Of a stretch of 64,000 bases of DNA, positions 1 to 64,000 are shown in pieces (position 1 is the stretch's first letter; every line of letters begins with the position of its first letter). Origin of the DNA: Dipteris shenzhenensis (taxonomy: Eukaryota); assembly GCA_047967505.1 (NCBI GenBank), contig CM106538.1, one strand, 5' to 3'. The notes under the pieces are model-generated. The model saw only the letters and a list, made by a program, of their open reading frames with translations. It did not search any database and was not told the DNA's origin. A program made the position numbers and the translations under genes.

Positions 1-1915
1 TCTCTTTTTTCGCATGAGCATAAGCATGAGCTTATGCTTATGCTTATGCTTGCTTAAGCATAAGCATAAGCATAAGCTCATGCTTATGCTCATGCATGAG
101 CATGAGCTTATGCTTAAGTTTCCGCATAAGCTTATGCTTATGCATGAGCTTATGCGGAAATAGAGAATGAGAGAAGCTTATGCTTCTTTCATTCTCTATT
201 TTCGCATAAGCTCGTTCTCTTTTTCCGCATAAGCTCCTCTTGCTCTTTTTATGCATAAGCATAAGCATAAGCATAAGCTCATGCTTATGCTCATGCGGAA
301 AAAGAGAAGGAGCTTATGCATAAAAAGAGAAAGAGGAGCTTATGCGGAAAAAGAGAACGAGCTTATGCGGAAATAAGCATAAGCATAAGCATAAGCTCAT
401 GCATGAGCATGAGCTTATGCTTAAGTTTACGCATAAGCTTATGCTTATGCATGAGCTTATGCAGAAATAGAGAATGAGAGAAGCTTATGCTTCTCTCATT
501 CTCTATTTCCGCATAAGCTCATAAGCTTCTCTCATTCTCTATTTCCGCATAAGCTCCTTCTCTTTTTCCGCATGAGCATGAGCTTATGCTTAAATTTCCG
601 CATAAGCTTATGCTTATGTGTGAGCTTATGTAGAAATAGAGAATGAGAGAAGCTTATGCTTCTCTCATTCTCTATTTCCGCATAAGCTCCTTCTCTTTTT
701 CCGCATAAGCTCCTCCTTCTCTTTTTATGCATAAGCTCCTTCTCTTTTTCCGCATGAGCATGAGCTTATGCTTAAGTTTACGCATAAGCTTATGCTTATG
801 CGTGAGCTTATGCGGAAATAGAGAATGAGAGGAGCTTATGCTTCTCTCATTCTCTATTTCCGCATAAGCTCCTTCTCTTTTTATGCATTAGCTCCTTCTC
901 TTTTTCTGCATAAGCATGAGCTTATGCTTAAGTTTACGCATAAGCTTATGCTTATGCATGAGCTTATGCGGAAATAGAGAATGAGAGAAGCTTATTCTTC
1001 TCTCATTCTCTATTTCCGCATAAGCTCCTTCTCTTTTTATGCATAAGCTCCTTCTCTTTTTCTGCATGAGCATGAGCTTATGCTGAAGTTTCCGCATAAG
1101 CTATGCTTATGCATGAGCTTATGCGGAAATAGAGAATGAGAGAAGCTTATGCTTCTCTCATTCTCTATTTCCGCATTCTCTCATTCTCTATTTCCGCATA
1201 AGCTCCTTCTCTTTTCCCGCATGAGCTTATGCTTATGCTCATACATAAGCATGAGCTTATGCTTATGCTCATACATAAGCATCCGCATAAGCTCATGCTT
1301 ATGCTCATACATGAGCATGAGCTTATGCGGAAATAGAGAATGAGAGAAGCTTATGCGGAAACTCATTCTCTATTTCTGCATAAGCTCCTTCTCTTTTTCC
1401 GCATGAGCTTATGATTATGCTCATGAGTGAGCATGAGCTTATGCTCATGTTTCCGCATAAGCTCATGCTTATGCGTGAGCTTATGCGGAAATAGAGAATG
1501 AGAGAAGCATAAGCTCATTCTCTATTTCCGTATAAGCTCCTTCTCTATTTCCGATGCCTATGCTTTCCGCATAAGCATAAGCATAAGCTCATGCTTAAGC
1601 TCATGCATGAGCATGAGCTTATGCTCAATTTTCCGCATAAGCTCATGCTTATGCATGAGCTTATGCGGAAATAGAGAATGAGAGAAGCTTATGCGAAAAC
1701 TCCTTCTCTATTTCCGCATAAGCTCCTTCTCTATTTCCGATGCCTATGCTTAAGCATAAGCATAAGCATAAGCTCATGCTTATGCTCATGCATGAGCATG
1801 AGCTTATGCTTAAGTTTTTGCATAAGCTCATGCTTATGCGTGAGCTTATGCAGAAATAGAGAATGAGAGAAGCATAAGCTCATTCTCTATTTCCGCATAA
1901 GCTCATTCTCTATTT
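1..1915. repeat. Palindromic low-complexity satellite inside the CACTA element
   Basis: Shuffled GCATAA/TTATGC/GCATGA hexamers and the near-palindrome GCGGAAATAGAGAATGAGAGAAGCTTATGCTTCTCTCATTCTCTATTTCCGC; the same array occurs at 10405-10945 and 59655-60800. Confidence 0.95.
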
Positions 1916-2201
1916 CCCACTCTATTTCCCTCTTCTCCCAGTTCCCCCTTCTCTCCTTCTCTATTTTCCCTCATCTCTTTCCCCTTCTCTATTTCCCCCT
2001 TCTCTCATTCTCTATTTCCTCATTCTCATTCTTTTCTTTCCTTTCCATCTTCTTTCCCTCTTTCCTTTCCCTCTTCTTTCCCTCTTTCCTTTCCCTCTTC
2101 TTTCCTTTCCCTCTTCTTTCTTCTTGCCTATGCCTATGCCTATGAGAATGCTTATGTTTGTTTTTTTGTTTTCTGTTTTCGTGTTTGTGTCTATGTTAGA
2201 C

Positions 2202-3753
2202 ATGGGATCACGTCGCTCATCCGATGAGTACGAACAGCCTCGCAGGAGGAGAGCTCACGATCTATATGCTCCAGAGGACTTTGATTCCTCTCAGGCGACT
2301 ACCCCGAGGACTACCCCTAGTCCGACTCCTCTCGGTCCTAGCACTGCGACTACCCCTGGTCCGACCCCTCTTCCACGTAGCACTGTGACTATGCCTCGGG
2401 GAACTCCTTTGCTAGCCGCGCATGGCTTTGTCGGGAGTCCCGACGAGTTTGTAGCACAGATAAGCGATGAGGAGGCAGCGATATTCTTCTCTCGGCTCTC
2501 TCAGAGGACCTCCGCAATTCCTTCCCCTACACCGATGGGTGGACGTACTGCCCAGCCATCCCCTCGTGCCCCTTCGACTGCGGGATCATCACCTGCGCAT
2601 GCCTCCTATAAGGGAAGGAAGAGTAGGATGGGCGGCTCATGTTGTGCTGACTCAGGAGATGTAGAGGAGTCAGCACACTCATGCTCCTTTAGGTCTCCAC
2701 TTGGTCCGGAGACACAGTATCAGTCAGGTCCCTTTCCCTCTCCTACTCCCACTGCTACTCCTCGATCCAGAAGCGGTCGCGCAACTTCCACTCCTTCAGA
2801 CTCTGCTACCGTCAGTCCCCCTTACTCATCAGGGAATCTCTCCTATCAAATCACATCTACCAGAGAGATAATAGAAGATAAAAAAAGCAAAGTAGTGATG
2901 GCCGCCATGAGGAGGTTGATGAGTCATCACTTCAAGAGCGGCATAAATACCGATTGGCGGTATCAAGATGCCCAAAAGAAGTAGGCGGTGATCGATGAGT
3001 TAAAACAAAGATACCCTAATCCGCCAAATGTGGAGTTTAATGACAATTATATGCTCGAGCGCATGGGTTTGGTCCTAAAGCATCGTAGATCAACCTTGCG
3101 TACTTCCATTACAAAGGGGTTGGCTAAACCCAGATAGGCAGACAAAGCTGATTGGAAGTACTTCAAGAAGCAACATAGGGACCATCCCGAAATGTTCGAG
3201 GGTCAGAGGAGGGCTGCGAAGAGATGGCTGGACGTCGTAGGTACTTCGCACTTTGGTGCAGGCGGACGGTATGCGTTCGAGGCAACCGTGGTAAGTCTAC
3301 TTCTTCCCATTTAATGTATTGTTCTATTTGTTTTACTTACATATTACATGCACTTTAGCTAACTCTAACTCTCGTAAATTGGATCCACAGCAAGCTGCAA
3401 TGGGTCGTCTTCCTATGGATGCAGAGACACGGTGCGCATTTCGGATAGGAACAAAGCCGTGGTTCATTGAGCAAGAGGCAATGGGAGCGACAATCGATTG
3501 GGCTGAGGTGGCTGCTCGCACGGTATAAGTTTACTCCTACTTGTAATCTCACTTTTTAATTTAAGTTCCAATCTAATTTTCGATTTATATGATTCACTCT
3601 TAGGGTTAAAGTTCAAGCGTCCCATCATCGGAGGCGAGCGATCAACAGGGGCAAGGATCGGACGCAGGTGCCGAGGATGAGGGAGAAGACGCAGGTGTCG
3701 AGGACCAAGGAACAGGCCAACAAGATGAAGATGATTCGGATTCGGATGAGTAG
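2202..3753 (+). pseudogene. CACTA second gene (TnpA/Ptta-like), copy A, disrupted
   Basis: MGSRRSSDEY start after a TTAG acceptor; S/T/P-rich N-terminus, then ...RYPNPPN...HFGAGG; GTAAGT donor at 3291; in-frame TAG at 2982 where copy C has CAG. The TnpA/Ptta assignment rests on position in the element and the H-x-G-x-G motif. Confidence 0.7.
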
Positions 3754-5337
3754 TGGTAGTAGCATTTTGTATATTCGCTCGTTTGAGCAATTTTGTATCG
3801 CCCTTTCACAGGGTAATTTTGTTACAAACACTATTGTATATGTATATGCATTTTTTCCTCATCATTTCACAAGAACAATTTTGTATCACCCTGCAAGCAA
3901 GGGAAATTTTGTTATAAAAAACTTTCTTTTGTAATTACAAAAAAAAAAAAGGATTAGTGGGGCTAAACAGGGCCAAAAGAAAGCCCTGTTTAGCCCCACT
4001 AACCCTTTTTTTTTATAACTATTAATCGTCGCTATATAGCAACGTTTACCAGTGTCGCTATATAGCGATGATTAACAGTGTCGCTATATAGCGATGTTTG
4101 CATCGTCGCTATATAGCGACGATTAACAGCGTCTCTATATAGCGACGGTTTATAGTGACGCTCCTTTTTCGATGCTTTTAGCAACTTTTATAGCGACCTT
4201 TGCGCCCGTGAAAAAAAAAAATTTGAATGTAAAAAGCGTCGGTATTTCCGTCGAAAAATGGCCTATGCCTTGTAGTGTGTTTATCCTAAATCAGCCTAGT
4301 GGTTGGAACATTACTGAGTTGGTTTAAGCCAAACAAAAGTTATGTGATTGAAATTGTAGTTGGATAGAAATACAAAAGTGAACATCAACACAGTGTTATT
4401 GTCTAATTATTATATATCACCTATACTTGTTCAGGTCAGACACCAGTTATGTGACTATCCTAAACGAGCATGATGGTAGAAATTTTTTTGTTTTCTATTA
4501 GCTTTAATTAGTTTAATTAGACTCTGTTTTATGCAGATACTTTGTACAACAATATATTACCGAGTTGGTTTAGTTCAAACACCAACTATTTGGTTGAAAT
4601 TTTTGCTATCCTAAACTAGCCTGGTTGTTTTCCTTTAGTAGTACCTTGATTAGTTTAACTATTACCTTGATTATTTCATGAGTTTAATTATTAGCTTGAT
4701 TATATGTGACTGTCCTCAATTGAAATTGTTTTGTTTTACAAGTAGCTTCATTAATTTAATTAAATTAGCTTGATTAGTTTATTTATAGATTGATTATATG
4801 TGACTATCATAAAGTAGCCCGATGGTAGAAATTATTTTATTTGGATGGTGTTTTTAACATAGTGTGTTCTATTTTGTTTTCCTCATAGTAGCACAAAAAG
4901 GAGGCTTAGTACGATTGTTTTGCACATGTTGGGTGAGCAAACTCAGGACCATCTTATTCAAAAGATCCATATTATAGTAATGTCCTTCAAATGGACCGAT
5001 GTCTCACTACTACACACGGATCCTATTGCGACATTTACGTACAGACGTTTAGTGCCCGCTTAGCATTAATCGTCGGTATGAAAAGTGGGTTTCGTAAATC
5101 GTCGCTATATAGCGACTGTTGCTAAAAGTCGCTATATAGCGACACTGATACAAAATATTATAGCGACATTTTTACAGAGGTTTTTTTTTTAATAGGCCTT
5201 AAAAGTTAGTTTTTTCCAATGACAATTTTTTTTAAATTTTCATACATGTTTGAGCTCATAGAGAATAAAAAAATGAGAGCATGTACATCAAGCCTTTGAA
5301 GCTCATATATTCATGTCCAAGTTTGAGATGAGAAAAA

Positions 5338-8300
5338 TCAAATAAGAGCATTTACATCAACTGTTTCATCTTGAGCCAAGTCTAAGGCACCAAGCAAGTC
5401 TATCTCCAACTCTATACCGAGTTGATCTCCTATATCATCATCGTACTCTAGCATCGTACGTTCACCTAAAAGTATTTGATCATCTTCTTCAATAAAGCTT
5501 AAGTGTGGTGATTGATCTTGATGATTGTTGTCTTCTTCGTCAATATCGTGATCTCCATCCTCCTCCCGTGCGATGTCATTATGCGCATCTTCCTCTTGGC
5601 TCATATGGTGATCTACATCTTCTTGGCTAGATTCATCAATTGGATCCGGCATTGGTAGTGGCATCTCCATATCCACATCTCAGTCTTCAAAAATTTGCTT
5701 ACTTCGTGGTGCAACTTGGATCACGTACCACCATCTTGGATCAGAACGATCTGGATGAAAAACCACCTATATTGAAGATGGGTGCCAAATGTCGTCAATT
5801 ATATATATATCAATGGACTTTAAAAACGAAAGCTTCGACTAATTAAATCATTAGTATGCACCTGCTCACAGTGCTCGGGAAGAACAAAAGTATCACTTTC
5901 ATCGGTCCAATGTTTGGTGGAGTCTATTGCAAAGAGACCGCTACTATCTTTTCTCACTGTCGCATGGGAATCGTTGTAAGAGTTCTAAACCATTTTACAT
6001 CAAGAATGAAAATAGTAAATCGTCTGAAATCAATTTCATAGATGTCGCGTATGGCTCCACAATAATCCAACTGTGAGGAGAGAAGATTGGTATCCGAAGC
6101 ACTTGCTCGGCTACCTTGTGTGAAGTTAGCCATGACTCCACAATCATACGTGACTCTCTTTGAATCGATGCATTCCACGTGAAAATGTCGTCCATATGAC
6201 CATAATGCACTGTACTTTTTGTACTATAAAAGAGCATCATAAAAACAATGAAGATGCACCTATTTTATAGCATATATTGCCACAAATAATTACTTAATTA
6301 CATCAAGAGATAAGAAACTTACATGCACCATACATCCAGATGACAACTCCCGCTCGGGCTCGTTTATTGTCTCTCCATCACGTTCGGCTTTATGTAGAGC
6401 TAGTTGTAGCCAATCAAGTGACATGTGAGTAGGGAGAAGAGCCAGATATCGTGGATATGGTTGTGATCGCCTATACATTACTCTGAATCTCGTCCTTGCA
6501 TTTATTCTTTCTGCTTTGGCCACTTCATATCTCTCAATCCACTTTTGCATCTCAGGGCTATTGAGGATACAAAACTTATTGAATTTCTCCATTTGCTCTT
6601 CGCTCATCTTTCTTTCAATTCCTTTTCCTTGGGGAACCTCGCCAATGATGCGATCATCATCCTTGTTGTGCCAAGCTTGCGGCATATCAGGATCTGTGGA
6701 TGCAAGAAACTCTGTGATATATACTAATGACTCTTGCACAAGCCATCCCTCTTCCATGCTTGCTTCCGGTCTTGCTCTTTGTCTTACAAACCCCTTTAAA
6801 GTTTTCATAAACCGCTCGAGAAAAAACATCCATCGATTATGAACGGTACCTGCTATAGCCACCTCATCAACTATGCCCAGAAGCAAGTGGACTTGACTTG
6901 TCATAATGCTTGAGGGAAAGTGCTTCTCAAGCAAGCATACGGCTTCGATGGATTCCACCCTAGCCTTCTCGATGCTCGATATAGAGATCTCTTTTTGAGA
7001 TATCCACCTATTTCACATGTCCATGCATATGTAAGATATTTGAGATATCCACCTATTTCACATGTCCATTAAGAAAATACATAATGCGATTTGATAGTAA
7101 GCATACCTCACAATACCACAGATCTTGAATATAGCATTTCTAACATCTTCTTGTAAGCACCCTTTTATTGTAATTGGGAGGATGAACTATCAAAGCAACA
7201 ATGAAGTAATGTCAACAATATAACATAATAATAATTACGCTAACGCATCACTATTATCGGTACACTAATTCTACTTAGAATACCTATAAGACCTTGTGCC
7301 AATCATGGGACTTGAGGCCACTAAGCTTATTGTCCTTTGAAAATGCTCCTTTCAAGTAACGCATGTACCCTATCGGTGTTTGAAAAGAGGCAATGTCTGC
7401 CTCCTCCCTCGTAGAGAGGATCCACATTGCTTTCGGGAGGATAACTTTTCCCGAAGCATGCACTTGGGGCCACAAACGAGACATCCTATTCATAGCACAC
7501 AAGTCTTCTGGAACTCCTCTCAAGTCCTTGGAACCAACCAAGTGTGCCCAAATAGTAGCCCCCACATTCTTGAAGATATGCATGGGATCCAAGAGATGAT
7601 TGATTTGTAACTGACCCCAATAAGGAAGCTCGTGAAAGATCGATAGCCTCTTCATACCAGGAGGAGGTTCCTCTCCATTCGCCCTCCAAGCTTGAATCCA
7701 ATCACTTGCCTTCAAATATGATGGTGGTGGATCAAGCTGACCTCCACGTGCGAGATGGTCGAGCGGAAGGTATCGAGCATGACCTTCATAAACATTTTTC
7801 CTCATATGTTTGGAGTAGCATGCAAGCAATTTCAGAGCCGGTCCACAAACAGGACAAGCATGGTACCCACTTGTAACAAGTCGTGCACGCGTGCATGAAT
7901 GTGTTAGTACAAGACATGCATGCAAAAGAGAGTAAAAAAAGCATAATCCCTCATTGTACATGTAAAGACACAACCACGTACCTGCGCACTCTCCATATCC
8001 TGGGTAGTCATGCATGGTCCACATCAAGATGCCCCTGATCAAAATATCATTGGTATGTCTAGGAGCTCTGGAAATATCAAAGACCTGCACTCCTCTCCAT
8101 AATATCTATAACTCCTGTATCAAAGGTGCCACGTACACGTCCATGTTTTTTGCCTTGTACTTTCCTGGCACAAGTAGTGCAAGGATGAGGTGTCCCTTTT
8201 TTATTGTTAGCCATGGTGGGATATTGTAATTCACCACGAATATGGGCCATGTCGACCAAGATGTCGAGCGTAACCCGAAAGGATTCAGGCCGTCCATGGC

Positions 8301-9337
8301 TAGCCCAAGATGTAAGTTGCGTGGCTCCCTCGCAAAGTCCGGCCACTGATTATCTATGTGCTTCCAAGCTGCACAATCTGCGGGAATCCTCAATGTGTGA
8401 TCAGTGGACCGATGAGATGCATGCCATGTCATCAACTCCGCTATGGATTTGCATCGAAACATGTGTTGTATTCTTGCAATGATGGGAAAGTGTCTTAAGA
8501 CCTTTATCGGTATCCGCTCACCTTGCAAGTCATCTCTATATCGTTGTTCCCCACACTTTGGACAACTAGCCAAATCTCCATGCTCACGACGAAAGAGAAT
8601 ACAATCATTACGGCAAGCATGGATGGTATCATAATCCATACCCACCATTGTTAGCATCTTTTTCGCTTCATCTCTTAATGCGAGCATGGTATTTGGTGCA
8701 GGCAACATCTTCTGGAGCAACCTATGACAAAGACACTATCCAAATGATGATTCTCAAAACAAAGAATATCCAAATAATGAGTCAAATTAATGCAAGGGCT
8801 AACCTCATTAAGGCCGAGACACTTGTATCCGACCACCCATACTGTACTTGTAGATTCAAGATTGAGAGACAAGCACGTAGTTTAGACATCCTAGCACCCT
8901 TGTACAATTGTGTTGATTGCAACTCTCACATTTTGACCTCAGACTCTGACATCACGTGTACGTGGGATGTAGTGCCCCTAAAAATGGAATCCATCATGTC
9001 GACCATACCCTCGTCATCATCCGGGAGACTATAGTCTTGTTGAAAGTGAGAAGGTATATGTGTACCCTTGTCACCCTCCTCATCCTGTTTTAAGATTTCG
9101 TGTAAATATAAGATCTTCTATTTCCTGGTATACAATAAGATTGCGAACTTAAATAGCTTTAACTTACCGATGATCCATCAACATGTGCAACACCAATGGG
9201 GGGTACTGGTTCCAGCTCCTCCCCATACATACGCAAGTGGCGCAATGAGTGCAATGACAGTATAACCTCTCCGTAAGCCACTTCGTGCTCCCGGGCATTG
9301 GCGCATCATCGGACGAGCTTCCACTCGTCCCTTCCAT
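5338..9337 (-). pseudogene. CACTA Tnp2-type transposase (Transposase_21 core with DUF4218/DUF4216-like C-terminal regions), multi-exon, probably disrupted
   Basis: Typical En/Spm motifs: IHACRNDCILF..CPKCGEQRY, LRHFPII, DxAAWKHID..WPDFAREPRNLHLGLAMDGLNPF, STWPIFVVNYNIPPW, DYPGYG, HLLDPMHIFKNV, GLKSHDWH, RWMFFLERFMKTLKGFV, EASM.EG. Small deletions relative to copy C at ~7400 and ~9245 and apparent frameshifts near 5680 and 5970. Confidence 0.93.
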
Positions 9338-9441
9338 CTACACTTATAAAATCACAACATAAGCATGAAGAGGAGATATTGACAATTATAAAATAGCATG
9401 TTTGAGCTTCACTTAAGGCCACATTAAAAAAGTGACAGTAA

Positions 9442-9515
9442 TCGTCGCTATATAGCGACGCTTTTAATTAAAAACGTCGCTATATAGTGACGAATAAGCG
9501 CCGCTATATAGCGAT
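9442..9515. promoter_or_regulatory. Cluster of CGTCGCTATATAGCGACG palindromes between the divergent CACTA genes
   Basis: Three copies of the motif that also forms the subterminal repeats, ~100 bp upstream of the Tnp2 ATG; equivalent cluster at 58651-58750. A regulatory role is inferred. Confidence 0.55.
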
Positions 9516-10404
9516 GCAGTCGGTTAAAATTCAAAACGCTAAACGCGCGGTGTTTTCTTCAAACTATTCCCTAATCTCTCAAGTAAGCAACCCAAAATCT
9601 CCTCCCACCTATTTTCGACGACCTCCCACCTATTCCCAGCAACCTCCCACTCTATTTTCCACTCCTCACCCTTCTCCTACCTCTTGTACTCCCTCTCTAT
9701 CCTTTTCCCTCTTTGGTTTCTTGAAAGAAAGTTCTTCAAGAGGTGAGTTTGTTTCAACAATGTAGGTTGTTTGCTTGTTAGCTTTAGTTTCGTGAGTGTT
9801 TCTTCTTGTATTGCTAAACCTGTAAACTAGTTTTCATGCTTGTTTTGAAAGGATTGAAACAAAAAATGAGATTTCAAGATAGAAAGAAAACTCACCTCTT
9901 TTTTCTATATTTCTCTTCCTTCTCTTTCTCCTTGTCTCCTCAATCTCCTCCTTTCCTTGTCTCCTCAATCTCCTCCCTTCAGGAAGTTGCTTTTGTAATC
10001 TCCTCCTTCCACTAACATCTTATTTGAAAAAATGGGTTGTTTTCTCTCTTTTGTAGGGCCAGTCCACTACACCGAGCGGGACATACTTTTTCAGGTAAGT
10101 GCTTTCTCTTTTTTCCATTTATTATTTTTATTATTTGCATTGGCCTGCTGGGCGTAGGAACCCTCTCTTCCCCTCCCACTCTTTCCTTCTTCCCCCTTCT
10201 CTTATTCTCCTTTTTCCCCCTTCTCTTTTTTCCCTCTTCTCTTATTCTCTCTTTCCCCCTTGTCTCTTTCCCCCTCATCTCTTTTCCCTTCTCTCTTTCC
10301 TTTCCCTCTTATTCTCTACTTCCTTTCCCTCTTATTCTCTTATGCTTATGCTTCTCTCTTTCCCCCTTCTCTCTTTCCCCCTTCTCTATTTCCCCCTTCT
10401 CTCA

Positions 10405-10945
10405 TTCGCATAAGCTCATGCTCATGCATGAGCATAAGCATGAGCTTATGCTTATGCTGATGCTTAAGCATAAGCATCAGCATAAGCATAAGCTCATGCT
10501 TATGCTCATGCATGAGCATGAGCTTATGCTTAAGTTTCCCCCTTCTTTATGCTTCTATTTCCGCATGAGCATAAGCATGAGCTTATGCTTATGCTTATGC
10601 TTATGCTTAAGCATAAGCATAAGCATAAGCTTATGCTTATGCTCATGCATAAGCATGAGCTTATGCTTAAGTTTCCGCATGAGCTCATGCTTATGCGTGA
10701 GCTTATGCGGAAATAGAGAATGAGAGAAGCTTATGCTTCTCTCATTCTCTATTTCCGCATAAGCTCCTTCTCTTTTTCCGCATGAGCATAAGCTCATGCT
10801 TATGCTCATGCATGAGCATGAGCTTATGCTTAAGTTTCCGCATAAGCTCATGCTTATGCGTGAGCTTATGCGGAAATAGAGAATGAGAGAAGCTTATGCT
10901 TCTCTCATTCTCTATTTCCACATAAGCTCCTTCTCTTTTTCCGCA
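10405..10945. repeat. Palindromic satellite of CACTA copy B (truncated)
   Basis: Same GCATAAGCTTATGC-type units as 1-1915. Confidence 0.9.
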
Positions 10946-11353
10946 GGAAGGTGAGTAATTGCAGGCATGTGGTGGCTTGTAATTAACTTCCACCCTGGTG
11001 GAATCTTAGATGCCACCATAGACATGGTTGTTAATCTTACATGCCACCACTGCTAATCACTCATTACCATGCAAGGTAGTACTGTCGCCTTGAATTACTC
11101 AAAATTTGGGCCAACCACAATAGTGGCTCTCACCTTGAGAGTGTAGTCGGGCTAGTGTAGTCGGGCTGTAAACTTAAGCCTCCGCTATTCCATTCCCTTT
11201 ACTATTTTGTCTTCTATCCCTCAACCATTTCTATCTCCCTTGCACTCGAAATGCAAACTCAAGCTTCCACTATTCCATTTCCTTCACTATTTCATCTTCT
11301 ATCCCTCTCGACCATTTCTATCTCCCTTACACTTCTATTCGCTCTCTCTCGTA

Positions 11354-12520
11354 ATGGACCCTACATAGTCCAAGAGCTCCTCACACATTATTCCTCCCCC
11401 TCGTAGCATAGTAAGAGCCTCTCCTCCCCTGATCTTGAAATTGTGACATATGGGCACTCCTCACTAGCTCTTCAAAAACCCAATTTGGATGCTCTCAACA
11501 ATGACTTCACTAGGTTGGTACAAAAGGTGAACATGAAGGAGGGGCAAATAGTGTGTCAAGGTCAAAATATTACCATCATTGAAAGCACGATTGAAAATGC
11601 GCTAGGCATTACTAGAGGCAATTTTCAAGCATACTTCTTGGAGAAGAAATGGAAGAGATAGGATATTCTAGAGAGATTCTAGATGTATATCCCAACGTTG
11701 ATGTTAGTAAATATGGTGGCGTCAAGCTTTCTAGCTTGCCAATAGACCTCCAAGATGTGCTGAAGAAGACAATGCACTTCTTTCTTGATACGAGAGGAAC
11801 CGTGAAACTCCGAGATAGGCTTGAAGAAGTCAGAAGTGATGGGGACATCACGGACAAGGAGCTAGCAATGATGCGAAAAGAGCTTGAAGATCAAAGAGTT
11901 GAAAAGGATGGTCTTTACAAACGGATGTGCAACATGCAAAATGCATTGAACATTGAAAAATACCAAATGATGGAGGAGCTTAAAAGGGAGAATGCAGAAA
12001 CCAGAGCATTGATGCAAGAAGTGAAAGAGAGCTTCAAGGTTAGGAAGGATGGGGAAGAGAGCAGCCAGGGTGGAGAAGACATTGAGGTAGCTCTCTAGGC
12101 CAGGAAGGATGCAAAGAGCAGCCATGGTGGAGCAAGTTGTAGTAGCCATGGAAAGGGTTGTTTTTTTGAAATATTGTTGGATGTTCAAAGAGTAAGCTAC
12201 AAGACCCTAGAACAAGATTACGATAGGGTTGTGCACGAGCTTGCCGTGGCTTTCAACAGTTTGAAAAGTAGTTCGTCATCCTAAGAGATTCCCAAACCAG
12301 AGTGGAAGTCTTGGAAATGCCCCATGTTAATGTTTTCGAGAAATTTAAGCAACTTCAACAGATGCTGAGGGATTCAGATGAAGATGTTGCACACAGTGAG
12401 CAAAGAGTGGAGGAGATGAAGGAGAATATCCATAGCTTTAGGATGAGGGAGGAAGTAATCAAGAAGCAATTGCATTATTGTACAGAGCAAGATTGTGGTA
12501 TTGGCAGCCGCAATAGTTAA
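11354..12520 (+). pseudogene. Degraded coding region of unknown function with a charged, coiled-coil-like C-terminal part
   Basis: Consecutive protein-like ORF pieces (11443-11661, 11649-12098, 12302-12520) broken by stops and frameshifts; E/K/M-rich heptad-like sequence. Confidence 0.4.
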
Positions 12521-12744
12521 ATCGGATGTCTATATTTCTATGCAGCAGGTTCCAAAATGCACGGTCTACCATACCCCCATCATAGATGATTGCATGATTT
12601 GATGGCTTGCGTGCTACCAACCTGTGCATGTTTTTTGCTTTGGGGTGTTTGTGCATGCAAGATCGCTATGTAAATAATGCCATTTGTCATTGCCCAGGTC
12701 ATGGACAGATCAAACATTACATGCCTAGGACCATCATGTGAGAC

Positions 12745-12882
12745 AAAAGATACAACTGATGTGAGACTTAAAGATTTTGATTAGACAACTAATGTGAGAC
12801 GAAAGATTTTGACTAGACAACTAATGTGAGACGAAAGATTTTGATTAGACAACTAATGTGAGACTAAAATATTTTGATTAGT
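12745..12882. repeat. 32-bp tandem repeat, ~4 copies
   Basis: GACAACTAATGTGAGACGAAAGATTTTGAyTA units starting at 12784, 12816 and 12848, plus a diverged first copy. Confidence 0.85.
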
Positions 12883-13531
12883 CAGTTGTATGAAAGAAGA
12901 ATGAGAAGGTCGGGCTCAATGATCTCTCTCCCTATTTAAGTGTAGTGCAGACACAAGAGCCCATTATGATATTCAACCCCAAAACTCTATACACCGATCC
13001 ACCAACTACGAATACATGGCATACCTAAAAGACTTTGGAATGCTTTTTTTCTATCTAAGAACGATGTTGGATGACCTCCTTATAGAAATAGACCCAAAGG
13101 AGGAGGAAAATAGCTATAAGGAGGACATGCTTCAGTGAACACCTATTTCATTAATTTTGGACTTGTGCACTGTCCAAATTCATTTTGTGAGATAATTTTG
13201 GATAAAACATTTAAAAAAAAGAGGCTCTTATAAAACAAAACATTGAGTCAAAATGGAAGATTCTAAAAAATCAAATTAGAAAAAATGACGTGAGATGTTA
13301 TTAAAACTAGAGTACATTAAAAATAGAGGACATCACATTGTTAAAAGAGACAAAAAGTAAGATTTTAAAAAATCAAATTAGAAAAAATGGCGTGACATGT
13401 TATGAAAACTAGAGTACATTTCAAAAAGAGCACATCACATTTGTACAAGAAGTAGATCATATGACTCAAAGCCATATGGTGTCAAAAAACACCTTAATAC
13501 AGTCTCTCTTATCTTCTTAATCACCTAAAGT

Positions 13532-13984
13532 CTAGAAGATCTCATCATTGGTCTCTCTTATCTTCTCAACAACCCAATCTTTCACTGCCTCCACAGTTGT
13601 ATCCTCAACATAATTACATGCGAAGAAGAAATTTAAGCAATCACAAATTGTTTCTTTATAATTTCTCTGAGAGGCTCTTATTGTTCTCTCAGCATCCACA
13701 TCAAATCGCCCATGTCGAGAGCTGCGATAACGCAAGTTACTTAAGAAGACTAAGAGATCTTGTCGTGCTTTTATCATACGTCTTAAAAGTCTTTCACTCT
13801 CTGCTATCTTGAGAGTCTCCTCCCTCTCTGCGTGCCTTTGTGCATCAAATTCCTCTCTCTCCATGTGTGTCAAAGGAGAACCTTGTCGAATTCTGGCCTC
13901 TCTCTGTGCTCCTTGGTCAGCAATCCATTCTTTGAGATTGTTAATTCTAAACTCCACATCTTCGACAATGCCAAGGACATCCAT
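13532..13984 (-). CDS. Hypothetical 150-aa helical protein, uninterrupted ORF
   Basis: ATG-to-stop ORF with protein-like composition (MDVLGIVEDVEFRINNLKEW...); no family recognised. Confidence 0.4.
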   Translation of the reverse strand: MDVLGIVEDVEFRINNLKEWIADQGAQREARIRQGSPLTHMEREEFDAQRHAEREETLKIAESERLLRRMIKARQDLLVFLSNLRYRSSRHGRFDVDAERTIRASQRNYKETICDCLNFFFACNYVEDTTVEAVKDWVVEKIRETNDEIF

Positions 13985-14581
13985 GGGTGGGGAGATGATA
14001 AAGAAAGGGAGATGGACTACGATGCAAGAAAGAAGAGAGTGTCTGTGGAAGGACTAGGATGGAAGAATACAAGTTAATGAGAAGCACTAGGATGGATGAA
14101 AGAAGAGAGTGTTTGTGGAAGAACTAGGATAGAAGAATACAAGTTATCAGGATGGATGAAAGAAGAGAGTGTTTGTGGAAGGACTAGGATAGAAGAATAC
14201 AAGTTACTCAGAAGGACTAGGATGTAAGAAATAAGAGAGTGTTTGTGGAAGGACTAGGATGGAAGAATACAAGTGCACTAAGGCACGATGTGTTCACTAT
14301 GATAAGGATAAGGGTTGGAATAAAGTGAGAGGCACGATGTGTTCACTATGATAAGGATAAGGGTTGGAATAAAGTGAGTGGAGATTGTCCAATTGAATAA
14401 AATTTTGCAGAGCATTGGGAATGCTATACTTTAAGTGAGTGGAGCATTAATACTTGCGAGTGAAATATATTACAAGTGAGAGAGAGAGAGAGAGCGATAT
14501 GATAAGGATAAGGGTTGGAATAAAGTGAGAGAAGCATTGGGAATGCTCTACTTTAAGTGAGTGGAGACTGTCCAACTGAAT

Positions 14582-15131
14582 AAAATTCTCATCACACAAG
14601 GATTTATTTCCAAATAATCACATCATCACACATTCATATCATAAAATTGTGTGCATGAAGAAATATATTACAAATATTACATCATCACATATTCATATCA
14701 AAATTCTCATCACACAAGGATTTATTTCCAAATAATCACATCATCACACATTCATATCATAAAATTGTGTGCATGAAGAAATATATTGCAAATATTACAT
14801 CATCACATATTCATATCAAAATTCTCATCACACAAGGATCTATTTCCAAATAATCACATCATCACACATTCATATCATAAAATTGTGTGCATGAAGAAAT
14901 ATATTACAAATATTACATCATCACATATTCATATCAAAATTCTCATCACACAAGGATCTATTTCCAAATAATCACATCATCACACATTCATATCATAAAA
15001 TTGTGTGCATGAAGAAATATATTACAAATATTACATCATCACATATTCATATCAAAATTCTCATCACACAAGGATCTATTTCCAAATAATCACATCATCA
15101 CACATTCATATCATAAAATTGTGTGCATGAA
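14582..15131. repeat. 118-bp tandem repeat, ~4.6 near-identical copies
   Basis: AAAATTCTCATCACACAAGG starts at 14582, 14700, 14818, 14936 and 15054. Confidence 0.95.
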
Positions 15132-15228
15132 ATAATTATATAAATATCATCAGTAAATGCCACTTAAGTAATAAGTCACAAATTGGTGTATAATCAACAA
15201 AAACTACAAACACAACATCATACATGCA

Positions 15229-18200
15229 TCACAACTCTTCTGATGCTTCTAGTAGAGACTGTGGCAACTCTTCTGATGCTTCCAATGGAGGCTGTGGTGC
15301 TCTAGATGTACACTCAGTCTCTGTACTATGTAGTGCTTTCGGAGTAGACTCAGTATCCTCTTCCTTAAATGCAAGCGGAGGCTTTGGCAACTCTTCTGAT
15401 GCTTCCAGTGGAGGCTGTGGTGCTGTAGGTGTACACTGGGTCTCTACTTCTTCTGTAGTGGGCAGTGCTTTCATAGTAGACTCAGTCTCCTCTTCCTTAA
15501 ATGCAAGTTCTGATATTGCTTCAATTGCACGTTGTATTCTAATGGCAGCAATTAGGAATGATTTCAGCCCTAAACAATTGTATATCCTCCTCTGAATATT
15601 TGAGCTCCAAAGAGTCTTTCGATGAGATCTGTGGCTTAAGTGAGAAAATTTCTTTGACAATCAACATGCAGTTGTAGGCAACTCTCCACCCACAACTATG
15701 CCCATCTTCCTACTCTACTACTAAACGCTTTTGGAAGTCTACTGAGTCTTTGTACTGTCCTGTTTCTCTGATAGCAGATACCAACTTCTCAATCGACCTG
15801 CTCATCATGACATATTAAAAAAACTTAGTGTGTCTATTACATAAGGTACATAACATAGAAGTAACAATAGATTAATAGAATATTTACGTTTGCACTGAGC
15901 CATGAAAGCCTGCAATCGAGTTAACAAACCAACAATAGTTGTCTTCAAGGTCCCAAACCACCAGACTCCAATGTTCCCTACATGAATAATTAAGAACCAT
16001 TATTATTTAACACAATGTTGCCAGTATAAGATGAAAATAAAGGTTGCCATGATACTTACATCTCATGATATGCCATAAATAGGACTCGCACGCCATGTAA
16101 ATGTAAAGGCTGTAACAATTTACAAACATCGGCTATTGTCTTTTTGTTATCGCTAAGTATAGGAGAAAGGAGGGAATCCAACATATACACACAGTTTTGT
16201 ACGGCTCTACCAATTCGTGAGATAACTATACTACACCAACAAATAAATGAATATTAGCTTATTAGATTTAATCAAAATATTGAATTATCAAGCAAAGAAA
16301 AATTTTGTATCAAACCTAAGAATGGCCATCATAATGTTGTTATTGACCTCATTTGAAGCTCTAGAGAGAATTGAAATCTCCTCTCCCCCAAATTCAAGAT
16401 ACTGAGGTCTATGTTGAATCATAACCCTAACATTAAAAGAGCTTCCCAATTCTTCCAATGAAGCCATGTTTGTAGAGTTGAGGTCTTCTATCCTCTTTGA
16501 CTCTTTGACGGCATTCATTTCGCAATCAATGATTGCTCGAATGGTACATGTTATAAATGCATAGAGATGCAAATCCGTATATGTTGACACTGTGGTGTCA
16601 TTTTGTATCTCAAAAATTTGACCAAGTACCAAAAAGCAATTGTAGCCCACCCTCCATCCACAATTATAGATGTGGCTATTCTCTTGATGTGATACCTGAC
16701 ATGTTATATACTCTATTTGTTGTGCCAAGTCACATTGCTGCATTACTATGTCGATAGCACCTACTAACTTTTGAGCTGTTTTGCACATCAAAACACATAA
16801 CAACAGTGAATATGTGCATTGCATATCAATCTACATGTCAAGAAGTGACAACAAGTGTAGTCTATACTTATTCTAACACATTGCCATGGATGGATGTCAT
16901 TGAGTTGGCAAAGAAGCACTTCTTCGCAAGGATGTCCAAGACTACCAGACTCCAATGTGAGCTACATTATCAATAAAGAATAATTACTATGTTTGAGATA
17001 ATTCTAGCAATGCAATAGAAAAAACAAGTAGGGTTTGATGCTTACTTCTCATAATATGCTGTAAAAATAACTCGTGTGTCATTCATAGGAACGTGCTTCA
17101 ACCACTTGCAAACATCCTCTATGGTTTCTTTGTTGCTAAGCACTTCCGCAATACGAGGATCGAGCATATATGAAATGCTTTGTATATTTTGCGGAAAATT
17201 TGCTATAACATTACTATATTAAAAAAAAAAGTATTAGCTTCTTGGGTTTAATCAAAATAAGCAAAGTATAAAGCCAAGGAAAAGGCTGCATCAAACCTGA
17301 GGATGGTTCTAATGAATTTGACATTAACCTCTTTCTTAGGATTCAAGAGGATTGAAATCTCTTCTTCACCAAATTCAAAAAAATAAGGTTGTCGTCGAAT
17401 TAACAACATAGCGGTGAATGAACTTCCAATCTGCTCCAATAGATTCATATTTTCATGACTCATCTTATTGAGAGAGTAGTCTACATCGTATTCTTCTGCA
17501 CTTGCTATGTCCTCCACATCCTCCTTCTGCCATAAAAATATAAAAAAGTTATGCGATGTACACATCCCAAATAAAGGCTTAAACAAGCAGATAAGGTTTC
17601 ATACATGCTTTCATTAGAGTGAGTCTATCCTCCGCTTGGAGCAAAAATTTAAAAAGGTTTCATACATGCTTTCATTAGAGTGAGTCTCTCCTCCTCTTGG
17701 GGGAAAATTTTAAAAAGTTATGAGATTTACACATCCCAAATAAAAATAATGGTTTAAGTAATCATAGAAGTATAAAGATAGCATGCTTTCATTAGACTCA
17801 GTCTCTTCTCCTCTTGGAGGAAAATATAAAAAAGTTATGAGATTTACACATCCCAATTAAAGGCTTGAACCAGCATACAAGTATCAAGATAAGGTTTTAT
17901 ACATGCTGCAATGTAGTCATATTTTCAGGTTGTTTCCCAATGGTAGTAATTAGACGCTGAATACTCTCAGCCCAAAATGCTAGCAGATCAACTTCTGTAT
18001 ATGATTCCATTTTAACTGGTAACTCCAAATCAAAAATCTCTCTAAGAAACAACATGCAGTTGTAGGCAACTCTCCACCCACAGCTGTGTCCATCTTTTTG
18101 CTCCACTGGTAGACGTCTTTTGAATTCTACTTGATCTTGTTGCTCCATGGTTATTCTGACAGTAGATACTAGCCGATATGCAGCACTGTCCATCATGACA

Positions 18201-21200
18201 TATTAAATATATTAATATGTCATGATCATAAGATACAAAATAAGAAAGTATCAAAAATATTAAGAGAATAATTACCTTGGGGAGTTGGCATGATAGCCTT
18301 CTATTGAATTCACAAACCATAAACGGTTGAGTTCAAGGTTCCAGAAGATCAGACTCCAATGTGAGCTACATGATCAGAATAAAAATGATTATTGTTTTAC
18401 ACAAACTTGCCAAAGAAATAGTAAAAATAAGGTTAGAGTTGATACTTACGCCTCATGATAAGGCATTAAGATGACTCGCACCCCATCTAAATTCAAAGGG
18501 CACATCTTCTAGAGTCTTTTGAGGAGAGCTAAGAATAGAAGAAAGGAGAGCATCGAGTATGTAGACACGATGCTGCACTACACTAGGAAGTTGAGAAATA
18601 ACTACACTGCACCAAGAAATAAACAAACATTAGCTCATAGAATTGATTTGCATTCTGCACTAGGAAACTGATATATAACTACACTGTGAATAAATAAACA
18701 AATGTTAGCTCATTGAAGTAGCAACAAATAAACAAACATTACCTGAGAATGGCCAAGATAACATTGTCATTAACCTCTTTTAAAGGATTGGAGAGGATTG
18801 AAACCTCCTCTCTACCAAAGCTCAAATACTGAGGTTCTCGTTTCAAAATGATCCTAACTTCAAATGAGCTCTCCATTTTATCGAATGCAGCTAAATTTGA
18901 TTCTTCAATCAAATTTAGAGGTGGTTGCATTGTTGAAGTAAAAGGGAGTGCCTCCGTATTGACTTCATCCATTTCTTCTCCCTCTATTGCCTGTAAACAA
19001 ATATGAGAGATTAGATTCATTATCTTTAAATTTAAATCTTATTTAAAAAATTGTATTTAGTTGAGAAATAGAGAGTTCATACCTCTAAGTATTGTCGTAG
19101 TGGCCTTTTTTCATAACCCTGCGAGCCATAATTATCAAAGAAGGCATCATCATGTTTGTCTTCATCCACCAACCTCTTTGTGAACGGGTCATGTAAGTCC
19201 ATCTTTTCATCATCATCAACTGGGACATTATTATCTTCAAGGTAATCATCCATGTCATCGGTGTCCTTGTGGTCTATCTCTTTTTCATAGCCTGTGGTTA
19301 GATCTGCTTGAAGCTGGAAATAAGCCATGGAATGCTTATTTTCAATAATATTTGTGGAGTTGCCTTTTCTGAGGAGATCCTCAAATAAATATCCCATCCT
19401 GCACAAGGTGACCTCCCAACCTGCCGGTAGCAAATTCTCCATCATGGTAAGCAAGAGACTCCCACTTTTTGCAGGACTTCCATAGTTGTTTTTTTGATAA
19501 TGTATGGACCTGGGAATATCTTGCTCTTCTAGCATCAATCTCAAATTATTTGAATTCCCTCTTATGTTCTTTTGTAAGAAGTGATCAGGGTTGGGACTCT
19601 GCATACACAAAAAGAATGATTCAAGAGATTGAATCGCTATGCCACATTCTCTGTTGCCTCTCTTTGCTGCATAAACACCACTATAGATCTTCAAATCTGA
19701 TGAATATGCTCGCTCTAGAGTAACCCGCATGGCTTCTTTGTCTTTTTTATCAACAAAAATGACAATATTGCAAATCACCACTTTGCTAATGGTGGTATAT
19801 ACTATTCTATCAATGAAGTTATGGATATCATCGCTAGAAACTTCATTGATAAAGAATAGTTGTGGCTTATCCCATGCTGACTCATTCTTGAAGAAGTCAT
19901 CTTCTGAGACTCCCCTGAAGTTCACAAGCTTTCCAGACTCTGCCGTAACCTCTACATTGAATTGAAAGCTTTGGTGCATATCTGTCGGCATCCTTATCTC
20001 ATTGATTAATCTTTCCACATATGCAACCACCTGTTGTGGGATTTCTTTTCTCATATAAGAGGTTACTATTTCTGACCCATCTTCATCCTTTTTAATTCAC
20101 CTGTTTGCCCATAGCTTTACCTTGGGTGTTGACAAAGAAGCTATATGCTTCACCACATTATAGTCAATGTTACAATGAGTAAGTGGAATTTGTTTCTCTG
20201 ACAGCAAATACTTAATGGCACTATGCACTGCATCACGCCTCACCTGTACATTGATGCATTCTTCCACGCAGTGGTCTTTGTCTTTTTTTCCAAAAAACCA
20301 TTCTTTCTTTAAAATTTTTTGTTCTGCCATGGATGCATACTTATCAGGTAAGTACTTTATAGGCCTCCACATCCTTGCCATCAACTCCTTCTTATCCATT
20401 ACCTTTGACTTGCTGGAGATAAACAAAGGAGCTTCATAGGTCAGCTGTCCATGCTCACAAGCAATGCACATTTCAAGCATCTCATTGAACACTTCAACAG
20501 GATGAAATATGATAGAAGTGTAGTCGGCATATCTGTCCCTCACCACCTTGAGTCTTGTCATACTTTCTTCTCGCTCTTGAGTTCCCCTAGGCACAACTGC
20601 ACTCAAAGAAGTATAGAAGTTCATGAGTGTGTCAGCGTCTGCTTTTGTGACCTTTTGCTTCAAATCAGGATTTGGAAAACCAAATGTTGTCCATATAACC
20701 CTTGCCTTCTGTAAGACCTCTGATGTTGAGGATATCTTACGCTTTCCATGGACATAATGATTAAGTCTTTCGGACTCAATCAAATACTTGATCTCATGCT
20801 TGAATATACAGATTGTTGCAGGATAATAATGGAATGAACTTATCTTTGCAAATTGTTCTGGAGTGAGTCTTTTGCCCTCCTTTGCTTCCCTTGCGATCTG
20901 ATTACAAGCATAAGCCCAATGTTGACCATCAATGGGCTGGAATCTGCAATGAAGGAGGAATTCCTTCTTTACTTCCTTTAGCATATTCTCACCTTGTGCC
21001 TCTTCGCCTTGTTCATGTGGAATATTTTTAAGAGTGTCTTTAAAGAATTGACTGAAGGTTTCCTCGAAATGTGTAGGCCTTGTAAATGTTATTTGATCCA
21101 GAAAACTATTTTTGGTTGGACAAAACATTATTGGGCGCAAGACCACATTGCTTGCCACAGGTTTCTTACCATCTCTCAAAGCCTCGTATTAGGATATATC

Positions 21201-22280
21201 AAGGCTTCGGCTATTAGTAAAGAGAGCTGTAGCTTCCACATCTTTGGCATTCACAAACCACATCCTTTGACCCCAGATATATCCCACATCATCATCTGTA
21301 ACTGCTTCATTAAGACGCAGATTAAGATTTTTGATTGATGTGAGTTCATCCTGATCATCTTCAACCTCGGGTTCTGAGTCTTCTTCATCTTTCTCTTTTT
21401 TTAACCGTTTTTCATCCACATTATCTCTCTCTACAATGGGACGATGTCTTTTTTTACTGCTTGGAACCGTGGCTCTTGCAGTACTAGCCTTTTGCATTTC
21501 ATGTCGTGGTTTGCTAGCAAGAGCTTCTAGCATAACTGCAGTGGATCGACCTTGATCTTCTTCAATTTTTTTAAATTCCCGTGCACTCAAGGCTTGTTTT
21601 TCATCATCCTTAGTTACATCCACCATTTCTTGCTCTAGAAGTTTGCGCTCATGTTCTACACGTTTGTGACAGTGTGCCTGTTCTTCTTGTCCCTGCATCG
21701 AGGTCTAAGCTTCTTAATCTCCTTCATGTGAAGATCCTTGAATATGAGGAGCATATTCTGCATCGTGAAAGTACTCAAACATTATCTTTGCATGCATCCT
21801 TTTTGCCACCACACTAGGAAATTGCTCCCAAGTATATGAAAGAGTCTCCAATGCACTTTGCAGCTGTGGAAACTTTGATGGTTGAGGAGGAGGCATCACA
21901 AAGGTCTTTGAGTCTCTCCTTGACACAATAAAATGAATACCGCCAACTTCAGGATCTGAACTCTTTGTTAAAATATCCACAAAGGTGTCTTTTCGTTGTA
22001 TTATTATGCCTACCACAAGGCTTGAAGTCATATCTTTTTTGGAGAAAGTAGCATCCCATGGATCTTCAACACCATTGAACTCCCTTTTTGACATAAGTAG
22101 AAAGAGTCTCTTTTCCTTTTGATGAAGAAACCAAGCTCTTCTGCCCATGTGATATCGAGTCCACCTACAAAAGCCATTGGGGCTATATTCCTTTCCTTTG
22201 AAATTCAAAGTGACATCAGAAACCCATTCTCTGATCTTAGAGTCATTTAGGATAGCCATCACATTAGCTGATTGCTCCAT
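15229..22280 (-). pseudogene. Large multi-exon gene: ParB-like DGQH region, possible degenerate MTase-like fold and three tandem Ulp1/C48 peptidase-like domains
   Basis: Long adjacent ORFs 22280-19077 with QPIDGQHW at ~20916-20939. Then three repeated exon sets, each with [SE]HWSL(V/I)xxD/N (~18360, ~16958, ~15972) and Q..(D)GHSCGWRVAYNC or YNCGWRVGYNC (~18080, ~16660, ~15695). Stops and frameshifts throughout. Confidence 0.78.
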
Positions 22281-22353
22281 AATCCTACAAGAAAAGATAA
22301 TGAAGAATTTAGATACATACAAGTAAAGTACAATATACAACCCTTGATACAAT

Positions 22354-22696
22354 AAGAGGGGCTCCTTAAATGAGAGAGAAGAGTAGGGAGGGAAAGAAAG
22401 AGAGAGGAGAGAGGGCGAGAGAGATTAAGAGAGAGAAGAGGGTCTCTTAGGGGCCGTGGCTGCTTGAGGGAGGGAGACAGTAGGGAGAGAGAGGGAGAGA
22501 GAGAGGGAGAGAGAGGGAGAGAGAGAAAGAGAGAGAGAGGGAAAGAGAGAGAGGGAGAGAGAGAGAAAGAGAGAGAGGGAGAGAGAGGGAGAGAGAGAGA
22601 TGTTTATCAGAATGAAACGTGGCGAGAGGAGAGAGGGAAAGAGAGAGAGAGAGAGAAGAGAAGAGGGAGACTTAGGGAGAGAGAAAGAGAGAGAGG

Positions 22697-22736
<40 letters not shown>

Positions 22737-24131
22737 CAGAGAGAAAGAGAGAGAGGGAGAGAGAGGAAGGAATGAAACTTCTGTGCTAGAGGGAGGGAGA
22801 GGGAGAGAGAGAATAAGTGGGATGAGGATAGAGAGGAAAACACATAAGAGTTGTCAGAGAGAGAGAGAGAGAGAGAGAGAGATTAAGAGAGAGAATGAGG
22901 TGTCTTGACTATGGCTACAGAGAGATTTAGGAGTCGAGAGAGAGAGAGAGAGAAAGTAAAGAGAGTTTTATATATTTACATGTTTTATATTATACTTTTA
23001 AAAAATTATAAAAGAGTGAATTTATGGTTTGTTTTAAAGGTGAGATAATATTTTTATATATATTCATCTTTTAAATTGAAAAATGTTAACTTTTCTTTAG
23101 ATACTTGTTCTTCATTTATCTCACATGCACGTTTAGTCTCTACATCACAACCCCTTCTTTTGCATATTTAAGCCTCTTAAACCCCAACACATTAAAATGA
23201 ACATAGAAAAAGAAATTATTTATTGCTTTTCTTCGCTTCGATGGTTGGTCTAGCATAGTTTAGCATAGATTAGATTGCCTTAGAGGAGAGACAATTCTCC
23301 AAGTTGCCAATCGAAGCCATGCTCAAATTTTTCTAACTAGTTCCTAATCGTTGTCAGTCCCTTCGCTCACATGCGGTCTAACACTCATAACATGCTATTA
23401 CATAAGACCTTTTACCATTTACCAAGAAGTTTATTAGTGGGCAGATTGCATGAGCAGATATCAGTGGACAGATTACATATATCAGTGGACAGATTACATG
23501 TCATGGGACATATTGGAGCTTGATGATTATTGGTTATTTTTATTGCATTTGTATAAATATTTAAGCTCCTTTATTGTCATAAAAACCCTTGTAAAGCCTT
23601 CTATGCTATTTTTTACATTTATTGTCATATGAAGCGCCTTGTAATAAACTTGACCATCTCGACCATTCACTATTTAACAAGTATCAGTGGGATGCATAAG
23701 TGGATATCATGTGGGCTGCATAAGTGGATATCAGTGGAACAGTTTTTAGTGGAAAGATTGCATCAGTTGGGTATCAGTGCACAGATATCAATGGATGGAT
23801 AGATTACATGTCATCATGAAGATTGAAGCTTTATGACTAGAGGGCAAATCAATGGATGGACACATTACATGTCTTCACGAAGATTGAAGCTTTATCACTA
23901 GATGACATTTTATATTACTTGTAAAGCTTTATTGGCTAATTTTTTTACATTTGTACAAATATTTAAGCCTTGTAAAGCCTTTTAGGCTATTTCCCACATT
24001 TATTGCCATATGAAGCCTTGTAATCCCTCCCTATTCTCTCATTTCTCAAATTTACAAACTCAAATATAAATAAAAAACTAATTAAAATAGAACTCAAAAA
24101 CTCAAATAAGAAACTAATTTAATCCCTCTCT

Positions 24132-24162
<31 letters not shown>

Positions 24163-24357
24163 CCTCTCTCTCTTTCCCTGTCTCTCTCTTTCTCTCTCTC
24201 CCTCTCTCTCTCTTTCTCTCTCTCTCCCTACTCTCTCCCTCCCTCAAGCAGCCACGGCCCCCAAGAGACCCTCTTCTCTCTCTTAATCTCTCTCCCCCTC
24301 TCTCCTCTCTCTTTCTTTCCCTCCCTACTCTTCTCTCTCATTTAAGGAGCCCCTCTT
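22354..24357. repeat. Long inverted repeat with GA/TC-rich arms around a ~1.5-kb spacer
   Basis: 22354-~22490 (AAGAGGGGCTCCTTAAATGAG...GGGCCGTGGCTGCTTGAGGG) is the reverse complement of ~24225-24357; complementarity extends into flanking (GA)n/(TC)n tracts. Confidence 0.9.
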
Positions 24358-25219
24358 CTCTCTGTGAATCTCTCTATCTCTCTCCCTCTCTCCCTCTCTC
24401 TTGGTGGCCATAGCCACCAAGAGCCCCTCTTCTCTCTCTTAATTTCTCTCTTTCCCTCTCTCCTCTCTCCTCTCTCTTTCTCTCCCTCCCTATTCTCTCA
24501 TTTCTCAAATTTATAAACTCAAATATAAATAAAAAAATAATTAAAACAGAACTCAAATACTCAAATAAGGAACTAATTTAAAAAGAATTGTAATGCTTTC
24601 TAAAAGACCCCCCTCCTCAAAAACTTTAACAATAAACTAATTGAAAAAGAATTATAAGTAAAGAAAAAGAATTACAAGACGAATTTTAAGAAATAAAACT
24701 CAAAAACTTTAACAAGAAACTAATTGAAAAAGAATTGTAAGTAAAGAAAAAGAATTACAAGACGAATGAAAAAGAATGCAAGTACTTGGAAAAAGTGAAA
24801 AAAGTAAGGCTCCGCTTATCTAGAAGAAGTGAAAAAAGTAAGGCTCCACTTATCCTTTCTCTTCCGCTCTTGGTTGCTTCAATGAAATGAGGAGAGAGTT
24901 AAAATGAATGAATGGAAAGAAAAGTATATATAAGAAAAGCTAGCCCACTCCTCCTACGCATAAATTTGAAATTTCAAAAAAGAGAGGGAAATTTGAATTC
25001 ATTATAAATTTGAATTCAAATTTGTGTTCAACATTCTTCTCATACTTTCTTCTCGTACGTTCCTTTTGAATTCAAATTTGTGTTCAACATTCTTCTTGAT
25101 ACTTTCTTCAACATTCTTCTCGATACTTTCTTCTCGTAAGTCCTTTTCATTCTTCTCGTAAGTCCTTTTCATTCTTCTCATAAGTCAAATCTTATTTGTC
25201 TCTCTTGCTCATGATAGAA

Positions 25220-25730
25220 AGTCAAATCCTCCTCTCTCCTCTCTCTCCTTCTGCTCCCTCCTCTCCTCTCCCTCTCTCTCTCCTCTCTCTCCTTCCTCTC
25301 CCCTCCCTCCCTCCCTCCCTCGACCCCCGCCCTCCCGCCTTCCCCTCCCCTCCCTTCCCCTTCCCTCCCCTCCCTCCGCCGCCAAAACTCCTCCCTCCCT
25401 CGACCCCCGCCCTCCTCCCCTCCCCTCCCCTCCCCTCCCTCCACCGCCAGAACCCCTCCCCCCCTCGACCCCTCCCCTCCCGCTCTCCCCCTCCCCTTCC
25501 CCCTCTGCCCCCCCCCCTTTCCCCCCCCTACCCCCTTTCCCCCCCGCCCCCGTCCCACCCCCTTTCCCTGGCCCCGTCCCACCAACCCCTTACCCCTCCA
25601 CACCCCATTCCCCCCTTCCCCAAGGCTGGCGCCGCGGCCACAGTCAGCCCCACCCTCTCCCTCCCTTCCTCCTCCCTTCCCTTCAGCCCCTCCATCCTCT
25701 TCTTCTCCTCCCCTGAACCTTTCTCTCTCT
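25220..25730. repeat. C-rich polypyrimidine low-complexity tract
   Basis: Dominated by C/T runs on the + strand. Confidence 0.85.
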
Positions 25731-26533
25731 AGTTTCGCTCTCTTCAAATTTTAAAAAAAAATCTAGAAAAAGAATTAATCAAAAAAATTTGCAAGAACCT
25801 GGAAAAAGTTTGTAAGTTTGCTCTTTCTTGCTTTCTTGCTCTTCCTTCCTTGCTCTCTTAATCGTCCTTGCTTTCTTGCTTCAATGAATGAAATGAGGGG
25901 AGAATGAATGAAGAAGGAAGACTATATATAAGAAAAATTAGGTTTTCTTCCTCCTCTCCTATTGGCTTTCCATTCCTCCCCTCTCTCCTATTGGCTTTTC
26001 ATTTATCCCCTCTCCCATTGGCTCCCATTACTCCCCCTCTCCCATTGGACCCCCATCCCTCATCCCAATCTTCCATTAGCCCTCCCCCCATCCATCCATT
26101 TCTTCTTCCTCCCCATTGCCACCACTCCCATCCCACATTTCCACCACGTCCCATACTCCTCCCATTTCCCAAAATCCCATATTTCCCCATCTCACCCTCC
26201 TCTTTTTCATCCCCTATTAACTCCCCCACTCATTTCACTCCCTTATTATCCTACTCCCCTATTACTTTCCCCTCTCCCATTCCAGTCTTCCCTCCCCACT
26301 CTCACTTCCATTTCCCATTACTCACTTGCCATTTGAAAACTATTAATATATTATTATACTATTGTTTATACTTATTATCATACATCCTTATTACTTCCCT
26401 CTCCCATTCCACTCCTCCCTCCTCACTCCCACTTCCACTTCCCATTACTCACTTGCTATACACATTTGCAAACTATTAATATATTATTATATGATTTCTT
26501 ATACTATTTGCAAACTTACATGTGGGCAAAATC

Positions 26534-26780
26534 CTCGGGGGGGTCACTCATCATATGTAACCCTATCACGTGAGTTCAACAGAAGGATATTTTTTATTCC
26601 TAAAATTTACAGAAATAAATATACATAAGGGACTATTTAAAATAGTTTTGGAAAAAATTTACAGATTTGTATAGAAAAGGGGTACATTTTATTAATGAAA
26701 AAATTTACAGATAAGGGATTTTAAATATAGGCCTTGAACGCACGTGATATAAAGGGTTTATACATAGTGACCCCCCCGAG
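26534..26780. mobile_element. 247-bp MITE with 8-bp target-site duplication
   Basis: Perfect 15-bp TIR CTCGGGGGGGTCACT, extending imperfectly to ~47 bp; direct repeat GCAAAATC at 26526-26533 and 26781-26788; AT-rich non-coding interior. Confidence 0.88.
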
Positions 26781-26989
26781 GCAAAATCACAGGTGTCAAA
26801 GCGATCCTATTGTGGTCATACAACAACTGTGCTTTTATTCAAGGGCATATTTATCCTCATCAACAAGCTTATTTACTCAAGGTATGAAGTGCATAATTTG
26901 TGCACTAGGTGTTTACTTTGTATCAAAATTGTTTGCCACACACACACACATATACACATACCGAAAATTTCTAATATTATCGCATCTAC

Positions 26990-29900
26990 ATTTCTCCGAT
27001 GGGCACAAAACTTTGTACATGCCTCAACCTAGGTCTTATTGACTTGCATACAAAGTGTTGCACCCATCTCATAAGTACTTGTTCGGATAACACACCTCCA
27101 AACGTATTTTATGACGATTGTGCATAACACTAGGAACAAAATGGTGTATCATGTGAGATCCACTATGCAAAGCATATCCAATGGACACAAGACTTTACAC
27201 GTTCCTCAACCTAGGCAGTATTGACTTGTGTGCAAAGTGGCATCCCCATCCGATAAGTACTTATTTGAAAAATACACCTACGATCGTGTTTTTTGACCGT
27301 TGTATATGACACCAAGGCCAAAAACGGTATTTAATACTCAATCTACCATGTAAAGCATATCCGATGGGCACAATACTTTGCACGTGCCTCAAAATCGGTG
27401 GTATGGTATTCCATGCAAAGTGGAATGCCCATTCAATAAGGACTTTTTAAAATATCACACCTAGGACCATGTTTTCTATTGGTGGTTGTCCATGACACTA
27501 AGGCAAAAAAGCTAATTTATGCTTAATCGACAATGCAACGCATATGCGATCATCACACTAATTTGCACACATCTCAACCTAGGTATTATTGACTTACATG
27601 CAAAGTGGCGTGCCCATCCCTTAAGTACTTAGTCGAATAACACATCTAGGACCGCGTTTTTTGATGATTGTGCATGACACTAAGGCCAAAACAGTGTTTA
27701 ATGCTTGTTCGACAATGCAAAACATATCCGATGGGCACAATACTTTGCACACACCTTCAACTAGGTGGAATCAACTTACATGCTAAGTGGCACGCCCATC
27801 CCATAAGTGCTTGATCGGATAACATACCTTGCAGCGTGTTTTTTTACGGATGTGCATGACACTAGAGCAAAAATAGTATTTAATGCTCGATCGACCATGC
27901 AAAAGATATCCGATGGGCACAACACTTTTTGTACACCTCAACCTAGGTGGTATTGAAATGTTCTCAAAGAGGCACACCCATCCAATAAGTACTTGGTCAG
28001 ATAACACACCTAATGGCGTGTTTTTTTGTGGATGTCCATATCACTAGGGAAAAAATGGTTTATAATGCGTGATCGACCATGCAAAGCATATCTGATGGTG
28101 GCAATACTTTGCATGCACCTCAACATAGTTGAAACGGACTTACGTGCAAAGTGGAGCCCCCATCCAATAAGTACTTATTTGAATAACACACCTACGGCCG
28201 TGTTTTTTGATGGTTGTACATGACACCAAGGCCAAAAACAGTGTATAATGCGTGATCGACCATGTAAATCATATCCTATGGTGGCAATACTTTGCACGCA
28301 CCTCAACGTAGTTGAAACGGACTTGCGTGCAAAGTGGAGCCCCCATCCGATAAGTACTTGTTTGAATAACACACTTAGGACCGTGTTTTTTCATGGTTGT
28401 GCATGACACTAAGGCAAAAACGGTGTCTTATGCTTGATCGAGAATGCAAAGCATATCCGATGGGCACAATACTTTGCACACACCTTCAACTAGGTGGAAT
28501 TGACTTACATGCAAAGTGGCACACCCATCCCATAAGTGCTTGATCGGATAACATACCTAGCAGCGTGTTTTTTTACGGATGTGCATGACACTAGAGCAAA
28601 AATAGTATTTAATGCTTGATCGACCATGCAAAGGATATCCGATGGGCACAACACTTTTCGTACACCTCAACCTAGTTGGTATTGAAATGTTTTCAAAGAG
28701 GCACACCCATCCGATAAGTACTTGGTCAGATAACACACCTAATGGCATGTTTTTTTGCAGTTGTGCATATCATTAGGGAAAAAATGGTGTATAATGTGTG
28801 ATCGACCATGAAAATCATATCCGATGGTGACAATACTTTGCACACATCTCAACCTAGTTGAAACGGACTTGCGTGCAAACTGGAGCCCCCATCTGATAAG
28901 TACTTGTTTGAATAACACACCTAGGACCGTGTTTTTTCATGGTTCTGCATGACACTAAGGCAAAAACGGTGTTTTATGCTTGATCGAAAATGCAAAGCAT
29001 ATCCGATGGGCACAATACTTTGCACACACCTTCAACTAGGTAGAATCAACTTACATGCAAAGTGGAATTCCCATCCCATAAGTGCCTGATCGGATAACAT
29101 ACCTCGCAGCGTGTTTTTTTACAGATGTGAATGACACTAGAGCAAAAATAGTATTTAATGCTCGATCGACCATGCAAAGGATATCCGATGGGCACAACAC
29201 TTTTCGTACACCTCAACCTAGTTGGTATTGAAATGTTCTCAAAGAGGCACACCCATCCGATAAGTACTTGGTCAAATAACACACCTAAGGGCGTGTTTTT
29301 TTACGGATGTGCATATCACTAGGGAAAAAATGGTGTATAATGCGTGATCGACCATGCAAAGCATATCCGATGGTGACAATACTTTGCACGCCCTGCAACA
29401 TAGTTGAAACGGACTTGCATGCAAAGTGGATCCCCCATCCGGTAAGTACTAGTTTGAATAACACACCTAGGACCATGTTTTTTCACGGTTGTGCATGACA
29501 CTAAGGTAAAAACGGTGTTTTATGCTTCATCGACAATGCAAAGCATATCTGATGGGCACAATACTTTGCACACACCTTCAACTAGGTGGAATCGACTTAC
29601 ATGCAAAGTGGCATGCCCATCCCATAAGTGCTTGATCGGATAACATACCTAGCAGCATGTTTTTTTACAGATGTGCATGACACTAGAGCAAAAATAGTAT
29701 TTAATGCTCGATCGACCATGAAAAGGATATCCGATGGGCACAACACTTTTTTTACACCTCAACCTAGGTGCTATTGAAATGTTCTCAAAGAGGCACACCC
29801 ATCTGATAAGTACTTGGTCAGATAACACACCTAAGGGCGTGTTTTTTTGCGGATGTGCATATCACTAGGGAAAAAATCGTGTATAATGCGTGATCGACCA

Positions 29901-32340
29901 TGCAAAGAATATCCGATGGTGACAATACTTTGCACACCCTTCAACGTAGTTGAAACGGACTTGCGTGCAAAGTGGATCCCCCATCCAATAAGTACTAGTT
30001 TGAATAACACACCTAGGACCGTGTTTTTTCATGGTTGTGCATGACACTAAGGCAAAAACGGTATTTTATGCTTGATCGACAATGCAAAGCATATTCGATG
30101 GGAACAATACTTTTCACACACCTTCAACTAGGTGCAATAGACTTACATCCAAAGTGGCATGCCCATCCCATAAGTGCTTGATCGGATAACATACCTAGCA
30201 GCGTGTTTTTTTACAGATGTGCATGACACTAGAGCAAAAATAGTATTTAGTGCTTGCTTGACCATGCAAAGGATATCCGATTGGCACAACACTTTTCGTA
30301 CACCTCAACCTAGGTGGTATTGAAATGTTCTCAAAGAGGCACACCCATCCTATAAGTACTTGGTCAGATAACACACCTAAGGGCGTGTTTTTTAACGGAT
30401 GTGCATATCACTAGGGAAAGAATGGTGTATAATGCGTGATCGACCATGCAAGGCATATCTGATGGTGACAATACTTTGAACGCCCTTCAACATAGCTGAA
30501 ACGGACTTGCGTGCAAAGTGGAGCCCCCATCCGATAAGTACTAGTTTGAATAACACACCTAGGACCGTGTTTTTTCATGCTGGTGCATGACACTAAGGCA
30601 AAAACAGTGTTTTATGCTTGATCGATAATGCAAAGCATATCCGATGAGCACAATACATTGCACACACCTTCAACTAGGTGGAATTGACTTACATGAAAAG
30701 TGGCACACCCATCCCATAAGTGCTTGATTGGATAACATACCTAGCAGCGTGTTTTTTCACAGATGTGCATGACACTAGAGCAAAGATAGTATTTAATGCT
30801 CGATCGACCATGCAAAGGATATCCGATGGGCACAACACTTTTCTTACACGTCAACCTAGGTGGTATTGAAATGTTCTCAATGAGGCACACCCATCCGATA
30901 AGTACTTGGTCAGATAACACACCTAATGGCATGCTTTTTTGCGGATGTCCATATCACTAGGGAAAAAATGGTGTATAATGCGTGATCGACCATGCAAAGC
31001 ATATCCGATGGTGAAAATACTTTGCATGCACCTTAGTTGAAACGGACTTCCGTACAAAGTGGAGCCCCCATCCGATAAGTACTTATTTGAACAACACACC
31101 TATGGCCGTGTTTTTATATGGTTGTGCATGACATTAAGGCAAAAACGGTGTTTTATGCTTGATCGAGAATGCAAAGCATATCCGATGGGCACAATACTTT
31201 GCACACACCTTCAACTAGGTGGAATTGGCTTACATGCAAAGTGGCACGCCCATCGCATAAGTGCTTGATCAGATAACACACCTAGCAGCGTATTTTTTTA
31301 CGGATGTGCATGACACTAGAGCAAAAATAGTATTTAATGCTCGATCGACCATGCAAAGCATATTCGATGGGCACAATAGTTTTCGTACACCTCAACCTAG
31401 GTGGTATTGAAATGTTCTCAAAGAGGCACACCCATCCGATAAGTACTTGGTCAGATAACATAACTAAGGGCATGTTTTTTTCGGATGTGCATACCACTAG
31501 GGAAAAAACGGTGTATAATGCGTGATCGACCATGCAAAGCATATCCGATGCGCACAACGCTTTTCGTATGCATCAACCTAGGTGGTATTGAGATGTTCTC
31601 AATGAGGCATACCCATCCAATAAGTACTTGGTCAGATAACACACCTAATGCCGTGTTTTTTTGCGGATGTCCATATCACTAGGGAAAAAATGGTGTATAA
31701 TGTGTGATTGACCATGCAAAGAATATCCGATCGTGACAATACTTTGCACACACCTCAACGTAGTTGAAAAGGACTTGCGTGCAAAGTGGAGCCCCCATCC
31801 GATAAGTACTTATTTGAATAACACAGCTACGGCCCTGTTTTTATATGGTTGTGCATGACACAAAGGCAAAAACGGTGTTTTATGCTTGATCAACAATGCA
31901 AAGCATATCCGATGGGCACAATAATTTGCACACACATTCAACCAGGTGGAATTGACTTACATGCAAAGTGGCATTCCCATCGTGTAAGTACTTGATTGGA
32001 TAACACACCTAGCAGCGTTTTTTTTAATGGATGTGCATGACACTAAGGCAAAAATGGTATTTAATGCTCGATCGACCATGCAAACCATATCCGATGGCCA
32101 CAATACTTTTCCTACACCTTAATCTAGGTGGTATTAAAATGTTCTCAAAGAAGCACACCCATCCGATAAGTACTTGGTCAGATAACACACCTAAGGGCGT
32201 GTTTTTTTGCGGATGTGCATACCACTAGGGAAAAAACAGTGTATAATGCGTGATCGACCATGCAAATCATATCTGATGGTGACAATACTTTGCACTCATC
32301 TCAACCTAGTTGAAAGGGACTTGCGTGCAAATTGGAGCCC
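26990..32340. repeat. Satellite array, ~29-30 monomers of 182 bp with a 546-bp trimeric higher-order repeat
   Basis: ATAAGT(A/G)CT anchors spaced 182 bp apart (e.g. 28532, 28714, 28896, 29078, 29260); three monomer types recur in A-B-C order. Confidence 0.96.
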
Positions 32341-33613
32341 AGCTACACAGCGCGGGCCCATCTCCCATGCCGTCTTATGCCCCTTCCCCCATGTTGTCTT
32401 ATGCCCCTTCTGCCATGCCGTCTTATGCCCCTTCCCCCATGCTGTCAGGAGGTCCTTCTGTCTCGCAGAGCCGTCGGTGTACTCTTGTGCAATCGAGACT
32501 CGGTTCTCCAGCTACGAGTGGTCCACGTAGTCTCGTGCAGTCTCCAGCTACGAGTGGCCAGCATACTAGCTCGACACGACATGGTAGCAGGCGTAGTAGC
32601 AAGGAGAGCGGTGGGGGATGCATGGCATAGTACTTTGGGAGGGGTGGTGGTGGGGACGATCATGATTCAGATGATTTAGACGTGCCTCTGGGTGATGGTA
32701 CGATATTCTATGACATCACTCAGACAGGAGGCATCTTGATGGATGCACGGGGGAAGGAAATCATGGCCTTCATGCGCTCTATAATTGCTAACAATTACAG
32801 ATTGCTTTATCCACTACAAAGACCAGCCAAAGAGGTTGGTTGATGAGACCCTTGCTACTGTTCGCTCTAGGTATCCTAACCCCCCCAATCGTCAGATCAC
32901 AGATAAATGGGCCAAGTCAAAGATTGTTATGATACTTGGCAATAAAAGATCTTCGCTTTAAGAGGCAGGCACTAGCGGAGCTTGCCAGGCTCGAGGGAGG
33001 TCAACCACCAAGGGGCCCACCCCACACCACTCACAAGCATGAGTGGAAGAAAGCAATGAAGTCAGCGAGGGAGGACCCCAGTCTACAGCACGTGGAGGCA
33101 CGAAGGATCCAGATGGAGCAATATGGAAGCATGCATTTTGGAGCAGGTGGTGTTGATTCATGGGAGGCCCAATTTGTAAGTATCGATCTCAAATTATATT
33201 ACTTAAGTAGTTTATTAGGAGGTTGTTTCTTTGTACTAACCCCTCCGCAAATTGTGTCGTCTTGCAACTTGATATCGTGGGCAGATACCCTACTCCTGTC
33301 GAGATAGCCTACCACCACCACCATCGCAGAGGAGATACATGGAGGCACTTCTATCATGATGGGTTGATTACTGAGGAGCAGTATATCCAGGCTACTGGAG
33401 CGGCCCCCGAGGTATTTGAAAGTAATTAAATAATGTCAATATTATAAGTAAAGATTTGATTTTTCATACATTGATATATGTTGTCCCTTGTTTATAGGTC
33501 CCTCCACAAGAAGACGAGGAAGAAGACGAGGAAGGAGGCGGAGAAGGGAGTGCAGAAGGGAGCACAGAAGGGAGCATGGAAGGGAGCGAGGATTAGTCGT
33601 AGAAGTAGTGCTA
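32341..33613 (+). pseudogene. TnpA/Ptta-like gene of CACTA family 2, 5'-truncated and frameshifted
   Basis: DITQTG..MDARGKEIMAFMRSII...RYPNPPN...HFGAGG..WEAQF followed by a GTAAGT donor; same motifs and same intron position as the family-1 gene. Confidence 0.72.
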
Positions 33614-34256
33614 GCTACTCTTTTTTGTACTTAAAGCCATTGGCTTGGCTTCGTGCCTCTTGTATATACACTCCTCTTCTTTTTTGTACTTGAAGCCACA
33701 TGACTGGCTTAGCTTCGTGCTATATGTACATACAAGCACTTTTTGAGCTTTCAATTTTATTGCGTTTTGGAGTTGTAATATTTTATTTAGAATTGTAATT
33801 AAAATGCGATTGGCTGTAAGAATTGAATTACACAATGTGGAAATGAAATTCTTGTAACTACATAGCATACACAACATACACAACATTCTGTAAATTTAAA
33901 AACATATATTATATAGTGCGTCTATCAGTGCATCTATAAATGCGTCTATATACGCGTCTGTCTATTCGAGAAGCATTTATTTGTGCGTCTATAAACGCAT
34001 CTATAAGACCATTTATAAATGCATCTATACACACGTTTAACAATGCGTCTGTCTGCTTTTTAAATTTTTTAGCAGAGCATCTATTTACGTGTCTAGATGT
34101 GCATCTATATGCATGTCTGTCTGCTATATAGATGCACTGTTAGATGTGGGTCTCTAGACATAGAAATAGACGCACAAATAGACGTGCCCGTAAGTTTCTT
34201 TTTAAGTTCAATAAACGCATCTGTGTGTGCGTCTATGGGTGCTTTGTCTTGTTGTG
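32341..34256. mobile_element. 3' part of a second CACTA family
   Basis: Contains a homologue of the family-1 second gene, different subterminal repeats (GCGTCTATA/TAGACGC, ~33915-34240) and a degenerate end ...GTCTTGTTGTG (one mismatch to TTGTAGTG). Confidence 0.7.
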
Positions 34257-35799
34257 ACGATGGACCTTCGAGCTAGGTCCCCGAACCCCTCCTACAATTG
34301 CTATTACTTATAGAGCTCACCAAGCTCTTCCAAGATCCTCCCTGCTGAATAGTAGTGTCCCTACAGCCACCAAGAAGCTCTCCACACATGCAACTAGCGA
34401 CCTCCCCAACCAAGCTCACGTCCCCCTTTAGCTTAGATCCTCATGGCCTACATAGTAGGGATGCCTTCCCCATGAAACCAAGAAGCACATGCTACATGCT
34501 CTCTGTCATCCAAAGTACTCTTCAGGCCATGGCTTCTCCTTTACTCATAGAGCACACACATTGTCACAGTTCATCAGCCTCCTACAAAGTTGCCACCTCT
34601 GCAACAAAGTTCTTGTCTCCACTGTATCCTTTTCTCACGTACCTACTCACGTCTTCTCTTGCTCACATGGATCTCCCCTCTCCTATCGCCTTCGATCCTC
34701 CTTGCATACCCAAACTAGACTCCCCAATCAAAAGGCCTCTAGCCTTCTATAGTAGAGACACCCTCCAGAGAACTCCATTCACACCTCCTTCTCGCCTCTC
34801 AGCTTGCATGTCCATTCCAGCTAGTGTGTTGATGAAAACTTCCCGAATTCTCCTTCACACCCAGGCTTCACATACATCCCAGCTCCCCCAATCCAAAAGC
34901 TTACCCTCCTTCTTTACGCAGCCAACTTATATGCATGGCTTTTTTACAAGAGCTACACTCTTCTTGATTTCTAGGTTAGCCACCTCATGTTGGCCTTTTT
35001 ACCACTCTCCAAGTTTTCCAAAACATAGACCAAGACTTTAATGCCCAACCTTAGACTTTGTGCACACTACTGCATGTCACAAGCACTTAGTATCCAATTT
35101 CCCATCGACTATCCACATATGATGAATATAATCCTGACACAGTGGATTTACAAGGCATCCACAACGAAAAGAATGTTCATGCTTTCATGCATATATGGCT
35201 TGAGAAAAGCATTGAAAACATTTGTCATCCCACACAATCACACACTAGATACCATGCTCTGGAATGTTTAGTACACCCACTCTGCATTTTCATCATATCC
35301 CAAGGGTCCCTGCAAAATCATTTACAATCTCAAAAAAATATTTACATCAGTATAGTCTTTTGATGAGAGTTTCCATAAACTCAATTAGATTCAAGAAGGA
35401 CTAACTGTCGCATTCCTATCAATTTAATTAAACAAAACAGAACAAACATCGAGGTTATACCAATTGACCTTCTGGAACTCGAGGATCCCAACTCCATTGC
35501 TCCAGAAGACCTTAAGGAGCAACGAGTGAAACAAAAGCACATAAGAAAATAATCAATAATTTGATCAAAACCCAGACAAAGAAAGAGATACGGGCATAGA
35601 GCCACCAAACTAAATTCTGGAGATGTACAAAGTGACAAGGGACAAGACACAGACATAGAGCCAGATTTACAAATCAACAATAGTGGATATTACACAGTGC
35701 CAGAGAGCGCACGAGAGGAGGGTGAAGAACCAAACGAAGGAGCACCAAAAAGTCCATCGAGACTTCCACAACCACTGGTTCCACCAATGGCACACCCAA

Positions 35800-36460
35800 G
35801 TATGGCCAGTTTGAAATGTAAGTTTTCAAAATTCTGAGAAAAAGAGAACATCTGGACAGTCACGTGGCTTAATTCAAGAACTATGGTAGGAAAGCAGCTT
35901 CAACACTTCGTTTAGAGATTAAGAAAAGCTCCAACAGTTTGCTAGAATGCTTGCTGTAAAGCAATGAGATGGTTCACCCCATATGGAGTGGCAAATTTTA
36001 CAACATATGAGGAACTCAAGACGTCATTTCTAGAAATATTCAAAAAGGAGAAGACTCCAAGTAATGTTCAAAAAAAGTTGCAGGAATTGAAATAGAGAAA
36101 GCTAATAGTGGGGGGTCATGCTCAGCAATATCTCAATTTGAATAAAAGACTTGATCCTACCAAAAGACCAACACCAAAAACAATTTTACAAGGGAATGCA
36201 GCTGGAAATCAAAAGTGTCGTGCGACAGCATGGCTATTCCAGTGGGTCAAAATGGATTCAACACTCTCATAGAGGCAGCCAAATGCATGAAAAGAAAAAT
36301 CGGCACAACAAGGAAAACGAAGAAGACGTGTACAGATTCTGAAGAAGATTTTGATAATAGTCCAAACGACTCAAAAATTGAGTCCAATTCTGGATCCGCC
36401 CCAAGCAATGATGATTTCGACAATGATTTGGATGATGATGAAAAGAAAAATAAACAATTT
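35800..36460 (+). pseudogene. Retrotransposon gag-like fragment (Ty3/gypsy type)
   Basis: AMRWFTPYGVANFTTYEELKTSFLEIF...KKLQELK*RKLIV matches the Retrotrans_gag A..WF...TW.ELK..FL..F...L..LKQ pattern; stops and frameshifts. Confidence 0.65.
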
Positions 36461-36749
36461 GGATGAGGCGTGGAGAGGTGGAGCAGATAGAGGAGAAAGA
36501 GGCTATACTAAACTTCCTACCTAGAGTGTTGGGTGATATAGTTGTTCAATGGGAAATGGTAATATAAAGTAGTCAAAGCCCTTAATAGATGTAGCAAGGA
36601 CGAAGCTCGATAGGTGGCTCATAGAATGGAAAGAATCTCGCATTGCCATTCATAGAAAAAACCAAAAGGAGAAAGGGACAGTCAGTAGACTATCAAATGT
36701 CGCCATGCAATATTATACCCAGATTGCTAATGGTACACTTTCCACTGGT

Positions 36750-37007
36750 TGCATTGAAAATTCTGGAGGAATTGGGTGGGGGAGTGGAAGGAAAAGTGTA
36801 TCAATGGGTTAAGTTAGAAAGTGTGCCATGTTTCAAGACAATTCTATTTTATGCTGGGTAAGAAGTTGAGGCACGATACTGCACATGCATATAAATCGTT
36901 GAAGACAGAGCTGGCAATGACCATAATGCATAGGGCCATGTATCGAGCCATTGGTTACACGCACATTAGCAATCTTTGGTTAATCAGCCCATACTTTAAT
37001 AGAGGTA
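36750..37007 (+). pseudogene. Protein kinase N-lobe fragment, cut by a CACTA terminus
   Basis: LEELGGGVEGKVY (Gly loop), YAG/KKL (1-nt frameshift at ~36858), KTELAM..H..Y.AIGY, LWLISPYFNRG, then CACTA at 37008. Confidence 0.65.
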
Positions 37008-37800
37008 CACTAAAAGGCATAGGTCCTTTTCCGATGAAAATACTGACCTTTTTTACACATAAGTTTTTTTAACGAGTGTAAAGGTTGTTATTTACGTCGC
37101 GATAAACGTCGAAAAAGAACGGTCACTATATAGCGACACTAATAAACGTTGCTATATAGTGACACTGATAAACGTCACTATATAGTGACACTCGTAAACA
37201 TCGATATATAGTGACACTAGTAAACATCGCTATATAGCAACAACTAACAGAAGCTTTTAAAAAACATTAATGGGGCTAAACAAGGCCACATCAAGCCCTA
37301 TTTTGCCCCACTAATGTTTTTTATTTAGTAATTACAAAATAATGTTTTTTATTACAAAATTTTCCTTGTGGAAAGGGTGATACAAAATTGCTCAAATGAA
37401 TCGAGCGACAGAAGCATATACATGTCGAAGATATACAACGTTGTTTGTTACAAAATGACCCTTTCGAAAAGGGTGATACAAAATTGCTCAAACAAGCCGA
37501 TATACAAAAGCATATATATGGCGAAGTATATGCAAACTACTACTACTACTATGCTCATCTGAATCGTCGTCCTCCTCCTCATCCTCGTCTTGTTGACCTG
37601 CTCCCTAGCCCTCGTGAGCTGTGTCTGCTCCTTGGCCCTCGTGAGCTGTGCCTGATCCCTAGCCCTCGTCGAAGCCGTGTAAGCCTAATCCCTCATCATC
37701 ACCACTCACCTCCACTGATGGGATGTTTGAGCTTTGATTCTAAGAGTGAAACCATATTAATTTGCAATTAGATTTTTGAAATTAGATTGGAACTTAAAGA
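37008..37800 (-). mobile_element. Inverted right-terminal fragment of a diverged family-1 CACTA element
   Basis: CACTAAAAGGCATAGG at 37008, followed by CTATATAG subterminal repeats, the hairpin and the last exon; reverse-complementary to ~3550-4277. Confidence 0.85.
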
Positions 37801-37844
37801 ATAAAAAACACGATATGAGTGTCTTTATAATTAAATAAACTAAA

Positions 37845-40800
37845 ATCGCGTTTTCTAGCAAAAACTCCTACTGATGCAAAAACATCATGTCCAGAGAAAA
37901 TCAGGTGAATCTGCAAGATAGTTGTGTTGATCATTCAAAAGCTCTTCAGAAGATGAAGCAGATGACTATGAGCTGATGCAGTAGAATTAGATAGATGAAG
38001 AAGACAATTGGAAAGGTAGATCAAGACTGTGGTGTATTTAAGTACCTAATTCCTTTCTCTCCATGGCTTTTGCACAAGTTTAGGTAGGTGGGGATGATGA
38101 TGGGGAAAAAAGAAAGGCCTAAAGTATTGTCCAAATGAAGATGAGGAAGAAGATGAAGATTCAAAACTGTTGAATGGATGGGGAAAAGTGAAGGTAAGAG
38201 GAGATGGCAGAGATATCTATTCAAGTCACACTTGTCAGCCACACATGCCAAAACTGGTCTTCAAGGTACTATACTTAGAGTATCTAGTGATTGCATGCAC
38301 CCACTTTTAGACCAAGCTGCTAGACTTAATCATTCCCTTTGTCATCTCCATCTCTAGTTTCATCTTCCTCCCTATAGGGTTGTGACAGACAACCTCAACA
38401 GCTCTATTACCCTGAACAATACAGCTCCAAGTCCTTCCCCTAAACCCACTACAACTCTATCTCAACCCATCAAGCTGACACCCATCAAACTGTTATCCAC
38501 ACTGACCCACTACAACTCAAGATATATCAAGCTGACAACCATCAAGCTGTCACCCATCAAGCTCTATTCACATTGATACATACTAATAAGGTTAGTACCT
38601 TTTGCTAGAAAATGCAATATTCATGTTTCTTAAGGAAAACTGCTCCAAAACACATTTTTTATCAAATTTTTGCACACCTAGCATATTTTGCTAATAAACA
38701 TGATATAGGGTGTTTTAATGGAAAAGAGCCTCAAATCGCATTTCCTAGAAGAAAAAAGTTATTCTCTATGTGATATGTCATTGGCACCTAAAGAAAGGTG
38801 AGGTCTACACAATCACAGATCAAGGAAACAGTACTGCCCACAAATATAGCAGATTCCTAAGTGCTATATATGAGTACTTGGATTTGTTTTGTCCATCGCT
38901 GGCCCTGGTGACTTGTCTGTTGCTCTTGCATAGGTGCAGTAATGGGGGGGTGTTGGGGGGATGATGGGAGTAAGGGGGGGAGGGGGGGTGTTGAAGCGAT
39001 GATGAGAGTAGGGGGGGGGGGATGATGGCAGTGATGCAGATAAGGATGTGGTGTAGGGATGTAGGAAAGTGTAGATCAAAACTACTAGAGGGATGGAGAA
39101 AAGTGTAGATAAGTGGAAAGGGCACAGTTTTCAATGCATGACACATCTGTCTTGTAAGCCAAACGTGTGGAAAACGATCTTCGAGGTACCTATGCATTCA
39201 TTTCCTCATGATTGCTTGCATAGATTTTGAGACAAAATCGCCTCTAAGTAGAGTTACCCTTCATTTCATCCCTATCTTTAGTTTCAGTTGCCTCCAACCT
39301 CACTACCTCACCAGCTCCAGCTCCAACCCCACTACCTCACCACCTCCAGCTCCAACCTCACCACCTCCAGCTCCAACCTCACTACCTCACCACCTCCATC
39401 ACAGAGTCCCACTGCAGCTCCAACTCCACCACCCACTGCAGCTCTAGCCACAACCACCCTAGCTCCATCTCACACCTCTCCAGCTCTAGCTCTAGCTCCA
39501 GCTCTACACACAAGCCCACTGGGTAAGCAATCTATCACCTATCATTGGTTTATCCTATTGTTAAGGTGAAATGGCCATTCCATAGCTTTCTCTCAAAGAC
39601 ACTTTCTGAAATGTTTTTTTGAGCACATCTCATCTGTATTCTAGGGTTTACGTGCATGGTGGAGTATAACTGATTGATTAGACTGGGCTTAAGCAAAATT
39701 TGCTCAAAAACACAATTTAAGCTATTTGTTTTTCTCTTCCATATCGCATTTTCTAGCAAAAAGTCCTTCCTCTTGATGCAAAAACATCATGTTTAGAAAA
39801 GTTTAGGTAAATGCCTAATAGCTGTTGATGCAGTAGAATTAGATAGATCAAGACTGTGGCTTTTGCGCAAGTATAGGTAGGTGGGGATAATGATGGGAGA
39901 AAACACATGCCAAAATTGGTCTTCAAGGTACTATATTTAGAGTATCTAGTGATTTCATGCACCTGTTTTAAAACCAGGCTTTTTAGAGTATCATTCATTT
40001 TGTCCTCCCTACAGGCTTGTGCACACCTAGCATGTTTTGCTAATAAATGTGATATAGGGTGTTTTTATGGAAAAGAGCCTCAAATCACGTTTTCTAGAAA
40101 AAAATGTTATCCTTTATGGACCAAGTACTAGCACCTAAGAAAAGATGAGGTCTACACAACCACAAATCAAGAAAACACTACTGCAAACAAGAATAGCAGA
40201 TTCCTAAGTGGTAGAATAAGTACCTAAATTTTTTCTATCCATGACTGGCCCTGGTGACTTGTTTGTGGCTCTTGCACAAGTGCAGTAAGGGTGGGGGGGG
40301 GTGTTGGGGGAATGATGGGAGAAAGGCAGGGGGGGGAGGGGGGGGGCGGATGATGATGGCAGTAATGCAAATCAGAACTGCTAGAGGGATGGAGGAAATT
40401 GTAGATCAGAACTACTAGAGGGATGGAGAAAGTGTAGATAAGAGAAAAGGGCATAGTTTCCAATGCATGTCACATCTTTCTTGTCAGCCACACATTTGGA
40501 AAATGGTCTTCTAGGTTCCTGTGTATTTATTTCCTCATCATTGTTTGCATAGATTTTGAGACAAAACCCCCTCTAAGTAGAGCTACCCTTCATTTCATCC
40601 CTATCTCTAGTTTCAGTTGCCTCCAACCTCACCACCTCCAGCCCCAACCTCACTACCTCACTAGCTCTTGCTCCAGCCCCACTACCTCACCACCTCCATC
40701 ACAGAGTCCCACTGCAGCTCCAACTCCAACCTCCCTCACCAGCTCCACCACCCACTGCAACTACAGCCACAACCTCCCTAGGTCCATCTCACACCTCCCC

Positions 40801-41065
40801 AGCTCCAGCTCCAGTTGTACACACAAGCCCAGGTAAGCAATCTACCACAAGTCATAAGTTTTTCCTGTTAGTAAGGTGAAATGACCATTCCATAGCTTTT
40901 TCTCAAAGGCACTCTATGAGTTGTTTTTCTAAACACATCTCATCTACATTGTAGGGTTTAGGAGGATGGTAGAGTCCAAACTGATTGATTAGAGTAGGCT
41001 TTAGTACATTTGCTCAAAATTTGAGCTTGTTCTTTGTTTTTCTCCTCCATATCGTGTTTTCTAGA
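37845..41065. repeat. Two diverged direct repeat units (~1.9 and ~1.3 kb) upstream of the H3-like gene (duplicated at ~46675-49895)
   Basis: TGATGCAAAAACATCATG at ~37873 and ~39774; CACACCTAGCAT.TTTTGCTAATAAA at ~38673 and ~40022; CTCCAACCTCAC-rich blocks ending in GTAAGCAATCT at ~39523 and ~40833. Confidence 0.8.
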
Positions 41066-41238
41066 AAACCTTAAGCATGCCGGGTGTTCCTGGGGTATGT
41101 CCAAAAACATTTGCTCAAAAACAAGATTTTAGCCTTTTCTCTATCTTTTTACACCATATCGCGTTTTCAAGCAAACTCTTAGGTTGCTGATTTCCTTGTG
41201 ATGTTTGGGTTTTTTTCCAGGAGAAGAGCAGAAATACT

Positions 41239-42673
41239 ATGGCAAGAACCAAAGCAATAGCCATAAGGAAAAGAAAAGAACCTGACATTATAGGGGCTAT
41301 CATGGCTCCATCCAAGTCTAAATCCTCAAAGAAGGGGAAGCCTGTGCACATGCTAGCAAGGAACAAGAAGAAAAGAGTGAACCAAAGCAGATCTATCCTC
41401 ATGGAGATCAGGAAGGCTCAGAAAGCCATAGGATATGCAATACCCATGGCACCATTCCAGATGCTAGTCAGGGCAATATGCATGAACTGGCATGTGGACT
41501 TTAGACGGCAAAGGACTGCACTACTTGCTCTATAAGAAGCTACTGAAGAGTGGCTCATAGAGTTTTTCATGGACACCATGATGGTAGCAGCACATGCACA
41601 CAGGGTCACCATCATGAAGAAAGACATCCAAAAATTTGTCAGGGTCAAATATAGATATGACAAGATCCTTAATGTAGAGGATTGGGATGATCTCAAAATG
41701 AGAGATATCTTGTTGATACCTCCAGCCAGGAAACCTAAAGATGATGGATTCAAGGAACGTCATACCAGAGGCAAGTTCCCTTCATTCCCATTGCAGTTGT
41801 CTCAAAAGACTAATGGATGCACTCGACCTCCGTGATCCAAAGTTAAAGATGTTAGATTCAGCACCCAATGTCATTGCAAGTACAGTAATCATTGTCACTT
41901 ATCTTTATCTCCCTCTTATTTTTGCACTCTTCATAGTCCAATATACATCTTAGCTTTCTATTTTGATAAAACAAACACCACAACAGGAGGATCCTTTCTC
42001 CTGTGGATGGAGGACTCTCATCAGTGCCAAATATATGATGGACACATACTTTTCAGAGAAACAGCCTGAATTTGTGAGTGCTTTCATTGCATACTATTTG
42101 AGAAGTTCTAAATTTAATGCATTGATACAGAAATATTGAAAACATTCTTTGTTTTTATTGTAGATGAAAGAGGATAGTTTTGGCTCTGAATATGTACATA
42201 GCTTTAGAGAAAAGATAATTCTGAGGCTGCTAGAGCACTCTTCCCCTTGTCCAACACCAGACCAACCAGTCTATACAAGAGAGGGCTCAAAAGATGCTAA
42301 GGATCACCGAGTTAAACAAGAGGCTCAGAATGTCCCAGGCACTAGCAATCTAGAAGACATTCTAGAAGGTGTCGGTGTTGATGAGCTACTTGATCTTTTC
42401 CAAAAGCCCGAGCCTATGCACAAGGAGGCAAGGACGTCAAAGTAGCACAACCGAGCCCATGGACGAGGAGGCAGGGACACCAAAGCAACAAGAGGAGTCG
42501 ATGCAGGAGGAGTGGATGCAGGAGGAGGCAGTACTGACAGAGGATGTGCAGCAGCAGGATGTAGAGCAGCTAGATCCATAGCAGGATCCACAACAGGATG
42601 TAGAGCAGTTGGATCCATAGCAAGATCCACAATACGATGTACAGCAGCAGGATCCACAGCACCAGCAACATGA
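41239..42673 (+). pseudogene. Divergent histone H3-like gene continuing into a degenerate Ulp1/C48 peptidase-like domain and a Q/D/E-rich tail
   Basis: MARTK...ILMEIRKAQK...IPMAPFQMLVRAI...DFRRQRTALLAL*EATEEWLIEFFMDTMMVAAHAHRVTIMKKDIQKFVRV aligns without gaps to the H3 fold; the stop at 41533 is TAA at the conserved Q. Downstream: FIPI...*W / ALDLRDPKLKMLDS, exon TPQQEDPFSCGWR (41975-42073), exon MKEDSF..VHSFREKIILRLLE (from 42164). Confidence 0.85.
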
Positions 42674-42962
42674 GCAGCATGTGGAAGATTCTTAGGAGTC
42701 TCCATTGCAAAAAAGTCAAGAGAGAGATTCTGAGCAATAATAGAAAAATACATGATACTTGTAATCATTTTGTATTAATACATCAAATGTAAACTTTTTT
42801 TTTTGGTTGCAAGTAATACCTGAGTGAATAGCTTTGTATTATCTGAATTGTTCTATTTACAATGTCCTTGCATTGATTTTTGCTTACGCTCCTTTGAAGT
42901 ATCTGCAAAAATAATTTTTTAGCAATATGTAAATGTATTATGCAAATGTAAAAAGAATCAAA

Positions 42963-44283
42963 TTAGGAGAAACACAAGGTGGTCAAATTAGGAGAAACAT
43001 AGGGTGGAAACCAACTTACTTTCCTATTGTTCAAAATGAATGAAAATTCTTTATGGATATTGTTTTGAGTCTCCATAATAATGTCATTGTGTAACTGATA
43101 GAGAGTGCAGCATTGTCCCAGTGAGATGGATGTTAGAAGGATGTCATTCTCAATAACATTGTTTTCAAGTATTGGACCTAATGACCTCTCATCTTGGTCC
43201 ATTGCCACAAGTTTTGTGCCTATCATCCAACTGCATTTATAGTAAAAAGAGAAAATAAAATGTTGTGAGGCAATCATGTAGTTAATGTTGATGGAGTTAT
43301 GAGCAACCTCACAATACACATTTTTGGCCACCATTCTATCCCAACCATTATCCATAAATTTTGGATTTGGAATTGGAACTTCATCATATCCTTTTTCTTT
43401 GAAAGTCAACATTGTCTTACAAACTTTAACTGGATAATCCTAAAAAAGTTCTACAAAAACTCTAAGTGGCATGAAAACGTTGATTTTAACTATCCTGGTA
43501 GCAATATTTGGTTTCAGGGAATGTTATACTTCCGAAAATAGTTTGGCTCTATAGGATTCTGTGATGCTGCCATCGGGGACTGGCCAATCAACTGTATTCC
43601 ATGCCGGGAGATCTTGCTTTTTTAATAAACCGTGTGAGTGAGCATTGTCCATCAATTGATAAAAGTGATCATAAAAAAATATACCCGATTCAGCCAAGGT
43701 TTTTGATTTTTAACGTCTGTACTATAGCTCCCCAATAGCACCATGTAAAGCATCAAAGAATCCGAGTATGCACTCTAGTGGTTACCACTCTTCGTATGAT
43801 GAGGGGTATATATCTGAATGAAAACAAAGACATTGTCTGTCATTGAAAGAAACAGATATTTCATTTCAAGTATTTCATTTCACAAATACACTTATAATTG
43901 GGTCTATAATGTAAAAGATAAGCAAGATGATCTCGTAATACAAGTTCTTGGTGCATGTAGACATGTATCCGAACCTCTCTAATGCATCTTGTGCCTTCCT
44001 TTTTTACTCTGAAATCTTTCACTCTTCCCTTTCAAGAAGCCAAAAAAGTGTTCGTTGATTGCTGCTTTCTTCGCTTGTTGGGTTGCATTAGAACTCAAAC
44101 TCCTTTCGCCACTGCTATCCTTTTCTAGCTACCGGCCACATTCACAGTATTGGAAACTTCTACACATGAGATTAGTGAGGTAGGTCTTCGCGGCAAATAG
44201 ATACTTTGAACATCTAGATCTTCGCCAGGTATAGGCCGGACAGACCGCTTCCTAGTGGCACGACCAAAGTTTTTGGTTGCCAT
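42963..44283 (-). pseudogene. Degraded gene of unknown function, convergent with the H3-like gene
   Basis: Protein-like frames (...ECILGFFDALHGAIGEL...DLPAWNTVDWPVPDG...VKINVFMPLRVFVELF... then ORF 42963-43412) interrupted by stops and frameshifts. Confidence 0.45.
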
Positions 44284-44649
44284 CTGAAATCCTCACTCTA
44301 ATACCTTCAAAGTCAAAGGAACACACACTAAAATAGTAAGTCCATTGCTCCAGAAGACTTAAGGAGCAACGAGTGAAACAAAAGCACATAAGAAAATAAT
44401 CAATAATTTGATCAAAACCCAGACAAAGAAAGAGATACGGGCATAGAGCCACCAAACTAAATTCTGGAGATGTACAAAGTGACAAGGGACAAGACACAGA
44501 CATAGAGCCAGATTTACAAATCAACAATAGTGGATATTACACAGTGCCAAATAGCGCACGAGAGGAGGGTGAAGAACCAAACGAAGGAGCACCAAAAAGT
44601 CCATCGAGACTTCCACAACCACTGGTTCCACCAATGGCACACCCAAATG

Positions 44650-45310
44650 TGGCCAGTTTGAAATGTAAGTTTTCAAAATTCTGAGAAAAAGAGAACATCT
44701 GGACAGTCACGTGGCTTAATTCAAGAACTATGGTAGGAAAGCAGCTTCAACACTTCGTTTAGAGATTAAGAAAAGCTCCAACAGTTTGCTAGAATGCTTG
44801 CTGTAAAGCAATGAGATGGTTCACCCCATATGGAGTGGCAAATTTTACAACATATGAGGAACTCAAGACGTCATTTCTGGAAATATTCAAAAAGGAGAAG
44901 ACTCCAAGTAATGTTCAAAAAAAGTTGCGGGAATTGAAATAGAGAAAGCTAATAGTGGGGGGTCATGCTCAGCAATATCTCAATTTGAATAAAAGACTTG
45001 ATCCTACCAAAAGACCAACACCAAAAACAATTTTACAAGGGAATGCAGCTGGAAATCAAAAGTGTCGTGCGACAACATGGCTATTCCAGTGGGTCAAAAT
45101 GGATTCAACACTCTCATAGAGGCAGCCAAATGCATCAAAAGAAAAATCGGCACAACAAGGAAAACGAAGAAGACGTGTATAGATTCTGAAGAAGATTTTG
45201 ATAATAGTCCAAACGACTCAAAAATTGAGTCCAATTCTGGATCCGCCACAAGCAATGATGATTTCGACAATGATTTTGATGATGATGAAAAGAAAAATAA
45301 ACACTTTGGA
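44650..45310 (+). pseudogene. Retrotransposon gag-like fragment (duplicate)
   Basis: Duplicate of 35800-36460. Confidence 0.65.
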
Positions 45311-45595
45311 TGAGGCGTGGAGAGGTGGAGCAGATAGAGGAGAAAGAGGCTATACTAAACTTCCTACCTAGAGTGTGGGTGATATAGTTGTTCAATGGGA
45401 AATGGTAATATAAAGTAGTCAGAGCCCTTAATAGATGTAGCAAGGACGAAGCTCGATAGGTGGCTCATAGAATGGAAAGAATCTCGCATTGCCATTCATA
45501 GAAAAAACCAAAAGGAGAAAGTGACAGTCGGTAGACTATCGAATGTCGCCATGAAATATTATACCCAGATTGCTAACAGTACACTTTCCACTGGT

Positions 45596-45853
45596 TGCAT
45601 TGAAAATTCTCGAGGAATTGGGTGGGGGAGTGGAAGGAAAAGTGTATCAACGGGTTAAGTTAGAAAGTGTGCCATGTTTCAAGACAATTCTATTTTATGC
45701 TGGGTAAGAAGTTGAGGCACGATACTGCACATGCACATAAATCGTTGAAGACAGAGCTGGCAATGACCATAATGCATAGGGCCATGTATCGAGCCATTGG
45801 TTACACGCACATTAGCAATCTTTGGTTAATCAGCCCATACTTTAATAGAGGTA
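45596..45853 (+). pseudogene. Protein kinase N-lobe fragment (duplicate)
   Basis: Duplicate of 36750-37007. Confidence 0.65.
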
Positions 45854-46630
45854 CACTAAAAGGCATAGGTCCTTTTCCGATGAAAATACTGACCTTTTTT
45901 ACACATAAGTTTTTTTAACGAGTGTAAAGGTTGTTATTTACATCGCGATAAACGTCGAAAAAGAACAGTCACTATATAGCGACACTAATAAACGTTGCTA
46001 TATAGTGACATTGATAAACGTCACTATATAGTGACACTCGTAAACATCGATATATAGTGACACTAGTAAACATCGCTATATAGCAACAACTAACAGAAGC
46101 TTTTAAAAAACATTAATGGGGCTAAACAAGGCCACATCAAGCCCTCTTTTGCCCCACTAATGTTTTTTATTTAGTAATTACAAAATAATGTTTTTTATTA
46201 CAACATTTCCCTTGTGGAAAGGGTGATACAAAATTGCTCAAATGAATCGCGCGACAGAAGCATATACATGTCGAAGATATACAACGTTGTTTGTTACAAA
46301 ATGACCCTTTCGAAAAGGGTGATACAAAATTGCTCAAACAAGCCGATATACAAAAGCATATATATGGCGAAGTATATGCAAACTACTACTACTACTATGC
46401 TCATCTGAATCGTCGTCCTCCTCCTCATCCTCATCTTGTTGACCTGCTCCCTGGCCCTCCTGAGCTGTGTCTGCTCCTTGGCCCTCGTGAGCTGTGCCCC
46501 TAGCCCTCGTCGAAGCCGTGTAAGCCTAATCCCTCATCATCACCACTCACCTCCACTGATGGGATGTTTGAGCTTTGATTCTAAGAGTGAAACCATATTA
46601 ATTTGCAATTAGATTGGAACTTAAAGAATA
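45854..46630 (-). mobile_element. Inverted CACTA right-terminal fragment (duplicate)
   Basis: CACTAAAAGGCATAGG at 45854; duplicate of 37008-37800. Confidence 0.85.
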
Positions 46631-49600
46631 AAAAACACGATATGAGTGTCTTTATAATTAAATAAACTAAAATCGCGTTTTCTAGCAAAAACTCCTATTG
46701 ATGCAAAAACATCATGTCCAGAGAAAATCAGGTGAACTGCAAGATAGTTGTGTTGATCATTCAAAAGCTCTTCACAAGATGAAGCAGATGACTATGACCT
46801 GATGCAGTAGAATTAGATAGATGAAGAAGACAATTGGAAAGGTAGATCAAGACTGTGGTGTATTTAAGTACCTGATTCCTTTCTCTCCATGGCTTTTGCA
46901 CAAGTGTAGGTAGGTGGGGATGATGATGGGGAAAAAAGAAAGGCCTAAAGTATTGTCCAAATGAAGATGAGGAAGAAGATGAAGATTCAAAACTGTTGAA
47001 TGGATGGGGAAAAGTGAAGGTAAGAGGAGATGGCAGAGATATCTATTCAAGTCACACTTGTTAGCCACACATGCCAAAACTGGTCTTCAAGGTACTATAC
47101 TTAGAGTATCTAGTGATTGCATGCACCCATTTTTAGACCAAGCTGCTAGACTTAATCATTCCCTTTGTCATCTCCATCTCTAGTTTCATCTTCCTCCCTA
47201 TAGGGTTGTGACAGACAACCTCAACAGCTCTATTACCCTGAACCAATACAGCTCCAAGTCCTTCCCCTAAACCCACTACAACTCTATCTCAACCCATCAA
47301 GTTGACACCCATTAAACTGTTATCCACACTGACCCACTACAACTCAAGATATATCAAGCTGACAACCATCAAGCTGTCACCCATCAAGCTCTACTCACAT
47401 TGATACATACTAATAAGGTTAGTACCTTTTGCTAGAAAATGCAATATTCATGTTTCTTAAGGAAAACTGCTCCAAATCACATTTTTTATCAAATTTTTGC
47501 ACACCTAGCATATTTTGCTAATAAACATGATATAGGGTGTTTTAATGGAAAAGAGCCTCAAATCACGTTTCCTAGAAGAAAAAAGTTATTCTCTATGTGA
47601 TATGTCATTGGCACCTAAAGAAAGGTGAGGTCTACACAATCACAGATCAAGGAAACAGTACTGCCCACAAATATAGCAGATTCCTAAGTGCTATATATAA
47701 GTACTTGGATTTGTTTTGTCCATCGCTGGCCCTGGTGACTTGTCTATTGCTCTTGCATAGGTGCAGTAAGGGGGCGGTGTTGGGGGGATGATGGGAGTAA
47801 GGGGGGGAGGGGGGGTGTTGAAGCGATGATGAGAGTAGGGGGGGGGGTAATGATGGTGGTGATGCAGATAAGGATGTGGTGTAGGGATGTAGGAAAGTGT
47901 AGATCAAAACTACTAGAGGGATGGAGAAAAGTGTAGATAAGTGGAAAGGGCACAGTTTTCAATGCATGACACATCTGTCTTCTAAGCCAAACGTGTGGAA
48001 AACGATCTTCGAGGTACCTATGCATTCATTTCCTCATGATTGCTTGCATAGATTTTGAGACAAAATCGCCTCTAAGTAGAGTTACCCTTCATTTCATCCC
48101 TATCTTTAGTTTCAGTTGCCTCCAACCTCACTACCTCACCAGCTCCAGCTCCAACCCCACTACCTCACCACCTCCAGCTCCAACCTCACCACCTCCAGCT
48201 CCAACCTCACTACCTCACCACCTCCATCACAGAGTCCCACTGCAGCTCCAACTCCACCACCCACTGCAGCTCTAGCCACAACCACCCTAGCTCCATCTCA
48301 CACCTCTCCAGCTCTAGCTCTAGCTCTAGCTCTACACACAAGCCCACTGGGTAAGCAATCTATCACCTATCATTGGTTTATCCTATTGTTAAGGTGAAAT
48401 GGCCATTCCATAGCTTTCTCTCAAAGACACTTTCTGAAATGTTTTTTTGAGCACATCTCATTTGTATTCTAGGGTTTACGTGCATGGTGGAGTATAACTG
48501 ATTGATTAGACTGGGCTTAAGCAAAATTTGCTCAAAAACACAATTTAAGCTATTTGTTTTTCTCTTCCATATCGCATTTTCTAGCAAAAAGTCCTTCCTC
48601 TTGATGCAAAAACATCATGTTTAGAAAAGTTTAGGTAAATGCCTAATAGCTGTTGATGCAGTAGAATTAGATAGATCAAGACTGTGGCTTTTGCGCAAGT
48701 ATAGGTAGGTGGGGATAATGATGCGAGAAAACACATGCCAAAATTGGTCTTCAAGGTACTATATTTAGAGTATCTAGTGATTTCATGCACCTGTTTTAAA
48801 ACCAGGCTTTTTAGAGTATCATTCATTTTGTCCTCCCTACAGGCTTGTGCACACCTAGCATGTTTTGCTAATAAATGTGATATAGGGTGTTTTTATGGAA
48901 AAGAGCCTCAAATCACGTTTTCTAGAAAAAAATGTTATCCTTTATGGACCAAGTACTAGCACCTAAGAAAAGATGAGGTCTACACAACCACAAATCAAGA
49001 AAACACTACTGCAAACAAATATAGCAGATTCCTAAGTGGTAGAATAAGTACCTAAATTTTTTCTATCCATGACTGGCCCTGGTGACTTGTTTGTGGCTCT
49101 TGCACAAGTGCAGTAAGGGTGGGGGGGGTGTTGGGGGAATGATGGGAGTAAGGCAGGGGGGGGAGGGGGGGGGGGGCGGATGATGATGGCAGTGATGCAA
49201 ATCAGAACTGCTAGAGGGATGGAGGAAATTGTAGATCAGAACTACTAGAGGGATGGAGAAAGTGTAGATAAGAGGAAAGGGCATAGTTTCCAATGCATGT
49301 CACATCTTTCTTGTCAGCCACACATTTGGAAAACGGTCTTCTAGGTTCCTGTGTATTTATTTCCTCATCATTGTTTGCATAGATTTTGAGACAAAACCCC
49401 CTCTAAGTAGAGCTACCCTTCATTTCATCCCTATTTCTAGTTTCAGTTGCCTCCAACCTCACCACCTCCAGCCCCAACCTCACTACCTCACTAGCTCTTG
49501 CTCCAGCCCCACTACCTCACCACCTCCATCACAGAGTCCCACTGCAGCTCCAACTCCAACCTCCCTCACCAGCTCCACCACCCACTGCAACTACAGCCAC

Positions 49601-50068
49601 AACCTCCCTAGGTCCATCTCACACCTCCCCAGCTCTAGCTCTAGTTGTACACAAAAGCCCAGGTAAGCAATCTGTCACAAGTCATTAGTTTTTCCTGTTA
49701 GTAAGGTGAAATGACCATTCCATAGCTTTTTCTCAAAGGCACTCTATGAGTTGTTTTTCTAAACACATCTCATCTACATTGTAGGGTTTAGGAGGATGGT
49801 AGAGTCCAAACTGATTGATTAGAGTAGGCTTTAGTACATTTGCTCAAAATTTGAGCTTGTTCTTTGTTTTTCTCCTCCATATCGTGTTTTCTAGAAAACC
49901 TTAAGCATGCCGGGTGTTCCTGGGGTATGTCCAAAAACATTTGCTCAAAAACAAGATTTTAGCCTTTTCTCTATCTTTTTACACCATATCGCGTTTTCAA
50001 GCAAACTCTTAGGTTGCTGATTTCCTTGTGATGTTTGGGTTTTTTTCCAGGAGAAGAGCAGAAATACT

Positions 50069-51507
50069 ATGGCAAGAACCAAAGCAATAGCCATAAGGAA
50101 AAGAAAAAGACCTGACATTATAGGGGCTGTCATGGCTCCATCCAAGTCTAAATCCTCAAAGAAGGGGAAGCATGTGCACATGCTAGCAAGGAACAAGAAG
50201 AAAAGAGTGAACCAAAGCAGATCTATCCTGATGGAGATCAGGAAGGCTCAGAAAGACGTAGGATATGCAATACCCATGGCACCATTCCAGATGCTAGTCA
50301 GGGCAATATGCATGAACTGGCATGTGGACTTTAGACGGCAAAGGACTGCACTACTTGCTCTATAAGAAGCTACTGAAGAGTGGCTCATAGAGTTTTTCAT
50401 GGACACCATGATGGTAGCAGCACATGCACACAGGGTCACCATCATGAAGAAAGACATCCAAAAATTTGTCAGGGTCAAATATAGATATGACAAGATCCTT
50501 AATGGAGAGGATTGGGATGATCTCAAAATGAGAGATATATATCTTGTTGATACCTCCAGCCAGGAAAGCTAAAGATGATGGATTCAAGGAACGTCATACC
50601 AGAGGCAAGTTCCCTTCATTCCCATTGCAGTTGTCTCAAAAGACTAATGGATGCACTCGACCTCCGTGATCCAAAGTTAAAGATGTTAGATTCAGCACCC
50701 AATGTCATTGCAAGTACAGTAATCATTGTCACTTATCTTTATCTCCCTTTTATTTTTGCACTCTTCATAGTCCAATATACATCTTAGCTTTCTATTTTGA
50801 TAAAACAAATACCACAACAGGAGGATCCTTTCTCCTGTGGATGGAGGACTCTCATCAGTGCCAAATATATGATGGACACATACTTTTCAGAGAAACAGCC
50901 TGAATTTGTGAGTGCTTTCATTGCATACTATTTGAGAAGTTCTAAATGTAATGCATTGATACAAAAATATTGAAAACATTCTTTGTTTTTATTGTAGATG
51001 AAAGAGGATAGTTTTGGCTCTGAATATGTACATAGCTTTAGAGAAAAGATAATTTTGAGGCTGCTAGAGCACTCTTCCCCTTGTCCAACACCAGACCAAC
51101 CAGTCCATACAAGAGAGGGCTCAAAAGGTGCTAAGGATCACCGAGTTAAACAAGAGGCTCAGAATGTCCCAGGCACTAGCAATCTAGAAGACATTCTAGA
51201 AGGTGTCGGTGTTGATGAGCTACTTGATCTTTTCCAAAAGCCCGAGCCTATGCACAAGGAGGCAAGGACGTCAAAGTAGCACAACCGAGCCCATGGACGA
51301 GGAGGCAGGGACACCAAAGCAACAAGAGGAGTCGATGCAGGAGCAGTGGATGCAGGAGGAGGTAGTACTGACAGAGGATGTGCAGCAGCAGGATGTAGAG
51401 CAGCTAGATCCATAGCAGGATCCACAACAGGATGTAGAGCAGTTGGATCCATAGCAAGATCCACAATACAATGTACAGCAGCAGGATCCACAGCACCAGC
51501 AACATGA
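50069..51507 (+). pseudogene. Divergent histone H3-like/Ulp1-like gene (duplicate)
   Basis: Same sequence with the same TAA (50363) plus an extra 4-nt ATAT insertion at ~50538. Confidence 0.85.
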
Positions 51508-51796
51508 GCAGCATGTGGAAGATTCTTAGGAGTCTCCATTGCAAAAAAGTCAAGAGAGAGATTCTGAGCAATAATAGAAAAATACATGATACTTGTAATC
51601 ATTTTGTATTAATACATCAAATGTAAACTTTTTTTTTTGATTGCAAGTAATACCTGAGTAAATAGCTTTGTATTATCTGAATTGTTCTATTTACAATGTC
51701 CTTGCATTGATTTTTGCTTACGCTCCTTTGAAGTATCTGCAAAAATAATTTTTTAGCAATATGTAAATGTATTATGCAAATGTAAAGAGAATCAAA

Positions 51797-53111
51797 TTAG
51801 GAGAAACACAGGGTGGTCAAATTAGGAGAAACATAGGGTGGAAACCAACTTACTTTCCTATTGTTCAAAATGAATGAAAATTCTTTATGGATATTGTTTT
51901 GAGTCTCCATAATAATGTCATTGCGTAACTGATAGAGAGTGCAGCATTGTCCCAGTGAGATGGATGTTAGAAGGATGTCATTCTCAATAACATTGTTTTC
52001 AAGTATTGGACCTAATGACCTCTCATCTTGGTCCATTGCCACAAGTTTTGTGCCTATCATCCAACTGCATTTATAGTAAAAAGAGAAAATAAAATGTTGT
52101 GAGGCAATCATGTAGTTAATGTTGATGGAGTTATGAGCAACCTCACAATACACATTTTTGGCCACCATTCTATCCCAACCATTATCCAAAAATTTTGGAA
52201 TTGGAACTTCATCATATCCTTTTTCTTTGAAAGTCAACATTGTCTTACAAACTTTAACTGGATAATCCTAAAAAAGTTCTACAAAAACTCTAAGTGGCAT
52301 GAAAACGTTGATTTTAACTATCCTGGTAGCAATATTTGGTTTCAGGGAATGTTATACTTTCGAAAATAGTTTGGCTCTATAGGATTCTGTGATGCTGCCA
52401 TCGGGGACTGGCCAATCAACTGTATTCCATGCCGGGAGATCTTGCTTTTTTAATAAACCGTGTGAGTGAGCATTGTCCATCAATTGATAAAAGTGATCAT
52501 AAAAAAATATACCCGATTCAGCCAAGGTTTTTGATTTTTAACGTCTGTACTATAGCTCCCCAATAGCACCATGTAAAGCATCAAAGAATCCGAGTATGCA
52601 CTCCAGTGGTTACCACTCTTCGTATGATGAGGGGTATATATCTGAATGAAAACAAAGACATTGTCTGTCATTGAAAGAAACAGATATTTCATTTCAAGTA
52701 TTTCATTTCACAAATACATTTAGAATTGGGTCTATAATGTAAAAGATAAGCAAGATGATCTCGTAATACAAGTTCTTGGTGCATGTAGACATGTATCCGA
52801 ACCTCTCTGACGCATCTTGTGCCTTCCTTTTTTACTCTGAAATCTTTCACTCTTCCTTTTCAAGAAGCCAAAAAAGTGTTAGTTGATTGCTGCTTTCTTC
52901 GCTTGTTGGGTTGCATTAGAACTCAAACTCCTTTCACCACTGCTATCCTTTTCTAGCTACCGGCCACATTCACAGTATTGGAAACTTCTACACATGAGAT
53001 TAGTGAGGTAGGTCTTCATGGCAAAGAGATACTTTGTACATCCAGATCTTCGCCAGGTATAGGCCGGACAGACCGCTTCCTAGTGGCACGACCAAAGTTT
53101 TTGGTTGCCAT
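51797..53111 (-). pseudogene. Degraded gene of unknown function (duplicate)
   Basis: Duplicate of 42963-44283. Confidence 0.45.
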
Positions 53112-54485
53112 CTGAAATCCTCACTCTAATACCTTCAAAGTCAAAGGAACACACACTAAAATAGTAAGACATTAACAAAAATGAACGAAACTGAGAACAA
53201 GTGAATAAACGGTGAAAGGAGCTTATTGTCTTGAAAGTTTAAGAGCATCACAACAATAGTGATGCAACGAGGAATGCTTGTTGAAGAGAAAATGGAATGG
53301 CTCGTCGTGGTGAAAGTAGAGGAATGGCATCGGAGAACAAGAGAAAGTGGATGGTTGTTTTGGGTCACCACGCGGGAAGGTTTCCAAATGGAGCTCTGTT
53401 TCGATTTTGGGTCCACATCTCTTGATACGACAGGCGAACCGTAAAAGAATCAAAAACAAATCTTCTCATTAATGCCACACGCTTGTAACAACATAAAGTA
53501 CTATTTTCTTTTTCATATTTTTGCCCTTTTTTGTAAAATTTCTACGTTGTGTTGGGCTTCTCCTCATTGGTTGAGAGACATTTTTTTGAAACCCTAAAAG
53601 GCCCCAAAATGATCTCCCTTTTTTCCTAATGACATGAAGTGTGGAGATGGGAGGAGGTTTTCTTTTCCAACACCTCAACAATAGTCATAGTCACTCATAG
53701 ACAATACTCATGATATTCCTAGGGTGGTATCCCCCTCTAAATATTTGCCAATTAGCCAAGTAGTAAATTAGGACAACGAACAAGGCCTAGCATGACACAT
53801 TGCATAAGATATTAATCATGGGCCAATTGAAATGTCATGCTCATAGACCTTTGATGTCTACGTCTAATCTTCTTTTAGAGCTCATATCTAGAGCTCAATG
53901 GCTGTGGTTGAAGGCATATGAACCTTGAACGTCATTTGTGACATGTTTCAAATGTACATAGCTTTGCGATTGTTCGCATTAAAGCATGAGCATGAACATG
54001 TACATAACATTTAATAAATTTTCTACATGCTATAATTATGAAATAGTAGTTCAACTAGCCTTTAGGACTAATTTTAGGCACTTTAGTATATAAACGGACA
54101 AATCATATATTCTGACTAGATTTTGACCTGTTAAAACCGATTATGTGTACACTACTACACACGGATCCTATTGCGATGTTTACGTACCGACGTTTAGCAC
54201 CCGCTTAGCGTTAATCATCGGTATGAAAAGCGAGTTTCGTAAATCGTCGCTATATAGCAACTGTTGCTAAAAGTCGCTATATAGCGACACTGATACAAAA
54301 TATTATAGCGATGTTTTTACAGAGAGGTTTTTTTTTTTTATAGGCCTTAAAAGTTAGTTTTTTCCAATGACAAATTTTTTTAAATTTTCCTACATGTTTG
54401 AGCTCATAGAGAAATAAAAAATGAGAGCATGTACATCAAGCCTTTGAAGCTCATATATTCATGTCCAAGTTTGAGATGAGAAAAG

Positions 54486-57400
54486 TCAAATAAGAGCATT
54501 TACATCAACTGTTTCGTCTTGAGCCAAGTCTAAGGCGCCGAGCAAGTCTATCTCCAACTCTATACCGAGTTGATCTCCTATATCATCATCGTACTTTAGC
54601 ATCGTACGTTCACCTAAAAGTATTTGATCATCTTCTTCACTAAAGCTTAAGTGTGGTGATTGATCTTGATGATTGTTGTCTTCTTCGTCAATATCGTGAT
54701 CTCCATCCTCCTCCCGTGCGATGTCATTATGCGCATCTTCCTCTTGGCTCATATGGTGATCTACATCTTCTTCGCTAGATTCATCAATTGGATCCGGCAT
54801 TGGTAGTGGCATCTCCATATCCACATCTCGATCTTCAAAAATTTGCTTACTTCGTGGTGCAACTTGGATCACGTACCACCATCTTGGATCAGAACGATCC
54901 GGATGAAAAACCACCTATATTGAAGATGGGTGCTAAATGTCGTCAATTATATATATATCAATGGACTTTAAAAACGAAAGCTTCGACTAATTAAATCATT
55001 AGTATGCACCTGCTCACAGTGCTCGGGAAGAACAAAAGTATCACTTTCATTGGTCCAATGTTTGGTGGAGTCTATTGCAAAGAGACCGCTACTATCTTTT
55101 CTCACTGTTGCATGGGGACCGTTGTAAGTAGTTCTAAACCATTTTACATCAAGAATGAAAATAGTAAATCGTCTGAAATCAATTTCATAGATGTCGCGTA
55201 TGGTTCCACAATAATCCAACTGTGAGGAGAGAAGATTGGTATCCGAAGCACTTGCTCGGCTGTCTTGTGTGAAGTTAGCCATGACTCCACGAGGACGACA
55301 CAATCATACGTGACTCTCTTTGAATCGATGCGTTCCACGCAAAAATGTCGTCCATATGACCATAATGCACTGTACTTTTTGTACTGTAAAAGAGCATCAT
55401 TAAAACAATGAAGATGCACCTATTTTATAGCATATATTGCCACAAATAATTACTTAATTACGTCAAGAGATAAGAAACTTACATGCACCATACATCCAGA
55501 TGATAACTCCCGCTCGCGCTCGTTTATTATCTCTCCATCACGTTCGGCTTTACGTAGAGCCAGTTGTAGCCAATCAAGTGACATGTGAGTAGGGAGAAGA
55601 GCCAGATCTCATGGATATGGTTGTGATCGCCTGTACATTACTCTGAATCTCGTCCTTGCATTTATTCTTTCTGCTTTGGCCACTTCATATCTCTCAATCC
55701 ACTTCTGCATCTCAGGGCTATTGAGGATATAAAACTTATTGAATTTCTCCATTTTCTCTTCGCTCATCTTTCTTTCAATCCCTTTTCCTTGGGGAACCTC
55801 GCCAATGATGCGATCATCATCCTTGTTGTGCCAAGCTTGTGGCATATCAGGATCCGTGGATGCAAGAAACTCTGTGATATATACTAATGACTCTTGCACA
55901 AGCCATCCCTCTGCCATGCTTGCTTCCGGTCTTGCTCTTTGTCTTACAAACCCCTTTAAATTTTTCATAAACCGCTCGAGAAAAAACATCCATCGATTAT
56001 GAACGATACCTGCTATAGCCACCTCATCAACTATGTGCACAAGCAAGTGGACTTGAGTTGTCATAATGCTTGAGGGAAAGTGCTTTCAAGCAAGCATACG
56101 GCTTTGATGGATTCCACCCTAGCCTTCTCAATGCTCGATATAGAGATCTCTTTTTGAGATATCCACCTATTTCACATGTCCATGCATATGTAAGATATTT
56201 GAGATATCCACCTATTTCACATGTCCATTAAGAAAATACATAATGCAATTTGATAGTAAGCATACCTCACAATACCACAGATCTTGAATATAGCATTTCT
56301 AACATCTTCTTGTAAGCAACCTTTTATTGTAATTGGGAGGATGAACTATCAAAGCAACAATGAAGTCATGTCAACAATATAACATAATAATAATTACGCT
56401 AACGCATCACTATTATCGGTACACTAATTCTACTTAGAATACCTGTAAGACCTTGTGCCAATCATGGGACTTGAGGCCACTAAGCTTATTGTCCTTTGAA
56501 AATGCTCCTTTCAAGCAATGCATGTACCCTGTCGGTGTTTGAAAAGAGGCAATGTCTGCCTTGACCGCTGCCTCCTCCCTCGTAGAGAGGATCCACGTTG
56601 CTTTTGGGAGGACAACTTTTCCCGAATCATGCACTTGGGGCCACAAACGAGACATCCTATTCATAGCATGCAAGTCTTCTCGCACTCCTCTCGAGTCCTT
56701 GGAACCAACCAAGTGTGCCCAAATAGTAACCCCCACATTCTTGAAGATATGCATGGGATCCAAGAGATGATTGATTTGTAACTGACCCCAATAAGGAAGC
56801 TCGTGAAAGATCGATAGCCTCTTCATACTAGGAGGAGGTTCCTCTCCATTCGCCCTCCAAGCTTGAATCCAATCACTTGCCTTCAAATATGATGGTGGTG
56901 GATCAAGCTGACCTCCACGTGCGAGATGGTCGAGCCGAAGGTATCGAGCATGACCTTCATAAACATTTTTCCTCATATGTTTGGAGTAGCGTGCAAGCGA
57001 TTTCAGAGCCGGTCCACAAACAGGACAAGCATGGTACCCACTTGTAACAAGTCCTGCACACGTGCATGAATGTGTTAGTACAAGACATGCGTGCAAAAGA
57101 GAGTAAAAAAAGCATAATCCCTCATTGTACATGTAAAGACATAATCACGTACCTGCGCACTCTCCATACCCTGGGTAGTCATGCATGGTCCACATCAAGA
57201 TACCCCTGACCAAAATATCATTGGTATGTCTAGGAGCTCTGGAAATATCAAAGACCTGCACTCCTCTCCATAATATCTATAACTCCTCTATCAAAGGTGC
57301 CATGTACACGTCCATGTTTTTTGCCTTGTACTTTCCTGGCACAAGTAGTGCAAGCATGAGGTGTCCCTTTTTTATTGTTAGCCATGGTGGGATATTGTAA

Positions 57401-58545
57401 TTCACCATGACTATGGGCCATGTCGACCAAGATGTCGAGCGTAACCCGAAAGGATTCACGTCATCCATGGCTAGCCCAAGATGTAAGTTGCGTGGCTCCC
57501 TCGCAAAGTCCGGCCACTGATTATCTATGTGCTTCCAAGCTGCACAATCTGTGGGAATCCTCAATGTGTGATCAGTGGACCGATGAGATGCATGCCATGT
57601 CATCAACTCCGCTATGGATTTGCATCGAAACATGTGTTGTATTCTTGCAATGATGGGAAAGTGTCTTAAGACCTTTACCGGTATCCGCTCACCCTACAAG
57701 TCATCTCTATATCGTTGTTCCCCACACTTTGGACAACTAGCCAAATCTCCATGCTCACGACGAAAGAGAATACAATCATTACGGCAAGCATGGATGGTAT
57801 CATAATCCATACCCACCATTGTTAGCATCTTTTTCGCTTCATCTCTTGATGCGGGCATGGTATTTGGTGCAGGCAACATCTTTTGGAGCAACCTATGACA
57901 AAGACACTATCCAAATGATGATTCTCAAAACAAACAATATCCAAATAATGAGTCAAATTAATGCAAGGGCTAACCTCATTAAGGCCGAGACACTTGTATC
58001 CGACCACCCATACTGTACTTGTAGATTCAAGATTGAGAGACAAGCACGTAGTTTAGACATCCTAGCACCCTCGTACAATTGTGTTGATTGCAACTCTCGC
58101 ATTTTCACCTCAGACTCTGACATCACGTGTACGTGGGATGTAGTGCCCCTAAAAATGGAATCCATCATGTCGACCATACCCTCGTCGTCATCCGGGAGAC
58201 TATAGTCTTGTTGAAAGTGAGAAGGTATATGTGTATTCTTGTCACGCTCCTCATCCTGTTTTAAGATTTCGTGTAAATATAAGATCTTCTATTTCCTGGT
58301 ATACAATAAGATTGCAAACTTAAATAGCTTTGACTTACCGATGACCCATCAACATGTGCAACACCAATGGGGGGTACTGGTTCCGGCTCCTCCCCATACA
58401 TCTGCAAGTGGCGCATGATAATACGACGTTGATGTCATACTTCTTGCTTGCAATGAGTGCAATGACAGTATAACCTCTCCGTAAGCCACTTCGTGCTGTC
58501 GGGCGTTGGTGCATCATCGGATGAGCCTCCACTCGTCCCTTCCAT
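54486..58545 (-). pseudogene. CACTA Tnp2-type transposase, copy C, disrupted
   Basis: Same motifs as copy B; premature stops at 57694 and 55609 and a ~10-bp insertion at ~55290 relative to copy B. Confidence 0.93.
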
Positions 58546-59654
58546 CTACACTTATAAAATCACAACATAAGCATGAAGAGGAGATATTGACAATTATAAA
58601 ATAGCATTTTTGAGCTTCTCTTGAGGCCATATAAAAAAAGTGACAGTAAGCGTCGCTATATAGCGACGCTCTGTTCCGTCGCTATATAGCTACATTTTTA
58701 ATTAAAAACGTCGCTATATAGCGACGAATTAGCATCGCTATATAGCGACGCTGTGGATTAAAACCCGAAATGCCGAAACGTGCGGCATTTTGCTCAATCC
58801 ATTCCCTAATCTCTCAAGTAAGCAACCCAAAAGCTCCTCCCACCTATTTTCGACGACCTCCCATCTATTCTAAGCAACCTCCCACTCTATTTTCCACTCC
58901 TCACCCTTCTCCTACCTCTTGTACTCCCTCTCTATCCTTTTCCCTCTTTGGTTTCTTGAAAGAAAGTTCTTCAAGAGGTGAGTTTGTTTCAACAATGTAG
59001 GTTGTTTGTTTGTTAGCTTTAGTTTTGTGAGTGTTTCTTCTTGTATTGCTAAACCTGTAAACTAGTTTTCATGCTTGTTTTGAAAGGATTGAAACAAAAA
59101 ACGAGATTTCAAGAAAGAAAGAAAACTCACCTCTTTTTTCTGTATTTCTCTTCCTTCTCTTTCTCCTTGTCTCCTCAATCTCCTCCTTTCCTTGTCTCCT
59201 CAATCTCCTCCCTTCAAGAAGTTGCTTTTGTAATCTCCTCCTTCCACTAACATCTTATTTGAAAAAATGGGTTGTTTTCTCTCTTTTGTAGAGCCAGTCC
59301 ACTACACTGAGCAGGACATACTTTTTCAGGTAAGTGCTTCCTCTTTTTTCCATTTATTATTTTTGTTATTTGCATTGGCCTGCAGCTAGCTGCAGTGATG
59401 GGCGTAGGAACCCTCTCTTCCCCTCTCACTCTTTCCTTCTTCCCCCTTCTCTTATTCTCCTTTTTCCCCCTTCTCTTTTTTCCCTCTTCTCTTATTCTCT
59501 CTTTCCCCCTTCTCTCTTTCCCCCTCATCTCTTTTCCCTTCTCTCTTTCCTTTCCCTGTTATTCTCTATTTCCTTTCCCTCTTATTCTCTTATGCTTATG
59601 CTTCTCTCATTCCCCCTTCTCTCTTTCCCCCTTCTCTATTTTCCCCTTCTCTCA

Positions 59655-60800
59655 TTCGCATAGGCTCATGCTTATGCTCATGCATGAGCATGAGCTTATG
59701 CATAAGCTCCTTCTCTTTTTCCGCATGAGCATAAGCTCATGCTTATGCTCATAAATGAGCATGAGCTTATGCTTAAGTTTCTGCATAAGCTTATGCTTAT
59801 GCGTGAGCTTATGCGGAAATAGAGAATGAGAGAAGCTTATGCTTCTCTCATTCTCTATTTCCGCATAAGCTTTATGCTTCTCTCATTCTCTATTTCCGCA
59901 TAAGCTCCTTCTCTTTTTCTGCATAAGCTCCTTCTCTTTTTCCGCATAAGCTCCTTCTCTTTTTCCGCATGAGCATAAGCTCATGCTTATGCTCATACAT
60001 GAGCATGAGCTTATGCTTAAGTTTTCGCATAAGTTTATGCTTATGTGTGAGCTTATGCGGAAATAGAGAAGGAGAGAAGCATAATAGAGAATGAGAGAAG
60101 CTTAAGCTCCTTCTCTTTTTCCGCATAAGCTCCTTCTCTTTTTCCGCATGAGCATAAGCATAAGCTCATGCATGAGCATGAGCTTATGCTTAAGTTTCCT
60201 CATAAGCTCATGCTTATGCGTGAGCTTATGCGGAAATAGAGAATGAGAGAAGCTTATGCTTCTCTCATTCTCTATTTCCGCATAAGCTCCTTCTCTTTTT
60301 CCGCATGAGCATAAGCATGAGCTTATGCTTATGCTTATGCTTATGCTTAAGCATAAGCATAAGCTCATGCTTATGCTCATGCATCAGCATGAGCTTATGC
60401 TTAAGTTTCCGCATAAGCTTATGCTTATGCATGAGCTTATGCGGAAATAGAGAATGAGAGAAGCTTATGCTTCTCTCATTCTCTATTTCCGCATAAGCTC
60501 CTTCTCTTTTTTTGCATAAGCTCCTTCTTTTTTTCCGCATGAGCATAAGCATGAGCTTATGCTTATGCTTATGCTTAAGCATAAGCTCATGCTTATGCTC
60601 ATACATGAGCATGAGCTTATGCTTAAGTTTCCGCATAAGCTCATGCTTATGCATGAGCTTATGCGGAAATAGAGAAGGAGAGAAGCATAATAGAGAATGA
60701 GAGAAGCATAAGCATAAGCTTATGCTTCTCTCCTTCTCTATCTCCGCATAAGCTCATTCTCTATTTCCGCATAAGCTTATGCTTATGCTTCTCTCATTCC
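59655..60800. repeat. Palindromic satellite of CACTA copy C
   Basis: Same units as 1-1915; lies between the GTAAGT donor at ~59330 and the TTAG acceptor at ~61008. Confidence 0.93.
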
Positions 60801-61010
60801 CCCTCATCTCTTTCCCCTTCTCTATTTCCCCCTTCTCTCATTCTCTATTTCCTCATTCTCATTCTTTTCTTTCCTTTCCATCTTCTTTCCCTCTTTCCTT
60901 TCCCTCTTCTTTCCTTTCCCTCTTCTTTCTTCTTGCCTATGCCTATGCCTATGAGAATGCTTATGTTTGTTTTTTTGTTTTTTGTTTTCGTGTTTGTGTC
61001 TATGTTAGAC

Positions 61011-62558
61011 ATGGGATCACGTCGCTCATCCGACGAGTACGGACAGCCTCGCAGGAGGAGAGCTCACGATCTATATTCTCCAGAGGACTTTGATTCCTCT
61101 CAGGCGACTACCCCGAGGACTTGGTCCGACTCCTCTCGGACCTAGCACTACGACTACCCCTGGTCCGACCCCTCTTCCACGTAGCACTGCGACTACCCCT
61201 CAGGGAACTCCTTTGCTAGCCACGCATGGCTTTGTCCGGAGTCCCGACGAGTTTGTAGCGCAGATGAGCGATGAGGAGGCAGCGAGATTCTTCTCTCTGC
61301 TCTCTCAGAGGACCTCCGCAATTCCTTCCCCTACACCGACGGGTGGACGTACTGCCCAGCCATCCCCTCACGTCCCTTCGACCGCGGGATCATCACCTGC
61401 GCATGCCTCTCGCAAGGAAAGGAAGAGTAGGACGGGCGGCTCATGTTGTGCTGACTCGGGAGATGTAGACGAGTCAGCACACTCACGCTCCTTTAGGTCT
61501 CCACTTGGGCTGGAGACACAGTATCAGTCAGGTCCCTTTTCCTCTCCTACTCTCACTGCTACTCCTCGCTCCGGAAGTGCTCGTGCAGCTTCCACTCCTT
61601 CAGACTCTGCTACCGTCAGTCCCCCTTACTCATCAGGGGATCTCTCCTATCAAATCACATCTGCCGGAGAGATAATAGAAGATAAAAAGGGCAAAGCAGT
61701 GATGGCCACCATGAGGAGGTTGATGAGTCATCACTTCAAGAGCGGCATAAATACCGATTGGTGGTATCAAGATGCCCAAAAGAAGCAGGCGGTGATCGAT
61801 GAGTTAAAACAACGATACCCTAATCCGCCAAATGTGGAGTTTAATGACGATTATATGTGAGAGCGCATGGGTTTGGTCCTAAAGCATCGTAGATCAACCT
61901 TGCGTACTTCCATTACAAAGGGGTTGGCTAAACCCAGCTGGGCAGACAAAGCTGATTGGAAGTACTTCAAGAAGCAACATAGGGACCATCCCGAAATGTT
62001 CGAGGGTCAGAGGAGGGCTGCGAAGAGACGGCTAGACGTCGTAGATACTTCACACTTTGGTGCAAGCGGACGGTATGTGTTCGAGGCAACCGTGGTAAGT
62101 CTACTTCTTCCCATTTAATGTATTGTTCTATTTATTTTACTTACATATTACATGCACTTTAGCTAACTCTAACTCTCGTAAATTGGATCCACAGCAAGCT
62201 GCGATGGGTCGTCTTCCTACGGATGCAGAGACACGGCGCGCATTTCGAATAGGAACAAAGCCGTGGTTCATTGAGCAAGAGGCAATGGGAGCAACAGTCG
62301 ATTGGGCTTAGGTGGCTGCTCGCACGGTATAAGTTTACTCCTACTTGTAATCTCACTTTTTAATTTAAGTTCCAATCTAATTTTCGATTTATATGGTTCA
62401 CTCTTAGGGTCAAAGCTCAAGCGTCCCATCATCCGGAGGCGAGCGATCAACAGGAGCAAGGATCGGACGCAGGTGGCGAGGACAAGGGAGAAGACGCAGG
62501 TGTCGAGGACCAAGGAACAGGCCAACAAGACGAAGATGATTCGGATTCGGATGAGTAG
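61011..62558 (+). pseudogene. CACTA second gene (TnpA/Ptta-like), copy C, disrupted
   Basis: Colinear with 2202-3753; frameshifting deletion at ~61120, TGA at 61858, TAG at 62309. Confidence 0.7.
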
Positions 62559-64000
62559 TGGTAGTAGCATTTTGTATATCCGCTCGTTTGAGCAATTTTG
62601 TATCGCCCTTTTGACAGGGTAATTTTGTTACAAACACTGTTGTATATGTTCGACATGTATATGCATTTGTTACTCATCATTTCACAAGAACAATTTTGTA
62701 TCACCTTGCAAGCAAGGGAAATTTTATTATAAAAAACTTTCTTTTGTAATTACAAAAAAAAAAAAGGATTAGTGGGGCTAAACAGGGCCAAAAGGAAGCC
62801 CTGTTTAGCCCCACTAACCCTTTTTTTTTACTTCTGTTAATCGTCGCTATATAGCAATGTTTACCAGTGTCGCTATATAGCGACGTTTCTATCGTCGCTA
62901 TATAGCGACGTTTGCAGTGTCGCTATATAGCGACGCTCCTTTTCCGACGCTTTTAGCGACTTTTATAGTGACGTTTGCGCCCGTGAAAAAAAAAAAATTT
63001 AATGTAAAAAGCGTCGGTATTTTCGTCGGAAAATGGCCTATGCCTTGTAGTGGTAACAGTAAACTTTATTCTATCAGGCTAGAAAAAGTATGTTAAATTG
63101 GTAGCAGTGAGTTGTGCATGAAGTGTGGTAAGGGAGTGGAGGGTTGGCATGTGGCTACATGCTGTGTAGATACATGAGCACTGAGCAACATTTGAGAGGG
63201 CCTCTCTGCATCTCACTGAGGCTGGGGAGGCTACCCATTCAACATTGGATGGTTTCAAGGGAAGAACGTCCCCGCGTGTCTGCCTTGATGAGCTGCAGGT
63301 AAGAGCCAATCAGTTGCACCTCCTAGAACTTACTTTGCAGGTTTCCAGCACTTGGGCATGAAGGCCGTTCTTGGCAGTTTCAGAGAATCAATACTCCATT
63401 CTACCAGTTCACCTACTCCAATAGTGGAATGTTGGGCTCGAATCTGGAAAATTTAGGCAGCTAGGGTAGGGCTCCCCAAGCACCACTGGCTGGCGCAGGG
63501 AGGCCCTCTGAGTCCCGCGATTTTATTTTTCTGATGACTCAATTTTGCACAATAAATTTTGCATTTTGAAATATTGAAGCATGCGCGGTTTTCAAAAGCC
63601 CACGTCTTCTTTCTATGGATCAACCGTGACGACCCGATTGAGCGAATATTTCAAGGCAAGCCTGCATTGTCTTTCTTTTAAAATGCAGGCAATTCTGGAA
63701 GCTTTAACTTCTGAATGTTCTGAGATTAATTAACAGCAGCTTTAACTGCTGAATGTTCTGGAAGAAGGCATTTTGAACTTTGAAGGCTGCTGAATGTTCT
63801 GTGATTAATTAACAGCAGCTCTTATCTTGAAGTTTGGGATGTGTTTTACAAATTTACACTCTCCGTTTCAGGGACTCAACAAAATCTTCAATCATTGCCG
63901 CTTCCATTCCACCGCATTTATGAGTTGTCTCATTCCCGTGGCTCTCGACACGGGTTGATAGACTAAAACACAAGGATCCCGCTCAGAGGGACGTTGAAAC

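Follow-up and report, generated by a model that had tools for sequence, protein, structure and literature searches.

An H3-like reading frame in a fern CACTA element, probably the decayed histone module of an H3–protease chimera

Introduction

A 64,000-nucleotide stretch of contig CM106538.1 of the fern Dipteris shenzhenensis (GenBank assembly GCA_047967505.1), hereafter the window, contains a reading frame that resembles histone H3 but mixes residues of the centromeric variant CENH3 with canonical ones behind an altered N-terminal tail. What kind of gene is this, and how did it come to lie where it does? The original prediction, made from the letters of the window alone, left two possibilities: a captured gene derived from CENH3, or an H3 variant that cannot carry the usual silencing marks. 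Here we analyze this reading frame (copy A), its relatives in other sequence collections and the DNA that surrounds it.

Results

Copy A encodes an H3-type fold followed by a conserved extension

Copy A was delimited on the + strand at 41239..41835 by translation, Pfam, an extension HMM and tblastn with family proteins. On that strand it consists of a tail (41239-41373), a histone fold (about 41374-41643) and a conserved C-terminal extension (41644-41775; extension HMM, E 1.3e-13), after which out-of-family sequence runs from 41775 as far as a TGA. The fold is a true H3-type histone fold, and its match is far above chance: Pfam Histone (PF00125) covers residues 28-136 with an E value of 3.2e-23 and 82.7 bits against a cutoff of 26.4, while H3 chains of the PDB match with E about 1e-18 and align to the fold without gaps. 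Our translation starts with MARTK and continues with IPMAPFQMLVRAI (41440-41478), DFRRQR, ALLAL*EA and VTIMKKD (41605-41625), so that the CENH3-like motifs IPMAPFQMLVRAI, ALLAL(Q)EA and VTIMKKD of the original prediction are all present, the Q of the second being a TAA stop. The features that it had called canonical, Q68, T107 and the length of loop 1, were found as well; loop 1 has 9 residues in copy A, as in 39/40 canonical rows. Behind the fold, about 45 more residues follow in frame (VKYRYDKILNVEDWDDLKMRDILLIPPARKPK...HTRGK), and the reading frame is lost after HTRGK. The conserved frame reaches about 41775, past the end at 41660 that had first been given to it. Directly 5' of the ATG we noticed an acceptor-like site, which is also seen in two related loci, L001 and L003, the two in which the start pattern was found.

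Copy A is a member of a diverged but conserved fern gene family

Copy A is a member of a diverged, conserved fern gene family, which we name H3-ULP, and is something other than a decayed canonical H3. In a word-indexed protein search, 26 of the 67 candidates were relatives at E<=1e-3, as were 2 of the 241 among longer proteins. An exhaustive search with P0027, a 511-residue protein of Adiantum capillus-veneris, returned 7877 matches at E<=1e-3, the majority of them ordinary H3; at E<=1e-30 there were 29. The profile of the extension, that is, of the segment after helix alpha-3, matched 68/184 rows, copy A among them, and this extension of about 60 residues is conserved across the family. Eight family proteins carry names, all of them from two Adiantum ferns; seven of these belong to Adiantum nelumboides, where some are truncated and one gene model is fused to a gag-type aspartic protease. 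One pattern scan of a metagenome collection, based on alignment A5, gave 19 loci of which seven (L001-L007) are family members; the scan with alignment A4 gave 0 relatives among 273 pattern matches. In all seven loci the fold, the extension and protease exons follow one another in this order without a change of strand, and the first exon is intact up to a GT. At least seven deeply divergent H3-ULP paralogues occur in one assembly.

Column counts over 43 non-redundant family rows and 40 canonical H3 rows showed a set of near-fixed differences. At position 84, Trp stands in 43/43 family rows and Phe in 40/40 canonical rows; position 63 is Pro in 35/43 against a canonical Arg (Pro in 1/40), and position 98 is Asp in 41/43 against a canonical Ala (Asp in 0/40). 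Canonical G102, I112 and K115 are replaced by Glu (36/43), Ala (42/43) and His (32/43), respectively. Other residues are retained: R69 in 43/43, R72 in 41/43, D106 in 43/43, R116 in 42/43, T118 in 40/43 and D123 in 39/43 rows. The original prediction had placed a CGG codon (Arg), one step from TGG, at the F84 position of copy A; this codon is indeed at 41506-41508 (+) and, since every family row has Trp here, we take it to be a decayed TGG. The median identity of the family folds is 44% to canonical H3 and 48% within the family. Comparison of many copies thus gave no collapse toward canonical H3, in line with the earlier view that the locus is more than an ordinary decayed H3.

The family tail retains the K4 context and lacks a K27-type site

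Tails were counted in 35 rows with an N-terminus, a redundant set that includes copies A and B and six near-identical cluster members. ARTK is kept in 32/35, and many tails start with MARTKQTARK. A context of the T-A-R-K/R type at positions 6-9 is found in 25/35, with Ser never the next residue, so that the ARKS context occurs in 0/35; a K27-type site is absent from all 35. Fourteen of the 35 tails have a GKP.H motif, which in our reading would line up with K36-K37-P38-H39 of H3. As a family, H3-ULP conserves the K4 context, often has K9 though not the Ser behind it, and is devoid of a K27-type site. The tail of copy A, MARTKAIAIRKRK, is a further decayed form; it starts with MARTK and lacks ARKS, as had been noted, and in P0009, the nearest relative with a tail, position 9 is already Arg. 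The claim that both the K9 and the K27 contexts are gone therefore extends to the whole family for K27, while the loss at K9 is partly local, given the 25/35 tails that keep T-A-R-K/R.

Longer relatives continue into a predicted Ulp1/SENP-type protease

In longer relatives the H3 fold is followed by a coiled coil and then by a domain that starts with LSDLIINF (LNDEVINF in SENP2). This Ulp1/SENP-like domain contains HWSL and QEDGHTCGW. Against the Pfam Peptidase_C48 cutoff of 20.7 bits, P0035 (25.6) and P0063 (22.8) score above and P0030 (17.0) and P0027 (15.8) below. In an AlphaFold model of P0035, computed with a 54-row family alignment (pLDDT 77.6), the H3 helices are recovered, residues 176-222 form a helix and residues 227-403 an alpha/beta domain. 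With Foldseek, the alpha/beta domain matched NEDP1/SENP8, SENP1, SENP2, SENP5, SENP7 and Ulp1 (E 1.4e-8 to 1e-6); the matches to C48 proteases had a probability of 1.00 and target TM scores of 0.58-0.71, which indicates a clan CE protease fold, and the N-terminal part of the model matched H3 chains with E about 1e-4. Extension and linker are the low-confidence parts of the models: in a second one, of P0003 (13-row alignment A4, pLDDT 62.9), the extension is below 50, and we give it no structural reading. According to the P0035 model, the C-terminal domain of the H3-ULP relatives is predicted to have an Ulp1/SENP-type (Peptidase C48) fold. The ESM Atlas also placed P0035 with Peptidase_C48 clusters; the score is just 0.76, and we treat this as a lead and not as evidence.

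The His of HWSL, the Gln and the Cys-Gly-Trp are conserved in the relatives and align with SENP2 and SENP8. Where the Ulp1 triad has its Asp, however, Asn (NS motif) stands in the four loci that have the His exon (4/4) and in P0029, P0063 and P0035. Because of this replacement, protease activity of H3-ULP is plausible but not assured.

A trace of the protease module is present in the window. An exon-like remnant at 41972..42073 (+), 3' of copy A, encodes QTPQQEDPFSCGWRTLISAKYMMDTYF, with the Gln...Cys-Gly-Trp motif, and was recovered by tblastn with residues 364-396 of P0027 (39% identity, E 0.001); the same residues detect the corresponding remnant behind copy B at 50806..50904 (+; E 4e-4). 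A Pfam search of the 34-residue remnant gave no match. The distance from the IPP motif to the Cys exon is 256 nt in copy A and 931-985 nt in three intact loci, and a protease HMM run over 41700-44400 detected no His exon, no LND exon and nothing besides the remnant of the Cys exon. Copy A has thus lost about 700 nt of the gene: neither the coiled coil nor the LND and His exons are left, and most of the protease is missing.

Both copies in the window are dead

Copy A carries an in-frame TAA at H3 position 93 (41533-41535, +), where Gln stands in 36/43 family and 40/40 canonical rows. In addition, Met replaces both R69, which is Arg in 43/43 family rows, and R49; we take these two to be conserved DNA/H4-contact residues of H3. 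The open frame and the contact residues are kept by the H3-ULP family as a whole and lost in copy A. Copy B (50069..50684, +) has the same TAA and, besides, 4 inserted bp that put it out of frame after KMRDI. The two copies differ at 8/462 nt, with six non-synonymous and one synonymous codon differences, a pattern of unconstrained drift. Given the shared TAA, the changes at family-invariant residues and the loss of about 700 nt, together with the frameshift of copy B, both copies in the window are dead pseudogenes of H3-ULP. The stop codon that marks a dead copy, the second copy and the protease fusion behind the H3 fold had been missed in the original prediction.

The two copies belong to an 8.85-kb unit that self-BLAST detects as two head-to-tail copies (35490-44340 and 44338-53168; 98.3% identical). 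Family proteins match the window at copies A and B only. A Pfam search of the 41 ORFs of the duplicated unit found no family, merely two sub-threshold chance matches.

The H3-ULP gene lies within a CACTA element

Copy B is contained in a CACTA (En/Spm-type) DNA transposon of 17,199 bp at 45854..63052, which we delimited by its terminal inverted repeats (TIRs), its target site duplication (TSD) and its transposase. The left end, CACTAAAAGGCATAGG..., begins at 45854 and, in duplicate, at 37008 (both +); the end at 37008 heads copy A. The inverted end, CACTACAAGGCATAGG..., finishes at 63052 (-), and at 4277 for another copy. Four such terminal matches are found in the window, against 0 expected from 100 shuffles, and 20/23 terminal bases agree. 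The two ends of the element share an inverted subterminal homology of about 373 nt (81%), and GTA stands directly outside both, a 3-bp target duplication with a chance of 1 in 64. The tandem duplication took in 1.5 kb of flank and the left 7.3 kb of this element.

Pieces of CACTA transposase lie at 55609..57693 on the - strand: Transposase_21 at 57277-57693 (E 2.6e-35) and 56434-57144, and DUF4218 at 55609-56085 (E 1.6e-20). This transposase is split by stops or introns, and Pfam found no family in the ORFs beside it. We also weighed the occurrences of CACTACAA at 32812, 38447, 38508, 47274 and 47335 as candidate transposon ends but discarded them, as their match to the real end stops at the 8-mer. 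Other CACTA fragments of the window (1143-4277 and 4999-10945) do not span the H3-ULP part.

The H3-ULP gene of the window is therefore located within a TIR- and TSD-bounded CACTA element, and in this respect the original prediction is supported. The H3-ULP gene and the transposase are on opposite strands. The gene may thus be a nested insertion of another element, or a captured gene, instead of an integral CACTA gene: in angiosperm CACTA elements the order described is ORF1-ORF2 (PMC8978399), from which the antisense arrangement differs.

Taken together, our results lead us to conclude, with a probability of roughly three in four, that copy A is what decay has left of the N-terminal module of a chimeric H3-ULP gene carried by a transposon. 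Transposon context was seen at the window locus alone, the related loci L001-L007 being contigs of 1.1-4.8 kb, so carriage by transposons may not hold for the family as a whole. No transposase, CACTA ends or matches to the other ORFs of the window were found in L001-L007, contigs too short for this to count as evidence.

The related loci without transposon features would also suit a family of fern host genes, in which an H3 variant joined to a protease has a cellular role and the copy in the window is a passenger pseudogene in a CACTA element. The gene does have its own introns and an acceptor-like site before the ATG, as an ordinary gene would; the strong conservation of residues in very divergent members fits any selected protein, be it of the host or of a transposon. 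We nevertheless consider a host family unlikely, as the gene is found inside the TIR- and TSD-bounded ends, a single assembly holds the divergent paralogues mentioned above (at least seven), the seven named members of Adiantum nelumboides include truncated forms and the fusion to a gag-type aspartic protease, and Peptidase_C48 is a recurrent accessory domain of transposons.

CENH3 as a possible but less probable source of the histone module

A further question, compatible with the transposon-borne chimera and concerning origin alone, is whether the histone module came from host CENH3 and not from H3.1/H3.3. Typical of plant CENH3 are Trp at position 84, its hallmark, the 'IP' motif with Pro at 63, and Asp at 98, and CENH3 and CENP-A have a lengthened loop 1. 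The near-fixed states of the family at the three positions resemble these, and they occur in 0/40, 1/40 and 0/40 canonical rows compared with 11/43, 19/43 and 7/43 other divergent variants. In a fold tree of 138 rows and 93 columns, which includes no named fern CENH3, a single branch (SH-aLRT 97) separates the 55 family rows from the 83 others, and the family stem joins, with weak supports, among long-branch divergent H3 variants outside the canonical cluster. A tree constrained to unite the family with the 11 W84 variants was not rejected (p-AU 0.65) and lies 14.3 log-likelihood units above the quick free tree. However, this W84 group was chosen after the alignment had been seen, long-branch attraction is likely, and none of the 10 divergent variants that we looked up (8 of them W84-bearing) is named CENH3. 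As for entries that do bear a CENH3 or CSE4 name, 112 of the 115 in a profile search with A3 are misnamed tandem double-H3 gene models of about 275 residues.

Several features speak against CENH3 as the source. Loop 1 has the canonical length in 45/55 family rows, and the H3 motif ARTK begins 32/35 tails, many as MARTKQTARK; in terms of sequence, both seem to point to ordinary H3. The fold of copy A is best matched by canonical H3 chains of the PDB, with none named only CENP-A in the best 60, and E102, A112 and H115 are specific to the family. On the sequences compared here, we regard a CENH3 origin as possible though improbable. Least probable by far is an ordinary decayed canonical H3 pseudogene whose odd residues are random neutral changes: copy A does have a stop and other damaging changes, but its odd residues and the extension of about 60 residues are common to dozens of intact, mutually divergent relatives, its fold is 63% identical to that of P0001 but no more than 47% to any canonical row (40 compared), and a protease exon remnant lies 3' of it.

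Discussion

An intact H3-ULP is one protein made of an H3 tail, with the first nine or ten residues kept, the histone fold, the extension, a coiled coil and the protease-type domain. In the window the gene is located within the 17.2-kb CACTA element and was then copied again by the 8.85-kb tandem duplication. In intact members the histone fold would be expected, from what histone folds do, to pair with H4 and so to bring the protein in or on nucleosomes. A protease of the Ulp1/SENP/NEDP1 type, with SUMO, NEDD8 or a similar modifier as its putative substrate, would thereby be tethered to chromatin. Silencing that depends on this modifier might then be counteracted, from which, to judge by the literature, the transposon would probably gain. 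Protection from silencing is the most likely benefit because C48 domains recur in CACTA and Mutator-like elements and because VANDAL elements that carry Ulp1 are linked to loss of methylation. It is speculation that the protein might, instead or in addition, serve as a decoy that draws off readers of the H3 N-terminus. The wider idea that fern transposons encode old, diversified H3 variants which lack the K27 site and are fused to a modifier-stripping protease, in effect a built-in anti-silencing nucleosome, is tentative, and we think it unlikely as a whole.

The locus in the window is itself a dead copy only. Should intact members enter nucleosomes, they would represent a rare case of a mobile element that supplies its own chromatin subunit, and would give a direct handle on the resistance of DNA transposons to silencing in the very large, repeat-rich genomes of ferns. 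The family is also a natural experiment on H3: R69, R72, R116, T118, D106 and H113 were kept, and F84W, G102E and I112A are changes that were tolerated when the tail marks were discarded.

Among histones, H3-ULP resembles canonical H3.1/H3.3 in its gapless fold, its ARTK start and the conservation of R69, R72, R83, R116, T118 and D123, and differs from them in the near-fixed changes F84W, R63P, A98D, G102E, I112A and K115H and in a protein that continues past alpha-3. Its W84, P63 and D98 resemble states typical of plant CENH3, and its tail is likewise divergent; unlike CENH3, it has the canonical length of loop 1, MARTKQTARK, many copies, a C-terminal extension, a protease and a location in a transposon.

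Each half of the chimera has precedents in mobile elements. Peptidase_C48 is described as an accessory domain (ORF2) of angiosperm CACTA elements (PMC8978399), and in a survey of active TIR transposons it is listed, in the supplement, for 77/775 CACTA clusters (PMC12973397). The same supplement records a Histone domain once, in 1/1846 MULE transposases, and in 0 of the 775 CACTA clusters. VANDAL elements carrying Ulp1 have been linked to anti-silencing and to methylation being lost from their own relatives (PMC13317346). In their main texts, these three papers (PMC8978399, PMC12973397, PMC13317346) do not use the word 'histone'. Like the C48 genes of CACTA and Mutator-like elements, such as KIU/Kaonashi of VANDALs, fern H3-ULP has an Ulp1/SENP-type domain inside a TIR transposon with a Transposase_21/DUF4218 transposase near; unlike those genes as these sources present them, it comes from a fern, has an H3 fold in front of the protease, runs antisense to the transposase and has Asn in place of the Asp of the triad. 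On the histone side, hAT transposons of Dothideomycete fungi have captured H3 and amplified it (PMC6710886). There, the transduplicated H3 copies of Pseudocercospora fijiensis are all inactivated by RIP, while those of Pyrenophora tritici-repentis show little RIP (PMC6710886). Fern H3-ULP has in common with this system an H3 coding sequence in a DNA transposon and many copies; in contrast to the fungal case as described there (PMC6710886), the fern sequences make up a protein family that has diverged deeply but stayed conserved, and they are fused to a protease. We found no description of a histone–protease fusion or of a transposon-borne H3 in ferns in the openly accessible full-text literature that we searched. 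Measured against the parts of these sources cited here, then, H3 captured by fungal hAT elements and C48 in CACTA elements were known already, and what is apparently new is an H3 fold joined directly to a modifier protease.

Upstream region of the H3-like gene

A polypyrimidine tract with a CAG end precedes the ATG by 5-18 nt both in the H3-like gene of the window (41180-41238) and in two related loci from the metagenome collection, L001 (about 200-261) and L003 (about 750-808). The presence of this tract before the start codon suggests that the gene of the H3-ULP family, in which an H3 histone fold is joined to a Ulp1/SENP-like domain, has a conserved 5'-UTR intron. Immediately 5' of the H3-like gene, and within the transposon, we found a 1.1-kb sub-repeat present as two copies in each 8.85-kb tandem unit, at 38668-39761 and 40017-41068 in the first and at 47495-48589 and 48845-49898 in the second (around 80% identity). 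It may represent a subterminal repeat or a promoter region.

Merged gene models among the database proteins

Analysis of the database proteins P0186-P0300 (about 275-345 residues) showed that 112 of the 115 are single gene models merging two canonical H3 genes. Many of these double-H3 models carry the source name "histone H3-like centromeric protein CSE4/CENH3", and are thus a trap when CENH3 is retrieved by name. A probable merged model was also observed within the H3-ULP family: in P0171 of Adiantum nelumboides (817 aa), the H3-ULP part leads on to a gag-type aspartic protease (PF13975; 28.6 bits, cutoff 28.2), which is probably a retrotransposon insertion included in the gene model.

Other repeats and mobile sequences in the window

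The window contains two more fragments of the CACTA family to which the element at 45854-63052 belongs. One is a right-hand end (1143-4277), with a perfect terminal sequence at 4277 and 88% identity with 59867-63052, and the other is a transposase part (4999-10945), which carries Transposase_21 and DUF4218 and is 96% identical to 54143-58418. A satellite array of 29.4 copies of a 182-bp unit (26995-32335) ends 4.7 kb from the CACTA left end. Because every third unit is around 91-95% identical to the reference unit, whereas the units next to it reach around 75% against that reference, the satellite is organized as a 546-bp higher-order repeat. Low-complexity sequence is represented by a CT-rich inverted repeat (22354-22585 and 24126-24357; 232 nt, 91%, 1540 nt between the arms) and by a proline-codon-rich block at 25160-25750, in which several frames are open.

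A large multi-exon gene-like region occupies about 15500-22424 on the minus strand and may be a mobile element of another kind. Around 1100 of its residues match no Pfam family. One ORF (20097-21188) contains a DGQH motif, and for it the ESM Atlas returned DUF3723 and DGQHR-domain clusters (score 0.92), taken here as a lead only. Behind the Pfam-less part lie three Ulp1-like domain copies in tandem, all three with LND, His and Cys exons. This is the same domain as the Ulp1-like domain of the H3-ULP family.
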